In this document: positions 1 to 64,000 of the stretch, piece after piece
Layout: each line of letters begins with the position of its first letter
Position numbering within the stretch: position 1 is the stretch's first letter
NCBI GenBank assembly: GCA_018818785.1
Contig: JAHIRF010000002.1
Span: 67,122 to 131,121 of the forward strand
From: Thermoplasmatota archaeon
GTDB taxonomy: Archaea > Thermoplasmatota > Thermoplasmata > UBA10834
DNA length: 64,000 bases
Direction: 5' to 3'
Notes under the pieces: generated by a model
Databases searched by the model: none
Told to the model about the DNA's origin: nothing
Seen by the model: the letters and a program-made list of their open reading frames with translations, nothing else
Position numbers and translations under genes: made by a program

Positions 1-395
1 AAAAGAGTGCACTTCGAGTGCGACCTATGGATTGGGGCATGTCCCTGACAAAGGGACGAATTGACCATAGTGCGGGAAAACCGCGAATAGAGGCGTGTCC
101 GACAGTCCCCACGGGTCCGCGACGATCAAGGGATTTGGGAAGAAGATAGTCGATAACGAACAGGGATTGCGGGACATTTCAACATAGAGGCCTTTTCTAG
201 TCCAGTCCCTATGAAACCCTGCGATTCCGAACCTTCTGAAACTTATCTGTGCAGACGACTCCATCCTATATTCATTAGTGCTATTCGGTGTGTTTCGCAG
301 TGATAGAATGTCATGCGCCCGATGCTACGCTACTCAACTAACCAAGAGATAAATAGAACTGACAAGGGGTTTGAGTTCTGAAGCGCGGATCCCCG

Positions 396-1448
396 TCATA
401 AGTGTGGGTTGTCCCCGCAATGGCCTTGACCTTCACCGCCGCTGTCGCCGCCGTTGCCTCCGCCTGGACCTGTATCCATCAACTGGCCAAGCAAAACCCA
501 TGCGTTGTTCACACCGGCGACCACAGAGACCCCGCCGAGGCCAATGCCGAGGTCGGCATACAATGCCACATCCACCTCCTCACCGGTCTCGTCCTTTATG
601 GTTATATTCCAATCTCCACCGGGGTTCGTCTCACTTGCCCACTCTTCGTTTGACACCAGGCTGACATAAGGATGTACGTCGTCGAACAGGACGCCATCAC
701 CTATGTACAGGTGACCGACAGCGAAGTCAACCGTGTACCAAGGATTATTGCCGCCAATCTCTCCGACATACTTCCCTTCCTCATTAGGGTCCTGTACAAC
801 TTTTCCGAGTTGCACGTCAACACGGTAATTGCCTTCCGGTGCTCCCTCCGTGTTCCACAGCATTCCGTATATCAGATTCCCGTGCTTGTTCACTTCGCGG
901 CCCAGTTCGCTGAAAATGACTCTATCGTATGTTTCGTTCCAGCCTGCTTCGAAACTTCGGCTGTATGGCTCATCTCTGGAAGGTGTCTCTGGCGACAATA
1001 CCTCGGTGATGGTTACACGTATGTACGACACCGACACCATCCTCGTATCATTTAATCCAGCGGAGTCATTCAAGAGGAAGCTCTGCTGGCTCCAATACCC
1101 CTCCTCCCAGTACTCAGGGTATGTTTCTGGAGAGTACAAATGTTCGTACTCATCCGTCAGGTTTATCTGCCCTTCATCAATGAGCCTTGGGTCACCTCCG
1201 AAACCGGTCATGTTTATGATCATCATCTCGATCCTGACCAGACCGCCGGTTCTCCATTGCGGCGCGAACACCATATTGTCCGCGAAGTACACTGCGCACG
1301 ATATCGATCCACTACCTGGTGGTGGCATCGTGATTATCATGGGATCCCCTTCTTCATGACCAGAGCTTTTCGCACCGACCATGAATGCCGAAGGCAGGAC
1401 CAACATGAAAGCCGCAATTGCCACAGCCGTAGCTCTCGTGTATCTCAT
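396..1448 (-). CDS. Hypothetical secreted/surface protein, acidic, Gly-rich C-terminus
   Basis: Long ORF; probable start MRYTRATAVAIAAFMLVLPSAFMVGA looks like a signal peptide; no family recognised. Confidence 0.7.
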   Translation of the reverse strand: MRYTRATAVAIAAFMLVLPSAFMVGAKSSGHEEGDPMIITMPPPGSGSISCAVYFADNMVFAPQWRTGGLVRIEMMIINMTGFGGDPRLIDEGQINLTDEYEHLYSPETYPEYWEEGYWSQQSFLLNDSAGLNDTRMVSVSYIRVTITEVLSPETPSRDEPYSRSFEAGWNETYDRVIFSELGREVNKHGNLIYGMLWNTEGAPEGNYRVDVQLGKVVQDPNEEGKYVGEIGGNNPWYTVDFAVGHLYIGDGVLFDDVHPYVSLVSNEEWASETNPGGDWNITIKDETGEEVDVALYADLGIGLGGVSVVAGVNNAWVLLGQLMDTGPGGGNGGDSGGEGQGHCGDNPHL

Positions 1449-1878
1449 TTCCTTACCACTCCCCCATTTCCTCTCGGGCACCAGAGCGTTCTGGTACCCA
1501 AATCTTATTACGCCGCTATAGTACTAAATACCTCTAGTACAATCCTCGAAATATCACCGCAGTCAGTACATTCGGAAAAGTGCACACGCGTTGAAGGTCG
1601 GATGACACGACGGAGGCGCGAGATTTCCTCCGGACCTGCACCCTCCCGACAGGTCGTACTGTCGGCGCACAGGCTGATAGGGGGTGGCCTTTGCGACTCG
1701 CTCTTTTGTTCATCGGTAGTACCTCATGAGTCATAATTGTCGTAATAGATAGTCAACGCTGCCATACTGCAGGGGTTCTAGAAACGCACAGAGATGCGGC
1801 AGCTCAGAGGAGCTAGAACAGACTGTCCGTGTTATCTCGCGCCTACGGCCCTCTAATCGCGCCGTCGAGGGACTTGGT

Positions 1879-1929
1879 AAGAAAAGAATGCGAACATAAG
1901 GTTTTGGACGGAGGGAAAACCTTACGTTC
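1879..1929 (-). terminator. Hairpin plus U-rich tract downstream of RNase P RNA
   Basis: Minus strand GAACGUAAGGUUUU / AAAACCUUAUGUUC stem (1929-1892) followed by AUUCUUUUCUU. Confidence 0.6.
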
Positions 1930-1941
1930 TGTACCTCATAG

Positions 1942-2265
1942 TGCCAGGTGAAGGACATAAGCCCCTTTCTGTTCACCTCTTTCGAGGCTGATGGCATTCG
2001 ACTAATGCACTCTACCCGCCGACGATGAGAATCGTTTCGGCCGTTTGAGCTTGCTCCGGTGGGGTGTCGCCGTTTCAACAAATCCTCGGGAGACTTCATC
2101 CTCAATGGAATCATCACATTATCCCGAGGCTGTGCCGTTTCTGTGCCCTTGCCAGGACTCTCGCCCTGCTGCTCTGGCAGCCCACCTTCTCTTGGAGAGG
2201 GGACTTTCCTCAGCCGACTCGTTCTGAGAACGAGTCTACCGTCAGCCATCCGCCTTCTCCTGGCA
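1942..2265 (-). ncRNA. rnpB: RNase P RNA (archaeal type A)
   Basis: Minus strand has GAGGAAAGUCC, ACAGAAA, UGAAACGG, GAGCAAG and AACAGAAAGGGGCUUA conserved regions; P1 ends UGCCAGGAGAAGG / CCUUCACCUGGCA pair; TATA-like TTTTGTATA about 25 nt upstream. Confidence 0.96.
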
Positions 2266-2322
2266 AGTGTTATCAAGACCATCCCTATACAAAAGCCTTT
2301 CCAGTGGGAGTCAGTATGATGT

Positions 2323-2799
2323 TCAGATGCTCCTGGCATCTGTAAAAGCTGTTTTGATGGTGACCTGTCCATCGACTAGATCGAAAGTCGCAGACCGGCC
2401 CCTATTGCCGTGGAGATCCTCTGCGATAATCTTGATTCCGAGTTCCTTGAGGCCCTTCTTGACCTCACGGCAGTTATCTCCTCCGATATCGCTGATATGA
2501 ACGTTAAGATTGGGAAACATCTGAGCGCCGCCGACAAGCTTGGCCCTTATTCGTTCCTTCCGCGCGCCCTTTGCGATCATGTCTCTGAAAAGCTTCTTGA
2601 CGCCCGTATCAGCATACTTGCCCTCGTTCTCAACCTTCAAAGGCGCTCGGGGAAGTAGGATGTGTACGACTCCGCCGAGTCTCATCTGATGATCATACAA
2701 GAACACGGCGACGCAGGATCCGAGTCCCATGCAGCATATCTGCTCCGGTGCCCTCGCAACGGCAATTTGCGATATGCCCACGAGGATCGGCTCTTTCAT
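2323..2799 (-). CDS. cheD: Chemoreceptor glutamine deamidase CheD
   Basis: GLGSCVAV, HILLP, KYAD, GGAQMF motifs. Confidence 0.95.
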   Translation of the reverse strand: MKEPILVGISQIAVARAPEQICCMGLGSCVAVFLYDHQMRLGGVVHILLPRAPLKVENEGKYADTGVKKLFRDMIAKGARKERIRAKLVGGAQMFPNLNVHISDIGGDNCREVKKGLKELGIKIIAEDLHGNRGRSATFDLVDGQVTIKTAFTDARSI

Positions 2800-3407
2800 C
2801 TCATCGTGTCTCCCATCTTTTCTAGTATGGTGTCTAGCATCTGCTGCTCTGGAAGGAGCAGGAAATACCCGTCGAACTCCTTCTCGAAGCTCTTGAATAC
2901 CGTGTGTACTGCAATGACCGAGTCCACCTCGATCTCAAGATTTGCTAGCGGAAGGTCGATGATGGCGCCGAGCATATCTATGGACACATCTGGTGGTGCT
3001 GGTATAAGGTCAGTATCTATCATTTTCGAGACAGCGACAAGGTACCAGCAGAGGCATATGTTGCCTATCTCCCTGAGGGCGGATGCATGTATCTGCGATA
3101 GATTGGATAGGTTGATTTCCTCGTTGGTCAGATGCTTCATGAGGATTGCTGCGGAATTGTCTGATAGAACCACGAGGACTCCGCCTCGAAGATCACCGCA
3201 TAGCTGCGTATAAACGCCGACCACGATCTTGTCCGAACCACCGAGCCATTCACCGACCTCTGAGAACTTCAGGAAGTTGCACGAGGTCACTTCGTTCACG
3301 ATTTCGATATCCAGGAGAGATGCGAGTGCAGTGGCCGCGTTTCCTGCGCCAACGTTGGCAAACTCCTTCACGATCCCCAATACCTTGCTCTCGTCTATCT
3401 CCTTCAT
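2796..3407 (-). CDS. cheC: CheY-P phosphatase CheC
   Basis: Two ExxN repeats (KEFANVGAGNAATAL, REIGNI). Confidence 0.93.
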   Translation of the reverse strand: MKEIDESKVLGIVKEFANVGAGNAATALASLLDIEIVNEVTSCNFLKFSEVGEWLGGSDKIVVGVYTQLCGDLRGGVLVVLSDNSAAILMKHLTNEEINLSNLSQIHASALREIGNICLCWYLVAVSKMIDTDLIPAPPDVSIDMLGAIIDLPLANLEIEVDSVIAVHTVFKSFEKEFDGYFLLLPEQQMLDTILEKMGDTMR

Positions 3408-3412
3408 CTCAA

Positions 3413-5341
3413 TCAGTCTCCGAGGATTGAATCCATGTCCAGTATGAGCGCGATCTTTCCGCTGCCCAATATCGTTCCGCCGGATATGCCTCTGGTATTC
3501 CTCAAGTGCTTATCCAAGGATTTAACGACTATCTGTTGATGCCCAATGAGTTCATCGACCCTGATTGCTGCGCGTCTTTCACGGCTCTGGACTATCAGAG
3601 TGTTGATGCTGTCCTTCTTGGGCGCAAGTTCCAATGCAAAGAAATCGTACATGTCGATGAGAGGCAGCACCTCTCCTCTCAGTTGCACGACCTCTCTGTT
3701 GCGTATGAGCCTTACCTCTGGTCCTTGGAAGCAATGGGATTCGACTACGGAACTCATAGGCGCTGCGTAGATCTGCCCTCTGATCGAGATCATCATCGCT
3801 TCTATGATTGCAAGGGTGAATGGCAGCCATAGCGAGATGGTCGTACCCGCCCCTTTCGAAGTGGACATCATCACAGAGCCTCCAAGGTTCTCGACACCCT
3901 TCTTGACGACATCGAGACCCACCCCTCTGCCGGATGTCTCCGATACTTCAGTCTTGGTGGTGAATCCTGGCAGGAACATTAGCTCGATCAGTTCTCGTCC
4001 GAGGGCGGCATCTGCCCTATCCTTGGTCATAAATCCCTTGGATACTGCACTCTGTCGTAGCCGGTCGAAATCCAATCCTTGCCCGTCATCCGTTATCTCT
4101 ATCAGTACATGGTCTTGTTGCTTGGATGCGACCACTCTGATCAGCCCTTTCGGATTCTTGCCTGCCTTCACCCTCTCATCGGGCATCTCGATCCCATGAT
4201 CGACTGCATTTCGGATTATGTGGATTATGGGTTCGGATATCCTGTCTACGACTGTTCTGTCGAGCTCAATATTCCCCCCTTCGACTACGAGCTCGGCCTC
4301 CTTGGTTTGGTTTTTTGCCAAGTCTCGGACCATCCTTGGGAAGCGACTCATAACATAATCGAGCGGTATCATCCGAATGCCCAGAACTTTCGCCTGGATA
4401 CCCGAAGTAAGAGAATCGATCAATGACGATATGTCCTGGAGTTCATAATCGTCGCTCGATGAGGCCATCTCGACTAGTCTGCTTCGGCCTATGACAAGCT
4501 CGCCGACATCATCCAGGAGCTCGTCCAGCTTATCCATCCCTACCTTCACGGTCTGTACAAGGGATGCATCATGGCCGTCCTTGGTCTTTTTCTCTTGCTT
4601 GGGCACTCTCTTCAACTGGTTCTTCTGAGTGCCAGTCTCCCCTTCGAGGAGTTGCTCGACATCAATCATGTTCGCTATTCTTGACAGGACTTCTCGGTAG
4701 TTATCTGCAGGGTCAACTTCTATGACCAATTCGTCGAATGGTCGCTCGTTCTCGATGTCGTTCTCAGATGGTGTCATGCTGAGGATCGATGCACCCTTCT
4801 CTAGCTCCTTCATTATCACTATTGCTCTGGCGGAGGGCAGGGCGCATCTGCGTGCAAGTCTTATCCTGATCACATTTCCTTTCGGAGCCGCCTTCTCTTC
4901 GACTGCGGGGCCCTTCTTCTTCGAGGTCTTCTTCATCTCCTGGGGTTGATTGGTCAGCGATCTCAGATTAATGAGAAGATCGGGATTATCACCAACCTCA
5001 AGGGTACGTTCGACCTCCGAGACCATGGCTTCTAGCCCATCGATACCCTTGAATATGCCCTCGACCACCGCCTCATTTACTGGCAAATCCCCATCTCTGA
5101 TCGCTGCGAGGATGTCCTCCATCGCATGCGCTGTCTCAGAAATCGCAGTGAGATTCATCATGCTCGCCATGCCTTTGAGCGTATGGCAAGCCCTGAACAT
5201 CTGATCTATGAGTTCTTTGTCTTCGCCGCTCGATTCGAGCGCGATGACCGCCTCATTGAGTGAGCGTAGGTACTCCCTAGACTCGCTCACGAAGAGTTTC
5301 GAGTACTTGTTGAGATCGAACTCCTTTGTCAGTTGTATCAC
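3413..5341 (-). CDS. cheA: Chemotaxis histidine kinase CheA
   Basis: Hpt FRACHTLKG, HIIRNAVDHG, DDGQG, SGRGVGLDVV, C-terminal CheW domain. Confidence 0.97.
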   Translation of the reverse strand: MIQLTKEFDLNKYSKLFVSESREYLRSLNEAVIALESSGEDKELIDQMFRACHTLKGMASMMNLTAISETAHAMEDILAAIRDGDLPVNEAVVEGIFKGIDGLEAMVSEVERTLEVGDNPDLLINLRSLTNQPQEMKKTSKKKGPAVEEKAAPKGNVIRIRLARRCALPSARAIVIMKELEKGASILSMTPSENDIENERPFDELVIEVDPADNYREVLSRIANMIDVEQLLEGETGTQKNQLKRVPKQEKKTKDGHDASLVQTVKVGMDKLDELLDDVGELVIGRSRLVEMASSSDDYELQDISSLIDSLTSGIQAKVLGIRMIPLDYVMSRFPRMVRDLAKNQTKEAELVVEGGNIELDRTVVDRISEPIIHIIRNAVDHGIEMPDERVKAGKNPKGLIRVVASKQQDHVLIEITDDGQGLDFDRLRQSAVSKGFMTKDRADAALGRELIELMFLPGFTTKTEVSETSGRGVGLDVVKKGVENLGGSVMMSTSKGAGTTISLWLPFTLAIIEAMMISIRGQIYAAPMSSVVESHCFQGPEVRLIRNREVVQLRGEVLPLIDMYDFFALELAPKKDSINTLIVQSRERRAAIRVDELIGHQQIVVKSLDKHLRNTRGISGGTILGSGKIALILDMDSILGD

Positions 5342-6396
5342 TCCTCTATGAAATCTATCATTCTTCTGGGAATGTCATCCAGTGGCAGCACTTCGTCCGC
5401 TGCGCCTGCACGTATTACCGCGTTGGCCATTCCGAATATCACCGACGATTCCTCGTTCTGAACGATGACCCTGCCGCCATATCTCTTGATGACCTCTGCA
5501 CCTTTTGCACTATCTGACCCCATGCCGGTCAGAACGATGCCCAAAAGCTTCTGTCCATAGCATCGTGCCGCAGTCTCGAATAGGATATTCGCAGAAGGCC
5601 TGACAAACTGTACCGGCGGACCATCGTCCAGCTTCATCATGATTCCCTTGCGCTCCTTCGGTTCAAGTATAAGATGTGTGCCGCCAGGTGCCAGATATGT
5701 TGTATCGTTCTCGACAAAGACCCCATCCACTGCGAGTCTCACCGATGGACCCTGCACTGAATCCAGTCTTTTCGCGAAAAGGGTCGAGAATTCTATGGGC
5801 AGGTGTTGAACGATGAACATCGATGCTGGGAGGTTCTTAGGCAGTATGGAGAAGACTGTCTCGAGAGCTCGCGGACCTCCTGTGGATGCGGCCAATACGA
5901 TGGCCTTAGTCTTAGCACGAACATCCGGCGTCTTCTCAGGTCCAGTTGTGAGCAGACGGGTGGTGATGCTCTCCATCTTGAGCGCATCCAGCTTCGCCCT
6001 CGCTATGGTCCTCAGATGGTTTGCGATTCTAGCCTTGTAGTTGATTATGTCTATGGATATGGTTCCGCTCGGTTTGGGTATGAAATCGACTGCTCCCTGG
6101 GACAATGCTCTCAGTGGCAGCTGGCCATCCAACTTGTCCATTGCGCTGAGCATGACGACCCTTGTGGGTCTGTTTTTCATTATCATCTGGAGGGTCGTGA
6201 GCCCATCCATACGAGGCATCTGTATGTCAAGGAGTACGATATCTGGCCTGAGGCGCTCGACCTTCTCGAGCGCTTCGACGCCATCCTTTGCTGTATCTAC
6301 GACGGTCAGTCCTTCCTCTGACTCCAACATGTCGCGTAGAACTACTCGCATATACGCGCTATCGTCGACGACGAGGATCTTGACCGAGTCAGGCAT
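5338..6396 (-). CDS. cheB: Chemotaxis methylesterase CheB (REC + esterase)
   Basis: VVDDS, LDIQMP, ASTGGP, VQHLP, LTGMGSD. Confidence 0.97.
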   Translation of the reverse strand: MPDSVKILVVDDSAYMRVVLRDMLESEEGLTVVDTAKDGVEALEKVERLRPDIVLLDIQMPRMDGLTTLQMIMKNRPTRVVMLSAMDKLDGQLPLRALSQGAVDFIPKPSGTISIDIINYKARIANHLRTIARAKLDALKMESITTRLLTTGPEKTPDVRAKTKAIVLAASTGGPRALETVFSILPKNLPASMFIVQHLPIEFSTLFAKRLDSVQGPSVRLAVDGVFVENDTTYLAPGGTHLILEPKERKGIMMKLDDGPPVQFVRPSANILFETAARCYGQKLLGIVLTGMGSDSAKGAEVIKRYGGRVIVQNEESSVIFGMANAVIRAGAADEVLPLDDIPRRMIDFIEE

Positions 6397-6406
6397 CAGA
6401 CACCTC

Positions 6407-6772
6407 TCACATGCCCATCTGCAGGACCGCGTTCACGGATTCGAGAACATCATCGGCTGTGAATGGTTTCATTATGAAGTCTAGAGCGCCGGCTTCCAGC
6501 GCTCTCATGACGGTCTTCTGGTGGCCTAGCGCGGAGACCATGATGATCTTGACCTTGTCATCGGCCTCCTTGAGTCTCTTGACGGTTTCGATGCCATCAG
6601 TCTCCGGCATCACGATATCCATCGTGATGACATCTGCCCCGAACTTCTTGAAGAGCTCAAGCGCTTCATCTGCATTCTTTGCTTCCATGACCTTGTGTCC
6701 GCCGTTCTCAAGGATGTTCTTGATCACTCTACGCATGAATTCGGAATCGTCTACCACGAGAACCGTTGCCAT
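6407..6772 (-). CDS. cheY: Chemotaxis response regulator CheY
   Basis: Single REC domain (VVDDS, TMDIVMP, KPF); start placed at MATVLVVDD. Confidence 0.93.
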   Translation of the reverse strand: MATVLVVDDSEFMRRVIKNILENGGHKVMEAKNADEALELFKKFGADVITMDIVMPETDGIETVKRLKEADDKVKIIMVSALGHQKTVMRALEAGALDFIMKPFTADDVLESVNAVLQMGM

Positions 6773-6773
6773 C

Positions 6774-7241
6774 TTATCGTCCTCCTTCAGGGGTTTCATT
6801 CGGTGATAATTCCAATATCTTGACCGGATCGATAATGGTTATCAGTCGATCGCCCAACTTGGCGATGCCGCGGACATATTCGGACTCAAGCGAATCGGCA
6901 ACGTATGATGGGGGTGCCTCCACATCCGATGCGGACAGCCTCAAGACCTCGGATACTTCATCGACGAGGAACCCCACAGGGGCGTCAGGTGCCTCGACCA
7001 CCACAATCTTTGTCGCCTCGCCAGGAGATTTCGTTTCTAACCCTAACCTCTTCCTGAGATCTATTATCGTCACCAGCTTCCCTCTAAGGTTCATGACTCC
7101 CTCTATGTATGATTGGGTTCGGTGCACCTTAGCGATCTCATCCAGGTCCTTTATCTCTTTGACACTGACGATATCGAATGCGTACTCTTCCTTTCCAAGT
7201 CTGAAGACTATGTATTGCTGGGTCGGAGTCGGTTGGTCCAT
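6774..7241 (-). CDS. cheW: Chemotaxis adaptor CheW
   Basis: GVMNLRGKLVTIIDL, GFLVDEVSEV. Confidence 0.96.
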   Translation of the reverse strand: MDQPTPTQQYIVFRLGKEEYAFDIVSVKEIKDLDEIAKVHRTQSYIEGVMNLRGKLVTIIDLRKRLGLETKSPGEATKIVVVEAPDAPVGFLVDEVSEVLRLSASDVEAPPSYVADSLESEYVRGIAKLGDRLITIIDPVKILELSPNETPEGGR

Positions 7242-9202
7242 CAGTTCCGCTCCTTCTTTCCAGACGTTCCAGTCTCTTCATGCACTTGTTCGATGATTTC
7301 CTGATTGACGGTGGATATGCTCTTTGTGATTTCATTCAAGGCGTTGGCGAGGTCGGCGAGATCCTGAGCTGAGGCAGTCAGTTCTTCCATTCCCGCAGCG
7401 ACTTCTTCTGTTGATGCGGAGACCTCTTCGACAGATGATGAAGTCTCATTCGCTATACTGGCGACCTCATCGAGATTCTTCGCAAGGCTCTCAGTAAGGG
7501 CCTTCTGCTCTTCCGTCGATGAGCTTATCTCCTGAACCATGGCAGCCGTCTCCTCTACAGTGGCCGCTATGTCCTCGAGCGATTTGAGTGCGTCAGAAAT
7601 TGTCCTCGTTCCTTCGGTGACATTCATTCGGGTCTGATCCATCTTGTGGGTGCTAGAATCGATGTCTCGCTCGACTGATTCGAGTAATCCCTGAATCTGG
7701 CTTGCTGCCTTTCTGGACCCTTCTGCGAGCTTTCGCACCTCATCTGCGACGACGGCGAAGCCTCTTCCATGTTCCCCTGCCCTTGCAGCCTCTATTGCCG
7801 CGTTGAGTGAGAGCAAGTTGGTCTGTTGTGCTATATTAGTGATTATCATGACAATCTCGGCGATCTCCTTGGACTTCTTGGATAGAGCGTTCATTGCCTC
7901 AGCGGTCTCTTCGACACTGGTCAGCAGACTCTTTATCCTCTGCAGCGCATCCTCGGCAGACCTGCTGCCATTCTGTGCCACATCGCTTGCATCCTCGGAC
8001 GCTCTGGCTGCGTTTTGAGAACTCTGGACCACATCGTATATCGCTTTCGTCTGCTCGCCAAGCATCCTCACCATCTCATCGACCTTGGCCGCCTGTATCT
8101 GGGCGCCCATCGAGGTTTGGGTGACAGAGGTTGATACCTGTTGGGTAGCGTCCGTCATGTGCTTGGCGGTCTCCGCGAGGATGGCTGATGATTCGAGGAT
8201 CGTCTTCGATGCGACCTGTATCTGTTCCGTGAGCGTGATGAGGTTCGTCCTCATCTTTCTGAAGCTGCTTACGAGTCTTGCAAGATCGCCTTTTGCCTCG
8301 GCGTCGATATCAACTGTCCAGTCACCTGCCGAGATCGCCTCGGCGCTTTCGATGAGTTTCTGGAGAGGCTTCGAAGTATTATCGATGAGAAGATTCATGG
8401 CCTTCACGAGGTCGCCTATCTCGTCATTACTTACCTTGAGTTCCAACCTGGTCGTGAAATTACCCTCAGAGATTGTCATAGCTGCCTTGGAAACAGTCAC
8501 AATCGGTCTTGTGACCGTAATCGAAACGAACATGGATATGATCGATATTATGATGGCGACCGAAGTGCTTCCGATGATTGTCCAGAATATGCTAGTCTTT
8601 ATGGTCTCCTCAGCGACGATGTTCATTAGGGATGCACCATCGACGCATGTCTCAATGAGATCGTTCATCGCGGAGTTGATGGCTACCATCTCGATGGTGG
8701 CATCGTGCATGGATGCGGCTGCTGCAACATAATCTGCATAATCTAGTTCGCTGAGGACGGCGCTGAGTGCTGTCTGATATTGAGCCCATCTGGTATCTAT
8801 GGTGCTGAGGGCCGCCGTCTGAGCAGTCAACAGGTCCTGCCTTCCTTGATTGGTCACTATCTCAGCCATATTTGGCAGGACATTGAAGCTGTAGCTCTGT
8901 TTGAATATTGAGACGAAACTGTTGAAATCCTGCACTTGGGTCAACAGGACAATCCTATATTGTGTCGCCCCGAGGGAACCATGGTTCACATAATACAGGA
9001 TGAACATGTTTTCCACCTCTGCGAGTGTGGTGGATCCGTTGGCGATGAATGAGGCCACCTGCATGTTCTCAGTATAGAGGACCTCAACGTTTCCTTTGAT
9101 GTTGTTCAAACCGTCAAGGGCAAGAAAGCTAAGGCCTGCCACGGGCACCAATACCAGAACGAGTATCACAGACACTAGTTTCGCAGTGAGGGGGAATCTC
9201 AA
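7241..9202 (-). CDS. Methyl-accepting chemotaxis protein (2 TM, helical sensor, HAMP domains)
   Basis: [35 protein letters not shown] hairpin; HAMP motifs DEIGDL and GDLARL; TTG start with GGTGA upstream. Confidence 0.96.
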
Positions 9203-9406
9203 CGAATCACCTTGACAACACTCGGGTGAGATTCATTTGTACTTTCATTCGAAAGCCTTCTGAGCACCCGCATCATGGTCAAAATCACCCTGGACAATAT
9301 AAAAGTATGTCGTCCAGAAACTCATTATTGAGGATATGAGATTCTTCACCACCTGCAGCATAGCGAAGCAAGAGACTATCTAACCTGATTGGTATCTACG
9401 AATGGC

Positions 9407-10231
9407 ATGACGACGACTGATGATGAGGCGATAGCGCATATCCGTGATCATCTGCTGAAATCCCGAGGAATCGACATATCTGGTTATTCCCCTACTTTCA
9501 TGATGCGCAGTCTGAGGAAACGAATGGGTCGATCATCGATGCCAGATGTCGGATCCTACGTCGATCTGCTTATCCACGATGATGCCGAGACAACTGAACT
9601 GATAAGCGCTCTTTCCATAAATGTGACCGAATTCTTCCGTGACGATGGGGCATTCGAGGCGCTTTCTGAGAAGATCATACGTCCCTTGCTCAGGTCAAAG
9701 CGGGAAACTGGGGGTATATTGCGAATATGGAGCGCTGGATGTGCCACGGGTCAGGAGACCTATACGATTGCAATATGTCTTAATGAGGAGATGCGCCGTG
9801 CGAATATGCCGGAGGATATGGTTGCGAGCATAACTGGCACAGACATATCCGCGAGCGCACTGGCGTTCGCTAGAAAAGGCGATTATTCTGAATTGCAGGT
9901 GAAGAATGTCCCTGCGTACCTTCTCAAACGCTACTTTATCAAGAACGAGTCGTCCTATGAGATCAACGACCTTCTCCGAAAGAGAGTCAGGTTCATGAAG
10001 GAGGATCTGATGGAGACTCCCAAGAGCAAGTTCTTCGATGCGATAATCTGCAGGAATGTGCTCATCTACTTCTCTCGGCCTTCCCATGACGAAGTGATCG
10101 AGAATTTGCATGAATCACTTCGATCCGGCGGCTTCTTGATGCTTGGCAGGACGGAGGCACTCATGGGTCGTGTGAGGACCAGCTTCGAGATGATCGATCC
10201 CGAGAATAGAATCTTCGTTAAGGTGAGTTGA
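9407..10231 (+). CDS. cheR: Chemotaxis methyltransferase CheR
   Basis: INVTEFFRD, IWSAGCATGQETY, GTDIS, CRNVLIYF. Confidence 0.96.
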   Translation: MTTTDDEAIAHIRDHLLKSRGIDISGYSPTFMMRSLRKRMGRSSMPDVGSYVDLLIHDDAETTELISALSINVTEFFRDDGAFEALSEKIIRPLLRSKRETGGILRIWSAGCATGQETYTIAICLNEEMRRANMPEDMVASITGTDISASALAFARKGDYSELQVKNVPAYLLKRYFIKNESSYEINDLLRKRVRFMKEDLMETPKSKFFDAIICRNVLIYFSRPSHDEVIENLHESLRSGGFLMLGRTEALMGRVRTSFEMIDPENRIFVKVS

Positions 10232-10239
10232 ACAGATGC

Positions 10240-10527
10240 TCAAGCGAATGACAATTCGTCTGACATCGCATGAGCGATATCATCCTGCATCCGTTGGAGC
10301 TCGTCTTCTGAGAATTCGGAGAGTTCAGCGAGACTGGGTACTTCCACATCATTCATGAAATCTCTTATTGATTGATAATTTGCAGTCATCTGGGACTTGA
10401 TCTCGTCCTGCATACGGTCAATCTCATCGGAGGACATCATGGTGGAGATCATATTTGCGAGCGTGACCCCTTTCTCCTCAGCCTGGCTCATGAGTTTCTC
10501 AATTCCATAGCTAGACATATGCCTCAT
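10240..10527 (-). CDS. Small acidic Met-rich hypothetical protein
   Basis: Fills the intergenic gap, has an AT-rich TATA-like stretch upstream and an internal repeat. Confidence 0.6.
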   Translation of the reverse strand: MRHMSSYGIEKLMSQAEEKGVTLANMISTMMSSDEIDRMQDEIKSQMTANYQSIRDFMNDVEVPSLAELSEFSEDELQRMQDDIAHAMSDELSFA

Positions 10528-10596
10528 CCTTCGTATGACAATCGTCTGACGCAGTATTGTCGCTGACGATATATATTAATTGCTATGGATGATGGG

Positions 10597-11520
10597 CTAC
10601 TTCACGATGTCCAGCCAGGATGAGTATTTGTCGTCCTTGCCTCTGGCGATCTGAAGGAATTTTTCCTGAAGTGCCATAGTGGTGGGGCCAGGTGAACCGT
10701 TGCCAACATTCCTTCGGTCTACCTCTCTGATAGGAGTGACTTCTGCTGCAGTGCCCGTAAAGAAGAGCTCATCAGCAAGATACATTTCGCCTCTGGAGAA
10801 ATCTTGTTCGATCACCACAAACCCGAGATCTCTTGCGACTGTCATGACCGATTCTCTTGTTATGCCGGGAAGTACTCCTGTGCTAAGCGGCGGAGTCAGT
10901 AGCTTGCCATTCCTGACCATGAATATGTTCTCGCCGGAACCCTCGGCAACCATGTGCTGATCGTTGAGCATTATTGCTTCATCGAAACCATTCAGCTTCG
11001 CCTCCATGACTGCGAGAGCGCTGTTCAGGTAATCGCCGCATACCTTTGCGGTTGCGGGGACCGATCCAACGGGCATCCTATGCCATGAGGATGTGTGCAC
11101 CCTGATACCCTTCTTCATGCCTTCATCCCCTAGGTACGACCCCATGGGGAATGCGACGATGAATGTCTCGACGGGATAGCCGAGCGGGTTCACTCCGATG
11201 CCAGAAACCCCGAAGAATGAAATCGGCCGTATATAGCATGAATCCAGGTGGTTCACTTTGACGAGTTCTCTCGCTGCAGTGCAGAGTTCATCGATGCTAT
11301 GCGGTATCTCCATGTTGATTGCCTTTGCAGATGTGTGGAGTCTGGACATGTGCTCCTTCAGCCTGAAGATCGCGGGTCCTTTGTCCGTGCTGTAGCATCT
11401 GATTCCTTCGAAGGCTCCTGTCCCGTAATGCAGGCAATGCGTGAGCACGTGGACGGTCGCATCCTTCCACGATATCAACTCTCCATTCTTCCAGATCTTC
11501 TCCATTGGTTGAATCTGCAT
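10597..11520 (-). CDS. ilvE: Branched-chain amino acid aminotransferase
   Basis: LHYGTGAFEGIR, YIRP, AKVCGDY, EGSGENIF, LPGITR, GTAAEVTPI. Confidence 0.95.
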   Translation of the reverse strand: MQIQPMEKIWKNGELISWKDATVHVLTHCLHYGTGAFEGIRCYSTDKGPAIFRLKEHMSRLHTSAKAINMEIPHSIDELCTAARELVKVNHLDSCYIRPISFFGVSGIGVNPLGYPVETFIVAFPMGSYLGDEGMKKGIRVHTSSWHRMPVGSVPATAKVCGDYLNSALAVMEAKLNGFDEAIMLNDQHMVAEGSGENIFMVRNGKLLTPPLSTGVLPGITRESVMTVARDLGFVVIEQDFSRGEMYLADELFFTGTAAEVTPIREVDRRNVGNGSPGPTTMALQEKFLQIARGKDDKYSSWLDIVK

Positions 11521-11542
11521 GGTCTAATCTCCTCTCATGATC

Positions 11543-12334
11543 CTAACTGACTACCCTGTTCTTCAAGCATCCGATACCTTCAAGATCGACCTCGACCAGG
11601 TCTCCGGGTCTCATGGCGGCGATTCCAGATGGTGTTCCCGTTGCAATGACATCTCCTGGCTCAAGTGTCATTACATTTGATATGTATTCGACCAAAGCCG
11701 CGTCATCGAACACCCTGTCGGATAATGGTGCATCCTGTACGATGTTCCCGTTCAACCTGGTCAATATGCGTGTCGGGGCCTGGCCTGAGACGAACGGGCC
11801 CATCGGGGCAAATGTGTCGAAGCCTTTCGCCCTTGTCCAATCAGGGTCGATCTTCTGGAGGTCGCGGGCGGTGACATCGTTCATGCATGTGAAGCCGAAA
11901 ATATGGGATCCGCCGTCATCGGTGTGCCTGGCCCTCTTGCCGATTATTATAGCGGATTCGCCCTCGTAATCTACTCTCGAAGACATCTGCGGTATGCGTA
12001 TATCGTCTCCTGGACCGATTATTGCAGAGGACGGTTTTGTGAAGATTATTGGCACCTTCGGTACCTCCCAGTTCATCTCCTCTATATGACTTCGATAGTT
12101 GAGTCCGATGCAGATGATTTTGGACGGTCTCGGAAATGGTGCGAGCACGGTGACTCGCAAGGATGGGTGACGGATCGCCTTCTCGGCGAATCCATGGCTG
12201 AGAACGTCCTCCATGGAGGTCTGGTCCGTCTCTATGACTTCGTCTCCATCGACGATTCCGACGAACATTCGGTCCTCAATCCTGAATCGGCCCAGCCGGA
12301 TTCCGTTTGGTATCGAGGGTTCCAACTTATCCAC
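11543..12334 (-). CDS. Fumarylacetoacetate hydrolase family protein
   Basis: CIGLNYRSH, DYEGE, NDVTARD, WTRAKGFDTF, TGTPSG. Confidence 0.92.
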   Translation of the reverse strand: MDKLEPSIPNGIRLGRFRIEDRMFVGIVDGDEVIETDQTSMEDVLSHGFAEKAIRHPSLRVTVLAPFPRPSKIICIGLNYRSHIEEMNWEVPKVPIIFTKPSSAIIGPGDDIRIPQMSSRVDYEGESAIIIGKRARHTDDGGSHIFGFTCMNDVTARDLQKIDPDWTRAKGFDTFAPMGPFVSGQAPTRILTRLNGNIVQDAPLSDRVFDDAALVEYISNVMTLEPGDVIATGTPSGIAAMRPGDLVEVDLEGIGCLKNRVVS

Positions 12335-12386
12335 CTACTGCGATGTAGACATTAGGCATCGATCATGTATGTCTTTCTCGGATGCC

Positions 12387-13367
12387 CTACTTGAACATCT
12401 TTCTTATCGATCTGCCGACGACTTCGATCTGGTCCTTCTCACCGTCTTTCCTCAGCTTGGTAAGAGTGGCCATCCCGGAATTGCATTCGTTGACCCATTC
12501 CTTCGCAAACGCGCCCGACTGGATCTCTTTGAGGACTGCCTGCATGCTCTTCTTCACGCGAGCATCGATTATCCTGGGTCCACGCGTCCTTCCACCGTAT
12601 TCCGCGGTGTTTGATACATTGTTCCACATACCCTCGATGCCGCCCTTCTGGACGAGGTCGATTATGAGCTTGAGTTCATGGAGGACCTCGAAATATGCGA
12701 TCTCTGGTTGGTAACCAGCTTCGACAAGCACTTCGAACGATTTCTTTATGAGATCGCTCGCGCCGCCGCATAGATCAACTTGTTCTCCGAACAGGTCGGT
12801 CTCAGTCTCCTCAGTGAAAGTCGTCTCGATGACCCCCTTGGTCGTCGCTCCCAGTCCCTTCGCGATGGCGAGCGCGGTTTTCTTGGCCTTACCGCTCGCA
12901 TCCTGATGGACGGCTATCAATGCCGGCACTCCATTGCCTGCCACGAATGTCTCTCGAACCAAAGCACCAGGCCCTTTCGGGGCCACCATTATGACATCGA
13001 CGTCCTTCGGCGGGACAATGAGTTTGAAGTGTATGTTGAATCCGTGGGCGAAGTCGAGAGTCATCCCTGCCTTCAAGTTTGGCGCCACCTCAGAGTCGTA
13101 GGCCATCTTCTGGACCTCGTCCGGGATGAGCATCATGACGATATCGGCATTCTTGACCGCCGTGGGGATGTCCAAGACTTCCATCTTATCGGCCTTTGCG
13201 CGCTTCCAGTAATCGTCTCTGAACTTGAGTCCGACTACCACGTTCACTCCACTGTCTCTAAGGTTGAGCGACTGTGCTCTGCCCTGTATCCCGTATCCTA
13301 TCACTGCGACCTTCTTGCCCTTGAGGGCATTCAGGTTCGCATCCTTGTTGTAGTATATCCTAGCCAT
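12387..13367 (-). CDS. ilvC: Ketol-acid reductoisomerase (class I)
   Basis: GYGIQG, FAHGFNIH, APKGPG, EETETDLFGEQ, SNTAEYG. Confidence 0.97.
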   Translation of the reverse strand: MARIYYNKDANLNALKGKKVAVIGYGIQGRAQSLNLRDSGVNVVVGLKFRDDYWKRAKADKMEVLDIPTAVKNADIVMMLIPDEVQKMAYDSEVAPNLKAGMTLDFAHGFNIHFKLIVPPKDVDVIMVAPKGPGALVRETFVAGNGVPALIAVHQDASGKAKKTALAIAKGLGATTKGVIETTFTEETETDLFGEQVDLCGGASDLIKKSFEVLVEAGYQPEIAYFEVLHELKLIIDLVQKGGIEGMWNNVSNTAEYGGRTRGPRIIDARVKKSMQAVLKEIQSGAFAKEWVNECNSGMATLTKLRKDGEKDQIEVVGRSIRKMFK

Positions 13368-13384
13368 TGTCGACCACTCCGTTT

Positions 13385-13747
13385 TCAAATCGCATTCATA
13401 GCTTCTATGTATCTTTTAGGTTGGCTCTTCATGACGAGAGCCTCAACCTCTTCGACCGTTCCTGTGACTCGGCATATCCCTTGCTTGCCTTGCATGATAG
13501 CATATGCCTCGTGTCTATCTGAATCGACGATGTCGGCTTCAATGACTTCCTGGAGCGCTCTCAGGTGCTCGAGCACGCCGTGTGCCTTCTCCTTGTCAGT
13601 GACGGAGAGCACTATCCTTGCTCTCTCGGGCATTTCACACTTGCCGACCACGATGGTCTCGACATTTATCCTCTTTCGGGTGAACTCGCCCATCACACGT
13701 TGCATTACACCGGGCTGGTCGTACACCAAGAGCATCATGACTTCCAT
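13385..13747 (-). CDS. ilvN: Acetolactate synthase regulatory (ACT) subunit
   Basis: DQPGVMQRVMGEFTRKRINVETI; position between ilvB and ilvC. Confidence 0.85.
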   Translation of the reverse strand: MEVMMLLVYDQPGVMQRVMGEFTRKRINVETIVVGKCEMPERARIVLSVTDKEKAHGVLEHLRALQEVIEADIVDSDRHEAYAIMQGKQGICRVTGTVEEVEALVMKSQPKRYIEAMNAI

Positions 13748-15430
13748 CTAATCGCCACCTCCTTTCCATATGCATCTTCCCTTTATGCATTCCGAGGATG
13801 CCTTGCCAGGTGGTGTCATTGGAAGGACGTCCTCCTCGGGATCAATCACGAAATCGAGCAATATCGGGACCTGGGATTTGATTCCCCTCTCGATGGCTTC
13901 TGCGACCTCTGACTGTTTCTCCACTCGTATCGCATCCGCCCCGTAGGCCTCCGCGAGCTTGACGAAATCGGGGTTCCTGCCGAACTCGGTCGCTATGTAT
14001 CTTGAGCCATAAAACAGCTTCTGCCACTGCTTTACGTTGCCGAGCCATCCGTTATTCAGGAGGCATACGATCACCGGTATGTCGTTCTCGACCGCCGTTG
14101 CGAACTCATGCGTGACCATCTGCAGGCTACCATCGCCTGCGATATCGGCGACGACACTATCGGGTCTGGCCAATTTCGCACCTATGGCCGCAGGGAACCC
14201 GAAACCCATGGTCCCTAGACCACCTGATGTGATGAACATGCGGTTGTCTTGACATTCGTAGAAGTGCAGCGCCCACATCTGGTTCTGGCCCACCTCGGTC
14301 GTGACAATCGCGTCGTCTGGCAATAGCTTCGACAGATCATGTATTACTTTCTGTGGTTTGATCGGATTTGATTTGATGTTGTAGTCGCAGGTGCATTCCT
14401 TCTTGAGTATCTTTATCCTCTCGATCCAGGTGGCCTTCTTCTTTCGTTTCTGCAGGCCTGCAATTAGGGCATTGACCACAGTCCATGCATCGCCCACAAG
14501 ACCGACCCTGCCCTTCACATTCTTGCCTATCTCGGACGAGTCGATATCGACATGGACTACCTTCGTCTTGGCTCCAAACTCGCTGAGCTTGCCAGTCACC
14601 CTGTCACTGAACCTGGTCCCGATTGCAAGGAGGACGTCGCAGTTGTTCAATGCATAGTTGGCCACTTGCTTCCCATGCATTCCACACACACCCAGGACAA
14701 GTGGATGGTTATCTGGGACGGACCCTTTTGCCATCAGTGTGGTGACAATGGGCGCCATCAACATCTCTGATAGCACGGCGATCTCAGGTCCCGCTCTTGA
14801 CCAAGTGACTCCTCCACCCACCATTATTGTTGGCCTCTCCGCCGATTCGAGCAGCTTGATTGCGTCGAGGAGGCCTGATAGGTTCCTGCGAGGCTTAGGC
14901 ACTCTGGCCTTAACATCGAGTTCCTCTTCGGTGTAATCCGCCTGGAATATGTCCGTTGGTATGTCTATGTGGACGGGTCCATATCTTCCTGTCGTGGCTA
15001 TCATGAACGCCCGGTTGATGGATTCAGGAAGGGCCTTCGGGTCAGTTATTCTGAAGTTGTGCTTCGTTATCGGCATCATGAGGCTGAAAGAGTCCGCTTC
15101 CTGGAACGCATCATTTCCCAGCACTCCCGTTGCCACTTGACCAGTTATCGCGATTATGGGTGATGAGTCCATGAATGCGGTGGCGACACCCGTCACCATA
15201 TTTGTCGCTCCTGGTCCCGAGGTTGCTACGCACACGCCAGGCCTCTTGGAGACCCTCGCATAACCATCAGCCATGTGTGCCGCGCACTGTTCATGGCGCA
15301 CAAGGATATGCCTGATATCCGAGTCCACGAGCTCGTCGTAGAACGGAAGTAGAACGCCGCCGGGTATGCCAAACATCAGATCGACATTCTGTTTCTCCAG
15401 CAATTTCACGGTGGCTCTGGCACCTTTCAT
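13748..15430 (-). CDS. ilvB: Acetolactate synthase large subunit
   Basis: FGIPGG, RHEQCAAHMADGYAR, GQNQMW, GDGS...NNG TPP motif; GAGGAG SD upstream of ATG 15430. Confidence 0.96.
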   Translation of the reverse strand: MKGARATVKLLEKQNVDLMFGIPGGVLLPFYDELVDSDIRHILVRHEQCAAHMADGYARVSKRPGVCVATSGPGATNMVTGVATAFMDSSPIIAITGQVATGVLGNDAFQEADSFSLMMPITKHNFRITDPKALPESINRAFMIATTGRYGPVHIDIPTDIFQADYTEEELDVKARVPKPRRNLSGLLDAIKLLESAERPTIMVGGGVTWSRAGPEIAVLSEMLMAPIVTTLMAKGSVPDNHPLVLGVCGMHGKQVANYALNNCDVLLAIGTRFSDRVTGKLSEFGAKTKVVHVDIDSSEIGKNVKGRVGLVGDAWTVVNALIAGLQKRKKKATWIERIKILKKECTCDYNIKSNPIKPQKVIHDLSKLLPDDAIVTTEVGQNQMWALHFYECQDNRMFITSGGLGTMGFGFPAAIGAKLARPDSVVADIAGDGSLQMVTHEFATAVENDIPVIVCLLNNGWLGNVKQWQKLFYGSRYIATEFGRNPDFVKLAEAYGADAIRVEKQSEVAEAIERGIKSQVPILLDFVIDPEEDVLPMTPPGKASSECIKGRCIWKGGGD

Positions 15431-15493
15431 CTCTAATTCACACTCCTCAAATCCTGCCCGCATGGACACAAGACCGCTCAGGTCGCATGCCCA

Positions 15494-15574
15494 TCACAGG
15501 CTTACAATCCGCAGGTCGACAATGACCTCTAGGGTCCCAAGAAGAAGCGTCAGATCGACTTGACCAGCGGACAT
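15494..15574 (-). CDS. Putative ilv leader (attenuator) peptide MSAGQVDLTLLLGTLEVIVDLRIVSL
   Basis: ATG-TGA 27-codon ORF read by hand; 13 of 26 residues are Leu/Val/Ile, including CTT-CTT-CTT; lies between a TATA box and ilvB. Confidence 0.72.
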   Translation of the reverse strand: MSAGQVDLTLLLGTLEVIVDLRIVSL

Positions 15575-15600
15575 TTGTACCGGGTTTGTAGATGATTGTC

Positions 15601-15614
15601 GATATATTAATATC
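15601..15614 (-). promoter_or_regulatory. TATA box of ilv leader/ilvBNC transcript
   Basis: Minus strand TTAATATA (15610-15603) about 30 nt upstream of the leader ATG. Confidence 0.6.
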
Positions 15615-15681
15615 TTGTCTGGACGGACTTGACCATTGAACGATATGCTCATTTGGACATAATTGTACATACTTCGATGGC

Positions 15682-16626
15682 CTAGCTGTGGTGACCCCTG
15701 CCGGTTATGACCGCAGCAAATGTGTGGTTGCGCGACTCTAGTCTTGTGATCGCGGTGATTGCCCCCGCCGATGCTGGGAGGATGTCTAGACCTTCCTGAT
15801 CCATGATGAGCTTGGACGCCTTCAGCAACTCCTCGTCCGATATCTCGAAAGCCGTTCCATTGGATTCGAGGATAGCGCTCATCCCCTCTTTGTCATCTAG
15901 TAGGAAATTGCCAGATAATGGTTCGTTCACCTCGGTTATTGTCAACCCCTCCACAGGGATGGGCACTCGCGACTTGTTGACGAGACCATGGATGGCAGAG
16001 TTGTTGTTGGAGTAGCCGACGATTCTCGGTTTCATGCTCATTGCCCTGAACCCCTGCCAAATTCCCGCCAGTATCGTCCCGTTCCCAAATGGCACCGATA
16101 TCCAGTCCGGCTGTCTCCCCAGCTCCTGTGCGATCTCCCTGGCTATGAATGAGTATGAGTATATCGCGAGCTCCTTGTCGGGCCCGCCCGGATTGGCGTT
16201 GTACCATCCGTTTGCCAGTGTGTCTTTCACGCAGGCGTTGAGAGCGGCCTCATAATCACCTTGAGTGATCACGATATTTCCACCGAACGCTTCTATGTCC
16301 TTGTTCCTGGTGGCCGCGAATTCCGATGGTACATAGACCCTGCAGTGCATGTCGAGTTTAGAGCACACATAAGCGAGCGCGGCGCCGTAATTGCCGCAAG
16401 TCACGGCAGCCAATGTGTTCTTTCCCTTCTTCCTCGCATCCAGTGCGTATAGAAGTGCGGCCCGGTCCTTGTGCGTCCCCGAAGAATTCTCCGATTCAAG
16501 CTTGAGATGGAGTCGCCTGATACCGAGCTTCTTCTCGAGTCTAGAAGCTCTTTTGAATGAAGTGTGCCCGATTCGAAGATTGTGCATCTGCCGCTCGAAC
16601 TCTCGCACCAGCTCCAAAGGTATCAA
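15682..16626 (-). CDS. Threonine synthase-like PLP-dependent enzyme (fold type II)
   Basis: ENSSGTHKDR PLP lysine, TCGNYG, VPFGNGT, ITGRG. Confidence 0.88.
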   Translation of the reverse strand: MIPLELVREFERQMHNLRIGHTSFKRASRLEKKLGIRRLHLKLESENSSGTHKDRAALLYALDARKKGKNTLAAVTCGNYGAALAYVCSKLDMHCRVYVPSEFAATRNKDIEAFGGNIVITQGDYEAALNACVKDTLANGWYNANPGGPDKELAIYSYSFIAREIAQELGRQPDWISVPFGNGTILAGIWQGFRAMSMKPRIVGYSNNNSAIHGLVNKSRVPIPVEGLTITEVNEPLSGNFLLDDKEGMSAILESNGTAFEISDEELLKASKLIMDQEGLDILPASAGAITAITRLESRNHTFAAVITGRGHHS

Positions 16627-16658
16627 AGTCTAGATCACCCGAGATAAGATGTTTCTAA

Positions 16659-16690
16659 GGGCGGAGGTTCCCTCCAAGCACCATCCGCCC
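16659..16690 (-). other. GC-rich intergenic hairpin between mttB-like and thrC-like genes
   Basis: GGGCGGA...UCCGCCC stem. Confidence 0.4.
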
Positions 16691-16725
16691 GTAGTTGGTT
16701 TAACCTAATAGTTTTTCTGACGGTC

Positions 16726-18192
16726 TCAGTTGAGTCCGTTATCGCGGATATCTTTCTCCGCAGCGACAACTATGTCTTCGAACTGCTTCGAGACTTCAGT
16801 TGCGACAGGCTGCACAACATGCTCCTTCATGATCTTTGCAACCTTCTCCCTAGCGCGGTCGACGGCACTCTTCTTGCCGTCTGCTTCCCAGAGCTCGCCT
16901 GTCCTCCTGTCAGTTATATCTGTCATGAAGTGCTCCTTGTGAAGCCAGTTCATGGTGTGTCTTTCTGGAAGGAAGCTTCCGCCAGGGCCGACCTTCTTAA
17001 TCAGGTCGATCGCCATGTGGTCGTCGTCAACGATCACGCCCTGGGCGAGTCTCGCCATTATCTTGACCATCTCGTTGTCGATAACCATCTGCTCGTAGCA
17101 CAGCATCGAGACATCGTCGAGCAGACCCAATCCTGCGACCATGTCGCAGCCAGCGTAGAACTGGGGCATTCCGCTGGACATCTTCTCGTAGCAGGACTGC
17201 GGGCCTGGTACCTTTGCAGAGGTGACTATTCCGCCACAGAGTATCGGGAATCCGTACCAGTGTGCAAGTTCTCCCGCTCCGCTGGATATAAGGGCCCTCT
17301 CCGGTCCGCCGCCTGCCCATGTCATGGTCTTCATATCAAAGGCCGCTCCGCCCGTCCCATAGATGAATGGTGAGCCAGGAGCTGCGAGTTGAGCCGTAGT
17401 CAGTCCCGCGAGTACTTCAGCGTTATTGACAATGATTGATCCGGCGAGCGTCACAGGTCCAGTGATACCTGCCTGTGGCATTCCGTAGAACGATATCGGC
17501 ACGCCTGCCCTCGCCAGCGCGAGTGCACCTTCAGTCGAACCTCCGTCAAGCTGTAGAGGAGAGAACGGGCAGTGCATGGACGAGAAGATTGGTCTTCTCC
17601 TCAATTCCTTCTCGCCGCCTGCGAGTGCGGAACCGAGTTTGATGAGCCACTGTGCCTCTCTCCTGTGACTGGTCGTCTCTACCTGTACGTGCTTCTCGAT
17701 GCTCATGAGGGCGACCTTGAGGTCGACGACATGTCTGTAATAATCAGGTATGTCTTGGCTGCTCACGCAAGGCCAGAAGATGTGAGCGGAATCCAGAGCG
17801 TTAGCGACCTTGCCAACCATCTCAAGATCCTTGCTCGTGGACATGCGTCTCTTTCCGGTCTCGAAATCCATAACGCCCGTGCCGTTTCCATCCGTGCAGC
17901 AGTAGACTCTTCGTCCATCGAGTACCACATCGTATTTTGGGTTACGGGCAAAGAGCGTGATGTTCTTCTTGGCCTTGGTAATGGCTTCTTCTACGAGATT
18001 ACCAGGGATCTTTGCACTGCTCTGCTTGTAATCCACAGTAGCCCCTGCAGCTTCAAGGAGCTTCAGACATTCTTCGCTGAAGACTTTTATGCCTGCGTTC
18101 TCGAGCACGTCCAACGTTCCCCAGTGAAGTGATTCCAGGTCCGTCTCCTGGAACATTCGGAACGCGATCTTTCCTTTCGGGAAACCAATCAT
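16726..18192 (-). CDS. Trimethylamine methyltransferase (MttB) superfamily, non-pyrrolysine
   Basis: SPLQLD, GITGPVTLAG, NAEVLAG, SAKVPGPQSCYEK, YEQMVIDNE, VGPGGSFL; no in-frame amber. Confidence 0.92.
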   Translation of the reverse strand: MIGFPKGKIAFRMFQETDLESLHWGTLDVLENAGIKVFSEECLKLLEAAGATVDYKQSSAKIPGNLVEEAITKAKKNITLFARNPKYDVVLDGRRVYCCTDGNGTGVMDFETGKRRMSTSKDLEMVGKVANALDSAHIFWPCVSSQDIPDYYRHVVDLKVALMSIEKHVQVETTSHRREAQWLIKLGSALAGGEKELRRRPIFSSMHCPFSPLQLDGGSTEGALALARAGVPISFYGMPQAGITGPVTLAGSIIVNNAEVLAGLTTAQLAAPGSPFIYGTGGAAFDMKTMTWAGGGPERALISSGAGELAHWYGFPILCGGIVTSAKVPGPQSCYEKMSSGMPQFYAGCDMVAGLGLLDDVSMLCYEQMVIDNEMVKIMARLAQGVIVDDDHMAIDLIKKVGPGGSFLPERHTMNWLHKEHFMTDITDRRTGELWEADGKKSAVDRAREKVAKIMKEHVVQPVATEVSKQFEDIVVAAEKDIRDNGLN

Positions 18193-18445
18193 TTCAACAT
18201 TCCCCTGTTTTGCTTCCACGGCCAGAGTATCACTCCGACTGTGCGCTTCGAGTACACCGTATTGCAAATGAGTATTTATTTGCTGATGTTGAGGTGCAAC
18301 GATAGACAGGTATGTTCATTGGGGCTGCTGGCTAGTGAGGATTCGGCTCTGCTCTCATCATCTGCTTCAGAGGCGATGCACGCACAGATCGATACGAAAG
18401 GCTTTAATGAGGGAACATATATCGACCGAAGGCCAGCACCATCAA

Positions 18446-18530
18446 GCGGGGGTAGCCAAGCCCGGTCAACGGCGCCAGATTGAGGGTCTGGTCTCGAAGG
18501 AGTCCCTGAGTTCGAATCTCAGCCCCCGCA
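18446..18530 (+). tRNA. tRNA-Leu(GAG)
   Basis: Acceptor GCGGGGG/CCCCCGC, anticodon arm CCAGA-TTGAGGG-TCTGG, long variable arm, TTCGAAT. Confidence 0.95.
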
Positions 18531-18716
18531 CTTTGATTTTTCTCGCACCAAGACGGGATTACAGAGCGCAAAGCAACATAAAGTCATTATGGACAGAATG
18601 GGTTCATTGATGATTCGATATGTTCGCCGATCTCGGTCATGATTCGCTGAATCGCCGATATGGAAATATATCTGACTTGAGAATTCAGGCTCCGATAACG
18701 GGACAGATGGCGGAAA

Positions 18717-19223
18717 ATGCTGGCGATCACACATCTCGCTGTTAGCCTATTGCTCATTCAATTGCTATCTCTCGATAGGAACGATTCTTTTGTCGCACTG
18801 ATGTTCGGCGTCGTCATAGACGTAGATCACCTATTTGGTTTGAATTCATACGCCAAGGCAAATGGCATCGCCAGTATTTTCGACTTCGATTCGCTAATGA
18901 ATGCCGATGGTCAATGGAAATCCCTTCTACACAATCCGGTATCCGTGATGATTGTTGGTCCAATCTCAGTCGCGTCGAGGATCGCGATACCGTTGATATT
19001 CTGGGGGGTCCACATATCTATGGATTGGCTAGAGGATTCACTCCTTGGACTGTTGTCCGCACCTGAGCTGATACTCGTTGTGTGTGCTTCGGGAGCTGTG
19101 TTGTGGATGAGATACTCGTTCTTCCGATCTCTCAATTCAGGTGCTTCTTTCCGGAGATACATAGCATCAGAATGGCGGGCGTTGCGCAGGTCCGCCCCCG
19201 AGCAGAGAAGTATGTCCACATAA
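18717..19223 (+). CDS. Membrane-bound putative metal-dependent hydrolase (YdjM-like)
   Basis: TH, DVDH, LHN, HISMD motifs in hydrophobic helices. Confidence 0.65.
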   Translation: MLAITHLAVSLLLIQLLSLDRNDSFVALMFGVVIDVDHLFGLNSYAKANGIASIFDFDSLMNADGQWKSLLHNPVSVMIVGPISVASRIAIPLIFWGVHISMDWLEDSLLGLLSAPELILVVCASGAVLWMRYSFFRSLNSGASFRRYIASEWRALRRSAPEQRSMST

Positions 19224-19229
19224 GGGATA

Positions 19230-20228
19230 CTATTCTTCCATTATGGCATCGATCACGGAATCGGTGAATGCCTCAGAGTCTTTCGTTCCTCCAATGTCCA
19301 TGGTAAGGTTAGCGGAGGAATAAGCGCTCTGGACTGCCTTCTGCATAGAATCGCTTTCTCTGACCATTCCCAGATGTCTCAGCATCATCGCGGATGCGAG
19401 AATGGCTGCAGTCGGATTCGCAATCCCTTTCCCCGAGATGTCCGGGGCCGAGCCATGACACGGTTCGAAGACCGAATGAGCAGTCCCGATGTTTCCAGAT
19501 GGTGCGAATCCAAGGCCGCCGACCATTCCAGCTGCGACATCCGATAAGATGTCTCCGTAGAGATTCAGGGTGACTATGACCTCGAACCTCGAGGGATCGG
19601 TCACTAGGCTCATAGCAGCGGAATCGACGAGTTGTTCACTTGTCTCGATGTCTCCCTGGAAGTCCTTTGAGATCTCCCGGAATATTTCCAGGAAGAGTCC
19701 GTCTGATTTGCGGAGAACATTTGCCTTGTGAACGCAGCATATCCGTCTCTTCTTCCACGACTGGGACCGATCGAATGCGAATCTCACAATCCTTTCGCAC
19801 GCGTGGCGGGACACCCTTCTAAACGTCGTCACGCCGTCGAGGTCGACGGCCTCGTCCTGGGTATACATCCCCTCCGTGTTCTCTCTCACTATGATGAGAT
19901 CCATGTATGGCTTGCCTAGCAGCGGGAGCAGGCTCCTGATAGGCCGGACATTGGCGAAGAGGTCCAGTTCCTTACGGAATCGCAGGACCGGGGACTTGTA
20001 TTCTTCATCAGTTGATGATGTGACCGCACCGAAGAGGCAGCTGTCCGCGCCCTTCATCTGTTGAATGGTCTCATCTGTGATTGGATATCCCGTTCTCTCG
20101 AACTCCCCGAGGCCGATGTGCGCATATTTGAATTCCAGTTCATCTGTCACAGATCGGAGCACCCGGACGGCCGACTCTATCACTTCAGGTCCGATACCAT
20201 CGCCCGGGAGGACGCAGATGCGCTTCAT
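19230..20228 (-). CDS. Isocitrate/isopropylmalate/homoisocitrate dehydrogenase family
   Basis: PGDGIGPEV, RENTEG, HKANV, NLYGDILSD, EPCHGSAPDI; substrate not resolvable. Confidence 0.92.
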   Translation of the reverse strand: MKRICVLPGDGIGPEVIESAVRVLRSVTDELEFKYAHIGLGEFERTGYPITDETIQQMKGADSCLFGAVTSSTDEEYKSPVLRFRKELDLFANVRPIRSLLPLLGKPYMDLIIVRENTEGMYTQDEAVDLDGVTTFRRVSRHACERIVRFAFDRSQSWKKRRICCVHKANVLRKSDGLFLEIFREISKDFQGDIETSEQLVDSAAMSLVTDPSRFEVIVTLNLYGDILSDVAAGMVGGLGFAPSGNIGTAHSVFEPCHGSAPDISGKGIANPTAAILASAMMLRHLGMVRESDSMQKAVQSAYSSANLTMDIGGTKDSEAFTDSVIDAIMEE

Positions 20229-20235
20229 GGAAGTC

Positions 20236-21303
20236 TCATTCTTGGACTAGCTTGGCGAAATCGACAAAATGCTTCTCGACCCTGGCGATCCTCTTCCTGC
20301 TGTCGTGGATGTCCTTATCCATCCTTGCGGTCATCTCCTTCATCTCAGCGACCAGACTCTCAGCCTCCTTCTCCAAGGACACGATCTTGGATTCGTGGGA
20401 GAATGCCTTGGACGTATGCTCCTCTATCCGAATCTCGAGATCCGCTTGACGTTCCTTTTCTGCGGTCTTTGAGAAATAGCTTTCGACCTTCGAGTTGAGC
20501 ATGGTCAATATGTTAGAAACCTTCTCGAGCTGTTTCTCGAGCCGATCGACGCGGTCAGTCATGTCGATGAGCTTGTCGGAGGGGTCGGGTGACTGGGCGA
20601 CCTTCTCAACCTCGAACATCCTGGTCTCGATCATCTCGAGCTTGTTCTCGACGGCTGCGACGTTCTTGATGCTTTCCAATATGCGGTCGAGGACCTCCCT
20701 ATCTGGGAATTCTATAACGACGTTCTCGGAGCCGGGTGCGTACGCCTTCATCGATTGCAGGTTCGCAATCGCATCGACAGTCGGGAATCCTCCTCGAACT
20801 CGTCCCTCGAGGTTCTTGATGGTGGTGAGGATCTCATTACCTGACTTGCTCAGCCAAGGGTTCGCCTTGATCATCTTCGTTATGTTCTCCATGACTCCTT
20901 CGAGTTCTGCACCGGCCCGTGCAAGGTTCGACTTGTCGAGAAGACGGAGGTCCCTCAGCGCGTCACGTTTTCCTCGCTTGCCCCAGTCACCCAAGGACCT
21001 GCCTTCGAACGGATAGAATCCTGCAAAATGATCCACTCCTTTAACGATCATGTCCTGGACTTCATCCCATCCCTTTTCGTCAGCGCTCAAGGTGAGCTCC
21101 TGGGCAGAGTTGAAAATCATGCATATGCAGTTGTTCGGGAGGATGTATGTCCGGATTGCATACGGCGCATCCTGGGCGAACCTTGGATATGTCGATGGCT
21201 TCTTCTCCTCGATGATGTCCATATATGCTTTAAAGTACTCTCTTGCAAATGCAACCAGATCCTGGGTAACGGGAATTCCCGGACCACCTTCGTTTGGACT
21301 CAT
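20236..21303 (-). CDS. Hypothetical protein with C-terminal coiled coil
   Basis: 355-aa ORF co-oriented with neighbours; heptad-rich C-terminal third. Confidence 0.8.
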   Translation of the reverse strand: MSPNEGGPGIPVTQDLVAFAREYFKAYMDIIEEKKPSTYPRFAQDAPYAIRTYILPNNCICMIFNSAQELTLSADEKGWDEVQDMIVKGVDHFAGFYPFEGRSLGDWGKRGKRDALRDLRLLDKSNLARAGAELEGVMENITKMIKANPWLSKSGNEILTTIKNLEGRVRGGFPTVDAIANLQSMKAYAPGSENVVIEFPDREVLDRILESIKNVAAVENKLEMIETRMFEVEKVAQSPDPSDKLIDMTDRVDRLEKQLEKVSNILTMLNSKVESYFSKTAEKERQADLEIRIEEHTSKAFSHESKIVSLEKEAESLVAEMKEMTARMDKDIHDSRKRIARVEKHFVDFAKLVQE

Positions 21304-21343
21304 TTTTAGCGCTCCCCTGCATAGGTAACCATACTGAACACTA

Positions 21344-22297
21344 TTAATCTCTTGCTGGCCTGTTTGCTCGCAACATTGACACGCCGATGATAGGCATGGT
21401 TATGGTCGCATCACCCTCCACGGTGACGTATTTTGCGGATTCTTTTACCTTTCCCCAGCTGACCGCCTCGCGTATCCTGGCTCCGGATAATGAACCGTCA
21501 TATTCCTCTGCGGTCGTCAGGTAGACGGCATAATCGAGTCCGCCCCTGAACTGGTTCCACCATATGACATGGTGCTTCGATATGCCACCGCCGATCATCA
21601 GAGCACCCGCCTTCTTGGAGGTGAATACTATGTCCGACAATTCCTGTTCGTCCTTCAGGACATCGACGGTAAAATCAGGGTGCTGCTGTCTGAACAGCCA
21701 GAGCTGGGCACCGAATGCGCCATCCGTTATGCCAGGTATGTATATGGGTATTTGGTTCCTCGACGCCCAGTACAGTATCGAATTCTTGTCCTCTATGCGG
21801 TGGCCGAACTCCTCCGCGAGCTGGCGGCTGGACATGACCTTCTTGCCCGACTTATATAAGTCTCTCAAAATTGGCTGCATCTTCCGTTCGAGGACTATAC
21901 CATAGCTTTCGTTCGGTATCAGGATGTTGCCCAGTCTGTTGATTCCTTTCTTATGAAGGTCTGCATCATCCATGAGGAAATCGCCGTGATAGTACCTCTT
22001 CCAGACGCGGGCGAGATCGTGGTCGAGTGTGCCGCACGTTGTTATGATCACATCGACCAGCTTCTCCTCTACCAGCTTCTTTATTACCCCTCTCGTGCCG
22101 GTCGATATTATGCATGCTGGGAACGACAGGAATATCGTGCAATTCTTCTCCTTCAGCATGCTGCGCAATATCTCACATGCCTGACCAAGCTTCTTTGCGG
22201 TGAATCCGCCTGACGCAAACATCTGAGATGTCAGTTCGTTCACGCTCATCTCGGGCGTGATGTCCATGTCGGTTATTGGTTTCAGTTTTGTGCGCAT
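21344..22297 (-). CDS. dys: Deoxyhypusine synthase
   Basis: GGFTA, INRLGNI, TDGAFG, IGGGISKHH, DGSLSGA..EAVSWGK. Confidence 0.95.
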   Translation of the reverse strand: MRTKLKPITDMDITPEMSVNELTSQMFASGGFTAKKLGQACEILRSMLKEKNCTIFLSFPACIISTGTRGVIKKLVEEKLVDVIITTCGTLDHDLARVWKRYYHGDFLMDDADLHKKGINRLGNILIPNESYGIVLERKMQPILRDLYKSGKKVMSSRQLAEEFGHRIEDKNSILYWASRNQIPIYIPGITDGAFGAQLWLFRQQHPDFTVDVLKDEQELSDIVFTSKKAGALMIGGGISKHHVIWWNQFRGGLDYAVYLTTAEEYDGSLSGARIREAVSWGKVKESAKYVTVEGDATITMPIIGVSMLRANRPARD

Positions 22298-22381
22298 TGC
22301 CTTTACGCTCCCGATTTTCAGAGGTGATAAAGCCTGAAGAAAAGATTTATAGCTTTCCTGCCGTTGGATGGTTCCGATACT

Positions 22382-22879
22382 ATGGTCACGGTCAGGGAAG
22401 TGATGAGCTCACCAGTCATGAGCCTCTCACCCGATGCACTTGTCAAGGATGCTGCCGCCAAGCTCGCGGAATCGAACGTATCTGGCGCTCCTGTAGTCAG
22501 CGAAGGAGTTGTACTGGGAATCTTCAGCGAAGTCGATGTGCTCAAATCGATAAAGACGACGAAGAAGGATATGAGGCTGATATTCCCATCTATCTCGACG
22601 CTCGGCATCGCATTCCAGGAAGAAGTGACTCAGAGGGAGATCATCGACGCTTACGAGGAGATTGGGAACATGCAGGTGAAGGATATCATGTCCAAAGATG
22701 TCTTCACCGTTGCACCTGACATCACGATCAATGAGGCGATCATGAAGATGGTGCAGAATAGGATCAACCGGCTGCCTGTCGTCCAGGGCAGAAACCTTGT
22801 CGGCATAGTCACGCGCGGAGACATCATACGGGGGCTCGCGCGCGAGCAAGCGAGTAACAACAAACCTGGTACGGCATGA
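22382..22879 (+). CDS. CBS domain pair protein
   Basis: VREVMS, SGAPVV, NRLPVV, GIVTRGD. Confidence 0.9.
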   Translation: MVTVREVMSSPVMSLSPDALVKDAAAKLAESNVSGAPVVSEGVVLGIFSEVDVLKSIKTTKKDMRLIFPSISTLGIAFQEEVTQREIIDAYEEIGNMQVKDIMSKDVFTVAPDITINEAIMKMVQNRINRLPVVQGRNLVGIVTRGDIIRGLAREQASNNKPGTA

Positions 22880-22914
22880 TCCATTGGGGTAACCCTCTGC
22901 AAACGGTGGTATGG

Positions 22915-24468
22915 TCACCGTTTGAGGATATTCGTGAGTGTGCGCCTCTCCCTGTTGTTCTCTTCCGACGGGCTCTTCTGGGTGTCATTCCTGGATGAAG
23001 AGACTGGTTTCTCGATTGGATTCATGTCGGTTGACTGTCCTTGCTGTTCGATGGCATGGGCTATGGTGAATGAGTGACCGCATCTGTTACATTTTTGAAT
23101 GCCGTCTGGATGAGCATATAGTTCCTCTTCTCCGCACTTTCCACACTTGGCCCCTTCGACCTTCTTGGCGACCCCAAGCTCGATGCGTTTATTGTCAAGA
23201 TCCGATTTTACATGACCGGAGACTTGTTTGAGCCTTCTAGTGTACTTAGCCGCGGCGACAAAGTCTTTCCCATTGAGCGCAGTCTGGGCGCTTCTCACGA
23301 AGAGCAACCCCTGCTGTACTTCGAGTCCGTACGACGCAGCCTCTTCTAGCGCAGGCCCCATGTTCTCGATGGTAGATGTGATCTTATCTACCTGGCGTGT
23401 TCGAACGGAATTGTCTCTCATTCGTTCAAGATGGGCCTGGTCAGCCGTTTTCTCGATCGCAGAGAGAAGGTCGATGGCCTTCTTGAACGCCTGCTTTTCC
23501 AGCGCCTCCTTCGCTTGCTCCAACTCCTTTTCACCCATGCTTGGAGTTGCTCCCACCTCCCTGGCCTCCTCAAGTGCGGCTTTGACAAATCCCAGCGTTT
23601 CTTCGATCTCCTTTGCTCTGACTAGTTTTGCCTTCTCGGCCATCTCCCTTGCCTGTGTCACGAGTGTGCCGTATTCGGAGATGTTATACGCCTGCCTCGC
23701 CTCCTCCGCTATGTCAAGAATGCGACATGATTCACTCACTTGGGTCCCGAACGATTCGTAATCTGCCAACATTGTCCGCAATTCCGCGGCAGCTGAAATG
23801 CTCCCCTTGAAGAACGCCTCATATGCATTTGCTGCAAGCTTTTCGAGTTCCTCCAAGGTCTCCTCCCTTCGCCTGGGACTACCCTCTATGAATGCGTTCT
23901 TAGCCTCGGCAAGCGCTGTCTTGATTCGGTGGTCGATTGGCTTCCCCTGTGCTTTAGTAAGGTCACTCAGGATGCTCTCGGCCGCTCTTATCGAAAGTGC
24001 TGCCGTATATAACTGGAATGAGCTGAACCTATCGAGCATCTTGGTCCGTGCATCCTGACTCATCTTCAGCACCTCTTGGTAGTCCCCCATCATCATTCGG
24101 GTCCACGCGGTCTCGATCTGTGAATCTACCTCGAAGAATGATGGTCGCATCAAGAGCGTCTGATCTATGTTCCTCTCTACATCGATGTTCTGCTGCTTAG
24201 GTAGTTCTGAAATCTTGGAGGATTTCTCAGCGATCTCCTCTATCTCATTCTCGAGTCGTTCCTCCTCGGATTGTTGGTGCACTGACTGTTCCTCTGACTT
24301 CCCAAGGGCTCTATCCACCTGCTCCCCGGTTAAATTGGCGGCAATGACGACGACAAGAAAATCCTTCTTGTGTTTGCATGAAGATATGTCGAGGCTGTAT
24401 TCCTGAGCGATTCGCTTAAGCTTCGAAATCGTGAGATTCTCTAAACGGGGGGATACGTTGTCGACCAT
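22915..24468 (-). CDS. Hypothetical helical protein with N-terminal HeH/Rho-N-like motif and C-terminal zinc ribbon
   Basis: LENLTISKLKRIAQEYSLDIS..KHKKDFL; CGKC...CNRC. Confidence 0.75.
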   Translation of the reverse strand: MVDNVSPRLENLTISKLKRIAQEYSLDISSCKHKKDFLVVVIAANLTGEQVDRALGKSEEQSVHQQSEEERLENEIEEIAEKSSKISELPKQQNIDVERNIDQTLLMRPSFFEVDSQIETAWTRMMMGDYQEVLKMSQDARTKMLDRFSSFQLYTAALSIRAAESILSDLTKAQGKPIDHRIKTALAEAKNAFIEGSPRRREETLEELEKLAANAYEAFFKGSISAAAELRTMLADYESFGTQVSESCRILDIAEEARQAYNISEYGTLVTQAREMAEKAKLVRAKEIEETLGFVKAALEEAREVGATPSMGEKELEQAKEALEKQAFKKAIDLLSAIEKTADQAHLERMRDNSVRTRQVDKITSTIENMGPALEEAASYGLEVQQGLLFVRSAQTALNGKDFVAAAKYTRRLKQVSGHVKSDLDNKRIELGVAKKVEGAKCGKCGEEELYAHPDGIQKCNRCGHSFTIAHAIEQQGQSTDMNPIEKPVSSSRNDTQKSPSEENNRERRTLTNILKR

Positions 24469-24589
24469 CAGAATTCCTCGTGAGCTCGTCTTGCTTATCC
24501 CTATTTTTGATGATAATTGTTTCGATGGGTTCATCCTTCTGCATTACTCCAGCAAAACCTAAGTAGCGGCAGGATAATCGAGCGAGTAG

Positions 24590-25510
24590 ATGGACGTCAA
24601 TGCTGAAAAGATCTCTGCGGCCAGACTCTCCGTATACTCCAATACGTGCCTAGTTGCACTGAAGTTGGTCGTTGGAATGCTGATGCTGTCCATAAGCGTG
24701 ATTTCTGAAGCAATCCACTCTGGAATTGATCTGGTGGCCGCCATCATCGCGAGATACTCCGTGAAGAAATCAGCTGAACCTGCTGATGAGGATCATCAGT
24801 ATGGTCATGGGAAATTCGAGAATCTTTCAGGTATGATCGAAGGCGCCCTGATCTTCGTCGCCGCAGCAGTGATCATATACGAGGCCGGGAGAAGACTGTC
24901 TAAGCCTGCAGATGTCCAATATGTGGCAGCTGGAATGGTCGTCATGGGCATATCTGCGGTTCTGAACTTCTTCGTATCCAGGAAGCTAATGGAGGTCGCG
25001 AAGCGGACGGACTCTCTCGCCCTGGAGGCCGATGCATATCACCTGAAGACTGATGTATGGACGTCGGTCGGAGTGTTTGTAGCCCTGGGAATCATATTCA
25101 TAACCGGAGAGAGACTCATCGATCCAGTAATCGCTCTGATAGTGGCTCTCTTCATCATCCGTGCGGCTTATGACATAACCCGCAGATCGACGGAGGGGTT
25201 GCTCGATGTCAGTCTGCCCGACCCTGAGATTACTGCCATCGAGAAGGTAATGAACGAACATGCAACTGATTTCGTGGACTTCCACAGATTGAGGGCCAGA
25301 AAATCGGGTGCTGAACGACAGATCGACCTGCATCTGACGGTCCCTCGATATCTGAGTGTCAAGGATGGTCACGATCTTGTCGAGCATCTCGAAGCGGAGA
25401 TAAGGAAAGCGTTGCCCGGGAGCACCGCCATAATCCATATCGAGCCCTGTGACAAGGATTGCATGAAGTGCAAGCTAAAGGATGCCGAGAAGGTATTCCG
25501 AGGCGTCTGA
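24590..25510 (+). CDS. Cation diffusion facilitator family transporter
   Basis: SEAIHSGID, PADEDHQYGHGKFE, DAYHLKTD, IHIEP, C-terminal CxxxCxxC. Confidence 0.95.
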   Translation: MDVNAEKISAARLSVYSNTCLVALKLVVGMLMLSISVISEAIHSGIDLVAAIIARYSVKKSAEPADEDHQYGHGKFENLSGMIEGALIFVAAAVIIYEAGRRLSKPADVQYVAAGMVVMGISAVLNFFVSRKLMEVAKRTDSLALEADAYHLKTDVWTSVGVFVALGIIFITGERLIDPVIALIVALFIIRAAYDITRRSTEGLLDVSLPDPEITAIEKVMNEHATDFVDFHRLRARKSGAERQIDLHLTVPRYLSVKDGHDLVEHLEAEIRKALPGSTAIIHIEPCDKDCMKCKLKDAEKVFRGV

Positions 25511-25528
25511 GCCGAGGCCCGACTGCAT

Positions 25529-26104
25529 TCAGATGAATCCTCTTTCACCTAGGATTGCCTCTATCCGCCTAAAGGGTTCCTCTCCATTCTCTGAGTTGTC
25601 CACAACAGTCCACTCTTCTCCGATGAGTCTTCCCACCGTCTGCCTGACCTTATCGAGCTTATCCTTTGTCTCGAACATTTCTCGTGTGTGATCTCTCTCC
25701 TCTATCCTCCGAATGGCGATCTCGGGGTCGATGTCTATGAAGAGTGCGAGATCTGGAAAGGGGAGCATGTTTCTGAATAGACGGTAGCCGTGTGGCGCAA
25801 GTCTTCGGGGCAGGTATGCCGTCCCGAGGATGTATCTGACGAATATTACCGTGCAATCTGCCTTCTTGTTGTACCATCTCACCGAGAAGAGCACATCTAG
25901 TGTGAAGAATATCGTTGCAAGGAACCTGGCAACATGCCCTTCTCCCTGAAGGGCATTCTTGGAGGCCCTGCCCAGCCTTCCCGCCGATGGATGGGATCGA
26001 ATGACGACAATCTCGCCATTGCGTTCAATTAAGGTCTTGATACTCGACGCATGCGTGTTCTTCCCGCTTCCATCGAGTCCGTCGACTGCAATGAGTCTTT
26101 TCAG
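25529..26104 (-). CDS. tmk: Thymidylate kinase (CTG start)
   Basis: Frame of the 121-aa ORF extends upstream to LKRLIAVDGLDGSGKNTH P-loop; only CTG codons (26104, 26110) are available as starts. Confidence 0.85.
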   Translation of the reverse strand: MKRLIAVDGLDGSGKNTHASSIKTLIERNGEIVVIRSHPSAGRLGRASKNALQGEGHVARFLATIFFTLDVLFSVRWYNKKADCTVIFVRYILGTAYLPRRLAPHGYRLFRNMLPFPDLALFIDIDPEIAIRRIEERDHTREMFETKDKLDKVRQTVGRLIGEEWTVVDNSENGEEPFRRIEAILGERGFI

Positions 26105-26106
26105 TG

Positions 26107-26793
26107 TCAGACCCCCAGCATGTGCAGGTAACCTCCGACAATGAGTGGTATGACGAGGTTATCTATCTGGCCTGGTGTGATTGCCTCAAGGCAGGTGACG
26201 AGGCCTGCGGTGGACAATCCGAAAAGCACGAGCATGTCGGGCGCGCCGCCGCTCGAGTATCCGATCATCTCGAAGTAGAACAATTCAATGACGATTATGG
26301 CGATGAAAGTCGATATGAAGACCGCTGCACTCCCCTCCAGGGTCCTGTGATTGAGATATCGTCTCTTCCCGTATCTCTTGCCGATGAATTCTCCCATTCC
26401 GTCCCCGAAGGACATGGCCGCAATCGCGATGGATGCTGCGACGAGGTCTTCGAAAAGGAAGTACGCGATCAGTGTCCATGAGACCGCGTACATGACGAGG
26501 CCATAAGGATGGCCCTCTGTCGAGCGACTTCCGAGAGGACTCTCTCGGAGAAGGCGGACAGGAGATATCGGAGTGCATAATAGTAGGAGCACTGCAAAAG
26601 GTGCAGCAGCCAGGAACGCCATAATCTCTCGGGTCTCAAAGGCCCACCAGAAGAACACTATGCCTCCAGTAAGGATGTGCAGGACTTTCCTCGGGTTATG
26701 TATCCTACTTCTTGCGACCCACGTGATGATGATTATTGCGGAGACATAGCCATAGACACCCGCCAGTCCGAATAGATCGCCTTGTGTGGGCAT
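26107..26793 (-). CDS. Dolichol/phytol kinase family membrane protein
   Basis: RKVLHI, FGDGMGEFIG, RTLEGS, DNLVIP. Confidence 0.88.
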   Translation of the reverse strand: MPTQGDLFGLAGVYGYVSAIIIITWVARSRIHNPRKVLHILTGGIVFFWWAFETREIMAFLAAAPFAVLLLLCTPISPVRLLRESPLGSRSTEGHPYGLVMYAVSWTLIAYFLFEDLVAASIAIAAMSFGDGMGEFIGKRYGKRRYLNHRTLEGSAAVFISTFIAIIVIELFYFEMIGYSSGGAPDMLVLFGLSTAGLVTCLEAITPGQIDNLVIPLIVGGYLHMLGV

Positions 26794-26856
26794 GGGCACT
26801 CCCCTTATTATGACCTATATGAGCATATATGCTTTATCGGGCCGAAAGGTAATGAC

Positions 26857-28137
26857 TCAACCGATGCCCTTGATCCGTTTCAGTTCCTCCACAACTTCCT
26901 TGGCCCTATCCATGCGTATCTTGCGCTCTCTCACGATTATGTCGACGACTTCTTGCATCAACTCTGGAGGACAGTCGACACTCGCCACTATATTCCTTGC
27001 ATGAAGGGACATGTGTCCCTTCTGGATGCCGATGGTTGCGAGCGCTCTCAAAGCCGCGAGGTTCTGGGCGAGTCCGACCGCAGCTCCGATCTCAGCAAGT
27101 TCGTTAGCTCTGGTCACCGCCAGCAATCTGATGCATGCGCGAGCCGTTGGGTGAACCTTCGTCGCTCCCCCTATCAATCCAACTGCCATAGGGACCTCGA
27201 TGGTCCCACGAAGGTCACCATGCGAGGTCTTCTCGAAGACAGTCAGAGGTTTGTATGATCCTTTGAGCGAAGCATAGGCATGGACACCTGCCTCTATCGC
27301 CCTCCAATCGTTCCCCGTGGCTATCATGACGGCATCTATGCCGTTCATGATCCCTTTGTTGTGGGTCGCGCATCTGAACGGGTCGGCATCAGCGAACGAA
27401 TAGGCTTCTATGATGCCGTCGATGACATCCTCTCCGCCTATGGCTTCCTTTGACCAGATTGCTTCCGCCCTGGCCAATCTGTATATCGCGAGGTTTGATA
27501 GTATCCTGAGGTAAACCCTCCCACCGGTCAATTCCTCGGCAAGCGGAGCTACTGCTTCTGCCATAGTGTTGACGGCGTTGGCCCCCATGGCATCACGGAC
27601 ATCCACGTGCAGATGTATGATTACATTTGGACCCTTGATCGTCTGAAGAACCCTGACATCCATATCTTTGGCGCCGCCTCCGAGACTTATCAACAGGGGG
27701 TCCTGTTTGTTGGCGAGGTCGATTATGGCCGCTTTGTTGTCCAGTATCTTCTTAGCCGCCATATCGGGATCATCGATGTTGGTGATCTGAATTTGACCTA
27801 TCATGATCGGCGGAGTGCTGCTCGTGGTGAAGCCACCCTTCTCTCTCGCCATCTTTGCGGAGTTGGATGCAGCGGCCACGACCGATGGCTCCTCGATCAC
27901 CATTGGAATCATGGAATCCTTTCCATTGATGACGAAATTAGTTGCTATCCCGAGCGGCAAAGAGAAGGTACCAACGGCATTCTCGATCATCTTGTCTGCA
28001 ACTTCGATTCTGAGTCCGTTGGTCCCTGCGAGTGCATTGACTTCATCGTCGGTCAGCGTCGCGAATTCCTTCAATATCTTGAGCCTCTCTGGGATGCTCA
28101 GCTTGTAGAATCCTTCAACCCTTGATGTTCTTGCCAT
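26857..28137 (-). CDS. mvaA: HMG-CoA reductase, class II
   Basis: ENAVG, EEPSVVAAAS, DAMGANAVN, ATHNKGIMNG, GIQKGHMSLH. Confidence 0.95.
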   Translation of the reverse strand: MARTSRVEGFYKLSIPERLKILKEFATLTDDEVNALAGTNGLRIEVADKMIENAVGTFSLPLGIATNFVINGKDSMIPMVIEEPSVVAAASNSAKMAREKGGFTTSSTPPIMIGQIQITNIDDPDMAAKKILDNKAAIIDLANKQDPLLISLGGGAKDMDVRVLQTIKGPNVIIHLHVDVRDAMGANAVNTMAEAVAPLAEELTGGRVYLRILSNLAIYRLARAEAIWSKEAIGGEDVIDGIIEAYSFADADPFRCATHNKGIMNGIDAVMIATGNDWRAIEAGVHAYASLKGSYKPLTVFEKTSHGDLRGTIEVPMAVGLIGGATKVHPTARACIRLLAVTRANELAEIGAAVGLAQNLAALRALATIGIQKGHMSLHARNIVASVDCPPELMQEVVDIIVRERKIRMDRAKEVVEELKRIKGIG

Positions 28138-28256
28138 GTGGACCACTGGTGCTCTCGACAAGCGATTAACGAGTAATAACCCTTGCGCGCAATAACCCCG
28201 ATATTCAGCACGTATCTAAGAAAAGGATATATCTGCTGTGATGTCTGGGGGACCCG

Positions 28257-29183
28257 ATGAGCAAATGCTCAGCTCCTGGGAAGATAATACTCTTCGGTGA
28301 GCATGCGGTGGTATTTGGGAAGCCCGCACTAGCGTTGGCTGTCGATCTGAGAATCAAGAGCAGCGTGAGACCGGCCAGCAGCTATCTCGTGAATGGCCGG
28401 CCTATGAACGGCAGGCATCATGGCTATATCTCAGCTGCATTGGATGAAGCGTGGTCTGGTCCCCCTATTGACATAAGGACCCGATCGTGGATTCCGTCTG
28501 GATCCGGGCTCGGGTCGTCCGCAGCTGTGACCGTTGCGACGGTGGGGGCGCTCCTGTCTGAGAAGAACGCATTCGGGCTGGAATCCATTGCGCAAAGGGC
28601 ATTTCGAGTGGAATTGTCGGTGCAAGGGAGGGCGAGCCCGACGGATACCTCGGTGTCAACGAATGGTCGAGGGATTCTTATCTGCCCTGAGAAGATGGAT
28701 AATCATTTGTGGTGCATCAAGGACGGGATTCGCGTCTGGAACATTCACGATTGCGAAGTGCCTGAACTGACATTTGTCATTGGATATACGGGCACTCATG
28801 CCTTAACTGGGCCTTTGGTGAAAGGGGTCCGGAACCTGGTGGAATCGGACGCAGACGCGCGAAGATCAGTCGATTGCATAGGGGAACTGGTCTTGGACGG
28901 CATGGATGCAATGCGGAAGAATGACAAAGTCAGGGTCGGACGTCTGATGACGGAAAACAATTCGCTGCTCGTATCTTTGGGTGTCGGCCATCCAACTCTT
29001 GATTCGCTCATAGATGCTGCGTCGAGCCTTTCATATGGTGCTAAGCTGACAGGGGCAGGTGGAGGAGGAAGCATGATTGCGCTGACCGACCGACCAGCTG
29101 AAGTATGTGATGCTATTATTGATGCAGGCGGAAGACCATACTCGGTCAAGGTCGGATGCGAGGGCGTAAGAATCGAGGATTGA
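28257..29183 (+). CDS. mvk: Mevalonate kinase
   Basis: PGKIILFGEHAVV, PSGSGLGSSAA, GAKLTGAGGGG. Confidence 0.92.
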   Translation: MSKCSAPGKIILFGEHAVVFGKPALALAVDLRIKSSVRPASSYLVNGRPMNGRHHGYISAALDEAWSGPPIDIRTRSWIPSGSGLGSSAAVTVATVGALLSEKNAFGLESIAQRAFRVELSVQGRASPTDTSVSTNGRGILICPEKMDNHLWCIKDGIRVWNIHDCEVPELTFVIGYTGTHALTGPLVKGVRNLVESDADARRSVDCIGELVLDGMDAMRKNDKVRVGRLMTENNSLLVSLGVGHPTLDSLIDAASSLSYGAKLTGAGGGGSMIALTDRPAEVCDAIIDAGGRPYSVKVGCEGVRIED

Positions 29184-29255
29184 TCTTCGCGATAGTGCGG
29201 ACACATTGGGAAAACGATAATATGTCTGCGTAATGTTAGCCAGGATGGTGAGAGA

Positions 29256-29453
29256 TTGGTAGAACGCATAGGCCAGCACAAACATTGCAGAAACTGCGAG
29301 AAAGCGATTCCGTACAAAGATCTGTACTGCAATGATGGATGCGAGACGGAGTGGAAGACGAAGATGTCCAAGAAGAAGAACCAGTTGATGTACTTCTATA
29401 TCGTCATGGTCATCATAATGATATTTGCAGTTACGCTCATGTTCTTGGGGTGA
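29256..29453 (+). CDS. DUF2116-like Zn-ribbon membrane-anchored protein
   Basis: HKHCRNC...YCNDGC plus C-terminal TM helix. Confidence 0.8.
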   Translation: MVERIGQHKHCRNCEKAIPYKDLYCNDGCETEWKTKMSKKKNQLMYFYIVMVIIMIFAVTLMFLG

Positions 29454-29457
29454 GGAT

Positions 29458-30441
29458 TTGCGAGTGGCCGTGGGTGGGACGTTCAGCCTGATACACGGCG
29501 GCCATGAACTGCTGTTCGAGACCGCATTCTTGGTCGCAGACGAGGTGGAGGTAGGCCTTACATCGGACGAATTCGCCAAGTCAACGCGAAAGATCCCGGT
29601 AGCCCCATACTTCCAGCGCAAGGTCAAGCTGATTAGATTCCTTGAACGCTTTGGAAAACCTTTTGAGATCATCATGATCACGGACGAATTTGGCACGGCC
29701 GCAACTTCGGAGCGCCTCGATGGCATCGTCGTCTCCCCTGAGACCAAACACAACGCGGAGTCAATCAATGCTGCAAGGAAGACAAACGGTCTCAAAGCTC
29801 TCAAGGTCTTCTGTATACGATCGGTCAAGGCAGAGGATTCTATGCCAATCAGTTCCACGAGAATCATGGACGGTGAGATCGATAGGGATGGACACTTGCT
29901 ACGTCCGCTGAGAGTGGTCGTGGGCTCGGTCAATAAGGTGAAAGTGGATGCCGTCAGGAACATTTTCACTCAAGCGTTCGGGCTTGTCGATGTCGTATCC
30001 ATAGATCCAGGAGACGATCTTATTCGGCAGCCAAAGGATGAAGAGGTGCTCCAGGGTGCGATGAAGCGAGCAGAGAATGCGATTTCGGTCGAAGGGGCGG
30101 ATTTCGGAGTTGGGATCGAGGCTGGTCTGCACATGAATCGCTATATGATGCGTCGATTGGACGTCCAATATTGTGTGGTGATCGATTCATCCCGTCGCAC
30201 GACGATTGGCCATGGACCCGGATTTGAGTATCCGCCGTCGGTGCTGAAGGCAGTTTCTGAGGGAAGGGCCGTAGGCGATGTGATGAGTGAGCTCACCGGG
30301 ATAGATCGGATAGGTCACAAATCCGGATCCGTAGGATACCTGTCGGATGGACTCATAGATCGGACATCGCTAACCGAGATCGCGGTCTTGATGGCAATCA
30401 TACCACGGATGAGGTGTGAGCTGTATTGTGAACCGGTCTAG
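29458..30441 (+). CDS. coaD: Phosphopantetheine adenylyltransferase fused to inosine/xanthosine triphosphatase (YjjX)
   Basis: GGTF..IHGGH, GLTSDEF, VVSPET, ISSTRI followed by GSVNKVK, GVGIEAG. Confidence 0.9.
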   Translation: MRVAVGGTFSLIHGGHELLFETAFLVADEVEVGLTSDEFAKSTRKIPVAPYFQRKVKLIRFLERFGKPFEIIMITDEFGTAATSERLDGIVVSPETKHNAESINAARKTNGLKALKVFCIRSVKAEDSMPISSTRIMDGEIDRDGHLLRPLRVVVGSVNKVKVDAVRNIFTQAFGLVDVVSIDPGDDLIRQPKDEEVLQGAMKRAENAISVEGADFGVGIEAGLHMNRYMMRRLDVQYCVVIDSSRRTTIGHGPGFEYPPSVLKAVSEGRAVGDVMSELTGIDRIGHKSGSVGYLSDGLIDRTSLTEIAVLMAIIPRMRCELYCEPV

Positions 30442-30686
30442 GATGCCTGCTCATCCTCGGATATAGAATCGAGATAATCTTCGGCTGATTCACAGTTGCC
30501 CTTGCCGACGCACCCGAAACGCGCATATTTCCTGCAATAATCTCCAGAAATGTCGTGATGCTCGCACAACTTGGATTCACGTACTATCTCGCAATGCTGT
30601 CGGATGCATGCATATCCCGAGTATTTCCCTTCGCACATGCCATTCTTGCTTAGGTGTTTGCAATGCAGGGCATCATCCCTCCTCAA
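30438..30686 (-). CDS. Small Cys-rich hypothetical protein
   Basis: 8 Cys; shares YCxKYxRFxCxGKxNC with the upstream ORF. Confidence 0.7.
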   Translation of the reverse strand: MRRDDALHCKHLSKNGMCEGKYSGYACIRQHCEIVRESKLCEHHDISGDYCRKYARFGCVGKGNCESAEDYLDSISEDEQAS

Positions 30687-30960
30687 ATCTCTTGAACAAT
30701 CTATCCTGATGCTGGCTGAAATGAGTCATGTATGAGTCTGGGGTTGCGCAATTGTCTTTCCCTGCACAGAAGAATCTTTTGTACTTCTCGCAATAGAGTC
30801 CAAGCCATTTGTCGGCACCGCATCCGGCATTCGATTGTGATACCACTCTCTTAGTGAGTATATTCATCTCGGAGAACTGGCACTTATTCTCACCGACACA
30901 TTCAAGGCTATCTATGTGGCGGTTAGCACAAGCTCCGCTAAGGTAGCTGTACTTACACAT
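30673..30960 (-). CDS. Small Cys-rich hypothetical protein (paralog of the downstream ORF)
   Basis: Start placed at MCKY; 8 Cys; YCEKYKRFFCAGKDNC. Confidence 0.7.
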   Translation of the reverse strand: MCKYSYLSGACANRHIDSLECVGENKCQFSEMNILTKRVVSQSNAGCGADKWLGLYCEKYKRFFCAGKDNCATPDSYMTHFSQHQDRLFKRFEEG

Positions 30961-31106
30961 TCGTTTCCCATCCCGTGTCCCGCAGGACAATACTGAATGT
31001 GCGTGAGCGCACATAAATGTATGTGGTATGTCGCATTTCATATCGGTGTTATCTCGAAACTGGGGAGGGCAGTTATGATCTGGATCCGTTGGTATATCCA
31101 GCTCCC

Positions 31107-33731
31107 TCAATATGAGGAGTGTTGGCTTTTGCGCTTTCTGAGTTGAGGCTTAGTCCTGTATTTGCCTGGAGGGATGTGAATGACGAACATCGCACACTCA
31201 CCAGCTGTTCCATTTTCAGATATCGTCATGCCGGTGATGCCCAGTATCTCCTTGGCCAAGTAAAGGCCATAGCCACGCTGTTCCCCGTCCATGGCGCTAT
31301 CTCTTTTGAAAATCGATGTCTTCTGCTCCACGGGGATTCCCATGCCATCGTCCTGGCAGATTATCCTCATGCCATCCCGATCACGCACGAAGGAGAATTT
31401 AATCTTCCTAACGACACCGCCATGTCTGATGGAATTATCGATCAAGTTGTAGAAGACCTTCTCGAGCATAGGGTCTGCAAACACTTCAAGGTCCCTCAAT
31501 TCGATGACAACGGAGACATTCTTCGTGTCCATGTTGCTCGCTGCTTTCTTGCAAGATGCTCTCACATCCACCCATTGCGGCCTCTTTGCTCCCATGTTCT
31601 GATAATCCCTGGCGAACTCCAGATGGTGCTTTATTGAATTCGTCGCCAGATAGAGCTTCTGCAGTGTCCCTGAGAGCTTCTCATCTCTCGCCTGCTCCCT
31701 GGCTAATTCGAGATAACCATATAGCACGGAAAGCTGGTTCAGGATATCGTGGCGAGTGATCTTTGCCAGTATGTCGATCTTTCGCCTGACTTGCTCTAGC
31801 GCGTCTTCGTAGTATCTTCTCTCAGTCTGATCAACTAGAGATATGACCATGCGCTCCGCGGTTGGAAGGGTCGATGCCGTCGCTATGAACGCCTTCTCAT
31901 TTCCGAATTTGTCCTTGGACCTGAACTCATATGATTGAATTGCTGACGCAGGATCATCCATTTTCTTCTTGCCAATGTCTATTAGTTTCTTGACATCGCG
32001 CTCAGCGAAGAAATCAGCTAAATTCATCTTTCCCTCGATATCTGATTTCTGGTAGCCAGAGATTCTCTCGAACTCCGAGTTGACCAGGATCACGATTGAA
32101 TCATTGTCCGCAATTATGAGCGAATCGCCGACCGTCTCGAAGATGGTCCTGTAACGTTCTTCGCTCTGGGTCAACTCCTTCTGTGCGAGCTTACACTTGG
32201 TGACATCGATGTGTGATACGACCGCGCCTCCCCGTTTCCTTTGGAGCGAGGTCACCTGCGCCGAGAACCATCTCTCTTCACCGTTGACATCGCCCGAGTA
32301 TTCGACGGAGAATGATTCCTTCTCTCCACCAAGGACTGATACTATGCCCTTGAGTATGGCGCGAGCATCTCTGACATCATTCGACGCCTTCTCACATTCG
32401 TCGAGATAATTCGCTCCCACTCCGACGCTGCCAGTGTCTCCCTTGTTCTGCCTAGCGAACATCCACCAACTGCGATTGACAGCGACGATGTCTCCTCTGC
32501 TGTCGAGTACGGCGATGTTTGCATCTAGTGAGTCAAGCACCGCACGATTGAACGCTCCGCTCTCTCTCAGTGCATCCTCGGCTCTCTTTCTTGCGGTGAC
32601 ATCCAGTCCCGCGCCGTTTATTTCAATGAGTTGGGTGCCATCCTCTGACCATAAATTGAACGAATTCCAGACGACCGTTCGTGTCTCACCATCCTTGGCC
32701 ATGAGAGTCATCTCGAAATCCTCAACTTCTCCCTCTTCGAATCGAAGCATGAGTGAGTCGACCTGGCTGCGGAGATCACCCGGATAGAACACATCCCACC
32801 AATTCTTGCCAATGAGCTCGGAAGGTTGGTAACCACTCAATGCTTCCACGTAATCGTTAACGAAGATAGTCTCGCCAGATGGAGACAACGTGCAGATGAG
32901 GTTGGGGGCGGTGACGACGAGTCTTCGGTACTGTGATTCAGATCTCCGGAGTTCCTCCTCGGCCTTCCTCTTCTGTGTGATGTCGTCTCCTATGCTTGCC
33001 GTGCCGATGGGATTCCCGTCACGGTCTCTGAGTGCTGTCGAGTCCCAGCTGATCAGGACTTTTCCTCCGTTCTTCGTATTCAGCAGGGTCTCATATTGGC
33101 TTCCTGCGGGATACATGCCGAGTTCCATCACCCGTCGCTGCTCTTCTCGAAACTCATCCCTCTTCTCTGGTGAGAGAAATATCTCGACGGCGTTTCGTCC
33201 CATGAGTTCATGCGTCTCATAGCCGACGATCCTGAGCAGATGGTCATTGCAGTATGTGATGTTGCTCTCCTTATCGAGGACGAGGGCGGCATGATGAATG
33301 TTTGCCAGCATGTTTCTGAATCGTCGCTCTGATTCCATCAGTTCCTGCCGGTCATGCAGCTTCTCGACAGATGATCTTATCATGTTAGCGAGTTCAGCGA
33401 ACTGAGACTTCGGGGCCCCTCCTTTCTGCAAATAGAAGCTGGCGCCGGAATTAAGCGCTTCTATAGCGACATCTTCCCTTCCCCTTCCCGTGAAGAGTAT
33501 GAATGGGATGTCATTCTTCTGCGCCCTCAGGGTCTTCAATAATTCTATGCCGTCCATCTCTGACATCTGATAATCGGAGACGACCGCATCTAAGCTTCCC
33601 GCGGATATCCTGTTGAGCGCTTCATTCGCGGATGTCGCAGTCTCGATTGCGAATTGACCCTGTTTCTCGAGAAAGAATCTGGCGAGCTCTAATAGTTGGG
33701 GCTCGTCATCGACGAGGAGTACACGGATCAA
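31107..33731 (-). CDS. Hybrid sensor kinase REC-PAS(x4)-HisKA-HATPase
   Basis: VDDE/SDYQM receiver, repeated PAS/PAC segments, RHDILNQL, NLIDNSIRHG, DDGMGI, GYGLYL. Confidence 0.93.
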   Translation of the reverse strand: MIRVLLVDDEPQLLELARFFLEKQGQFAIETATSANEALNRISAGSLDAVVSDYQMSEMDGIELLKTLRAQKNDIPFILFTGRGREDVAIEALNSGASFYLQKGGAPKSQFAELANMIRSSVEKLHDRQELMESERRFRNMLANIHHAALVLDKESNITYCNDHLLRIVGYETHELMGRNAVEIFLSPEKRDEFREEQRRVMELGMYPAGSQYETLLNTKNGGKVLISWDSTALRDRDGNPIGTASIGDDITQKRKAEEELRRSESQYRRLVVTAPNLICTLSPSGETIFVNDYVEALSGYQPSELIGKNWWDVFYPGDLRSQVDSLMLRFEEGEVEDFEMTLMAKDGETRTVVWNSFNLWSEDGTQLIEINGAGLDVTARKRAEDALRESGAFNRAVLDSLDANIAVLDSRGDIVAVNRSWWMFARQNKGDTGSVGVGANYLDECEKASNDVRDARAILKGIVSVLGGEKESFSVEYSGDVNGEERWFSAQVTSLQRKRGGAVVSHIDVTKCKLAQKELTQSEERYRTIFETVGDSLIIADNDSIVILVNSEFERISGYQKSDIEGKMNLADFFAERDVKKLIDIGKKKMDDPASAIQSYEFRSKDKFGNEKAFIATASTLPTAERMVISLVDQTERRYYEDALEQVRRKIDILAKITRHDILNQLSVLYGYLELAREQARDEKLSGTLQKLYLATNSIKHHLEFARDYQNMGAKRPQWVDVRASCKKAASNMDTKNVSVVIELRDLEVFADPMLEKVFYNLIDNSIRHGGVVRKIKFSFVRDRDGMRIICQDDGMGIPVEQKTSIFKRDSAMDGEQRGYGLYLAKEILGITGMTISENGTAGECAMFVIHIPPGKYRTKPQLRKRKSQHSSY

Positions 33732-33815
33732 GACTTATGCCTCCCTGATTTCGAACATCTATTGACGTTGTCATTGATGACAGGGGATATTATATTGTTG
33801 CAGGAGTGGATGGAG

Positions 33816-33902
33816 CGCTGAGGGGGAGATTTGAACTCCCGTGGTACGTAGTACCACCAACTCTCAAGGCTGGCGCCGTGAACCGGGCTTAGCTACCTCA
33901 GC
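33816..33902 (-). tRNA. tRNA-Ser(TGA)
   Basis: Acceptor GCTGAGG/CCTCAGC, anticodon arm CCAGC-CTTGAGA-GTTGG, long variable arm, TTCAAAT. Confidence 0.93.
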
Positions 33903-33918
33903 AGGTGATGATCCGTGG

Positions 33919-35574
33919 TCATTGTGATTCTCTTGCCCGGATGATCGACTCAAGGTCGAACTCAAACGCAGCGATCGGATAGCCGAGTTCGAACGACTCG
34001 ATCGTCAAAGGGGCCAGTTCTCCGAACACGCCCAGCAAACCTGAATCGTGCTTGATCGAAGCGCACCTGCCATCGGCAAATGCCTGATTATCCAGCTTCT
34101 CGACGGTCACCATGAGGTCAAGAGCCGTCATCAATGATTGTATGTCTGATTTGCATTCAGTGAAGCTCGCTTTGGCATGTATGGATGCCCCTGACAGATA
34201 TGTCACGTTCCTGTGATCCCGGACAGTATCGCCAATCTCGAAGACCCTCTGCGGAAGTTCACGGTGCTTGTTCTTCTTGAGCATGGTCAATATGCTCGGT
34301 ATGAGTGATGTACGTATCTGCACATGGTCCTCGCTAACGGGGTTCATGATCCGGATAGCGTCGTCACGGACAGGCTGTCCCATGAATTCGTATTGATCCC
34401 TTGGATTCGAAAGGGATAGGGTTACGATCTCGAGATATCCAAGCCCGGTCAGTATGGGCCGTACCCTTGAAGAGAATCCGATAGTTGGGTCCTCAATTCC
34501 GAAAGTCGCCTTCCTTGGGAGTTCGGCCCCGAATTTGTCGAAGCCGTATCCGATGGCGACGTCCTCTGCGAGGTCCGCGGGATGGATGATATCTGCTCTG
34601 TAGGCCGGGATGAGGATCTGGAGCCCATCATCCCCTGATGTGGCACCGTAGCCCATCCTTCTGAGGCAATCTACCATTCCTTTGGCATCCAAGTCGATCC
34701 CTATGAGGTGGTTGACATAGTCTATTTCGAGGTTCATCATCCTCGGCTCGAGATTGGGTGCGCTGGCGCTGCTGCCACCCTGTTGCATGGAGACTGATTT
34801 GATGTTTCCGCCACGCTCCGCGAGAGCTGTCGCGATGATGTTCACTGCAGCCATGACTGCATTCGCGTCGGTCCCTGTGCAATCGACGAAGATATCTCTC
34901 GTATTCTCCGTGACTGCGGTAGTGATCCCATTTATTATTGGCGGGAATGAGAGCACCTTCCCGTCTCTGTCCAGGATTATCGGGTACTTGTCCTTGCCAT
35001 CCAGGACGAACGCGTATGCCTTGCCCTTCTCGTGTTCTTCGAGGATCTCCTTTAGATTCATCTCTCGAGAACCCTGCAGTGGCATGAACGTTATCTCGTC
35101 TGGTCTCACCGCTTTGTATGTGAATGGCGGCTTCACTTCTTTGATGTCGTGAAGCCCTATGGCAACCTTTTTTCTGTTACGTCCGAGGGTTATGTGCAGC
35201 TTCTCCTGCAGGTCCATCATGGAGCGTATCAATGCGTCATCTATTCGATTCCCCTCTACGACCGCCGTCCATATAAATGGCCGAACGTCGTCCACGCTCG
35301 GGTCGACAAGGACCGAGAGATCCGAACGGGTAACAGGATATGATTTGAGGCCGATTTCTTTGCCAAGAAATGCTCGAAGTGCTCTCGCGATTCCTTCCAC
35401 TGAGTAGAGGTCAGGTCGATCCGGAAAGAACTCGAAGGAGACATCATCCGATCCCTCATCGACTGAGTTGAGGTCCGCACCCATCATGGGCAGCTTCTCT
35501 CGAAGTGTCTGCCTGGAGACCTGCATCCCGAGCAGGCGACATAGATCGGAATAGCTGAAATTGATTACTGGCAT
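33919..35574 (-). CDS. pheT: Phenylalanine--tRNA ligase beta subunit
   Basis: DRPDLYSVEGIARAL, QEKLH, SFPPIING, YRADIIHPADLAEDVAIGYG. Confidence 0.96.
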   Translation of the reverse strand: MPVINFSYSDLCRLLGMQVSRQTLREKLPMMGADLNSVDEGSDDVSFEFFPDRPDLYSVEGIARALRAFLGKEIGLKSYPVTRSDLSVLVDPSVDDVRPFIWTAVVEGNRIDDALIRSMMDLQEKLHITLGRNRKKVAIGLHDIKEVKPPFTYKAVRPDEITFMPLQGSREMNLKEILEEHEKGKAYAFVLDGKDKYPIILDRDGKVLSFPPIINGITTAVTENTRDIFVDCTGTDANAVMAAVNIIATALAERGGNIKSVSMQQGGSSASAPNLEPRMMNLEIDYVNHLIGIDLDAKGMVDCLRRMGYGATSGDDGLQILIPAYRADIIHPADLAEDVAIGYGFDKFGAELPRKATFGIEDPTIGFSSRVRPILTGLGYLEIVTLSLSNPRDQYEFMGQPVRDDAIRIMNPVSEDHVQIRTSLIPSILTMLKKNKHRELPQRVFEIGDTVRDHRNVTYLSGASIHAKASFTECKSDIQSLMTALDLMVTVEKLDNQAFADGRCASIKHDSGLLGVFGELAPLTIESFELGYPIAAFEFDLESIIRARESQ

Positions 35575-35647
35575 GGTCAATCTGCCATTCCGAGAAAAGT
35601 CGATGCGCATATAAAAGGTTATCAGGAATCATCGGCGAGTATCAAGA

Positions 35648-36937
35648 TCACTCGTCTTTTGGCGTTGATCGAATCGCGGTGATATTCGTTGATGTCGAGT
35701 TCGCTCCGGTCGCAGGCAGTCTCTTCTTATCTCTGACATATATGGCTATGATAGCCGTGGCGAGCGCGAGAGCTGCTGCCCCCACGATTATCGGTGCATC
35801 GTGGCTTATCCTGGCATATACGATGCTGAGTCCTGTGAGGCCCAGGATGTTGCCAATGCCTTGAACCGTCTGGTAAGCACCCATCACACGTCCTCTCTCC
35901 TCCTTCAGCATGGTATCTGCGAGAAGGGCGCCAACAGAGGGATTTGAGATCGCCGCCCCAAGCTCAGAGATGGCCATCAGGATATAGATGTGCATGACAT
36001 TTTCAGCGAATATCATTCCCGCCAGTCCCGTAGCCATGATGGCTCCACCTATTAGAATGAAGGGGACTCTTCCATGCTTGTCTGATAAAGTCCCGAAGTA
36101 GAGCGTACCCGCGGCCATGACCGCGGTCCCGATGGACATCGCGATGCCCACCTCCGTCAGGGACATGCTTATCTCATCGTACCAATACAGAATCAGGCCG
36201 AGCATGAACAGTCCTTGGACGATGCCCATGACCAATCCGCGGACTGTAAGGGCGATGAGAGTTCGATTGGCCTGCACATTTCTCTTCCACGCGCCGAACA
36301 TTGTGAACAGTGATGGATGCTCATCGCTCTGCGACCTAGCAGGTTCCTTAATAGAGCTGACGATGATCGCGCACAGCACCGATAGTCCGGCGCCCAGGTA
36401 GAACGGATAGATGAAATTGATCTCTCCTGCGATGTATCCCCCTATCGCAGGTCCTGCGAAGATGCCAATCATCTGGACCGTCCCTTCGATGCCCATTGCC
36501 GTGGCCCTTTTGTCTTCGGGGACGATGTCTATTGTTAGAGCAAATGTCGCTGGGGCAACCATTGCAGCCCCAACCCCTTCGATTGCTCGCAAGACTGCGA
36601 ACTGGAGAGCGTCGGTCACGAATGCAAGACCAAATGTGGTGACGCTGAAGACTATGAGCCCACCTATTATCATCTTCTTTCTTCCGACCTTGTCCGCCAG
36701 GTATCCAGATGGAGGTAGCGCGAGCACCAATGCCACGAAATAAAGGGCGAATATGCCTCCCATGGCGCCGTCGGTTATGCCGAGGTTCCTAGCCAATTCC
36801 GGCATGATCGGGGCGAGGAGGCCAAAGCCCAGGCTTACGACAACGAGTGCCGACATTAGTATTGAGAAGTCCCTAGTCAGTAGCCCTGACTTTCTCAATC
36901 GGTCCCTTATTCCGGGTTTGCCGCGATCATCTGCCAT
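35648..36937 (-). CDS. MFS transporter
   Basis: GYLADKVGRK and GTLSDKHGR motif A; about 12 TM helices. Confidence 0.93.
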   Translation of the reverse strand: MADDRGKPGIRDRLRKSGLLTRDFSILMSALVVVSLGFGLLAPIMPELARNLGITDGAMGGIFALYFVALVLALPPSGYLADKVGRKKMIIGGLIVFSVTTFGLAFVTDALQFAVLRAIEGVGAAMVAPATFALTIDIVPEDKRATAMGIEGTVQMIGIFAGPAIGGYIAGEINFIYPFYLGAGLSVLCAIIVSSIKEPARSQSDEHPSLFTMFGAWKRNVQANRTLIALTVRGLVMGIVQGLFMLGLILYWYDEISMSLTEVGIAMSIGTAVMAAGTLYFGTLSDKHGRVPFILIGGAIMATGLAGMIFAENVMHIYILMAISELGAAISNPSVGALLADTMLKEERGRVMGAYQTVQGIGNILGLTGLSIVYARISHDAPIIVGAAALALATAIIAIYVRDKKRLPATGANSTSTNITAIRSTPKDE

Positions 36938-37181
36938 CGTGATTCACAATCGTGTACTTGATTCTTGAACGAATCGGTCATTTGTGACCATGACTCGAGC
37001 TCGAAATCGGTAATGGGGCGTATTTCCATCTTCGCTAATAAAACATGCGTTTTAACAGTAAAATCTGCCTTGTCATGACCTTAATTCTCATGATTTGGAT
37101 TCTGATGGAAAAATATAAGCACCCTCATTTAGAATCGGATGGTATAGAAATGATATATCCTGCTCGCAGCTGGGGCTCGAA

Positions 37182-38234
37182 ATGATTAAGGATAAAGTCG
37201 AGATTGGAATACCTGGCATCGATGAGATGCTTGAAGGCGGACTGATCCCCGCCCGGCCATACATAGTGTCTGGTACAGCTGGCACGGGCAAGACTGCAAT
37301 TGCCATGCGTTTCCTCATGGAGGGCGCCATGAACGGCGAACAGGTACTGTACGTGGCTATAGACGAACCCCCTAACGAGGTGAAGGCTAACATGACCTCG
37401 TTCGGGTGGGACATCTCAAAGATCTTCGTTTTCGATGGGACGCCTGACGTTCTGAGCTACGATAAGACTCCCGTCAGGGATATTTCGACTGAGAGGCGGG
37501 TCGTGATGTTCAGAGACCTGCCAGAGAACATAAGACAAACATCCGTGAAAGGTCCTTCGGATATGACGATAAACACCATTCAGGAACTTCTGAAACAGGA
37601 GATGAAGATCAGAAAATACTCACGCGTCGTAGTCGACTCGGTCACATCTCTTAGGCGGTTCTATATCCGCACCAGTGAGGAGTATCTGATCCTCCAATCA
37701 TTCTTCCGATTGCTGTCCGACCTCGGGATAACGACCATCCTGACGGTGGAGCTGCCTGAGATATCCAAACCCGATGCAGAGTCGCACATGGCAAGGGGCG
37801 AGGTCAGGTTGTACAAATGGTTTGACGGGCGAGGTCTCGTGAGAGGCGTCACCATCGAGAAATACAGAGGGTCGTCCCACGACTCCTCAATGCGATCTTT
37901 GAAGCTAGACGATACTGGCGTCCATGTCAAAGTAACCACACTGAAGAAGAAGGAGAAACCGAAGGACGAAGAGGAGGAATCCGCCGCTGCCACGGATGAC
38001 GCTGGAGATGTGGATGCGACTGAGGGTGTGGTTGAATCTCCTGAGGTCACAAGGCCGGCATCCAAACCTTCGAATAACGAACCGCCCGCTCCTCCAGAGG
38101 ATGGAGCGCCTCCACTGGAGGTCGTTCCTGAGGAGCTGCCCCCTCCGCCAGAGGATAAGATCCTTCCCGTATCGCCATCACCCGAGCGAATGGATGCCCC
38201 ATCTGGAGGTGGAGACCTAGATGGCTCAAGATAA
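37182..38234 (+). CDS. KaiC/RAD55-like RecA-superfamily ATPase with acidic Pro-rich tail
   Basis: GIPGIDEMLEGG, GTAGTGKT, VVVDS, EKYRGSSH. Confidence 0.9.
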   Translation: MIKDKVEIGIPGIDEMLEGGLIPARPYIVSGTAGTGKTAIAMRFLMEGAMNGEQVLYVAIDEPPNEVKANMTSFGWDISKIFVFDGTPDVLSYDKTPVRDISTERRVVMFRDLPENIRQTSVKGPSDMTINTIQELLKQEMKIRKYSRVVVDSVTSLRRFYIRTSEEYLILQSFFRLLSDLGITTILTVELPEISKPDAESHMARGEVRLYKWFDGRGLVRGVTIEKYRGSSHDSSMRSLKLDDTGVHVKVTTLKKKEKPKDEEEESAAATDDAGDVDATEGVVESPEVTRPASKPSNNEPPAPPEDGAPPLEVVPEELPPPPEDKILPVSPSPERMDAPSGGGDLDGSR

Positions 38235-39057
38235 ACACAACAGGATGAGCACCGGCATATCGGGGATGGATGATATGCTGAAGGGTGGGCTGATAGCAGG
38301 ACGTCCGTACGTGGTGGCGGGCACCACAGGCAGCGGCAAGACCACATTTAGCATTCAATTCCTTCAGCAGGGGGTCAGACAGGGCGAGAGGGCCCTTTTC
38401 GTGTCGATAGACGAGCCGCCGTCTGAACTTCGGGAGAATGTCCGTTTCCTGGGGTGGGATGTGGGGAAGATACGGATACTTGACGTGCATCCTACTGCGA
38501 AGGCATACAATAGGAAGGATTCGCTCGTGGAAGTCGGCGCACAGAGGAGTGTGGGATCACTCCGCGAGGCTCGGCAGGATGCTCGCGCGGAGGCCATGAA
38601 ACAGGTCTCACCAGACCTGTCTCCTCAATCGCTCCAGATGATGCTCCGGCAGGAACTGCAGGAAGTAAGATACTCTCGAGTCGTCATCGATTCAATAACT
38701 TCATTGAAGCGCCTATCCGGTGGGGACGACGATGTGGATATGGGAATCATGTCATTGCTGAGGTTCCTTTCCGAGTCAAATGTGACATGTATCCTGATCA
38801 CGGACATGCCTGACCCTACGTCAATGGAACCCGAGACACTCATGGCGAGAGGTATGATTAGGTTCCACAAGCTCATGGTCGCGTCAAAGGCCGAGAGGTT
38901 CGTGACAATCGAGAAATTCAGAGGATCGGCACATGACACTCAACCCCGACCGATGAACATCACACGGAACGGGATTATCGTGGACTCTCACAAGAAGGTT
39001 CCAAAATCGATTCTGAAAATAATGCAGGCGGTCCCTTCATGGGATGCGAGGATATGA
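38221..39057 (+). CDS. KaiC/RAD55-like RecA-superfamily ATPase
   Basis: STGISGMDDMLKGG, GTTGSGKT, VVIDS, EKFRGSAH. Confidence 0.9.
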   Translation: MAQDKHNRMSTGISGMDDMLKGGLIAGRPYVVAGTTGSGKTTFSIQFLQQGVRQGERALFVSIDEPPSELRENVRFLGWDVGKIRILDVHPTAKAYNRKDSLVEVGAQRSVGSLREARQDARAEAMKQVSPDLSPQSLQMMLRQELQEVRYSRVVIDSITSLKRLSGGDDDVDMGIMSLLRFLSESNVTCILITDMPDPTSMEPETLMARGMIRFHKLMVASKAERFVTIEKFRGSAHDTQPRPMNITRNGIIVDSHKKVPKSILKIMQAVPSWDARI

Positions 39058-39094
39058 TCGGACGCATTCCAAATCCTAGAGTTTTTAGGGGAGA

Positions 39095-40189
39095 TTGGCC
39101 CTTGCGGTCGCCATGAAGAGTCAGTCTGTCGGGGGCCTTCCGATAGTCGAGGTGTCTGGCAAGCCGTACGACCTTGGTAAACAGGCAGGTTCGAAATGCG
39201 CGAAGAGGGCACGCGTCTACAAAGACGCGATTTCTCAGACCATCCTGCATTCGACCGGGATGTCGTGGGATAAAGCGGTCAGGAGAGCGAAGCTGTACCT
39301 GCCTCATGCGGAAGGATTCTACCCTGATTTCATAGAGGAGATCAAAGGCTATTCTGATGGGGCAAGGATACTTTTCGAAGACACGTTTGTACTTTGTTGT
39401 CACGAGTTGCTGAACCCGCTGGGGTTCCGAGGGTGCACAGATGTCGCTACGAACGGGGACGTGACTAAGAACGGCGATGTCCTCATTGGCCACAATGAGG
39501 ACTGGTCAGAGAATCAACTCGAGACTGTAGTGCTGCTTCACGCGCGCCCTAGCACGAAGCCATCATTCGTCGCTACCTCATATGCAGGGCTTGTGCCCTC
39601 CTCCGGGATGAACAGCAGCGGGATCAGCCTTACGGGAAACGCTCTGAATCCCAACGATACGAGGGTCGGCATACCGAAGCTATTCCCGGTGAGAAAAGCC
39701 CTCGAAGCAAGGCGGATCGGCGAGGCGGTCGAATATGCGATGCCTTCAAACCGCGCATCGAGTTACAACAATATCTGCTCGGACAAGAACGGGGAGATAT
39801 ATTCTCTAGAAGGCTCGGCAACCGATTATGCATGTATGTATGCAATCGATGGATACCTCGTCCACGCGAATCATTACGTGACGGAGAAGATGTCTCGCTT
39901 TGAACAGTACCCTAATTCCCTAGCGTGTTCTCTGGTGAGATACCATCGTGCGCTGAGGTTGATCGAGGCTCAGCTAGGCGAGGTCACGGTCGATTCGATC
40001 ATATCAATCTTCAGGGACCATGTGGGCAAGCCAGGGTCAGTATGCAGGCACGCCGACCCGAAGGAGCATCCCCTGGATGTGTCTGAGACGATATTCTCCG
40101 TGATATATGATTTGACCAGCCTTCGTGCGCATGTCTGCAGGGGGAAGCCATGCACGGGTTCCTATGGATCATTCGACCTCAATGGATGA
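39095..40189 (+). CDS. C45 family autoproteolytic acyltransferase/peptidase
   Basis: GCT nucleophile site, HNEDW, GMNSSG, HANHY. Confidence 0.88.
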   Translation: MALAVAMKSQSVGGLPIVEVSGKPYDLGKQAGSKCAKRARVYKDAISQTILHSTGMSWDKAVRRAKLYLPHAEGFYPDFIEEIKGYSDGARILFEDTFVLCCHELLNPLGFRGCTDVATNGDVTKNGDVLIGHNEDWSENQLETVVLLHARPSTKPSFVATSYAGLVPSSGMNSSGISLTGNALNPNDTRVGIPKLFPVRKALEARRIGEAVEYAMPSNRASSYNNICSDKNGEIYSLEGSATDYACMYAIDGYLVHANHYVTEKMSRFEQYPNSLACSLVRYHRALRLIEAQLGEVTVDSIISIFRDHVGKPGSVCRHADPKEHPLDVSETIFSVIYDLTSLRAHVCRGKPCTGSYGSFDLNG

Positions 40190-40258
40190 GTATCGTGACA
40201 ATATGACCAGGATGGAAAGTATTTAATCCCAATCACTGTATTGCGCAAAAAGCGCCAT

Positions 40259-40333
40259 GGGCCCATAGCTTAGGTTGGCTGGAGCACCCGGCTGATAACC
40301 GGGAGGTCACCGGTTCAAATCCGGTTGGGCCCA
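40259..40333 (+). tRNA. tRNA-Ile(GAT)
   Basis: Acceptor GGGCCCA/TGGGCCC, anticodon arm CCCGG-CTGATAA-CCGGG. Confidence 0.96.
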
Positions 40334-40531
40334 CTCCTTATCATTCTCGCATCTGCGGCAGATGCAATTGATGGTTCCGAATTCCGGATATGGTTCAACA
40401 GCTCTTGGATTTGGGGTGGATTTCCTTTCTGGTAGTGACACGTTGGGTGTGCACGCAATTAAGCACTTAAGAAGTTGTTCGCCAGCAACACTTAATATTC
40501 GGTAGATATCACGGGATATCAGTGATATTCG

Positions 40532-40864
40532 ATGAAAGCTAGAACGATGAAGTTCTCACAGGACTGGGATAAACTGAAGGACAGGGTATTCGCCACGATC
40601 AGAGTGGATAGAGGCGACCTGAAGTTCGTTCCGGATGAGACTGTCGAGGTCCAGGGTCCGAAGGTCAAGTTCAGGGCACGCGTCCTTATGGCTACGACAG
40701 TGAAGCTGAAGGATGTACCTCTTGCATTCCTTGAGTACGACCTCGAGGCAAAGAAGGGGGAGAAGAGACAGGATCTCATGAACAAACTTGGGAAGCTCTA
40801 TAAGTTCTCCGAGAGGCCGACCGAGAGCGATGAAGCGACCATCTACATCCTGCAGAAGATCTGA
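40532..40864 (+). CDS. Small hypothetical protein, possibly ASCH/PUA-like
   Basis: MKF...ATIR and beta-rich pattern resemble ASCH domains. Confidence 0.6.
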   Translation: MKARTMKFSQDWDKLKDRVFATIRVDRGDLKFVPDETVEVQGPKVKFRARVLMATTVKLKDVPLAFLEYDLEAKKGEKRQDLMNKLGKLYKFSERPTESDEATIYILQKI

Positions 40865-40880
40865 AGCAAACCCTATTCAA

Positions 40881-40966
40881 GACTCCTCACTAGGGATCAT
40901 ATGTGTACCCTAGGGGGGGTCTGCCGGTGCATTCAACCGGCATAAACGACGTTTTTCTTCTGTTTT
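40881..40966 (+). terminator. Double hairpin plus T tract
   Basis: GACTCCTC-A-CTAGGG/CCCTAG-GGGGGGTC stem, TGCCGG/CCGGCA stem, then TTTTTCTTCTGTTTT. Confidence 0.5.
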
Positions 40967-41008
40967 CATCGAAAGGTACGAAAATAGGAACGACGTATAC
41001 CCTGATTC

Positions 41009-41407
41009 ATGGACGATACCGACATAAAGATCCTTAACCTCCTGAGGGACAACTCAAGGATGAAGAATACGGAGATCGCCCGCATGGTCAATCTGACTGA
41101 AAGAGCGGTCCGTGCCAGGATAGAGAAGCTCGTTCGCGAGGGAGTCATTCGCAAGTTCACGATAGAGACAACCCCAGTCGGATTCGAGGGGATCGTGCTG
41201 ATCGACACGCATGTCGGTAGGACTCCAGCTGTCAAAGCGAAAGCGACGGAGCTATCTGAGAGTGTGTTCGAATGTTCGGGCGAGTTCGACGTCGCGGTGC
41301 GTCTGAGGGCAGATAGCCTTGACGAGCTGAACAAAAGGGTAGACGAGCTCAGAGCGTTTCCGGGAGTTCTCAGGACAGCTACGCTGATCAAGCTGATCGA
41401 TAAGTGA
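41009..41407 (+). CDS. Lrp/AsnC family regulator (LysM-like)
   Basis: DDTDIKIL..L..NSR HTH, RIEKL..EGVIRKFTI, SGEFD RAM domain. Confidence 0.92.
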   Translation: MDDTDIKILNLLRDNSRMKNTEIARMVNLTERAVRARIEKLVREGVIRKFTIETTPVGFEGIVLIDTHVGRTPAVKAKATELSESVFECSGEFDVAVRLRADSLDELNKRVDELRAFPGVLRTATLIKLIDK

Positions 41408-41527
41408 CCTTCGCTGCAGAATCATATCTGACTCTGCAGGCGCGCAGTGATTCCAGGTTCCATGAACAGCTGAGTCCGATGAGTAAAGGTTATTATTGGC
41501 AGTAATCCTTACTATGCCAGGGACCTC

Positions 41528-42046
41528 ATGGACTTGATGGATGCCATCAAGGGCAGACGCAGTATTAGACGATACAAAGCGACGCCTGTACCAGATGATC
41601 TACTGCGCGAGGTTCTGACCGCTGCAAGGCATGCACCGTCTGCGGACAATGCGCAGCCTTGGAGGATCCTGGTCATCAGAGATGAGGATACGAAACGCAA
41701 GCTCGTGGCGGCGGCAAACGGCCAGAAGTTCATCGCGCAGGCGCCAGTTGTGCTCGTGATATGTGGGATTCCGGACGAGGCATTCCCGACGGTCGGTGGA
41801 TACATGAGTAGTCATGTGATTGATGCCTCGATTGCCATTGATCACTTGACGCTCATGGCACATGCGGTCGGTCTTGGCACTTGCTGGATCGCCTGGTTCA
41901 AGGAGGACAATGTGCGCGAGGTATTATCGATACCTGAGGATGTCAGGGTGATTGCGATGACTCCTCTTGGCTATCCCGATGAGATTCCAGAACGCATTCC
42001 ACGAAAGAATCTCGAAGATCTCGTGATATACGATCGATACCAATAA
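41528..42046 (+). CDS. Nitroreductase family protein
   Basis: RRSIRRY, APSADNAQPW, GLGTCWI, LGYP. Confidence 0.95.
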   Translation: MDLMDAIKGRRSIRRYKATPVPDDLLREVLTAARHAPSADNAQPWRILVIRDEDTKRKLVAAANGQKFIAQAPVVLVICGIPDEAFPTVGGYMSSHVIDASIAIDHLTLMAHAVGLGTCWIAWFKEDNVREVLSIPEDVRVIAMTPLGYPDEIPERIPRKNLEDLVIYDRYQ

Positions 42047-42058
42047 GCCTAAAGGCAC

Positions 42059-43324
42059 TTGCGGCTATCTGTGTTCAGAGGAAAGGACCAACCCGCGAAC
42101 CCCCCGGTCCGAAGAGGAGAGATTGAGTTGGTTTCAAAGGGAATAACGAAGACTGGTGAATGCTACTGCATGAGCTGTAGCGCAGTAGTCGACCGGGACA
42201 GTGACAAATGTGAGTCATGCTATTCCGAGCTCGACAGCGAGGTGAAAGCATTCAATTGTCCACGCTGCAAGACCGTCATGGAACTTGGCACTGCGCAATG
42301 TACTAAATGCGCAATGCGATTCATTGTCAAATCAGTGAAGGAAAAAGATCCCGCTGAGGATGATAAGCTCCTGGCCAAGCTCATGGATTGGGGTAAGAAG
42401 TCTGTCAGTGAGAATGGCGAGGATGCTGAAATCGCCTTGGTGACTGAGGAGGAACCGAATGAGACGACTGGATTATCTGAAGATGAAGTATCTTCTATAG
42501 GTCGTCTCGGGGATGCGCTCGAGACATTCATATCCGAACGGGAGGCGACGCTCTCCAGGATGAGGAACCGGATCGACCCTGTCCGAGTCAACATATCCGC
42601 TTTCACTTCATCAAGCGCCTCGGGGTCCGAGATAGGGCCAGATGATTTCGAGGGTGCACTATCGGCACTCTCCAAAGACTTGACCGATATATCCTCTTTG
42701 GAGCGGAGGATACGCGAATTATCCGTCGATGTTGATCGTATCATACATTTGCCAGGGATAGTCTCAATCTTGGATGGACGGGATATGCGGCCGTTCTTGG
42801 AATCTATGGTCGCTGAATCAGGCGAGGGTTCAGTAATCGATCTAGCTGAGAGGGAGACACAGGTTGCGAAGAGAGAGGAGATGGTCAACAGGAAGATCAA
42901 GGCCTACGCCTTGAAGATGAAGCAGCTGGAGGCTCGCGAGGCTGAAATGAGCTCAGGAGCCAGTACGGAGCCCATGGCAGAGGCGCAGGCAGGTGGAATC
43001 ATTCCGCCAGAGGAACGAGAAGGCCTCGTCCGTGCGATTTCGGGCTTGTGCGAGATGATGGATATGAATGTCGACCTGGACGGGGCGAATGATCTCTCGG
43101 CTGTGATTCAGGATGTATCAAACCGCATAAGTGCAGTATTGGGTGAAAAGAGAGAGATGGATGGTAGGCTCTCGGACATCTCTGGGACGGAAGAGGAGGT
43201 CCGTCGTCTCCTCAAGGTTCTGGACAACCTGCTAGGGCAGCTGTCGAGCGAAGTAATAGATAAATTCTCGAAATCCGAGGATTTCGCACTTTACGAACGC
43301 GTGCTTGATCGCATGAAAATATGA
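42059..43324 (+). CDS. Double zinc ribbon plus coiled-coil protein
   Basis: Four CxxC pairs at the N-terminus, helical remainder; true start may be downstream (about 42128). Confidence 0.8.
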   Translation: MRLSVFRGKDQPANPPVRRGEIELVSKGITKTGECYCMSCSAVVDRDSDKCESCYSELDSEVKAFNCPRCKTVMELGTAQCTKCAMRFIVKSVKEKDPAEDDKLLAKLMDWGKKSVSENGEDAEIALVTEEEPNETTGLSEDEVSSIGRLGDALETFISEREATLSRMRNRIDPVRVNISAFTSSSASGSEIGPDDFEGALSALSKDLTDISSLERRIRELSVDVDRIIHLPGIVSILDGRDMRPFLESMVAESGEGSVIDLAERETQVAKREEMVNRKIKAYALKMKQLEAREAEMSSGASTEPMAEAQAGGIIPPEEREGLVRAISGLCEMMDMNVDLDGANDLSAVIQDVSNRISAVLGEKREMDGRLSDISGTEEEVRRLLKVLDNLLGQLSSEVIDKFSKSEDFALYERVLDRMKI

Positions 43325-43394
43325 ACCATGATTTAATGTACACTACGCTATATTACGAGAACAAGACTCTTTGGCGTGAGGCTCCCCCCCGGAG

Positions 43395-46300
43395 ATGAAC
43401 GTCATACACATGGAGCCCGGCACCATGGGTTTGAGAGATAAGGCGAGAGAGAGCAGTGCGAAGGTCGAGGAACCCGCATCCAATCAGGCGGTCGAGGCTT
43501 TATCCCAGGCTGAGCGAGGTACTGCTACAGATGAGCCAATAGAGACGCCTCGAACTGACGAATCCAGGGATGAGACTCCGAAGCTCAAGCAGCTGGAACC
43601 GTCCATGACCTATCTCGTTGAAGAGGAGCGACCTGAAATCGCGTACTCTCTTTTCCTCTCTCACTTGGCAGATGGCAAGCGAGGAATGATTGTTTCTAGG
43701 ACTTACCCGAAGAATCTGAAGAAGGCGTTCAATCTCAAAGACGTACCCGTGTTCTGGCTCACCAATGCGATGGACGAGGATGCGATAGGACCTAAGGACC
43801 TCGAGCGGTTGAATCTGACTATCAAGAGATTCCTGGAAGAGGGTGGAGGGCGCCTGGTCCTGATTGATTCCCTAGAGTACCTGATCACGAACAATAAATT
43901 CGTAAGCGTGATGAGGCTGCTCCAGAGCATAAGGGACCTGGTCGCTCTGCAGAAGGCAGTCTGCATAGTATCACTGAAATCATCGACACTGGAGTCGTCC
44001 AAGCTCGGGGCTATCCAACGCGAACTCGAGGTGTATTCTCCGGATGAGTCGCAGCCGATACCAATAAGGATAGATGTCGAGGCCAAGCTGTTGGCTGAAC
44101 TCCGCCAGGACGAGATGATGATCGAGGCGCAGAACCTGGAAGAGATTCGTGAGAAGCTCCTTTCAAAGGAGAGAAAATTGAATGAGGGTGCTCAGAGGCT
44201 GGATTCTGAGCGTACGGCTCTGGAAAAGGAGCGGGAAGAAGTCCGACAGACTCTCGTCAAAGTGCGCCAAACAAGAAAAGATCTCGAGGATTTCCGAGTC
44301 ACACTCACCCGTGAAGAAGCCCAATTGGCGTCAAAGGTCAAGTCCAAGCTAGAGAAGGAGATGCATGCGCTCGATTCAAAGAAAGCCAACCTTGAATCGG
44401 TCGAGAAGGAGATAGAGGCAAGATATCTTCAGTTGGACAAGATTGTGAGCCTTAAGACCGAGCAGAAGATGATGGAGATCCAGAACGAATCCAAGCGTCT
44501 CGAAGGCGAGAGGAGCCGGCTCGTCGACCTGACGGCCAGGGTCGAATCTGACAGACGGTCTCTTGACGAACGAATCAGGACACATCATGAGAAAGAGAGC
44601 CTCTTAGAGAGCGAGTCCACAGAACTTCGCTCAAGGGAAACTGGATTGGATGCCAAGGAACACACCTTCGCGCTTTCCAAGGTGGAGCTCGAGAAGGAGC
44701 GTGCGTCAATTGATTCCGAACGGAAGGAGCTGGATCGAATAAGGAAGGTCCAGGAGGACGAACTCTCAGAGAGGCGTGCAGTGATGGATCGTTCCATATC
44801 CGAGGTTTCTCAGAGGGAAGAATCCGTATCTCGTTTGACACACGAGATCGATGCGCTCAGAGTCCGTCTCGTAACCGAGGAGCAGAATCTGACAGAGAGA
44901 GAGGCAAAGGTCTCGGGCAAGCTCGAGGAGATAGCCGACCGGGAGAAGGCGCTGGCATCTGCCGAGGAGGAGGTCAGGCAGCGGATGGAGGCTGCTATAT
45001 CATCGGAGGAGGCATGCGAGAAGAGGCAATCCGATCTGGATGATGAACGCAAGAGACTGTTCGATGAGGTCGACCAGTTGAAAGCAGATACCAAATCGAA
45101 GCTCTCAGAGCTGCAGCAAAGAGAGGAGAAGCTGCGCTCAGACGAAGAGCGTTTCTCCAGTGAATGCGGGGCAAGGAAGAACGCCCTGTCGGAATTCGAA
45201 TCGCGATTGAAGGAGAGGGATGCGAACCTATCCGAGCAGATGGCTGAGATCGCCATACGTGAAAATGACTTGAACGCATTGAAATCCGAGCTCGAATCAA
45301 AACGGATTTCTCTACAAGAAGAAAAGAATGCAATCGTGAACGAGAGGGATTCGTTTGCTAGGGAGGTCGAGGATACAATGGAGAAACTGGCCCTCGACCG
45401 CAATGCATTGGATCAGGAGAAGATTGAGTTCGAGAACTCCAGTGCAGACATACAGAGACGGACGTCCGAATTGCAGTCATCATATGAGGATAAACTGGCA
45501 ACCATCGAGGAGGAGCGAAGGGAGATTGATGAGAAGGGCTACTCTGTCGAGGAGATGAAGAAGATACTTGATCAGAGGTCCAGCGACATTGCCGCACAGG
45601 AACTCAAGATGGCCGAGGAGCGCGTGGAACTGGATCAGACGAGGCGTGAACATAACAAGCGCTCAGAGAGTTTTGAGGAGATAGAGCGGGAACTTGCGAA
45701 TAATCAGGATAATCTAAAATCGACAGCCGAGCTCCTTCAACAGACTCGAAGCACACTTGATGAACGCGAGAGAGTTCTTAAGGATCAACTGCTGAAGAAT
45801 GAGGCCGAGCTTGCGGAACTCGAGAAGAAGAGCATCGCGGTCGACGAGAAGATTACTGAGTTCAACGGAGCGAAGACCGAACTGGACGCGAAGTCTCAGG
45901 AGATCTCATCGATGCAGTCCGAGCTCGAGACTTGGAAGATCGAATTAGATGAGATAGCATCTGGTCTCAGGGCGAAGGACGAGAATCTCCAGGCGAGGGA
46001 GAAGGAACTCGAATCCACAAAGATGTCACTTGAGGCTGCGGGTCGCGAATCTGAGGCCAGGATGGACAGGATAAGCGCAGAATATTCATCCAAACTCGCA
46101 TCGCTAGAGGAACGAGATGCACGAATAGCGGAGACCGAGAATGCTCTTGAAACAGTGAAGACGGAGATGGGCGAACTCGAGAAGGAGGTCAGCGGACGGG
46201 AACAACGGCTGGCCGAACAGGAACGTTTTATCGAGGAGCGCCAGCGCGAGTTTGATGCGGCCCAGAACGACCTCGATGAAGTCCGCAGCTCGATTGAGGC

Positions 46301-48254
46301 CGAGCGAAGGCTGTTCGAGGAAGAGAGGGTTCGTGCATCTGATGATCTGGCAAGGATGCAAGCCGAGCTCGAATCATCAAGAATCGAGCTTGAATCGCAC
46401 AGGCAGGCTCATACAGAACATTCAGAAACACTCGACCAGAGGTCACTAGAGCTTGAGCAAAGGGAGAAGGATGTCGCGACCAGGGCTGCAGAACTAGATG
46501 CGTTACGATCCGACATCGAATCTGTGGAACAGGAACTTGTCAAGAGAGAAGACGCGCTCAAATCGGATAGGCTAGCCTTGCAGAGTACGCTATCAGAACT
46601 CGAATCGCAGCGGAGAGAGGTCGAGGAACTCAGGCTTGAGCATTCGGATGGAGAGGCTCAAGCCGCATCGAGACGCGAAGAGCTATCATCTCTTGAACAT
46701 GATCTTGATCTGAGGAGAGTATCACTTGATGAGGCGATGTCGACGCTGGACGCGGAGAAGGCTGCTCTTGCTGTGGCAATTAGCCAGTTCGAGGAACGGT
46801 CTTCATCATTCAATTCTGATAGGGTGCAATTGGACAAGAGTATCGAATCACTCTCGGCCGACCGTCAATCGCATGATGAGGCAGTTGCAAGATGGGAATC
46901 CGAGATAGCCGCCTCCAAAACCGAGATAGAAGCGCACAGACGAGAACTCGATGATAAGGATGCAGGTCTCAGAGAAATGGACGCTATCATCGCTGCGAAG
47001 GAGGATGAGCTGCGTGAAGGATCTGATGCGATCGAGAAGAAGCGTGAGGAGCTCGAAGCATTGGAGAACAGATTGTCTGATATGGAAAAGAGTCTTTCTG
47101 AACGGATGTCGGGATTTGAGGCAGAGCATGAGGAACGGGCGAGCCGCATCTCCTCAAGTGAAGAGGAATACCGTAGGAGAATAAGTGAGCTCGAGGCACG
47201 CGAGACTGCACTGGCGTTGATGGAATCCGAAATGAAGCGCATATCAGAGGACGCATCTCTTTCCGCATCGGAAGAACGAGATGAGATGGACCGCCTCAGA
47301 AATGAATTGGAGCAGCAGAAGTCCGAGATAGACGCTGCGATGAAGACGTCGAGCGAAGTCCAGATGGCGATTGCTTCGACGGAGGCAAGTCTGCTTGTGC
47401 GTGAGAGTGAGATATCGTCCAAGGAAGAGGAACTTGCCAACAAATATGCCGAATTACAGTCACAAATGGATAAGCACACCTCCATTGAGACCGCCCTGAA
47501 CATGAGGGAGCAAGGCGTTGATCAATCAATATCCGAATACCAGACTGTGCTGGATGATATCGCAAAGGAGAAGGATGCGCTTAGGGTCAAAGAGGAAGCG
47601 CTCAATAGGCGCGTGATCGAACTCGAGCGCGGCATAGATGAGTTCGAGCTGCTCCAGATCGAGCTGGACAGAGAGCGGTCATCCCTCGCCCAGAAGGACA
47701 CTGGGCTGGATCAGCTTCGTCTTGAGCTGGAGAAGTGGCGAGAAGAGCTCATGGAGCGAAGGGAGAAGCTAGAGGAAGAAGTGCGCGAGCGGGTTGCCGA
47801 GATATCAAAGGAGATGGCTGTATCGAGGCCTAAGCCTGCGAGCCCTGATGGGGATGCACTCCTCAGACATGAACTCGAGCTTCGCCACATGGAAGAAGCA
47901 GCCAAAGTGAATGAACGCGATATGGAGAACCGCGAGAAGAATCTCATGATAGAGATGGAGAGGCTCGAGCGCGAGCGCGCCGAGATCCAGGACCTTTGGG
48001 AGAAGGTAGATGCTTCCAAGCAGGGTCTTGCATCGATTGACGGGAAGACTTTCGAGGAGCTCGAGAGGCGCCAAGGTGAACTGGACGAACTATTCCTGAA
48101 GCTCTCAGACCGTGAGGCGACCATCAGAAATGATGAGCAGAGGCTTGAGGAGGAATGGACCCGGCTTCAATCAATCCAGGATGAGCTAGAGCAGCTGGCG
48201 AAGATCCTCAGAGACAAAGAGGATGAAATCAAAAGAATAGAAGAAGGATCATAG
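43395..48254 (+). CDS. DUF835-like domain fused to a very long coiled coil
   Basis: VSRTYP, VFWLTN, VLIDSLEYLITNNKF..V..L..IRD typical of DUF835; about 1350 aa of E/R/K/L heptads. Confidence 0.85.
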   Translation: MNVIHMEPGTMGLRDKARESSAKVEEPASNQAVEALSQAERGTATDEPIETPRTDESRDETPKLKQLEPSMTYLVEEERPEIAYSLFLSHLADGKRGMIVSRTYPKNLKKAFNLKDVPVFWLTNAMDEDAIGPKDLERLNLTIKRFLEEGGGRLVLIDSLEYLITNNKFVSVMRLLQSIRDLVALQKAVCIVSLKSSTLESSKLGAIQRELEVYSPDESQPIPIRIDVEAKLLAELRQDEMMIEAQNLEEIREKLLSKERKLNEGAQRLDSERTALEKEREEVRQTLVKVRQTRKDLEDFRVTLTREEAQLASKVKSKLEKEMHALDSKKANLESVEKEIEARYLQLDKIVSLKTEQKMMEIQNESKRLEGERSRLVDLTARVESDRRSLDERIRTHHEKESLLESESTELRSRETGLDAKEHTFALSKVELEKERASIDSERKELDRIRKVQEDELSERRAVMDRSISEVSQREESVSRLTHEIDALRVRLVTEEQNLTEREAKVSGKLEEIADREKALASAEEEVRQRMEAAISSEEACEKRQSDLDDERKRLFDEVDQLKADTKSKLSELQQREEKLRSDEERFSSECGARKNALSEFESRLKERDANLSEQMAEIAIRENDLNALKSELESKRISLQEEKNAIVNERDSFAREVEDTMEKLALDRNALDQEKIEFENSSADIQRRTSELQSSYEDKLATIEEERREIDEKGYSVEEMKKILDQRSSDIAAQELKMAEERVELDQTRREHNKRSESFEEIERELANNQDNLKSTAELLQQTRSTLDERERVLKDQLLKNEAELAELEKKSIAVDEKITEFNGAKTELDAKSQEISSMQSELETWKIELDEIASGLRAKDENLQAREKELESTKMSLEAAGRESEARMDRISAEYSSKLASLEERDARIAETENALETVKTEMGELEKEVSGREQRLAEQERFIEERQREFDAAQNDLDEVRSSIEAERRLFEEERVRASDDLARMQAELESSRIELESHRQAHTEHSETLDQRSLELEQREKDVATRAAELDALRSDIESVEQELVKREDALKSDRLALQSTLSELESQRREVEELRLEHSDGEAQAASRREELSSLEHDLDLRRVSLDEAMSTLDAEKAALAVAISQFEERSSSFNSDRVQLDKSIESLSADRQSHDEAVARWESEIAASKTEIEAHRRELDDKDAGLREMDAIIAAKEDELREGSDAIEKKREELEALENRLSDMEKSLSERMSGFEAEHEERASRISSSEEEYRRRISELEARETALALMESEMKRISEDASLSASEERDEMDRLRNELEQQKSEIDAAMKTSSEVQMAIASTEASLLVRESEISSKEEELANKYAELQSQMDKHTSIETALNMREQGVDQSISEYQTVLDDIAKEKDALRVKEEALNRRVIELERGIDEFELLQIELDRERSSLAQKDTGLDQLRLELEKWREELMERREKLEEEVRERVAEISKEMAVSRPKPASPDGDALLRHELELRHMEEAAKVNERDMENREKNLMIEMERLERERAEIQDLWEKVDASKQGLASIDGKTFEELERRQGELDELFLKLSDREATIRNDEQRLEEEWTRLQSIQDELEQLAKILRDKEDEIKRIEEGS

Positions 48255-48293
48255 GTCCTGCAAAGGACCAATGTCCATGGTTTATGTGTTTTC

Positions 48294-49490
48294 TCAGAAA
48301 ACCGTTAGCTTGCCAGCTACGATCTCATCGGTCAGCTTGTATATGGTCGCAAGCCTCTCATCAAAGATCGCTGCGGCTTCCTTCTGGTATTTCTTCTTGT
48401 CCACATTCGGCGCGAATATCATATTGGCGCTCGCCGCCTGTGGTTGATCTATGGGCTTCCCTATCTGAGACAGTATCCTGGTATGGACTTCAAGAATGTC
48501 ACCCTTGCCCATCTTGTATATCTCATCGGCGACTCTGTTAGAGAGCAGGTTGTACAGCTTGCCGACATGTGTCACCGGGTTCTTACCTGCTGATGCCTCC
48601 ATGCTCATTGGTCTCATAGGCGTAATGAGGCCGTTGGAGCGGTTTCCCCTGCCCACAGAGCCGTCGTCCCCGTTCTCCATCGAAAGGCCGGACACTGTCA
48701 GGTAATAGATGTTCTTCTTGTAGTCGTCCGCGGTGTTAACGAACACTCTGAGATTCCTCTTTGTGTACTTTGATGCATAATCCGCGATGCTCTCCCGGAG
48801 TTCGTCTACGACGCTCTTGTAATGGCTCTTGTCTGGGATCTTGGAGGATACCATCGCTGTGGCGACTGTCAGATCGATGTTCGAGCCGTTCCTGCAGGCC
48901 ATGACCTTGACATCCTCGCCGACTTCCGGCATCTTCTTCCAGAGCTTGCCGTTGATATATCTCTCGGTGTCGAGGGTCATCTTCTCAGTCTCGCTGAATG
49001 GTGCAAATCCGACCCCGAACGATGTATCGTTCGCCAACAGTCTCTGCGTTTCGTAGAGGCCAGTCAGATCAACGCTTCCCTGACCGATCATGCAGTCAAG
49101 GACAACGTCCCATTGGACATCGAGATTCTTGCAGGTCTTCTCAAGGTAGGAATATGCAGCCTTCATTGCGACGGTCCTGTACGGAAGACGCTCGCCATTG
49201 ACATTAGTCGTCGCCCTGCCGACCAGGAGTATGTATATAGGTTCGAGGATCGAGCCGCCACCGAACTTTGGCGCGGACTGCCCACCCACTATCTGAGTCT
49301 CGTCAGTGTTGTGGTGCAAGATCCTGCCGTATCTCTCGATATACATCTGAGACAGTGCACGGCTCACACTCTCGGCAAGTCCGTCAGCAATGCTGTCCGG
49401 ATGACCGATGCCTTTTCTTTCGACGAATTCAACAGTCTGCTTCTCAATTGGAGTGTGCGTCAACTCCTCTATTAGAATGTTCCTGTCCAT
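48294..49490 (-). CDS. mat: S-adenosylmethionine synthetase, archaeal type
   Basis: VERKGIGHPDS, HHNTD, ANDTSFGVG, GEDVKVM, GKNPVTHVGKLYN. Confidence 0.96.
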   Translation of the reverse strand: MDRNILIEELTHTPIEKQTVEFVERKGIGHPDSIADGLAESVSRALSQMYIERYGRILHHNTDETQIVGGQSAPKFGGGSILEPIYILLVGRATTNVNGERLPYRTVAMKAAYSYLEKTCKNLDVQWDVVLDCMIGQGSVDLTGLYETQRLLANDTSFGVGFAPFSETEKMTLDTERYINGKLWKKMPEVGEDVKVMACRNGSNIDLTVATAMVSSKIPDKSHYKSVVDELRESIADYASKYTKRNLRVFVNTADDYKKNIYYLTVSGLSMENGDDGSVGRGNRSNGLITPMRPMSMEASAGKNPVTHVGKLYNLLSNRVADEIYKMGKGDILEVHTRILSQIGKPIDQPQAASANMIFAPNVDKKKYQKEAAAIFDERLATIYKLTDEIVAGKLTVF

Positions 49491-49587
49491 GCGCTCGCCT
49501 CGCAGGCTTGAATCCGAAGATATGATAATCATTCTTAATTGTTTCGGATTTAAGCAAAACGGATTCTGAAGGGGTTTGATGGTCCTG

Positions 49588-50859
49588 TCAGTGCTTGTCG
49601 TAATGCTTTCGTCTCTCGGCCCTTGCGTTCCCCTCGGGTATAAGTGCGAATTTCTTACCCGACAGAACACCCGCGACACCTTCTGTGCTCTCTATATTGC
49701 TATAATCCTTGCACATCTTGCAGTTGGGCGGACATGTGCTGACTCGGTCCTTTGGCTCGGGGTACTGGAAAGTGCCTCCCTCGTAGTTCCTTAGCACTAT
49801 GCGTTTGTCTGACATGCTTACGAAGTAATTGGGACTCAGCGGGATCTTCCCTCCGCCACCGGGGGCATCGACTATGAACAACGGTACCGCATATCCCGAA
49901 GTGTGCCCTCTCAGGGCCTCTTGGATCTCCATACCCTTAGCGACCGATGTCCTGAAGTGTTCAATCCCTCGGGACATGTCGCACTGGTAGTAGTAGTATG
50001 GTCTGCATCTCATTTTGACGAGTTCGTGGACCAGTTTCTTCATTATCGTCGGACAATCGTTTATTCCCTTGAGAAGAACGCTCTGGTTTCCGACAGGGAT
50101 ACCCGCGTCTGCAAGCCTCTCCACAGCAGCCTTCGCCTCTGGGGTTATCTCCTTGGGGTGGTTGAAGTGAGTATTGAGCCAGATGGGGTGGTACTTCTTC
50201 AGCATATCGCATAGTTCGGGTGTTATCCTCTGGGGCAGGACGCATGGCGTCCTACTTCCCAGTCTCACGATCTCGACATGATCGATTGCCTGCAGCCTTG
50301 ATATTATGCCTTCCAGGACCTTGTCGGACACGGTCAGTGGGTCTCCGCCTGAAAGCAATACGTCCCGTATCTCTTCGTGCTCTTCGATGTATTTTATGAC
50401 GGCGTCTATCGTGTTGGAATCTCTTTCTGTATCCGTCTGGCCTGCGAGCCTCCTCCGGGTGCAGTGCCTGCAGTACATGCCGCATTGATCGGTTATCAGG
50501 AAGAGCACCTTGTCGGGATATCTGTGGGTCAATCCATGGACGGGTGAATCTATGTCTTCGAACAGCGGGTCCTCCATGTCGTCGTCGCTGAAATCGATCT
50601 CCTTGGCCGTCGGGACCGCCTGCAACCTCACAGGACAATGCGGGTCGTTGGGATCCATGAGTGTCGCGTAGAACGGCGTTATTGCCATCCTGAGAATTCT
50701 CAATGAGTCCCGGACTCCCGCCTCCTCCTCCGGGGTGAGATTGATCACTTGCTTCAATTGATCGACGCTAGTGATCCTGTTCCTCAACTGCCATTTCCAA
50801 TCGTTCCATTCCTCGGGGGTGACGTCCTTCCATAGAGGGATGTCCTTGTAAGACCGCAT
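49588..50859 (-). CDS. kamA: L-lysine 2,3-aminomutase (radical SAM)
   Basis: CGMYCRHCTRRR, LLSGGDP, YQCD and VDAPGGGGK (lysine-binding Asp residues and PLP Lys), C-terminal Cys cluster. Confidence 0.95.
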   Translation of the reverse strand: MRSYKDIPLWKDVTPEEWNDWKWQLRNRITSVDQLKQVINLTPEEEAGVRDSLRILRMAITPFYATLMDPNDPHCPVRLQAVPTAKEIDFSDDDMEDPLFEDIDSPVHGLTHRYPDKVLFLITDQCGMYCRHCTRRRLAGQTDTERDSNTIDAVIKYIEEHEEIRDVLLSGGDPLTVSDKVLEGIISRLQAIDHVEIVRLGSRTPCVLPQRITPELCDMLKKYHPIWLNTHFNHPKEITPEAKAAVERLADAGIPVGNQSVLLKGINDCPTIMKKLVHELVKMRCRPYYYYQCDMSRGIEHFRTSVAKGMEIQEALRGHTSGYAVPLFIVDAPGGGGKIPLSPNYFVSMSDKRIVLRNYEGGTFQYPEPKDRVSTCPPNCKMCKDYSNIESTEGVAGVLSGKKFALIPEGNARAERRKHYDKH

Positions 50860-50895
50860 GAGCACTACCTCGTCAAATGTTCGAGTGACTCAATA

Positions 50896-51072
50896 TTAGA
50901 CTCCGTATTTATCATCTGCTCAGGCTATCGTCGAACTTGTTACGAACGTCGTTCACAGAATACGAAAAAGGGAACATGTGACCACACATAACCATACGGA
51001 TTCGTAAAGCGTTGTCTAAAACGGTTCAGAGATGTCATGTTATTCACCAATGGTTATATAGCCGAATCCGTG
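50896..51072. promoter_or_regulatory. Divergent promoter region with repeated TACG/CGTA operator-like sites
   Basis: TACGGATTCGTA (50995-51006) and related sites abutting both TATA-like boxes. Confidence 0.5.
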
Positions 51073-51175
51073 TTTCGAAAAATTGCCATACCAGACTCGC
51101 AGAATGGCTGCTGACGACCAGTCGCACAAGATAATGCGCGCGGCCGGGCTTGGCGAGCAATGCGAGGGACTTAAC

Positions 51176-52342
51176 ATGAGGAAAGTAGCGATTGTCGGAG
51201 CGGGGCAAAGCAAGTACGGTGAATTTCCCGAGAAGGGGATAAAGGAACTCTTCTTCGAAGCGTACCAGGACATGGCTTCCAGTGTGGATAAGAATTACGA
51301 CCCCAAACTTGTCGAGAGTGCATACATCGGCAACCTGGGATCTGGCGGATTCCAGCTGGGAAACATGTCCGCGCTCGTAGCGGAATACGCCGGACTGCCA
51401 TACATACACACAGTCAGGATTGAGAACGCATGCGCATCAGGCGGCTACGCATTGGTGGCCGCAATTATGGACGTGTTGTCGGGCACCCACAAGATGGTCA
51501 TTGCTGGTGGCGTCGAGAAGATGACCGATGTTTCGGGTATGAAGCAGAAATATTGGCTGGGGGTGTCCGGAGATACTGAGTACGAGAGACTTGCCGGGAC
51601 GACCTTTGCTGGTCTTTACTCTCTGATAGCCCACAGACACATGCACGAGTTCGGGACCAAGAGGGAGCACCTGTCGATGGTGGCCGTGAAGAACCACAAG
51701 AACGGTGCCCAGAACCCGAAGGCCCAGTTCCAGAGGGAGATCTCACTGGAGCAGGCGATGAAGTCTCCAATAGTGGCATATCCACTGAACCTGTTCGATT
51801 GCTGCTCGACGACGGATGGTGCGTCTTCCGTCCTTGTCTGTGACGCTGAGATCGCGAAGCAGTTTACCGACACGCCGATATATGTAACAGGTTTCGGCAC
51901 ATCCAGCGATTACCTGGCAATACATGACAGGGCTAGGACGGTCACTCTGGAAGGCAGCAGACGGGCAGGGGAGCACGCATACAAGATGGCGGGCAGGACC
52001 CCGAAGGACATGAACCTGGCGGAGGTCCATGACTGTTTCACGATTGCAGAGCTCCTTGCAACCGAGGACCTAGGTTTCTGCGAGAAGGGCAAGGCGGGTC
52101 AATTCATTGAGGAAGGCCACACCCAGATAGGTGGCGATATGCCGATTAACCCGAGCGGAGGCCTCAAGTCAAAGGGGCACCCAATTGGCTCCACCGGAAC
52201 GGGACAGGCATACGAAATGTTCAACCAGCTACGTGGAAAAGTTGAGAAACCGGTCCGTCAGGTCAAGGATGCCGAGATAGGGCTTATACACAATGTCGGC
52301 GGGTCCGGCGGTACTGTGTCCGTCTCTATAATGGAAAGGTGA
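51176..52342 (+). CDS. Acetyl-CoA C-acyltransferase (archaeal-type thiolase)
   Basis: ENACASG catalytic Cys, EVHDCF, GHPIGSTG intact. Confidence 0.94.
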   Translation: MRKVAIVGAGQSKYGEFPEKGIKELFFEAYQDMASSVDKNYDPKLVESAYIGNLGSGGFQLGNMSALVAEYAGLPYIHTVRIENACASGGYALVAAIMDVLSGTHKMVIAGGVEKMTDVSGMKQKYWLGVSGDTEYERLAGTTFAGLYSLIAHRHMHEFGTKREHLSMVAVKNHKNGAQNPKAQFQREISLEQAMKSPIVAYPLNLFDCCSTTDGASSVLVCDAEIAKQFTDTPIYVTGFGTSSDYLAIHDRARTVTLEGSRRAGEHAYKMAGRTPKDMNLAEVHDCFTIAELLATEDLGFCEKGKAGQFIEEGHTQIGGDMPINPSGGLKSKGHPIGSTGTGQAYEMFNQLRGKVEKPVRQVKDAEIGLIHNVGGSGGTVSVSIMER

Positions 52343-52348
52343 ATCTAG

Positions 52349-53365
52349 ATGGCAATAGGAATATCTGGATACAGCGTATATGTCCCGAGGCTCAGGATCA
52401 AGAAGGAAGATTATGCCAAGGCATGGGGATCATTCCAGGCACCAGGCGTGAGTGAGAAGTCCGTGATGAGCTTCGATGAGGATGTGCTCACGGCAGCCGC
52501 GAAAGTCTCCAGAACGGCCCTTGCATCAGTCCCCATAGGGCAAGAGAAGGTAACGCGATTCGCCCTGGCATCCACCTCCGCGCCGTATCTCGAGAAGATG
52601 CTCTCGGGGATGGTAGTTGTGAACGTAGGGATGCCGAGTTCGACTTTCTGCAGTGATCATACCTCATCTACGAGGGCCGGCACTGAGGCCATGATATCCG
52701 CCTTCGAGCACTTGAAAGCCGTCCCGAGCGGGCTTGCGGTAGTCGCTGCTGCAGACGCGCCAAAGGCGAGCATGTGGGATTCCACCGAGCATGCACTGGG
52801 TGCCGGAGCAGCCGGTTTCGCGCTCTCATCGGATGACCTCATCGCAGAGTTCGAAGGCTCTGCATCTTTCGCCATGGAACACTTCGGAGAGCGCTTCAGA
52901 CCGTCGAACGAGGATATGATCATAGACTTGGGCGTGAAGAAATTTTCACAGAAGGCGTTTGTAAGTGCCACGACGAAGGCGTGCTCCTCGCTGATGAAGA
53001 AGATCGGGTCAAAACCTGAGGATTATGCCCACGTCGTCATTCAGCAACCAGATGCCAAGACCCCGGCATCTGTCGCAGGCAAGATGGCCTTCGATGCTAC
53101 GAAGCTCGAATCTGGTATGATATCCACAAGCCTTGGAGACCTCGGCGCTGCATCCACACCCGTTGGGCTAGTGTCAGCACTCGAGGCGGCGAAGGTAGGC
53201 GAGAGGATCATGGTCGTATCCTATGGCTCCGGTGCAGCCAGCGATGCCCTGAGCTTCAAGGTAGTGAGTGAGAAGAAAACGAAGCCGAGTTTGAAGGAAC
53301 AGCTCGAGAAGAAGGAGTACATCGACTACATCCAGTACCTCAAACTCAAGGGAGCGCTAAAGTGA
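52349..53365 (+). CDS. HMG-CoA synthase homolog lacking catalytic residues
   Basis: Full-length archaeal HMGS fold (DED, SYGSGA.SDA, KEYIDY..Y) but Glu, Cys and His positions are substituted. Confidence 0.88.
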   Translation: MAIGISGYSVYVPRLRIKKEDYAKAWGSFQAPGVSEKSVMSFDEDVLTAAAKVSRTALASVPIGQEKVTRFALASTSAPYLEKMLSGMVVVNVGMPSSTFCSDHTSSTRAGTEAMISAFEHLKAVPSGLAVVAAADAPKASMWDSTEHALGAGAAGFALSSDDLIAEFEGSASFAMEHFGERFRPSNEDMIIDLGVKKFSQKAFVSATTKACSSLMKKIGSKPEDYAHVVIQQPDAKTPASVAGKMAFDATKLESGMISTSLGDLGAASTPVGLVSALEAAKVGERIMVVSYGSGAASDALSFKVVSEKKTKPSLKEQLEKKEYIDYIQYLKLKGALK

Positions 53366-53376
53366 GGTGAACAGAT

Positions 53377-53802
53377 ATGGCACATGTTTCAGTCCCAATG
53401 TATTGGAGGACCATCCCCCAAAGGTACAAGATGATAGGCCAGAAGTGCAAGAAGTGTGGAGCGGTCAACTTTCCCCCGAAGGGTGTGTGCAAATACTGCA
53501 ACGCCTCTTCAGAGTTCGAGGAGATCCAGCTCAGTGGAAAGGGCAAGATACACACCTTCGTGCTGATAGGGGCCGGCGGTGCTCCACCAGAGTTCGCAGA
53601 ACAGATGAGGGCCGGCGGGTCCTATCCCGTCGCGATCGTCGAGCTCGCGGAAGGAGCCAAGGTCATCGGTCAGATGACCGATGTCAATCCGAAAGATGTC
53701 AAGTTTGACATGCCCGTCCGTGCTGAGTTGAAGAAGGTCTACGTCGAAGAGGGCGTAATCAGATATGGTTTCAAGTTCACACCTGATTTGGAGGGGAACT
53801 GA
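53377..53802 (+). CDS. DUF35 Zn-ribbon/OB-fold protein
   Basis: CKKCG..NFPP..VCKYC, GVIRYGFKF. Confidence 0.93.
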   Translation: MAHVSVPMYWRTIPQRYKMIGQKCKKCGAVNFPPKGVCKYCNASSEFEEIQLSGKGKIHTFVLIGAGGAPPEFAEQMRAGGSYPVAIVELAEGAKVIGQMTDVNPKDVKFDMPVRAELKKVYVEEGVIRYGFKFTPDLEGN

Positions 53803-53803
53803 T

Positions 53804-54721
53804 ATGGATTCCACGAAATTGATGACAATGAAGGATGCTGTGTCCAAGTTCGTCAAGGATGGAGATGCGGTGTACCTGGCCGGGTTCACTCACATGATCC
53901 CGTTCGCTGCAGGACATGAGATCATCAGGCAGAAGCGTAAGGACCTGACATTATGTAGGGCGACTCCTGATATCATCTATGACCAGATGATTGCAGCAGG
54001 CTGTGCCAAGAGAATGATGTTCAGCTATGCAGGAAACCCTGGCGTGGGCTCACTCAGATGCTTCCGAAGGGCCCTCGAGAAGGGTGTCCCGAAGCCCATC
54101 GAGATTGAGGAGTATACTCACTTCGGTCTTTCGGGGAGATTGTTTGCAGGAGCTACCAAGATGCCATTCCTCCCGATGAGGACAAATTTAGGCTCGGACC
54201 TTCCCCCAGAGAACCCTATGATGAAGACCATCAAGAATCCGTACACGGGCGAGGAAGTCTCGATCGTTCCGCCATTGAACCCGGATGTTGCCGTAGTGCA
54301 TGTGCAGAGGGCTGATGCGAAGGGCAACTGCCATATCTGGGGCATAACTGGCGAGCAGAAGGATGCGGCGTTCGCTGCCAAGAAAGTCATCATAAGCTGT
54401 GAGGAGATCGTGGACGAATCTGTTATCCGATCGGACCCGAACAGGACTCTGATACCAGATTTCGTCTCGCATGCCGTAGTATGCGAGCCCTGGTGTGCCC
54501 ATCCATCATATACGCAGGGATATTACGACAGGGACAACGAGTTCTACATGCAATGGGACGACATCACGAAGGAGCATGAGACGACTATGAAGTACCTGGA
54601 TGAATGGGTGTACGGAGTAGAGGACCGAGCTGCATACATGAAGAAGCTCTCGTCCGAGAAAGTGTTGAAGCTCCTTCCAAAGGCCGCTTACAGCGCGCCT
54701 GTGAACTATGGGAGTGTTTGA
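53804..54721 (+). CDS. CoA transferase subunit A (GctA/CatI-like)
   Basis: AGFTHMIPFAAGHEIIRQ, GNPGVGSL, HVQRAD, HPSYTQGYYDRD. Confidence 0.92.
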   Translation: MDSTKLMTMKDAVSKFVKDGDAVYLAGFTHMIPFAAGHEIIRQKRKDLTLCRATPDIIYDQMIAAGCAKRMMFSYAGNPGVGSLRCFRRALEKGVPKPIEIEEYTHFGLSGRLFAGATKMPFLPMRTNLGSDLPPENPMMKTIKNPYTGEEVSIVPPLNPDVAVVHVQRADAKGNCHIWGITGEQKDAAFAAKKVIISCEEIVDESVIRSDPNRTLIPDFVSHAVVCEPWCAHPSYTQGYYDRDNEFYMQWDDITKEHETTMKYLDEWVYGVEDRAAYMKKLSSEKVLKLLPKAAYSAPVNYGSV

Positions 54722-54734
54722 GGAGGTCATGAAG

Positions 54735-55496
54735 ATGACAGATGTTTCACCAAGCGAGCTGATGGTAATAGTCGCTGCGAGGGAACTCAAGGACGGAGAG
54801 TCTGTCTTGGTCGGTGTCGGAATACCGAACCTCGCTGCCAACCTCGCGAAGAAGCTGCAGGCACCGGGACTCAACATGGTATACGAATCCGGCGCAGTCG
54901 GATCCAACCCGAGCAGGATGCCCTTGTCGATAGGCGACCCATGCCTTGTGACTGGTGCGAAGAGCGTATGCTCTATGTACGAGCAGTTCGCATATTATCT
55001 CCAGGGCGGGAGAATCGATGTAGGTTTCCTAGGAGGGGCTCAGATCGACAAGTACGGCAACATCAACTCGACGATAATAGGCAATTACAAGACCCCGAAA
55101 GTGAGACTACCAGGAAGTGGCGGTGCTTGCGATATAGCCTCGAACGTGAAGAAGATCATAGTGATCACCCCCCATGAGAAGCGCAGATTCGTGGAGAAGG
55201 TCGATTTCAAGACGAGCCCCGGCTTCATGGATGGAAAAGAATCCTGGAAGAAGCTGGGACTTCAGGGCGGTGGCCCATATGCGGTCGTCACCAACCTAGG
55301 CACGATGAAGTTCGATGAGGTCACTGGAGAGATGACCCTCGTATCCTTGCATCCGGGTGCTACCGTTGAGGTGATCAAGGAGAACACCCCGTGGGATCTG
55401 AAGATCTCGCCGAAACTGGAGAACACGCCACCACCGACCGAGAGGGAGATCTCTACACTGAGAGCGCTCGATCCGGATAACATCTACCTTGGGTGA
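54735..55496 (+). CDS. CoA transferase subunit B (GctB/CatJ-like)
   Basis: VGVGIP, YESG catalytic Glu, GGAQIDKYGNIN, RLPGSGGA. Confidence 0.92.
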   Translation: MTDVSPSELMVIVAARELKDGESVLVGVGIPNLAANLAKKLQAPGLNMVYESGAVGSNPSRMPLSIGDPCLVTGAKSVCSMYEQFAYYLQGGRIDVGFLGGAQIDKYGNINSTIIGNYKTPKVRLPGSGGACDIASNVKKIIVITPHEKRRFVEKVDFKTSPGFMDGKESWKKLGLQGGGPYAVVTNLGTMKFDEVTGEMTLVSLHPGATVEVIKENTPWDLKISPKLENTPPPTEREISTLRALDPDNIYLG

Positions 55497-55502
55497 TCTC
55501 AG

Positions 55503-56870
55503 ATGCCTCCATATGACGCCGTGGCCGAATACAAGGCCAAGACGCAGAAGAGCGCAAAATGGTTCGAGTTCGCGAAGGAGTACCTGCCTGGCGGGGTGAC
55601 GGGGAACGTGAAGTTCTATGCGCCATACCCGATATACGCGAACAAGGCGAAAGGGTCACACATCTGGGACCTGGATGGGAACGAATACATCGACTACATG
55701 CTGTGTTTCGGCCCGATGATACTCGGGCATGGCCATCCGAAGGTGCATGAGGCCATCATAAAGCAGCTAGAAACTGATGGAACGGCGATATTCGGTGCTC
55801 CACACGAGATGGAGGCAAAGATGGCGCAGCGCCTCGAGAAGATCTTCCCATGCGCAGAATATGTTCGTTTCACAAACTCTGGACTCGAGGCGACCCTTCA
55901 CTCGCTTAGAATCGCCAGGGGATACAAGAAGAAGAACAGGATCGCTAAGTTCGAGGGGCACTATCATGGATGCTACGATGAGGCGCTCGTGAGCCTGACC
56001 CCGAGCGAAGAGGTCGCTGGACCAGAAGCCGCGCCTCAGGCTGTCGCATGCTCTATGGGAACATCGGAATACACACTACAGAGTACACAGGTGCTCCCGT
56101 TCAACGATATCCATGACACGATCCGACTATTGAAGGCCCACAAGAACGACCTAGCGGCCGTCATCATGGAACCGGTGCAGCGTGGTTTCATTGAAGGGGA
56201 GCCGGAGTTCCTTAAGGCGGTCCGTGAGACCACCACAGAGCTGGACATCGTACTCATATTCGACGAGGTCATGTCCGGTTTCAGGATGGATAAGCTCGGT
56301 GGGGCACAGACCATGGTCGGAATAACTCCGGACCTGATGTGCCTCGGGAAGATCATTGGTGGTGGATTCCCCTGCGGCGCATTCCTTGGAAGGGAGGATA
56401 TAATGGATGTCGTCAACCCTGTCACCCGCGGAAAGGAGAACAGGGTGTTCCATGGAGGTACCTTCAACGGGCACCCGACGATATTGGCAGCAGGCATGGC
56501 AACCATCGACGTGCTGGAGCAGCCTGAGACCTATCCGTACCTTATGAGGATCACGGACAGGTTCCAGGATGGATTGAACGACCTGTTCCAGAGACTTGGA
56601 TTCAATGCGAAAGGCATGGGTCCGGGGTCGACGTTCAATGTCCTGTTCGGCAAGGATGGTCAGAATCTGGACGATGTCCGCGATTACAGGCACACCCTCA
56701 AGGCGGATGAAACCGCACGGAAGAAGTTCGATTTCGGTTTGCTCGCGAGGGGTCTGCACTTCCATCCAGACAAGCCGTTCTACACATGCACTGAGCACAC
56801 TGATGAGGACATCGACAACACCCTGGTAGTTGCGGAGGAAGTCCTCAAGAAGATGAAGTCTGCGATGTGA
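55503..56870 (+). CDS. Class III aminotransferase, glutamate-1-semialdehyde aminomutase-like
   Basis: DLDGNEYIDY, NSGLEA, FEGHYHG, FDEVMSGFR, GKIIGGGFP. Confidence 0.9.
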   Translation: MPPYDAVAEYKAKTQKSAKWFEFAKEYLPGGVTGNVKFYAPYPIYANKAKGSHIWDLDGNEYIDYMLCFGPMILGHGHPKVHEAIIKQLETDGTAIFGAPHEMEAKMAQRLEKIFPCAEYVRFTNSGLEATLHSLRIARGYKKKNRIAKFEGHYHGCYDEALVSLTPSEEVAGPEAAPQAVACSMGTSEYTLQSTQVLPFNDIHDTIRLLKAHKNDLAAVIMEPVQRGFIEGEPEFLKAVRETTTELDIVLIFDEVMSGFRMDKLGGAQTMVGITPDLMCLGKIIGGGFPCGAFLGREDIMDVVNPVTRGKENRVFHGGTFNGHPTILAAGMATIDVLEQPETYPYLMRITDRFQDGLNDLFQRLGFNAKGMGPGSTFNVLFGKDGQNLDDVRDYRHTLKADETARKKFDFGLLARGLHFHPDKPFYTCTEHTDEDIDNTLVVAEEVLKKMKSAM

Positions 56871-56901
56871 GAATGGAACGCGGGTTCGAGGGTGGCGGCT
56901 G

Positions 56902-57762
56902 TCATACCTCGACCGTCAACTTTCCTTCAAACGCTTTCTCTGCGGGACCGGTCATGACCGCTCTCGCATTTTCATCGATTTCTATGACGAGCATTCCGCC
57001 TAGGGTCTTGACGTTGACCGGGCCTTGCTGTATCCTATCAAGCATCAACGAGGCTGCTGCACACGCAGTCGAACCAGTCCCACAGGCCATGCTCTCATTG
57101 TAGACTCCACGCTCATATGTCCTCACACTTATATCGTGAGCTCCTGTGATCTGGACATAGTTGATGTTCATCCCCTTCGGGAATCGTTTCCTGTCGCTAT
57201 TGACATGCGTTCCGATCTCCACCATCGGGACCGATCTGATGTCATCTGTGAAGATTATTATGTGCGGCTCGCCAGTATTAAGAAGCGATGCTTTGATAGT
57301 AGAATCGCCAATCGATAGGTCTATCGACATCATGGAGTCCTCCGGGTCGCCTTGGTCTGTGATATACTGGGCGAGATCCTTCCGTTGGGTCCTGACCAAT
57401 CCCATATCCACCCTGATCCCTTCAGGTGTGCGCTCGGCATGTTTGACGCCGTCTTTCGTCAAGACATCGACAGCAGTCATGTCGAGCTTCTCCATGAGAA
57501 ACGCCGCCACGCATCTGAGTCCATTCCCACACATATCTGCCTCGTTACCCGCGGGTTCGAACAGGCGCATCGATCCGTCCACTCCGGGAGCTTTCTCGAC
57601 GAAGAGCACTCCATCTGCGCCTACCCAGAAATGTCTGTCCCAAAGGAACTTCGCCATCTCGCTTCGGTGGGCATCAGGTATCCTGTCATCATCCATCTCA
57701 TCCTTGAGGATGAAATCGTTTCCACAGCCCTGATATTTCTCGAAACGGAACTCGTACCTCAT
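56902..57762 (-). CDS. dapF: Diaminopimelate epimerase family protein
   Basis: GCGNDF, GADG, EADMCGNG, GEPH, YERGV, ACGTG; both catalytic Cys present. Confidence 0.9.
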   Translation of the reverse strand: MRYEFRFEKYQGCGNDFILKDEMDDDRIPDAHRSEMAKFLWDRHFWVGADGVLFVEKAPGVDGSMRLFEPAGNEADMCGNGLRCVAAFLMEKLDMTAVDVLTKDGVKHAERTPEGIRVDMGLVRTQRKDLAQYITDQGDPEDSMMSIDLSIGDSTIKASLLNTGEPHIIIFTDDIRSVPMVEIGTHVNSDRKRFPKGMNINYVQITGAHDISVRTYERGVYNESMACGTGSTACAAASLMLDRIQQGPVNVKTLGGMLVIEIDENARAVMTGPAEKAFEGKLTVEV

Positions 57763-57887
57763 CATGTCGATTAACGTGGAGATATGATATAATCCTTGCC
57801 AGAGCGACGAACTGTTAAATAATCAGCTCAGAATGACATAGAATACTGAGATCCTATCTCCCTAGGACTGGTCTTTGGAGGCATCTT

Positions 57888-59498
57888 ATGCACGATATCC
57901 TTATTCGGAACGGCAAGGTCATAGACGGAACGGGCTCACCTGGCGTTATGATGGATCTTGTGATCGATGGAACCAAGATCGGGAGATTATACAAACCTGG
58001 AGATGGCAAGGGATCCATGGAAATAGATGCCGAAGGCCTCGTGGTCTGCCCGGGTTTCGTAGACATTCACACTCATTCTGATTTCAGCCTATTGGGATGC
58101 CCGCTCGCGGAGAGCAAGATACGTCAAGGAGTCACGACTGAACTCTTGGGCAATTGCGGGGGCTCAGCTGCCCCCATTATCGGAGCAGCGAGGAAGCAGG
58201 CTATGGATTATGCAAAGAAGCTCTGGGTCGATGTGACCTGGTCTAGCTTCGACGAATATCTTCTGCATCTATCTGATGTGAGGACCTCTGTCAATGTTGC
58301 ATCACTCGTTGGCGCGGACACGCTGAGGCTTGGCGTGATTGGGGCGAATGACACTCTGGCAACCGAGAATCAGCTACGGCAGATGAACGAGTTATTAGCG
58401 CAGGCCATGATCGAAGGCGCCTATGGCCTCTCATCGGGTCTGATATACGCTCCAGGATGCTTCGCATCAACAGACGAGCTGACATCCCTCGCATCGACTT
58501 CGGCCTCCTTGGGTGGGTTCTATGCGAGTCACATCCGAGGAGAAGGGAGGACCGTCGTGAAAGCGGTGGCCGAAGCAATCAAGATAGGTCGAGATGCAGA
58601 CAGTCGTGTCCAGATATCCCATCATAAGGCGACAGGGATCGACAACTGGGGGCTGGTGTCCAAGACAATAACCATGATCGAGGCTGCAAGGTCAGAGGGC
58701 GTCGATGTCGTCTTCGACGTATATCCATACACTGCGTCCTCTACCTGGCTCAATTCAATTCTCCCGCCGGGCATCCGAGACGGTGAGACGGATTCCATAT
58801 TGAAGAGACTTGGAGATGAGAAGACTAGGGAAGAGATCAAGCGCGCGTTTCAGAACAAGGACACAGACTGGGAGAACACGGTCGCAGAGGATGGTTGGGA
58901 CAGAATAGTACTGATCGGGCTGAAGAGCGAGAAGTATGGCATGTTCGAGAACAAGTCCATATCCGACGCAGCATCCGCGCTGAATGTCAGCCCGGACGAC
59001 CTCGCGCTCGATATACTCGCAGAGGACTATAAGGGGGCAATCGCGATATTCCACGAGATATCCGAGGATGACGTTAAGACGGTCATCAGCCACCCGCTAT
59101 CAGCCATAGGTTCGGATGGTGAGGCCGAGGCCCCATATGGGCCGACAGGAGACTCGGCGACCCATCCCCGATCCTACGGGACTTTCCCCAGGGTCATTAG
59201 GCGATATTCGATCGAGATGGGACTATTCCCCGTGGAGGAAGCCATTCGAAAGATGACCTCATGGCCAGCTGAACGAATTGGTCTAGATGACCGTGGAACA
59301 ATTGCCAAGGGGATGGCCGCTGATGTCGTGGTATTCGATCCGGACAAGATCAGGGACATGGCCACGTTCGAGGATTCTCACCGGTATCCTGAGGGTATTG
59401 TCCATGTATTGGTGAACGGACAGATCACCATCCAGGATGGAGAACATACGAAGGAGCGAGCGGGACAGGTATTTAGACATAAGCCGCGCGTATCCTGA
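57888..59498 (+). CDS. N-acyl-D-amino acid deacylase (amidohydrolase)
   Basis: PGFVDIHTHSD, QGVTT..GNCG, SHIR, ISHHK, DVYPY, GSDG, HPRSYGTFPR. Confidence 0.93.
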   Translation: MHDILIRNGKVIDGTGSPGVMMDLVIDGTKIGRLYKPGDGKGSMEIDAEGLVVCPGFVDIHTHSDFSLLGCPLAESKIRQGVTTELLGNCGGSAAPIIGAARKQAMDYAKKLWVDVTWSSFDEYLLHLSDVRTSVNVASLVGADTLRLGVIGANDTLATENQLRQMNELLAQAMIEGAYGLSSGLIYAPGCFASTDELTSLASTSASLGGFYASHIRGEGRTVVKAVAEAIKIGRDADSRVQISHHKATGIDNWGLVSKTITMIEAARSEGVDVVFDVYPYTASSTWLNSILPPGIRDGETDSILKRLGDEKTREEIKRAFQNKDTDWENTVAEDGWDRIVLIGLKSEKYGMFENKSISDAASALNVSPDDLALDILAEDYKGAIAIFHEISEDDVKTVISHPLSAIGSDGEAEAPYGPTGDSATHPRSYGTFPRVIRRYSIEMGLFPVEEAIRKMTSWPAERIGLDDRGTIAKGMAADVVVFDPDKIRDMATFEDSHRYPEGIVHVLVNGQITIQDGEHTKERAGQVFRHKPRVS

Positions 59499-59504
59499 AT
59501 CCAA

Positions 59505-60710
59505 CTAGCCAGATATGTCCATGGCGGTCTTGGCGTACACGTGCATGCACTTCTGCAGGTCGTCGACGAGCACGTATTCGATCCTCGAGTGCGCACCCTT
59601 CCCTCCAGGACCAAATATGACTGTGGGGGTCTTCCCGAAATGAGTCAGGAGAGCCGCATCCGTCCATCCCCAGAAGCTTGTCAGCTTCGCTGGTTTGCCC
59701 GTGACCGTCTTGACTGATTCGCGGAGGGATTTGACCAGCCTATGCTTGACAGGGACGACGTTCGGCACGTGCGTCATGGTCTTCATGTTAGTCGAATCAC
59801 GCTTGAGCTCTGCCTTGAATCGAGGATCATCACGCTTGAGCTCGTCGAACAGTTTGTATATCTCCTTGAACACCTGCTGCAAGTCTTCCTCCGGTGTCCA
59901 GCGCCTATCCATCTTCACCACACAATGATCGGCGACTGAACTGGGCTGTTGACCACCCTGGATCAAACCGACATTGAGAGTGGGCGGGTCGGTATGTGCG
60001 CTCTTCCTCTCGCGAATGCGCGGCAAGAGCTCAGTATCCAACAGGTTCACGAACTTCGCAGCCATCGATATCGCATTTACGCCCTGGGCCGCTTGTCCAC
60101 CATGTGCCGCCTTCCCGTAGAAGTGCACTTCCAGCCATTCGAGGCCTCTGTGGGACGGTTGGATCTCCAAATCTGTGGGCTCCCCTACGATAGCCATGTC
60201 CGCCTTTGGACCTCTTATGACAATATCCTCTGTGCCCTCGCTCCGTTCCTCTTCTCCCACGACCGCAGTGAGATACACATTTCCTTTCAGGTCTACCTTG
60301 GCGCGGTCTAGTGCGAGCATGGTTGCTGCCATTGCCCCTAGGCCACCCTTCATGTCTAGCGCGCCTCGTCCGTACAACTTCCCACCCTGCACCTTTGGGG
60401 TGAACGGTGGGATATCCATATCATACGGGGGTACCGTGTCCAGATGCCCATTTAGCATTAGACTGCTCCCGCTTCCCGACCCCCTGAGCGTCGCTATGAC
60501 GTTGTATCTGTCCTTCTCGACCTTTCTAAGCTTTGAATCGATCCCCTCATCTGTCAGGAACTCGTGCAGGAACTCCGCTATCTCTTTCTCGCGGGTAGGT
60601 ACCTGGCTATGACTCGGTATCCTGACAAGGTCCTTGACCAATGATTCGATCTCCGATCTCGGGACCGCTCGTTTGACGTTATTGAAAGTGTCTGTTCTCT
60701 CGACCTTCAT
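59505..60710 (-). CDS. M20 family deacylase (ArgE/DapE-like)
   Basis: NGHLDTV, GRGALDMKGG, GEE, GEPT, GKAAH, AHS. Confidence 0.93.
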   Translation of the reverse strand: MKVERTDTFNNVKRAVPRSEIESLVKDLVRIPSHSQVPTREKEIAEFLHEFLTDEGIDSKLRKVEKDRYNVIATLRGSGSGSSLMLNGHLDTVPPYDMDIPPFTPKVQGGKLYGRGALDMKGGLGAMAATMLALDRAKVDLKGNVYLTAVVGEEERSEGTEDIVIRGPKADMAIVGEPTDLEIQPSHRGLEWLEVHFYGKAAHGGQAAQGVNAISMAAKFVNLLDTELLPRIRERKSAHTDPPTLNVGLIQGGQQPSSVADHCVVKMDRRWTPEEDLQQVFKEIYKLFDELKRDDPRFKAELKRDSTNMKTMTHVPNVVPVKHRLVKSLRESVKTVTGKPAKLTSFWGWTDAALLTHFGKTPTVIFGPGGKGAHSRIEYVLVDDLQKCMHVYAKTAMDISG

Positions 60711-60867
60711 TCAATCGACCATCTATGTGCCGCTTCGGCAGCCTGGAGCAATTGTCCCACACACTAAAAAAGTATCTCATGCGCTCAGCAGACGCTATTT
60801 AAGTAGATGGTCAAAGAGTTTGAGGGGTTTGGATCGATAGACCTTCCGAATGGCTCAATCATACCGT

Positions 60868-61968
60868 CTATTTGGCCTGTCCCTTCTCGAGGTGACACGA
60901 GACCCAGTGGCCTTCCGAGACGAAAACCGTGGCCGGAGCTTCCTTCCGACAGATGTCCATCACAAATGGGCATCTCGGGTGGAACCTGCATCCAGGTGGC
61001 ATGTTCGACGGGTCCGGTCTCTCACCCTTGAGGATGATCTGGTTTCGCCTCATCTCAGGGTCTGGGGTAGGAACGACGGATATCAGGGCCTTGGTGTAAG
61101 GATGCGCCGGATGCTTGACGACCTCTTCAGTCGGTCCAAGCTCCACGATCTTGCCCAGGTACATGATGCCTATCCTGTCGCTGAACACATATGCCACTCC
61201 CAGGTCGTGCGTTATGAACAGGAATGCGAGACCTTTGTTGTCTCTCAGGTCGAGCATGAGCTTCAAGATCTCAGACCTGATTGACACATCGAGCATTGAC
61301 ACCGGTTCATCGGCCACCAGGAACTCTGGCTCAAGCACGAGGGACCCTGCTATGCCGACCCTCTGCCTCTGACCACCAGATACTTCATGGGGATATCTCC
61401 ACATGAAATCCTTCGGGGGCCTGAGACCCGCATCCTCGAGTGCCTTCACGACCCTCTTTTCCCTCTCCGCTTCAGTCGCGCCAATCCCATTGACCACCAA
61501 CGGCTCGGCGACTATGTCATAGACCGACTGCTTCGGATTGAGCGATTCGTATGGGTCCTGGAAGATTATCTGCATCTTCTGGCGAAGCTTTTTCATCTTG
61601 CTCTTATGGAGCGCACGGACATCTATCCCGCCTTCGGCGGTCATCTTCTCCGCCTGCGCCTTCGTGATCTTTCCCTTGGCAAGAGCATCAGATATCATGT
61701 CTTTGAGGAGAATCTCCTTGCCTTTGCCATAGTACTTGACGCTTCCGCCGGTTGGCTCGACGAGCCTGAGAATCCCCTTTCCCGTGGTGGTCTTGCCGCA
61801 TCCCGATTCACCGACAAGGCAGAATATCTCCTTCTCCTTGATGTTGAACGATACGCCATCCACTGCTTTCACATATCGCTGCTCTTTCGAGACGAGACTC
61901 TCGATGAATCCTTGTCTCACTGGGAACCAGACCTGCAAGTCCTTGACAACCAGAATATCCTTAACCAT
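60868..61968 (-). CDS. Oligo/dipeptide ABC transporter ATP-binding subunit (OppF/DppF-like)
   Basis: GESGCGKT, FQDP, SGGQRQR, ADEP, GCRFHPRC. Confidence 0.93.
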   Translation of the reverse strand: MVKDILVVKDLQVWFPVRQGFIESLVSKEQRYVKAVDGVSFNIKEKEIFCLVGESGCGKTTTGKGILRLVEPTGGSVKYYGKGKEILLKDMISDALAKGKITKAQAEKMTAEGGIDVRALHKSKMKKLRQKMQIIFQDPYESLNPKQSVYDIVAEPLVVNGIGATEAEREKRVVKALEDAGLRPPKDFMWRYPHEVSGGQRQRVGIAGSLVLEPEFLVADEPVSMLDVSIRSEILKLMLDLRDNKGLAFLFITHDLGVAYVFSDRIGIMYLGKIVELGPTEEVVKHPAHPYTKALISVVPTPDPEMRRNQIILKGERPDPSNMPPGCRFHPRCPFVMDICRKEAPATVFVSEGHWVSCHLEKGQAK

Positions 61969-61974
61969 ATCAGA

Positions 61975-62940
61975 TCACCCCTTCATCGGTGGCACGAAAT
62001 TACATGCAGCCCAGTGCCCTGGCTTTATCTCCACGAGCGGAGGCTCCTTCGTCTTGCAGATGTCCTGCTTCATGAAGCACCTGTCATAGAACCTACAGCC
62101 CTTTGTTGGATTGATCAGGTTCGGTGGATTACCTGCGATCGATGCCGGCATCTTCTTCTCACCGTGAATATTCGGGAAAGCCGCGATCAGTCCCCTTGTG
62201 TAGGGATGGTGGGGGTCATAGAAGACCTCGCCCGCAGGAGCCCTCTCGACTATCTTCCCGGCGTACATGATTGCCAATACGTCACAGGTCTCGGCGAGAA
62301 CGGACAGATCATGGGAGATGACGATCATGGCCAGGTCGAGATCCTTCTGAAGGCTCTTGAGAAGTGCTATTATCTGCGCCTGTATCATCACATCGAGTGC
62401 CGTTGTGGGTTCGTCCGCAATCACAAGTCGGGGCTTGCATGCGAGTGCCATCGCGATCATGACTCTCTGCCTCATACCGCCGCTGAACTCGTGCGGATAC
62501 TCCCGTATCCTGCTCGGGTTGATACCCACCATCTCGAAGAGCTCCTTGACGCGCTTCAATGCGACCTCTTCATCCACCTTCTCGTGTAGAATGATAGGTT
62601 CGATGATCTGCTCGCCAACGCGCTTGACTGGGTTGAGAGCGTTCATCGCACCCTGGAAGATGATGGATATATCCCTCCACCTGATCGCACGGAGCTTGTC
62701 GCCCGTAACCCTTGCCATGTCCTGGCCCATGAAATTGATCTTTCCTCCAGCGATATATCCGTTTGCTGGCAGAAGCTTCATGATGGACAGAGCCGCGGTG
62801 GTCTTCCCACAACCGGACTCTCCGGCTAGACCCAAGGCCTGACCCTTGTCCAGGTTGAAATCGATGCCGTCGACTGCTTGCAGTGTTCCTTCTTGCGTCT
62901 TGAAATATGTCCTTAACCCTTGAATTTCTAGTAAGGCCAT
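61975..62940 (-). CDS. Oligo/dipeptide ABC transporter ATP-binding subunit (OppD/DppD-like)
   Basis: GESGCGKT, SGGMRQR, ADEPTTALD, GCRFYDRC. Confidence 0.93.
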   Translation of the reverse strand: MALLEIQGLRTYFKTQEGTLQAVDGIDFNLDKGQALGLAGESGCGKTTAALSIMKLLPANGYIAGGKINFMGQDMARVTGDKLRAIRWRDISIIFQGAMNALNPVKRVGEQIIEPIILHEKVDEEVALKRVKELFEMVGINPSRIREYPHEFSGGMRQRVMIAMALACKPRLVIADEPTTALDVMIQAQIIALLKSLQKDLDLAMIVISHDLSVLAETCDVLAIMYAGKIVERAPAGEVFYDPHHPYTRGLIAAFPNIHGEKKMPASIAGNPPNLINPTKGCRFYDRCFMKQDICKTKEPPLVEIKPGHWAACNFVPPMKG

Positions 62941-63161
62941 CTCTTATTCCCCCTCAACTAATTCCGTTGTTGTTTGTGAGCGGATGCAGGAATAATGGGA
63001 TAATAAAAATCTGACCCCGATTCAATCCCTGGATACCACGTGAATCGTATTATGCTATAAAGGCGTATCTAAACGACTGCGATAGATGTTGATGCGAATA
63101 TCGAAGCAGACTTCGTTAGCGTAACGATTGCTGGACACATTCCGAGGACAAATCTTATCAT

Positions 63162-64000
63162 TCAATCTGGCAGATCGATCACATATTCCGACAATTCATC
63201 TGGGACCATCGACTTCGCAAAGACCTCGACCGCTTCAGCGGTAAGCCGGCTAGAGTCATCGTATCTCGGGCTGATATGGACGAGGAAAAGGCGGCCGACC
63301 CCCGCTTCGACCGCGACCTCCGCGGCCTGCCTTGCCGTCGAGTGACCATACTTGACTGCCTGCTCTTCAAGAGACGAATCGAAGGTCGCGTCGTGTATGA
63401 GGACATCAGCAGCCCTCGCCAGGTCGGTCACCGATGAGCATTTCCTCGTATCACCCGTGTAGACCACCTTGCGACCTCTCCTTGGCTCACCGATCACATG
63501 TTCTGGATGGACCATTATCCCTTTGTGCTCGACGGTCTCACCGCATTGCAGACGGCTATAGAGCGGGCCAGGTTGTATCCCAAGCGCCAGTGCCTTGTCC
63601 AGCGAGAATCTACCCAGACGTGTCCTCTCTTCGATGGAATACGCCAACGAAGGCACGGTATGGTCCGCGTTAGCTGCAGTGATCCCGTATGTACCGGCGT
63701 CGATATAGTCTCCAGGGGCAAGTTCCTGTGATACGACCTCATATCCGCAATCGAAATGTCCGAGGTTCATTATTGATTCCACCATGTCTGCCGTTCCCTC
63801 GGGACCAAGAACCACGAGCTTGTCTTCTCGCCCGTTCAGGCTCATGCTCTGTATCAAGCCAGGTAATCCTAGGAAATGGTCTGCGTGAAGATGACTGATG
63901 AGGATCCTGGAGATCTTCATGAACGAGACGGAGGAACCCATCAGCTGTCGTTGCGTACATTCCCCACAATCCAGCAACAGCACTTCCGATCGAAGTTGGA
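63162..64000 (-). CDS. rnz: Ribonuclease Z (5' end outside window)
   Basis: DCGE, SHLHADH, GIQPGP exosite, YTGDT, HDAT, HST, HISPRY; frame open to the window edge. Confidence 0.93.
   Translation of the reverse strand, partial: QLRSEVLLLDCGECTQRQLMGSSVSFMKISRILISHLHADHFLGLPGLIQSMSLNGREDKLVVLGPEGTADMVESIMNLGHFDCGYEVVSQELAPGDYIDAGTYGITAANADHTVPSLAYSIEERTRLGRFSLDKALALGIQPGPLYSRLQCGETVEHKGIMVHPEHVIGEPRRGRKVVYTGDTRKCSSVTDLARAADVLIHDATFDSSLEEQAVKYGHSTARQAAEVAVEAGVGRLFLVHISPRYDDSSRLTAEAVEVFAKSMVPDELSEYVIDLPD

Follow-up and report, generated by a model that had tools for sequence, protein, structure and literature searches.

The window, as the whole stretch of 64,000 nucleotides of DNA analysed here is called, is archaeal, as indicated by an RNase P RNA of archaeal type (1946-2261). 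Judged from its sequence, the region discussed below is the 5' leader of a predicted archaeal ilvB-ilvN-ilvC-(FAH)-ilvE operon. The acetolactate synthase encoded by ilvB matched TIGR00118 with 733 bits (cut-off 538). In the apparent operon the gene of the FAH (fumarylacetoacetate-hydrolase) family is placed between ilvC and ilvE. The 250-nt gap between ilvB and the preceding gene harbours a TATA-like box, a 26-codon ORF, three candidate pairings (a, b and c) and the ilvB Shine-Dalgarno (SD) sequence GAGGAG. These pairings had been drawn by hand in a first-pass annotation; mapping by script confirmed that a, b and c consist of 37 base pairs, every one of them standard at the minus-strand positions assigned to it. 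The features, listed in the direction of transcription, are:

16626-15682, minus strand: gene for a threonine-synthase-like PLP enzyme (Pfam/NCBIfam), 250 nt from ilvB
15603-15612, minus strand: TATA-like box TATTAATATA of the leader/ilvB promoter (sequence and spacing in homologs)
15494-15574, minus strand: leader ORF MSAGQVDLTLLLGTLEVIVDLRIVSL, 26 codons plus TGA, intact in homologs
15562-15572, minus strand: 5' strand of helix b, GUCCGC-U-GGUC, codons 1-5 (pairing in homologs)
15518-15561, minus strand: loop of helix b with most of the Leu/Val/Ile codons, including three CUU codons at 15547-15539 (sequence)
15542-15550, minus strand: candidate anti-SD ACGCUUCUU of pairing a, present, at chance level and not conserved
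15529-15531, minus strand: UAG in the +1 frame, overlapping a CUA Leu codon (invariant columns in two alignments)
15507-15517, minus strand: 3' strand of helix b, GACC-U-GCGGAU, codons Asp20-Ile23 (pairing in homologs)
15456-15501, minus strand: hairpin c, with the leader stop codon TGA (15496-15494) in its 5' arm (covariation)
15440-15448, minus strand: ilvB Shine-Dalgarno region GAGGAGUGU (sequence; GGAG-like motif in most homologs)
13748-15430, minus strand: ilvB, acetolactate synthase large subunit, ATG at 15430 (Pfam TPP_enzyme N, M and C domains; TIGR00118)
13385-13747, minus strand: gene for an ilvN-like ACT protein (Pfam/NCBIfam)
12387-13388, minus strand: ilvC (Pfam/NCBIfam)
11543-12334, minus strand: FAH-family gene (Pfam/NCBIfam)
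10597-11520, minus strand: ilvE (Pfam/NCBIfam)

A homolog of the MttB methyltransferase family, encoded at 16726-18267 on the minus strand, spans 513 codons without an in-frame stop and is thus a non-pyrrolysine member of this family.

In 37 of 46 homologs the core of the TATA-like box (TAATA or TTATA) is located 28-29 nt upstream of the leader ATG; the spacing is 35 nt in the cluster to which the window belongs (4 homologs) and 26-31 nt in the other 5. This spacing fits a leaderless or near-leaderless start, and the leader transcript is therefore probably leaderless or nearly so, with its start placed by the distance to the TATA box. Inspection by eye placed the TATA box within a near-palindrome (AGATATTAATATCT-like), both in the window (15585-15625, minus strand) and in the homologous promoters. 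In many relatives this near-palindrome is flanked by GCCAAG ... TTGGC/CGGCTGG, and in most genera a conserved ATTGC was seen ~14 nt upstream of the leader ATG, again by eye. The palindrome is a candidate operator, at which a transcription factor may exert control in addition to that by the leader. In one sediment metatranscriptome run a single 151-nt contig covered 15420-15570 (depth 2.6, 3 differences), reaching from leader codon 2 to ilvB codon 4. It possibly derives from DNA; variants of it were present in the three DNA runs examined, and assembled contigs of public runs show neither RNA ends nor RNA levels.

Of 41 related genomes, 30 yielded an ilvB homolog. An ORF of 26-30 codons, situated 53-65 nt upstream of ilvB, was present in 27 of the 29 upstream regions that could be extracted; these 27 all belong to the two families of the order, and the 2 regions without such an ORF come from other families. 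A covariance model built from helices b and c (R1; 128 positions, 23 pairs) matched strongly, and once in each genome, in 46 of the 49 genomes from this uncultured Thermoplasmata order, numbers that are not independent as the homologs were drawn from only six genera. In a class-wide sample, R1 matched 15/15 and 2/2 genomes of the two families and 0/133 genomes of 27 other families outside the order. The one match in the window's own genome is that before ilvB, and R1 detected no second element of the ilvB type there. Genome contigs were also scanned with an unspecific, 14-base degenerate pattern. When R1 was applied to 80 of the 120 stretches retrieved, at least three strong matches were obtained, in MAG records labelled Thermoplasmata, Euryarchaeota and Methanobacteriota archaeon, besides 4 weak, chance-like ones. 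The alignment used for the pairing statistics (A3) was fitted to the R1 structure; a MAFFT alignment (A1) gave similar values, with 82.5% of cells paired for b and 84.1% for c.

The leader ORF (26-30 codons) is in frame and intact in 49/49 model hits. It occurs in five different lengths among these hits and the position of its stop codon within hairpin c is constant. Leu and Val make up 23% and 16% of the leader residues, compared to 9% and 8% in the genome (970 long ORFs); Ile, at 6.5%, is close to its genomic share of 6.8%. Together these three residues account for 45% of the leader peptides, and Phe, Met, Trp and Tyr combined for just 6 of 1237 residues, versus 11% in the genome. The bias is seen in a core of 10 codons, of which 76% encode Leu, Val or Ile. 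T occupies the second position of these core codons in 76% of cases, the first in 3% and the third in 30%. Leu, Val and Ile replace each other at single core columns while this T at codon position 2 is kept, which argues for selection on codon class in this reading frame. As far as sequence comparison can tell, the core pattern is one of selection on codon class in frame, and neither that of a generic hydrophobic peptide nor that of an RNA structure. Furthermore, minor codons are over-used in the leaders when the codon usage of the window's genome is taken as a proxy for every leader: CTA 19% vs 7%, CTT 22% vs 12%, ATT 55% vs 12% and GTT 22% vs 11%. The ORF continues to carry Leu and Ile codons as far as its last codon. 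The codon overlapped by the invariant UAG is GUA (Val) in the sister family, and the UAG itself lies at a constant distance of 15 nt upstream of the 3' strand of helix b; CUA represents 7% of the genome's Leu codons. This UAG could mark a key codon that is read slowly, or act as a stop in a different frame or as an RNA contact.

A peptide function was weighed against these data. The ORF could encode a hydrophobic micro-protein, or be non-regulatory, with b and c merely stabilising or processing the 5' end of the mRNA and no sensing taking place. Stem-loops at the 5' end commonly stabilise mRNAs, and the leaders do share a conserved C-terminal peptide motif, L-G/E-V-L-V-D-L-R-I. This explanation is nevertheless unlikely, since a micro-protein would not account for the interchange of Leu, Val and Ile at core columns with T retained at position 2, nor for the near absence of other hydrophobic residues. 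The conservation of D-L-R-I extends to synonymous sites, indicating a constraint on the RNA, and the element occurs exclusively before ilvB, with a Leu-only counterpart before leuA (see below). It is likely that the leader ORF is a sensor of branched-chain amino acid supply that is read by the ribosome. The first-pass annotation had already described a structured leader with a translated-looking ORF rich in Leu, Val and Ile, a description borne out by the conserved frame, the codon bias and helices b and c.

Hairpin c is the best supported of the three pairings. In the window it folds with dG -27.7 and z -3.8 (200 dinucleotide shuffles), and across the homologs the median values are -26.8 and -4.1, with p<=0.05 in 46/46. 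Among 45 distinct homologs 87.5% of cells are paired, compared to 37-43% with a slid partner strand. Both sides have changed in 8 of the 13 pairs, and the resulting covariation score was reached by 0/500 shuffles. Hairpin c can thus firmly be predicted to be a real, conserved and covarying structure, and the earlier proposal of a long hairpin that includes the leader stop codon was confirmed. The ilvB start follows the end of the hairpin at a variable spacing of 17-28 nt. U residues are unevenly distributed in hairpin c, with 14% in the 5' arm and 30% in the loop plus 3' arm, and in the sister family the loop contains a run of U4-U7. Hairpin c was also inspected by eye as a K-turn or a bulge-helix-bulge and rejected as either: it has a single bulged purine, without the 3-nt bulge and tandem G-A.

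For helix b the evidence is of a different kind. The best duplex in the window has a dG of -21.7 (z -1.9); across the homologs the medians are -21.6 and -1.72, with p<=0.05 in 23/46. Among the 45 distinct homologs 83% of cells are paired, compared to 28-41% when one strand is slid. Covariation is slight, with both-side changes in 5 cells and a score that 37/500 shuffles reached. Thus the complementarity claimed for helix b in the first-pass annotation was upheld, with little covariation to add to it. The CUG and CGG codons in the helix are nearly invariant even at synonymous sites, and the CC of a Ser/Thr/Ala codon is retained despite the change of amino acid. Conservation of the D-L-R-I codons that reaches synonymous sites points to a constraint on the RNA; both strands of helix b are coding, and selection on the peptide could explain part of its conservation. 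Helix b is probably real on these sequence comparisons. In one genus it is extended in MFE folds by a different inner helix, GACAAGG/CCUUGUC. A search of all column pairs in the 46-sequence alignment revealed no conserved internal helix in the loop of b, and the loop sequence is variable apart from an invariant unpaired CUAG.

This CUAG is compatible with yet another explanation, in which b and c together form the binding site of a regulatory protein or small ligand, riboswitch- or TRAP-like, and the ORF is secondary. A protein-binding role has been proposed for the actinobacterial LEU element, according to the available part of the report (PMC1262725), and the palindrome seen by eye at the TATA box hints at extra control by a transcription factor. 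A binding site of this kind is very unlikely here. It leaves unexplained that in 49/49 hits the ORF keeps its frame, its length class and the position of its stop, and that codon periodicity is strong, the loop of b varies outside CUAG, and no Rfam family matched even at E values up to 10. More precisely, no Rfam model reached its gathering score in the leader, and within E up to 10 the search returned a chance match to a mammalian lncRNA model (E 3.9).

Folding of the whole 166-nt leader gave an MFE of -55.9 kcal/mol (z -0.97), an unexceptional value that 37/200 shuffles equalled. The MFE structure includes a and c and excludes b. No site resembling an intrinsic terminator was found in the leader: between the leader stop and ilvB the longest U run is 5 or more in 3/46 homologs and 1-3 in 36/46. 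The statement in the first-pass annotation that no U-tract follows hairpin c, and that the hairpin is not a bacterial intrinsic terminator, was thus confirmed. Helices b and c do not share a strand. When all column pairs of the 46 sequences were searched from the leader start to ilvB +30, other conserved helices or pseudoknots were limited to options of 4-5 bp. The short helices UCCU/AGGA and UGCGG/CCGUG were considered among these and neither was convincing. In attenuator terms, b (1:2) and c (3:4) were found, and the sole candidate for a mutually exclusive 2:3 helix was the 5-bp UGCGG/CCGUG, which contains two G-U pairs.

The central proposal of the first-pass annotation was translational attenuation through pairing a. 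The Leu codons in ACGCUUCUU would act as an anti-SD by pairing with the ilvB SD in a pseudoknot over helix b, and a ribosome stalled on the CUU codons would free the ribosome-binding site. The 9-bp pairing does exist and appears in the MFE fold of the window, and it would regulate ilvB with the correct sign. Mycobacteria provide a documented case of this logic, as far as the available part of bioRxiv 10.1101/834739 shows, and it was proposed for the actinobacterial LEU element in the accessible part of PMC1262725. However, pairing a does not rise above chance. In the window its dG is -11.1 (z -0.29), and 34% of shuffled ORFs form a duplex with the SD window that is at least as strong (p 0.34), in shuffles that preserve composition and thereby retain the pyrimidine richness of Leu/Val/Ile codons. 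Against dinucleotide-shuffled ORFs, the homologs have a median z of +0.35, with p<=0.05 in 1/46. The proportion of paired cells (67%) was reached by 155/500 shuffles and compares with 43-61% in slid controls. No covariation was detected for pairing a in the homolog alignment, its score being below the shuffle mean. Furthermore, the position of the best ORF/SD duplex wanders among homologs from codons 1-7 to codons 25-29. The Leu block is the predicted SD partner in 6 of 27 homologs, namely the window's four close relatives (L001-L004) and two others; the strongest case is homolog L042 (-15.8 kcal/mol, p=0.05). The variable spacing of 17-28 nt between hairpin c and the ilvB start also speaks against this proposal. 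Complementarity to the SD recurs only as the 4-bp UCCU/AGGA match (86%), which is missing from the window's own cluster.

The effect of a stalled ribosome on the ilvB SD was simulated with a footprint of 27 nt, from -15 to +11 relative to the first base of the A-site codon, in nested folds that contain no pseudoknots. In these folds the SD had a mean accessibility of 0.45 in the free leader, 0.49 when the ribosome was stalled on a central codon for Leu, Val or Ile, and 0.44 when it was placed on the stop codon. The window's own values were 0.43, 0.53 and 0.41, a change in the direction predicted by the anti-SD proposal. Stalling raised accessibility by more than 0.1 in 13/46 homologs and lowered it by more than 0.1 in 3/46, with smaller changes in the remainder. 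The liberation of the ilvB ribosome-binding site by a stalled ribosome, as first proposed, was thus hardly visible in a model that leaves out pseudoknots. Taken together, pairing a is very probably not the mechanism of this family, and translational attenuation through the Leu codons is quite unlikely as an account of the leader; within the window's own species cluster pairing a may add a little. Of the helices in the original proposal, covariation supports c, adds little for b and fails for a. Hand-drawn anti-SD pairings can arise merely because Leu/Val/Ile codons are rich in pyrimidines and SD sequences rich in purines.

A second leader was found in the same genome, outside the window, before leuA (contig C4:84442-84539; gene assigned by TIGR02090, 538 bits). 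Its ORF, MAQESKIQLILPLGLLILA, consists of 19 codons with an SD of its own and contains 6 Leu, 3 Ile and 0 Val codons. A T6 tract (84518-84523) immediately precedes the leuA SD, and the leuA ATG is at 84537. The DNA of this leader is conserved in 40/45 genomes of the family and in 0/3 of the sister family. The ORF contains 5-8 Leu and 0-1 Val codons in the 25 cleanly parsed of 28 unique sequences (L220, L223 and L224 were left out), and a run of T4-T6 is present in all 28. A CACUG upstream and a CAGUG downstream of the ORF look complementary by eye, with possible compensatory changes. The occurrence of leaders before ilvB and leuA that each match the products of their genes increases the confidence in reading these ORFs as sensors.

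The explanation of the ilvB leader that we favour, by a modest degree, is that of an ORF sensing the supply of branched-chain amino acids, with helix b around the sensor codons and hairpin c at the stop codon. Helix b probably joins the first codons of the ORF to the Asp-Leu-Arg-Ile codons, enclosing the sensor codons in an unstructured loop. On a leaderless transcript it would, after a first round of translation, lock the start region and keep an untranslated leader folded. In 46/46 homologs, 12-17 nt (median 15) lie between the first base of the stop codon and the point at which the 5' arm of c ends. At this distance a terminating ribosome would cover nearly the whole 5' arm, so it would have to melt c and would prevent c from folding behind RNA polymerase. 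An early stall on hungry Leu/Val/Ile codons would, conversely, allow c to fold. The one robust pair of alternative states that we can derive is folded c versus c kept open by a terminating ribosome. As c would refold on release of the ribosome, any output that works through it should arise co-transcriptionally.

The preferred output of this sensing leader would accordingly be one in which the termination factor FttA/aCPSF1, or a nuclease, has no access to the nascent RNA once c (and b) has folded; starvation would cause an early stall, c would fold and read-through would follow. An FttA-type output, which the first-pass annotation had named as an alternative, is put forward tentatively, as a minority option among the possible outputs. 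The genome does encode FttA/aCPSF1 (TIGR03675, 969 bits, cut-off 580), and so do archaeal control genomes, so that its presence discriminates nothing. Two points weigh against the favoured model: Leu and Ile codons extend up to the end of the ORF, so late stalls would mimic the state with a ribosome at the stop codon, and the refolding of c after departure of the ribosome demands a short kinetic window. In its most specific form the model describes an attenuator native to Archaea, without intrinsic terminator or SD masking, in which the pioneering ribosome on a leaderless ORF would set the folding of c, and c would shield the RNA from FttA/aCPSF1. This form is rather speculative, somewhat more so than an FttA-type output as such. 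If it is true, this archaeal order would possess, with the Leu-only leuA leader, a set of attenuators that are read by the ribosome and matched to the products of their genes. Control of ilvB through other outputs, be they translational, based on RNA stability or protein-mediated, takes up the remainder of the probability.

Leader-peptide attenuation is a textbook mechanism of bacteria that requires coupled transcription and translation as well as hairpin terminators. Archaea couple transcription and translation, and they terminate transcription differently. With the enterobacterial ilv and leu attenuators (general principle in the available part of PMC1183508) the archaeal ilvB leader shares a short upstream ORF, in which codons for the amino acids made by the operon are over-represented, and RNA helices that overlap this ORF; in both groups leaders are matched to their products, namely Leu/Val/Ile for ilvB and Leu only for leuA. 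The ilvB leader differs from them in the archaeal host, in the absence of a hairpin-plus-U-tract terminator and of a conserved 2:3 helix, in the position of the stop codon inside the main hairpin, and in the ORF, which is probably leaderless.

In the leaderless polycysteine sORFs of mycobacteria, an amino-acid operon begins with a sensory ORF and the signal is stalling on cognate codons, as described in the part of bioRxiv 10.1101/834739 that is available; the archaeal ORF, probably leaderless too, would work in a similar way. In these Cys-responsive attenuators, the same part states, stalling of the ribosome prevents a duplex in which the downstream ribosome-binding site is sequestered (bioRxiv 10.1101/834739). 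In contrast, no conserved duplex sequestering the SD was found in the archaeal ilvB leader. The LEU element before actinobacterial leuA (Seliverstov et al. 2005, PMC1262725, as far as the accessible part goes) likewise combines a Leu-codon ORF with a pseudoknot-type topology, and the window itself resembles it in its Leu-codon/SD stem. That stem is the conserved base stem of the LEU element according to the same part of the report (PMC1262725), whereas in the archaeal leader it occurs in a single species cluster and does not exceed chance. The helices conserved in the archaeal leader, b and c, make no contact with the SD.

A leader of the Corynebacterium ilvBNC genes was reportedly described by Morbach and co-workers in 2000. 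It has a leader peptide translated without ribosome-binding site, as is probable for the archaeal leader, and several hairpins (PMC11857589, PMC10272879); it is bacterial and is explained by a terminator hairpin model. A sequence or Rfam relation to the archaeal leader was not found. A full-text literature search for an archaeal amino-acid-sensing leader peptide yielded bacterial attenuators and papers on archaeal termination only, and the available portions of two reviews on archaeal coupling and termination mention no such peptide.

In Rho-dependent control by leader peptides, of the tna type, the position of the ribosome decides whether the termination factor gains access to the RNA. The output favoured here would follow the same logic, with archaeal termination by FttA/aCPSF1, as treated in the available parts of PMC11616081 and PMC8716108, in the place of Rho. 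With an element conserved throughout an order, a covarying hairpin and a partner before leuA, these leaders offer a concrete and testable archaeal case. It illustrates how an archaeal ribosome could report the supply of amino acids to the transcription or translation machinery.

Follow-up and report, generated by a model that had tools for sequence, protein, structure and literature searches.

Upstream of ilvBNC in the window (the whole 64,000-nt stretch of DNA that was analysed) lies a short upstream ORF (uORF) that is rich in Leu, Val, and Ile codons. We consider it likely that this uORF is a cis-acting leader peptide gene for ilvBNC, on which the ribosome would sense charged tRNA-Leu, tRNA-Val, and tRNA-Ile by means of the cognate codons. 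We favour a sensor because the reading frame is conserved, the composition matches the pathway, rare codons are used, leuA has a counterpart, and leaders of this kind occur in independent lineages.

A sequence-only reading of the window had described a 26-codon minus-strand ORF with 13 L/V/I residues out of 26, including CTT CTT CTT, that starts about 30 nt after a TTAATATA box and stops 63 nt before ilvB. Translation confirmed the ORF (7 L, 4 V, and 2 I among 26 residues), its coordinates were correct, and Pfam domains agreed with the assignment of the downstream genes to ilvBNC. The features of the locus are as follows.

15682, end of a PLP-dependent enzyme gene upstream of the leader
15617-15611, minus strand: BRE-like purine-rich CAAGATA, adjoining the TATA box
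15610-15603, minus strand: TATA box TTAATATA, from sequence
15574..15494, minus strand: leader ORF (uORF) MSAGQVDLTLLLGTLEVIVDLRIVSL, 26 codons plus stop, by translation
15571-15564, minus strand: TCCGCTGG (uORF codons 2 to 4), possible 5′ arm of helix P1, from minimum free energy (MFE) and consensus folds
15553-15506, minus strand: L/V/I-rich putative sensor region of the uORF, codons 8 to 23, from alignment
15547-15539, minus strand: CTT CTT CTT of the uORF
15532-15530, minus strand: rare, near-invariant CTA codon of the uORF
15517-15506, minus strand: GAC CTG CGG ATT, encoding D-L-R-I of the uORF
15515-15508, minus strand: CCTGCGGA, possible P1 partner of TCCGCTGG, from MFE and consensus folds
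15501-15456, minus strand: hairpin P2, −26 kcal/mol, from folding and covariation
15496-15494, minus strand: uORF stop codon TGA
15493-15431, minus strand: 63-nt spacer from the uORF stop to the ilvB ATG
15448-15441, minus strand: strong ilvB Shine-Dalgarno (SD) sequence GAGGAGTG, conserved as GGAG/GAGG in the alignment
13748..15430, minus strand: ilvB (acetolactate synthase large subunit), ATG at 15430, Pfam TPP enzyme N/M/C
After ilvB, minus strand: ilvN (Pfam ACT_AHAS_ss) and ilvC (Pfam KARI_N/C)
Downstream of ilvBNC: FAA-hydrolase-family gene, then class IV aminotransferase (ilvE-like) gene, from Pfam
18446-18531, plus strand: tRNA-Leu(gag), about 2.9 kb from the uORF

The closest ilvB sequences among named records were those of Thermoplasmata/Thermoplasmatota metagenome-assembled genomes (MAGs), with 82 to 87% identity, followed by Methanomassiliicoccales with 57 to 59%. 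The ilvB N terminus could be aligned from residue 1 in all relatives. Formally, the uORF frame is open upstream to an ATG at 15670 (58 aa); this upstream part runs over the TATA box and lacks conservation. The tRNA-Leu(GAG) gene that had been noted about 2.9 kb away was found at that location, and its proximity to the uORF is best treated as a coincidence.

The spacing between an archaeal TATA box and the start of transcription allows transcription starts to be predicted. A TTAATA or TTTATA hexamer precedes the uORF ATG by 23 to 26 nt in 22 of 27 loci, by 30 nt in the 4 loci of the window's cluster, and by 21 nt in one locus. Because the hexamer lies 23 to 26 nt before the ATG, the uORF in most relatives should begin at the predicted transcription start, i.e., should be leaderless. 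In the window's cluster the uORF start is shifted two codons downstream, to 30 nt from the hexamer (TTAATA in the window), and a 5′ UTR of ~6 nt is predicted for the window. The earlier description of the uORF as nearly leaderless fits the start predicted for the window, and the TATA spacing fits a leaderless start in most relatives. A CATTGCC(A/G) motif between the TATA box and the uORF start is conserved in most relatives.

We determined the distribution of the uORF among related genomes. ilvB was present in 30 of 41 such genomes, with 29 loci that include the ilvB N terminus. The uORF was found in all 27 ilvB loci of the window's order (families f1 and f2) and was absent from 2 loci of other families (L027 and L028). 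The order's loci together with three further MAG records, two duplicates having been dropped, provided 30 distinct leaders. Conserved L/V/I-rich short ORFs before ilvB were what the sequence-only reading had proposed to look for in relatives, and the frame proved open in 30/30 leaders: all have an ATG-started uORF of 26 to 30 codons with its stop 53 to 65 nt before ilvB. The consensus is M-x-E-S-A-G-(5 variable)-L-V-x-I-L-V-V-L-G-V-L-V-D-L-R-I-L-R-P followed by the stop codon. Insertions and deletions within the uORF were multiples of three in the leader alignment. The third codon position was the most variable (entropy of 32.6, versus 25.5 and 23.8 for the other two positions), and pN/pS was 0.80 in frame, versus 1.22 and 1.05 in the shifted frames. 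The alignment thus suggests a frame that is kept and residues that are weakly constrained, the pattern expected of a leader peptide.

A covariance model of the leader, R1, was searched against a 151-genome sample of the class, and the window's own genome was scanned as well. R1 matched one copy per genome, at ilvB, in 18/18 genomes of the two families (the own genome, where the copy is single, 15/15 genomes of f1, and 2/2 of f2). Among genomes from 27 further families of the class, 133 in all, no match was credible; two weak matches in family f11 (E values of 0.002 and 0.01) were rejected as spurious, being inside coding regions of GC-rich genomes. Rfam 15 gave no relevant match at an E value of ≤1 for the window region and seven related leaders. 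For a chance control we used the own genome, a MAG (GC content, 53%; L+V+I, 23.6% of the residues of long ORFs). Against its random intergenic ORFs, a comparison also proposed in the sequence-only reading, the uORF stood out: 5 of 1,270 ATG-started intergenic ORFs of 20 to 35 codons had an L+V+I content of ≥50%, the uORF included, and none of the other four adjoins branched-chain genes. An unsupervised scan of the own genome for uORFs with an excess of any one amino acid returned nothing above the multiple-testing expectation. A second small ORF shares bases with the uORF stop (UGAUG; in the window it reads MGMRPERSCVHAGRI) and was set aside as not conserved: judged by eye, only ~13 of 30 leaders have an AUG on the stop or directly beside it. 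On this comparative evidence, we consider the uORF to be real, selected, and beyond chance.

The 28 distinct ilvB-leader peptides consist of 23% L, 15% V, and 7% I, with only 3 of 753 residues being F, M, W, or Y. Hence, the hydrophobic positions of the ilvB uORF are restricted almost wholly to the end products of the pathway. Codon usage in the leaders also differed from that in the adjacent ilvB genes, as follows.

CTT:.24 in leaders,.09 in adjacent ilvB genes
CTA:.18 in leaders,.04 in adjacent ilvB genes
TTG:.16 in leaders,.05 in adjacent ilvB genes
ATT:.61 in leaders,.07 in adjacent ilvB genes
GTT:.20 in leaders,.07 in adjacent ilvB genes
T-ending L/V/I codons: 28% in leaders, 8% in adjacent ilvB genes

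CTA occupies one fixed Leu position in 27 of 29 distinct leaders, and it accounts for 7% of Leu codons across the own genome. The bias toward rare codons could come in part from a non-optimised, AT-richer leader sequence. D-L-R is near-invariant in the peptides. Since several codons are invariant at the nucleotide level across leaders (CTA-G and CTG-CGG), part of the conservation appears to act on the RNA or DNA and not on the peptide.

A conserved hairpin around the uORF stop codon, P2, is a point that the sequence-only reading had missed. P2 is present in 30/30 leaders, at −21 to −32 kcal/mol. Its first bases lie in the second-last sense codon and its 5′ strand contains the TGA stop; it has one bulged base and ends 25 nt before the ilvB ATG in the window (20 to 29 nt across leaders). 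Seven of its 13 pairs are changed on both sides, 90% of alignment cells are paired, and 0 of 500 shuffles match its covariation score. Many of the changes are C-G to U-G or A-U to G-U, and we assign P2 to the sense RNA because of these frequent G-U pairs. The second-last uORF codon always has C in its third position although it encodes R, G, S, or H, and the last codon alternates between CCG and CTG (17 P and 13 L among the 30 leaders) with the pair kept. The last two codons of the uORF therefore seem to follow helix P2 rather than the peptide.

Other candidate structures had fewer signs of selection. P1 (TCCGCTGG with CCTGCGGA; codons 2 to 4 with the D-L-R codons) has 87 to 95% of cells paired and 0 of 7 pairs covarying; it is conserved and may possibly form. 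A local GGTC/GACC hairpin is also conserved, has one covarying pair, and is likewise a possible element. Consensus folds with a ribosome footprint blocked at three positions contained no alternative conserved helix, P2 being the only helix that covaries. K-turn (box C-like UGAUGG) and T-box-like readings of P2 were discarded by inspection, the context of the stop being variable (UGAUGG, UAACGG, UGACGG, UAGACG, and others).

The sequence-only reading had proposed ribosome-mediated attenuation. We found no hairpin-plus-U terminator site in positions 15380 to 15700 and no conserved T run after P2, and a classical terminator/antiterminator arrangement was rejected, neither element having been found. 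The ilvB SD had no consistent pairing partner, its probability of being paired ranging from 0.01 to 0.97 across leaders. Duplexes between the ilvB SD and the uORF were no stronger than those of codon-shuffled controls (mean z, +0.21; 2 of 30 leaders at P ≤ 0.05), and against synonymously recoded controls the mean z was +0.27 for ilvB and +0.66 for leuA. In consensus folds that include 75 nt of ilvB, both the SD and the AUG of ilvB were unpaired, with P2 either free or blocked. Blocking the 5′ arm of P2 raised SD pairing by >0.1 in 17 of 30 leaders; the partners differed from sequence to sequence and there was no control, so we do not count this result as support. Sequestration of the SD by the uORF or by the strands of P2 was thus rejected on the basis of pairing probabilities, shuffled and recoded controls, and consensus folds. 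The proposal of attenuation therefore fared differently in its two parts. An L/V/I-sensing uORF is strongly supported by comparison, through the conserved frame, composition, and near-leaderless position, the Leu-only counterpart at leuA, and related leaders of the Methanomassiliicoccales type. In contrast, classical attenuation is not supported for ilvBNC, which has neither a hairpin-plus-U terminator nor a terminator/antiterminator alternative and has a free ilvB SD.

Analogous leaders at other operons of the own genome, which the sequence-only reading had also suggested looking for, were found in one case. The leuA gene of this genome (contig C4) is preceded by an SD-led 19-codon uORF, MAQESKIQLILPLGLLILA followed by a stop (locus L117, 1406-1465), which is Leu-rich; in contrast, the regions upstream of trpE, hisG, and the thr operon contain no cognate uORF. 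Since the trp, his, and thr operons of the own genome are without such a uORF, the leader type appears specific to the branched-chain pathway. A homologous leuA uORF was found in 21 of 22 leuA loci examined, a count that excludes the distant leuA paralog loci L139 to L141; the remaining locus, L125, is ended by its contig and shows only the 3′ half. In the sister family, the leuA uORFs end in ILSLLLLLLG or LDLLLLLLG. The leuA leaders consist of 40% L and 8% I, with V at 2 of 314 residues (0.6%). The difference in Val content between the ilvB and leuA leaders is significant (Fisher's exact test; P = 3e-16, or 1.4e-8 for 13 versus 11 divergent representatives), with both values inflated by relatedness. 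Composition that tracks the pathway in this way is the hallmark of a leader-peptide sensor, and a generic hydrophobic peptide or a protein-binding RNA fails to explain it.

The leuA leaders of the window's order have their own structure. A run of T4 to T6 lies directly before the leuA SD, and the SD of the uORF pairs with the last codons and stop of the uORF in a helix of 8 pairs (92.5% of cells paired, 2 pairs compensatory). The score of the structure as counted, which has 13 pairs with a small invariant hairpin among them, is matched by 5 of 500 shuffles.

Leaders with similar properties occur in other lineages. Six ilvB loci of the Methanomassiliicoccales type (L035 to L038 and L040, from named MAGs, and L180, from family f26) have the same architecture with unrelated sequence: a TATA box, 23 to 24 nt to the start (5 of 6 loci), a leaderless uORF of 22 to 26 codons ending in VVVVLIR, VVGIIIR, or KVIVVL, and a hairpin of −15 to −22 kcal/mol located 1 to 5 nt past the stop, with 48 to 67 nt to ilvB. 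At leuA of family f6, an SD-led uORF of 12 to 18 codons was found in 17 of 23 loci, with 5 loci lacking it and one lacking upstream sequence. These uORFs start with M-I-F/C/Y and end in a run of L or I, e.g., MIFSTTTGLLLLE and MIFAQHAGLLLIG, each followed by a stop. They are enclosed by a 6-bp helix whose arms adjoin the uORF SD and the leuA SD; in this helix 96% of cells are paired and 3 of the 6 pairs covary, with 1 of 500 shuffles scoring as high. In families f6, f8, and f25, ilvB is not preceded by a uORF of the Methanomassiliicoccales type. Candidate L/V/I-rich uORFs were also seen before ilvB at L065, L099, and L106, which belong to two unclassified archaea and one Archaeoglobaceae MAG. 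P values throughout overstate the case, as related sequences are not independent. We lean toward the view that Thermoplasmata (the window's order and the Methanomassiliicoccales type) have a small regulon in which ilvBNC is preceded by an L/V/I leader and leuA by a Leu leader. If so, it would be the first instance in archaea of amino acid supply being sensed by the ribosome on cognate codons of a uORF. The output would be archaeal in design: the sensor uORF, leaderless or SD led, would be enclosed by or end in a stable helix, no bacterial-type terminator would be used, and ribosome position would determine leader conformation and, downstream, translation or mRNA fate.

These features suggest the following mechanism for ilvBNC. 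Transcription would start ~24 to 30 nt after the TATA box, which places the 5′ end of the mRNA at the uORF AUG or slightly ahead of it. The uORF, of 26 to 28 codons, would then be translated by a ribosome; its middle and late codons are nearly all for Leu, Val, or Ile and mostly rare or wobble read (CUU, CUA, AUU, and GUU). With charged tRNA-Leu, tRNA-Val, or tRNA-Ile scarce, the ribosome would stall 15 to 50 nt upstream of P2 (in the window, 28 nt separate the CTA codon from the base of P2), leaving P2 folded and holding open any structure that might enclose the uORF (P1). With charged tRNAs available, it would reach the stop inside the 5′ strand of P2, melt P2, and depart, and the leader would refold. 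The position of the ribosome would thereby set the conformation of the leader and, through it, the expression of ilvBNC, presumably upward on starvation. As the output, our first guess is translational control exerted by a helix around the uORF, which the stalled ribosome wedges open; this wedge model is suggested by the uORF-enclosing helices of the leuA leaders, which adjoin the downstream ribosome binding site. Alternatively, the output could be a change in mRNA stability or fate, or factor-dependent termination. For ilvB, the helix that would correspond to that of leuA, P1, is putative, with P2 lying between it and the SD. We infer the translation of the uORF, the stalling, the direction in which expression responds, and the step that produces the output.

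A 151-nt contig from a metatranscriptome (sediment run) spans positions 15570 to 15420, joining the uORF to the start of ilvB, with three differences that are identical to the variant of a sister genome. Among RNA runs, this was the only metatranscriptome with a share of the stretch, a small one assembled as short contigs. The contig suggests, weakly, that the leader and the start of ilvB can be on one RNA-library molecule; it gives no ends, strand, or level, and DNA carry-over is possible.

We weighed this sensor against three other explanations of the leader. The leader could be a structured RNA, comprising P2 and the CUAG and CUGCGG motifs, that is read by a protein (e.g., an Lrp/ACT-type protein or IlvN) or by a ligand, with the frame secondary or serving for ribosome loading only. 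The clear covariation of P2, the positions that stay nucleotide-invariant despite available synonymous codons, and the last two codons, shaped by pairing rather than by residue, would all be expected of such an RNA, and CATTGCC(A/G) between the TATA box and the start could be a transcription factor operator. However, a structured RNA leaves unexplained why start codon, frame, and length are kept in 30/30 leaders with indels in threes, why the hydrophobic positions are restricted to L/V/I, and why Leu-rich, Val-free leuA leaders of differing sequence occur in three lineages; nor does the leader match an Rfam family. We regard this explanation as improbable. Still less probable, in our estimate, is a functional small hydrophobic peptide, either a membrane microprotein or a modulator of acetolactate synthase, that is coexpressed with ilvBNC and senses nothing. 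The ORF is indeed conserved, with a hydrophobic core of ~12 to 14 residues followed by D-L-R, and the other L/V/I-rich small ORFs of the own genome resemble membrane peptides. However, this stretch is short for a membrane span, and typical membrane segments are not so nearly devoid of F, M, W, and Y (3/753). The weak constraint on the peptide (pN/pS, 0.80), C-terminal residues that vary in step with RNA pairing, the change of composition with pathway in the leuA counterpart, and the single copy that is always at ilvB all argue against it as well.

The third explanation retains a sensor and changes what is sensed. The uORF product could be an arrest peptide similar to TnaC or the fungal arginine attenuator peptide, responding inside the exit tunnel to free amino acid, with a stall at or near the stop holding P2 open. 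Conservation of the C-terminal half (L-G/E-V-L-V-D-L-R-I) at a fixed distance from the stop fits this idea, as does Pro as the last residue in 17 of 30 leaders; moreover, with the stop inside the hairpin, a stalled terminating ribosome would keep P2 melted. In contrast, the alternation of P and L at the last position (CCG/CUG) preserves an RNA pair and the residue before it may be R, G, S, or H. The Methanomassiliicoccales-type and leuA leaders share the composition and not the motif, and enrichment of rare cognate codons is a prediction of hungry-codon sensing that an arrest peptide does not need. We consider an arrest peptide a distant prospect.

If sensing of charged tRNAs at cognate codons of the uORF is confirmed, a classic bacterial regulatory principle would operate in archaea too, on their own machinery for transcription and translation and with no bacterial terminator involved. 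That would raise a testable question, namely by what route a ribosome stalled on an archaeal leader affects the gene downstream. Such tests can draw on two operons, on no fewer than three divergent lineages, and on hairpin variants with natural compensatory changes, and some of the related lineages appear to contain cultivable methanogens. Small ORFs of this kind escape annotation, and they are relevant to the engineering of branched-chain amino acids in archaea.

In archaea, transcription factors are usually credited with controlling amino acid biosynthesis. The sequence-only reading had stated that, as far as known, amino-acid-sensing leaders are not established in archaea, and a full-text search of the openly accessible literature returned no report of cognate-codon leader peptides in this domain. 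In the portions of text covered by that search, two archaeal Ribo-seq papers mention uORFs generically only (PMC7261190 and PMC11456600), one paper cites attenuation from bacteria only (PMC13158618), and one has leader peptides only in its reference list (PMC6991167).

The leader resembles several known systems in part. The enterobacterial ilvBN, ilvGMEDA, and leu operons have leader-peptide attenuators, in which a short ORF of 20 to 30 codons is rich in rare codons for the end product (L/V/I for ilv and Leu for leu). Like these, the archaeal leader is a short, end-product-rich, rare-codon ORF directly before a biosynthetic operon. Unlike them, it follows a TATA box with little or no 5′ UTR expected, and it has no hairpin-plus-U terminator and no alternative 1:2, 2:3, and 3:4 helices; the stop codon lies within one very stable hairpin instead. 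TnaC and the fungal arginine attenuator peptide are nascent-peptide sensors that stall the ribosome at a stop codon. The archaeal uORF is like them in that its C-terminal half is conserved and sits at a constant distance from the stop, and unlike them in that its C-terminal residues follow RNA pairing and its motif is absent from the sister leaders.

The general scheme of leader-peptide attenuation is described in a bioRxiv preprint (10.1101/834739), to judge from its accessible text. The portions available of two papers on the Corynebacterium ilvBNC leader, or ilvB-II motif, describe a regulatory conserved uORF with transcription attenuation and three hairpins (PMC10272879 and PMC11857589). 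As far as those portions go, both leaders have a conserved uORF in the 5′ leader of ilvBNC within a conserved RNA structure; the archaeal leader differs in having no detected sequence or Rfam relationship to the bacterial one. The accessible text of the same preprint (10.1101/834739) describes mycobacterial leaderless poly-Cys small ORFs as Cys-responsive translational attenuators whose cognate-codon tract pairs with the downstream SD. Unlike these small ORFs as described there, neither the ilvB nor the leuA leaders gave evidence of SD pairing when it was tested. As in that account, we propose a leaderless first-ORF sensor of a biosynthetic operon that works without an intrinsic terminator, with sensing at cognate codons. 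Judged by these comparisons, the ilvBNC leader is probably an archaeal version of the bacterial leader-peptide principle.

Features in and around the ilvB leader, window coordinates:
15575-15602, minus strand: CATTGCC(A/G) motif between the TATA box and the start of the leucine/valine/isoleucine-rich uORF, at the same position in loci L005-L022 of related genomes
15529-15532, minus strand: CUAG tetranucleotide, also found in leuA leaders
15446-15495, minus strand: 15-codon ORF MGMRPERSCVHAGRI, whose AUG overlaps the uORF stop codon (UGAUG)
16726-18267, minus strand: MttB-family (trimethylamine methyltransferase-like) gene, two genes upstream of the leader
18446-18531, plus strand: tRNA-Leu(GAG) gene, lying beyond the MttB-family gene as seen from the leader and already pointed out in the sequence-only reading

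The CATTGCC(A/G) motif is conserved in most relatives and is degenerate in the window (CATCTACAAACCC). It may be a transcription factor operator at the uORF/ilvB promoter. The CUAG tetranucleotide, which is near-invariant across ilvB leaders, consists of the rare leucine codon CUA followed by G and places UAG in the +1 frame. In the species cluster of the window, the 15-codon ORF runs across P2, the covarying hairpin that carries the uORF stop codon, and terminates within the Shine-Dalgarno sequence of ilvB. An AUG overlapping the uORF stop codon was found in only about 13 of the 30 distinct ilvB leaders from the order to which the window belongs.

Short ORFs also precede leuA, both in this order and in f6, another family of the same class:
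Contig C4 of the same genome, 84442-84501 (outside the window; L117:1406-1465), plus strand: conserved leuA uORF, led by a Shine-Dalgarno sequence
L137, L208-L220, L225, L226, and L229: f6 leuA uORFs, approximately 60 to 100 nt 5′ of leuA

The uORF on contig C4 encodes MAQESKIQLILPLGLLILA, which is rich in leucine and free of valine, and lies 36 nt 5′ of leuA. CUAG recurs in the leuA leaders of the order, as CUA-GCC near the leader end, and a run of four to six T residues 3′ of the uORF abuts the leuA Shine-Dalgarno sequence. A helix pairs the Shine-Dalgarno region of the uORF with its last codons and stop codon (compensatory pairs, 2 of 8). The f6 uORFs have 12 to 18 codons, with M-I-F/C/Y at the start and a leucine/isoleucine run at the end; around them is a covarying 6-bp helix (ACCGUC/GACGGU) whose arms adjoin both Shine-Dalgarno sequences.

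A further motif precedes a leuCD-like operon:
Contig C12 of the same genome, upstream of 8990, minus strand (also L142-L156): CACA-ATG-AT(A/G)-A(A/T)T, 5′ of a citramalate/homocitrate-synthase-like gene, the first of the operon

This motif (M-I-I, M-I-N, or M-M-I) is conserved approximately 60 to 100 nt 5′ of the gene, whereas the length of the ORF that it opens is not. The motif could be an isoleucine-codon mini-leader or a mere promoter element.

ilvB is preceded by small ORFs in other lineages as well:
L035-L038, L040, and L180 (family f26): Methanomassiliicoccales-type leaders, 5′ of ilvB

These uORFs are leaderless, have 22 to 26 codons, and end in valine/isoleucine/leucine runs. They are followed by a hairpin, GAGGCAUCC...GGRUGUCCUC, and then by a conserved AUUG. 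Within the window's order, several ilvB leaders likewise have AUUG 3′ of P2. Leucine/valine/isoleucine-rich uORFs lie 24 to 40 nt 5′ of ilvB in three archaeal MAGs (L065, L099, and L106), two of them unclassified and one from the Archaeoglobaceae. They end in ..VLLPVVVLVE, ..LLLLPVPVVIC, and ..ILNVVRLVLLF, each followed by a stop codon; these are candidates that may represent further independent leader peptides. At six bacterial MAG loci (L071, L075, L097, L100, L103, and L105), a conserved small ORF lies immediately 5′ of ilvB. Its motif, ..GYLARYAK.V.SA..GAV.., is found in several bacterial phyla, and this ORF is unrelated to the archaeal leaders.

Follow-up and report, generated by a model that had tools for sequence, protein, structure and literature searches.

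Our analysis suggests that six tightly packed genes of a sediment archaeon form a catabolic module which would convert a β-amino acid, most likely the β-lysine made by the neighbouring lysine 2,3-aminomutase (KamA), into acetyl-CoA and a shortened acyl-CoA without B12, a reading for which we see about an even chance. With similarly divided confidence, the module may plausibly represent a lysine fermentation of a new kind, no description of which was found in the literature searched. If true, this would be a breakdown of lysine to acetyl-CoA that dispenses with the vitamin.

The locus and its enzymes

The window, a stretch of 64,000 nucleotides, derives from a Thermoplasmata MAG of 1.97 Mb and 94.5% completeness. 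The pathway had been proposed in an earlier note, and every gene named there was recovered in its place by open reading frames, Pfam and NCBIfam (Table 1). The genes mat and kamA are divergent from those for the thiolase, the HMGS-like protein, the DUF35 protein, the two CoA-transferase subunits and the aminotransferase. Within this set, 6 nt separate the first gene from the second and 11 nt the second from the third; the DUF35 gene then overlaps that of the CoA-transferase α subunit by 38 nt (measured on the longest ORF), the two CoA-transferase genes overlap by 14 nt, and another 6 nt precede the aminotransferase gene, so that its description as a tightly coupled six-gene operon holds. Two gene starts were shortened: the longest mat ORF spans 48294-49679 (-), but its family match begins at residue 64-66, placing the real gene at about 48294-49490, and the longest thiolase ORF starts at 51083, but its match to PDB 6esq_A (310 bits) begins at residue 32, making 51176 the likely start.

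Table 1. Features of the locus, with coordinates in the window and the matches on which each assignment is based
Feature	Coordinates	Strand	Evidence
mat, archaeal-type methionine adenosyltransferase	48294..49490	-	PF01941 556 bits; NF003364 595 vs cut-off 553
kamA1, lysine 2,3-aminomutase (radical SAM + PLP)	49588..50865	-	TIGR03820 598.3 vs cut-off 525.4
Divergent control region common to kamA and thiolase sides	50866..51175	.	conserved elements, 10 loci
Thiolase, SCP2/archaeal ACAT type	51176..52342	+	NF004720 483 vs cut-off 420
HMG-CoA-synthase-like subunit	52349..53365	+	PhlA 5m3k 149.5 bits, 6esq_I 145 bits; TIGR00748 180 vs cut-off 353
DUF35 scaffold protein, zinc ribbon + OB fold	53377..53802	+	PF12172 + PF01796
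CoA-transferase α subunit, GctA type	53765..54721	+	PF01144; PDB 1poi_A 165.7 bits
CoA-transferase β subunit, GctB type	54708..55496	+	PDB 1poi_B 176.4 bits; ESG aligned to ESG
GSAM-like class III aminotransferase	55503..56870	+	PF00202; TIGR00713 (hemL) 362.8 vs cut-off 527.3
DapF-family epimerase, orphan	56902..57765	-	TIGR00652 219.9 vs cut-off 114.65
D-aminoacylase-like amidohydrolase	57888..59498	+	PDB 1M7J 276.5 bits
M20 ArgE/DapE-family deacylase	59505..60710	-	TIGR01910 278 vs cut-off 217.6; PDB 7UOI 127 bits
oppF + oppD, peptide-type ABC ATPases	60868..62940	-	family matches

By its sequence, the kamA product is a bona fide lysine 2,3-aminomutase, as first proposed from the motifs YQCD (293-296) and DAPGGGGK (333-340): both are kept, as is CGMYCRHC (128-135), the TIGR03820 cut-off is exceeded, and PDB 2A5H is matched with 575 bits over residues 10-418. 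It is, however, without a known downstream partner. The gene content of the window bears out the earlier statement that kamDE, kce and ablB are missing from it; moreover, AblB was not found in the genome (with a positive control in M. acetivorans), nor was Kce/BKACE (search with a positive control), nor was KamD, which was likewise missing when 401 genomes from across the phylum were sampled; both KamD searches were run without a positive control. The gene mat does lie downstream of kamA, on the same strand at a distance of about 97 nt, as had been stated; the suggestion that it supplies SAM to KamA fares less well, as KamA regenerates its SAM and mat, being the sole copy in the genome (tblastn, one match), is a housekeeping gene.

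The thiolase is predicted to be catalytically competent, for it keeps the motifs CAS (with the Cys), HDCF and GHP, corresponding to CxS, HDxF and GHx. It is nearest to acetoacetyl-CoA thiolases and 48% identical to the canonical thiolase of the same genome (contig C5); that genome encodes a separate canonical HMGS/thiolase/DUF35 set. The HMGS-like subunit is 29% identical to its canonical counterpart and had rightly been called dead: of the E-C-H-N tetrad only Glu is kept, with Cys replaced by Thr, His by Gln and Asn by Asp, and the Cys position is Ser in two of the three aligned orthologues. Its top PDB match is PhlA (5m3k), followed by 6esq_I, and like PhlA it probably has a structural role. 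According to a 2026 report (PMC12960953), a bacterial complex of a dead HMGS with an intact thiolase cleaved acetoacetyl-CoA and formed neither acetoacetyl-CoA nor HMG-CoA, and Friedel-Crafts acylases are without the HDxF motif. This biochemistry backs the proposed role of the window complex in thiolysis only.

For both CoA-transferase subunits the best solved relative is PDB 1POI (166 and 176 bits), and the ESG glutamate of the β subunit is conserved. On these matches an AtoAD/ScoAB-type enzyme was rejected in favour of the glutaconate CoA-transferase (GctAB) type. Known GctAB substrates are C5 dicarboxylates, characterised relatives likewise act on dicarboxylates, and activity on β-lysine is known for none of them. 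Further solved relatives bear the PDB titles 'glutaconate CoA-transferase family' (5MZW series) and 'probable CoA-transferase' subunits (6CO6 series); we take the former to be AibAB, a decarboxylase, and the latter IpdAB, a ring-cleaving hydrolase. As both belong to the same family, transferase activity of the window pair is itself a prediction.

Is the aminotransferase a glutamate-1-semialdehyde mutase (HemL), which would have undone the proposal? This identity was examined and rejected: the hemL score is far below its cut-off, the protein falls outside the true-HemL clade of the tree and is without the motifs GGVNSPVR and PSQFE, and neither hemA nor hemB was found in the genome, which by itself argues against HemL. 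The PLP lysine motif LGKIIGGG is kept, and we propose that the enzyme acts as a β-amino(acyl-CoA):2-oxoglutarate aminotransferase. A precedent is Kat, described by Perret et al. 2011 (PMC3149608) as a HemL-like enzyme that transaminates 3-aminobutyryl-CoA to a 3-oxoacyl-CoA; its gene adjoins one for an acetoacetyl-CoA thiolase, and its host has no porphyrin (tetrapyrrole) genes.

Conservation of the operon and its link to kamA

Within its own family the arrangement is invariant: in each of the 15 related loci whose ungapped sequence extends far enough upstream (15/15), mat-kamA diverges from the operon, and an order-wide search placed kamA1-type genes some 6 kb away from the aminotransferase in every case where a single contig carries both. 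The linkage that the earlier note had wanted checked is thus conserved, but it is not independent evidence: synteny extends over all of the ~20 kb and takes in unrelated genes, those for a DUF835 protein and RNase Z among them, so that the adjacency must count as one inherited event. The region between kamA and the thiolase gene is a candidate operator for a common regulator, judging from its conserved elements. It has a TATA-like GTATTTATC on the kamA side (50905-50913), GGTTATATAG on the thiolase side (51052-51061) and, between these boxes, three hexamers, TACGAA (50941), TACGAA (50961) and TTCGTA (51001). Boxes and hexamers are conserved across 10 family loci, the remaining spacer varies, and no other site in the 1.97 Mb genome has at least three such hexamers within 80 nt.

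The operon is conserved as a unit in a second family, f69, of another order, where all six genes recur in unchanged sequence along the DNA at 62-84% identity. There, kamA is on other contigs, and the conserved intergenic motif was not found upstream of either the thiolase gene or kamA. Of 44 f69 genomes, 7 carry the operon-type HMGS-like gene, and ctfB is present in exactly these; all 7 are among the 12 with kamA; the operon is absent from the 32 kamA-negative genomes (0/32), and AblB exceeds its cut-off in none of the 44. A naive Fisher test, which ignores kinship, gives p = 2e-5, but the kinship-corrected test, with 3 independent pairs only, is not significant; the operon-positive genomes fall in at least two places on the marker tree, which is that of one gene (canonical HMGS), and the clade test was post hoc. 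The co-occurrence is thus suggestive of a functional link, short of significance once kinship is corrected for. KamA must also have another role or sink, as the operon is missing from 5 of the 12 kamA-positive f69 genomes, including two that are 93% complete, and as the source genome (G000) has a second kamA, situated in a housekeeping context. Its two KamA paralogues are both of the lysine type.

More loosely related modules exist. A 95% complete genome, G356, has an aminotransferase (38%), ctfA (53%) and ctfB (46%) in another gene order, beside an amidase and an amino-acid permease, and no kamA homologue at E <= 1e-30. The recurring coupling of aminotransferase and CoA-transferase genes speaks for the proposed reading, its occurrence without kamA against it. 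In other families, ctfAB-thiolase-DUF35 modules without an aminotransferase adjoin acyl-CoA dehydrogenases. At locus L060, an aminotransferase of 65% identity adjoins an S58 (DmpA/BapA-family) peptidase.

The DapF-like epimerase, the D-aminoacylase-like amidohydrolase and the M20 deacylase are possibly associated with the operon. Of 21 related loci, 17 have the epimerase gene, and the 4 without it retain the operon; as neither dapA nor lysA was found in the genome, it is an orphan. Relatives of the amidohydrolase (38-41% identity) lie beside aminotransferase-like genes at L057 and L058 and beside the operon in f69, and oppF/oppD flank the operon in both families that carry it.

The proposed route and competing readings

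What could such a set of enzymes accomplish together? CoA-transferase, aminotransferase and thiolase are translationally coupled, and the operon has neither a dehydrogenase nor a hydratase. A transaminase can hand its product directly to a thiolase only by acting at the β position and yielding a 3-oxoacyl-CoA; CoA transfer, transamination and thiolysis without a dehydrogenase thus fit a conversion of a β-amino acid via 3-oxoacyl-CoA to acetyl-CoA. In the proposed route, KamA would convert L-lysine to (3S)-3,6-diaminohexanoate (β-lysine), and the GctAB-type enzyme would form β-lysyl-CoA, drawing its CoA from acetyl-CoA or, if the route runs as a cycle, from its product 4-aminobutyryl-CoA. The aminotransferase would then pass the 3-amino group to 2-oxoglutarate, yielding 6-amino-3-oxohexanoyl-CoA. 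Using CoA, the thiolase would split this intermediate into acetyl-CoA and 4-aminobutyryl-CoA; DUF35 and the dead HMGS-like subunit would serve as scaffold only. CoA transfer and transamination might also occur in reverse order, via the free 3-oxo acid. GABA, freed by CoA transfer, could go to the GABA-transaminase-like enzymes of the genome (TIGR00700 495.9 vs cut-off 506.65). It counts against the route that 6-amino-3-oxohexanoyl-CoA tends to cyclise to a pyrroline and 4-aminobutyryl-CoA to 2-pyrrolidone. All substrates are inferred, as are the order of CoA transfer and transamination, the cycling of CoA and any functional tie to kamA.

It is possible, though in our view rather unlikely, that the same chemistry (β-amino or 3-oxo acid to 3-oxoacyl-CoA, then thiolysis) serves a different substrate and that kamA is merely a neighbour. 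Supply would come through the peptide ABC system, the amidohydrolase, the M20 deacylase and the epimerase, and candidates are N-acyl or peptide-bound β-amino acids, 3-aminobutyrate, β-glutamate or a dicarboxylic β-amino acid derived from diaminopimelate. The dicarboxylate type of the CoA-transferase speaks for such a substrate, as do the S58 peptidase beside the L060 homologue and the recurrence of amidohydrolase, M20 or amidase genes and transporters with aminotransferase-like genes (L057, L058, G356 and the f69 flanks); β-glutamate, however, is without a glutamate 2,3-aminomutase to make it, given that both KamA paralogues are lysine-type, and 3-aminobutyrate has no evident source without Kce or KamDE. 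The orphan state of the operon-adjacent DapF is in its favour, but not the loci that retain the operon without it. Likewise, the kamA-less module of G356 stands against the adjacency of kamA throughout its own family and its presence in every operon-bearing f69 genome.

A non-catabolic role, be it as a second mevalonate-type condensing complex, a PhlACB-like C-acyltransferase or a biosynthetic route run in reverse (acyl-CoA and acetyl-CoA to 3-oxoacyl-CoA to β-amino acid), seems very improbable. The similarity to PhlA and the HMGS/ACAT/DUF35 architecture would agree with it, but with the tetrad lost HMG-CoA cannot be made, an inactive HMGS gives no pull to an unfavourable condensation, and the canonical complex is encoded elsewhere in the genome. 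In addition, the window thiolase retains HDCF, the HDxF motif that according to PMC12960953 Friedel-Crafts acylases have lost, and in the same report the PfACAT complex of the dead-HMGS type gave thiolysis only. Hardly credible, finally, is the alternative raised in the earlier note, that the six genes merely complete the classical lysine fermentation as its lower half, the aminotransferase acting like Kat on 3-aminobutyryl-CoA, the thiolase on acetoacetyl-CoA and the CoA-transferase on acetoacetate and butyrate: the pairing of HemL-like Kat with such a thiolase (PMC3149608) and the affinity of the window thiolase to acetoacetyl-CoA thiolases recall it, yet the CoA-transferase is not AtoAD-type and 3-aminobutyryl-CoA has no visible source, Kce and KamD not having been found in the searches described.

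The earlier interpretation is thus supported in part: the route from β-lysine withstands the comparison with HemL and the examination of linkage and of KamD and Kce, but the case for mat as the supplier of SAM is weak, the association is not significant after kinship correction, and the G356 module speaks against the link to kamA.

Comparison with known systems

The window KamA exceeds the equivalog cut-off of AblA, which acts with AblB in the synthesis of N-ε-acetyl-β-lysine in methanogens; in contrast to that system, no AblB was found in the source genome. The CoA-transferase resembles GctAB of Acidaminococcus fermentans (1POI) in consisting of two subunits whose lengths (318 and 262 aa) are similar, but its partner enzymes imply a β-amino or 3-oxo acid. 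In the 3-oxoadipate branch, PcaIJ and PcaF process a C6 3-oxoacyl-CoA to acetyl-CoA and a C4 acyl-CoA. The analogy is one of logic only, CoA transfer followed by thiolysis of a C6 3-oxoacyl-CoA; the enzyme families are others, the window input would be an amino acid, and no membership is claimed.

The thiolase complex has the same three subunits, encoded by adjacent genes, as the archaeal mevalonate complex (PDB 6ESQ/6ET9) and the PfACAT/HMGS-DUF35 complex, and its HMGS unit is without catalytic residues, as in PfACAT, PhlA and MucA (PMC12960953). Unlike these, the window set is a second copy in addition to a canonical one and shares its operon with CoA-transferase and aminotransferase genes; the characterised dead-HMGS complexes are bacterial, whereas this one is archaeal.

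Among the closest is the Kat variant of lysine fermentation (PMC3149608). The proposed route would differ in proceeding without the KamDE, Kdd, Kce and Kal steps (KamD and Kce were not found), in acting on C6 β-lysyl-CoA itself, and in having a tripartite thiolase with dead HMGS and DUF35 and a GctAB-type CoA-transferase. Both, however, have lysine 2,3-aminomutase as the first step and a HemL-like class III aminotransferase beside a thiolase in a host without tetrapyrrole genes, and in both a β-aminoacyl-CoA would be converted to a 3-oxoacyl-CoA that is then cleaved by thiolase.

The operon and its enzymes

The six plus-strand genes for a thiolase (thl), an HMGS-like protein, a DUF35 protein, CoA-transferase subunits A and B (ctfA, ctfB) and a class III aminotransferase were found where the earlier note had placed them, divergent from mat and kamA. 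They are separated by gaps of 6-11 nt or overlap (in order 6 nt, 11 nt, a 38-nt overlap, a 14-nt overlap and 6 nt), which bears out their description as a tightly coupled operon. 3' of them lie genes for a DapF-family epimerase, a D-aminoacylase-like amidohydrolase (matching PDB 1M7J at about 276 bits), an M20 deacylase of the ArgE/DapE type and two Opp-type ABC ATPases; a scan of window positions 48000-58000 with Rfam at E <= 1 gave no match. The source MAG, G000, a member of the Thermoplasmata, comprises 1.97 Mb in 12 contigs and is 94.5% complete; the window spans positions 67122-131121 of its contig C9. The window also holds a chemotaxis cluster (CheD, CheC, CheA, CheB, a methyl-accepting protein and CheR) and a 400-aa ORF with no family match, antisense to oppF and oppD, which is probably not a gene.

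Features of the window and of compared loci (positions without a prefix are those of the window; C, contigs of the source genome G000; L, compared loci)
Feature	Position	Strand	Remark
mat	48294 to about 49490	minus
kamA	49588-50865	minus
kamA-thiolase spacer			310 nt, between divergent genes
Thiolase	51176-52342	plus	longest ORF from 51083
HMGS-like gene	52349-53365	plus
DUF35	53377-53802	plus
CoA-transferase subunit A	53765-54721	plus
CoA-transferase subunit B	54708-55496	plus
Class III aminotransferase	55503-56870	plus
DapF-family epimerase	56902-57765	minus
Amidohydrolase, M20 deacylase, Opp-type transporter	57888-62940
Antisense ORF	61387-62589	plus	400 aa
DUF835 protein	43395-48254	plus	1619 aa
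HMG-CoA reductase, GHMP kinase	26857-29183
MttB-family gene	16726-18267	minus
Chemotaxis cluster	2323-10231
Second kamA	G000:C1:138887-140194		L056:9887-11194
Canonical HMGS, thiolase, DUF35	C5:204090-206709
MttB gene on C3	G000:C3:45002-46435
TnpB-like ORF	L160:7684-9009		genome G709
tRNA-Val(CAC) near f69 kamA	L157:11107-11180; L159:9033-9106; L162:11553-11625

Judged by its sequence, the kamA product is a convincing lysine 2,3-aminomutase. It scores 598.3 against the AblA equivalog TIGR03820 (cut-off 525.4), stays below the cut-offs of the sister aminomutases (480 against 650 for the Glu model, 437.7 against 600 for the Arg model) and matches the Clostridium structure 2A5H with 575 bits. 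The radical-SAM motif CxxxCxxC (CGMYCRHC, residues 128-135) is intact, as are the YQCD and VDAPGGGGK segments in which lysine-type residues had been recognised earlier, their letters being identical to the aligned 2A5H positions; GGGGK contains the PLP lysine, and D293 and D330 of the Clostridium enzyme we take to be the two aspartates that hold the lysine epsilon-amine. The proposed role of mat as the supplier of SAM to kamA gains little from adjacency, as mat is the sole copy in the genome and therefore a housekeeping gene. A second lysine-type 2,3-aminomutase, 65% identical and with an AblA score of 596.6, is encoded on contig C1 among housekeeping genes (Dph6, RpiA and a histidine kinase), and both copies are present in most genomes of the source's own family, f1.

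In an alignment with 6esq_A, the thiolase shows intact CxS, HDxF and GHx motifs (CAS, HDCF and GHP). Among solved structures, the HMGS-like protein comes closest to PhlA. It shares 29% identity with the canonical HMGS of G000 and deserves the label of a dead HMGS: relative to that enzyme, the E of the E-C-H-N tetrad is kept, and the catalytic Cys, His and Asn are replaced by Thr (Ser in two of three aligned orthologues), Gln and Asp, respectively. As canonical HMGS, thiolase and DUF35 genes stand together on contig C5, the set in the window is a diverged second copy. According to a recent study, no HMG-CoA is made by bacterial HMGS/ACAT/DUF35 complexes lacking the tetrad; of these, PfACAT with CxS, HDxF and GHx cleaves acetoacetyl-CoA without condensation, and Friedel-Crafts acylases have additionally lost HDxF (PMC12960953); by these motif criteria, the window's complex is predicted to be of the thiolysis-only kind. 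Genes for an HMG-CoA reductase and a GHMP (mevalonate-type) kinase also occur in the window.

The CoA-transferase, with alpha and beta subunits that both match CoA_trans, is assigned by similarity to the glutaconate CoA-transferase family (class I, two subunits). It is nearest to glutaconate CoA-transferase (PDB 1POI, 166 + 176 bits), falls far under the 3-oxoacid transferase cut-offs and conserves the ESG motif of the beta subunit, the Glu of which is presumably the catalytic residue.

Is the aminotransferase, which the earlier note had called HemL-like, a true GSA mutase? Its score against the hemL equivalog is 362.8, well below the cut-off of 527.3, and GGVTGNVKFYAPYP (also given as GGVTGNVKFYxPYP) replaces GGVNSPVR of HemL and PD--KPFY replaces PSQFE, motifs in which we assume the HemL substrate-site residues Arg32 and Glu406 to lie. 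At the same sites, all five true HemL rows compared have SPxR (SPVR or SPSR) and (F/Y)E (QFE, AFE, KFE or KYE). In a 93-row tree, the protein falls among uncharacterised metagenomic proteins, outside the true-HemL clade, and in the 94.5% complete genome ALAD/HemB was not found and nothing above 25 bits was found for HemA. By these results, the protein is a GSAM-like enzyme other than HemL. The ESM Atlas label stays at family level ('GSAM/aspartate aminotransferase family'), and the best 25 NCBIfam matches include no Kat model, Kat being 3-aminobutyryl-CoA:2-oxoglutarate aminotransferase. The compared locus L033, tried as Kat-like, proved to carry a true HemL (hemL score 644.8). Contig C3 carries a further GSAM-like paralogue (40% identical), next to an alcohol dehydrogenase gene. 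Genes for MttB-family methyltransferases, all uninterrupted, turn up repeatedly near GSAM-like aminotransferases: one in the window, one on C3 at 2.4 kb from the paralogue, and others at the loci L057 and L058, where aminotransferase-like genes are immediate neighbours and a corrinoid protein and a RACo-like activator are encoded as well. They may be connected with the metabolism of methylated amines.

Distribution of the operon and its linkage to kamA

Among species-representative genomes, aminotransferase orthologues occur at 21 Thermoplasmata loci with 66-97% identity. Five of these end too early and one, L029, is broken by 100 N; in all 15 that reach far enough upstream without a gap, mat-kamA is divergent from the full operon. 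L029, which is without kamA, mat and thl, is no counter-evidence, its break coinciding exactly with the run of N; nor is G444, a genome of the same genus without the aminotransferase and this kamA copy, which also misses the essential single-copy mat and so points to an assembly or binning gap. As synteny in f1 also takes in unrelated genes, for a DUF835 protein and RNase Z, the kamA-operon neighbourhood is to be read as inherited synteny. The DUF835 protein, conserved upstream of mat in f1 but only 32-44% identical in more distant members, carries its DUF835 domain at the N-terminus and matches SMC/Rad50-like coiled coils over long stretches. Order-wide, the aminotransferase is found in 43 of 49 genomes, all in f1, and in none of three genomes of the sister family, which has only a KamA-family protein at 46-51%; a 401-genome sample of the phylum held no orthologue above 43% identity.

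In the kamA-thiolase spacer, a pair of TACGAA hexamers and one TTCGTA are enclosed by two TATA-like boxes. All of these elements are conserved in 10 loci, the remainder of the spacer drifting, and the hexamers form the only such cluster in G000; since about 0.4 clusters are expected by chance, as estimated from hexamer density, conservation is the argument and not the count. As a regulon marker, the TACGAA cluster was found neither elsewhere in G000 nor upstream of thl or kamA in a second family, f69, and so lends no cross-lineage support.

Family f69, of another order, came from a 401-genome sample of the class and has the same set of six in unchanged order (thl 79%, HMGS-like 62-66%, DUF35 77-84%, ctfA 77-81%, ctfB 72-81% and aminotransferase 63-67% identical to those of the window). 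Here, the operon is not beside kamA or mat but is flanked by an amidohydrolase/second-aminotransferase pair and oppDF. The conserved linkage sought after the earlier note holds within the source's own family, where it reflects inherited synteny, and does not extend to f69. Inter-family identity is lower for kamA (58-63%) and oppD (60-66%) than for the operon proteins, which suggests that f69 acquired the operon by lateral transfer. A TnpB-like ORF (Cas12f1-like TNB domain) directly upstream of the operon in G709 and a tRNA-Val(CAC) gene within a few hundred bases of kamA in three f69 genomes are hints that the f69 operon and kamA loci arrived in this way.

Within f69, kamA is present in 12 of 44 genomes, and the operon-type HMGS-like gene and ctfB occur in the same seven. 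All seven operon genomes have kamA, on contigs other than that of the operon (in G709, C6 and C17 against C11), and none of the 32 kamA-negative genomes has the operon (Fisher p = 2e-5, a naive value that ignores kinship); the five kamA-positive genomes without it are 64-93% complete. In a tree of canonical HMGS from 31 of the 44 genomes and G000, used as a marker, the kamA-positive rows do not form one clade (AU p = 7.5e-5, for a group named post hoc) and the operon-positive rows fall in at least two places. However, corrected for kinship, the association comes down to three phylogenetically independent pairs, so that the sign test is not significant. AblB, the acetyltransferase of osmolyte synthesis, was above cut-off in none of the 44 genomes. 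Another GctAB-like pair, which shares 48-52% identity with ctfB, occurs in 10 of 12 kamA-positive and 3 of 32 kamA-negative f69 genomes (naive Fisher p = 6e-6); the genes around it gave no lead.

Variants of the arrangement occur more widely. G356, a 95% complete genome of family f5 in which kamA was not found, has an aminotransferase (38%), ctfA (53%) and ctfB (46%), which diverge from genes for an amidase and an amino-acid permease. On the metagenomic contig L057, ctfAB (56% and 63%) and an aminotransferase (51%) stand with genes for an M20 peptidase, a 41% amidohydrolase and a peptide-binding protein, in the company of MttB and corrinoid-protein genes; L058 is similar. At L060, an aminotransferase of 65% identity adjoins an S58 peptidase, and in other families ctfAB, sometimes fused, accompanies an SCP2-type thiolase, DUF35 and an acyl-CoA dehydrogenase without the aminotransferase. 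The operon thus looks like a combination of reusable modules, with amide hydrolases and transporters as frequent companions. The locus L109, at which thiolase and DUF35 adjoin a 37% aminotransferase, added nothing to this picture. A D-aminoacylase-like amidohydrolase, an M20 deacylase and an Opp-type transporter occur with the operon or with aminotransferase relatives in three gene arrangements (the window, L057, L058, L147-L161), and through these companions the substrate may arrive as an N-acyl compound or a peptide.

A candidate route from beta-lysine

What could the operon degrade? A thiolytic thiolase coupled to a CoA-transferase and a transaminase, but to no dehydrogenase, gives a pathway only if the transaminase makes the 3-oxo group, so that a beta-amino acid would become a 3-oxoacyl-CoA and then be cleaved. 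As the genome codes for two lysine 2,3-aminomutases but for nothing known to consume their product, the substrate that suggests itself is beta-lysine. Lysine would be converted to beta-lysine, the CoA-transferase would form beta-lysyl-CoA, and transamination, in either order relative to CoA transfer, would yield 6-amino-3-oxohexanoyl-CoA, which the repurposed mevalonate-type thiolase complex with its dead HMGS would cleave to acetyl-CoA and 4-aminobutyryl-CoA. The GctAB-type transferase could move CoA from the latter to the next beta-lysine, and the GABA released would pass to GABA-transaminase-like enzymes (TIGR00700 score 495.9, cut-off 506.65). Intermediates of this pathway tend to cyclise, a tendency that the enzymes or N-acylation would need to counter. 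We give roughly even weight to the proposal that the operon turns beta-lysine into acetyl-CoA and 4-aminobutyryl-CoA, all substrates being putative.

The same chemistry on a different substrate, supplied by the neighbouring hydrolases, seems unlikely, if still the best of the rivals: the companion genes and the kamA-free module of G356 sit comfortably with it, and the two aminomutases speak for beta-lysine. Lysine biosynthesis is no reason for the neighbouring DapF and 'DapE', as dapA and lysA were not found in G000. The DapF-family protein (TIGR00652 219.9, cut-off 114.65; absent from 4 of 21 related loci) is by the same token an orphan epimerase, and its position beside the D-aminoacylase-like hydrolase could mean that D-amino acids, or diaminopimelate from cell-wall debris, are used. 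A non-catabolic role of the complex, whose motifs are those of a thiolytic enzyme, is highly improbable.

The beta-lysine route leads to a broader and more tentative picture, on balance doubtful, in which an abundant sediment family of Thermoplasmata and a subset of f69, there apparently through lateral acquisition of the operon, would ferment lysine without B12 through beta-lysyl-CoA, with CoA recycled by the GctAB-type transferase and cleavage by the dead-HMGS complex; the flanking transporter and hydrolases may add N-acyl- or peptide-bound beta-lysine. N-epsilon-acetyl-beta-lysine, an osmolyte of methanogens, would be an example of such scavenged feed, entering through the peptide transporter, the D-aminoacylase-like hydrolase and the M20 deacylase. 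If true, direct C3 cleavage of beta-lysine would be a new catabolic pathway, acyl-CoA beta-transaminases and glutaconate-type CoA-transferases would gain a new natural substrate class, and the archaeal thiolase/DUF35 complex with dead HMGS would have its first assigned role. Without hemA and hemB the organism cannot make corrinoids by the usual route, which would make a B12-free pathway ecologically sensible. As over 120 metagenomic protein clusters share at least 66% identity with the aminotransferase, and metagenome runs sharing part of this DNA are labelled sediment and groundwater, the pathway could matter for amino-acid turnover in sediments. None of the runs listed for the stretch was of RNA. 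With six clonable genes, the hypothesis is open to direct testing.

Relation to known systems

In textbooks, lysine is broken down anaerobically by B12 chemistry (KamDE). The classical fermentation uses B12-dependent KamDE, Kdd, Kce and Kal; in G000, a search for KamD (PF09043) and BKACE/Kce found neither. The positive control for Kce worked, and the KamD negative, which extends to 401 sampled genomes of the phylum, is weak because the profile matched nothing, controls included. The absence of KamDE, Kdd and Kce from the window extends to the genome for Kce and, weakly, for KamD. That the operon is the lower half of the classical route, as the earlier note had allowed, is very improbable given these genome-wide results for KamD and Kce. 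AblAB osmolyte synthesis needs the acetyltransferase AblB, for which TIGR03827 gave no match in G000 and worked on Methanosarcina acetivorans as positive control.

In the literature searched, a route from beta-lysine to acetyl-CoA was not found described and the names of the intermediates were absent, 4-aminobutyryl-CoA appearing only in a Streptomyces genome note. The nearest literature concerns Kat, dead-HMGS complexes and osmolytes (PMC3149608; PMC12960953; 10.1101/2020.06.24.168906; 10.1101/2024.07.05.601840; PMC6392133). Kat would be expected together with kamDE, kdd and kce, and in G000 KamD and Kce were looked for and not found. Kat as described in PMC3149608 is a HemL-like class III enzyme, encoded beside a thiolase in a host without porphyrin genes, and the window's aminotransferase shows the same three features. 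With the archaeal mevalonate thiolase/HMGS/DUF35 complex the window's set has the thiolase motifs in common, but it has lost the HMGS tetrad; unlike the Friedel-Crafts acyltransferases PhlACB and SmaATase, whose ACAT unit is without HDxF, its thiolase retains HDCF. Set beside these systems, the operon encodes a candidate variant of lysine fermentation, assembled from known kinds of enzyme.
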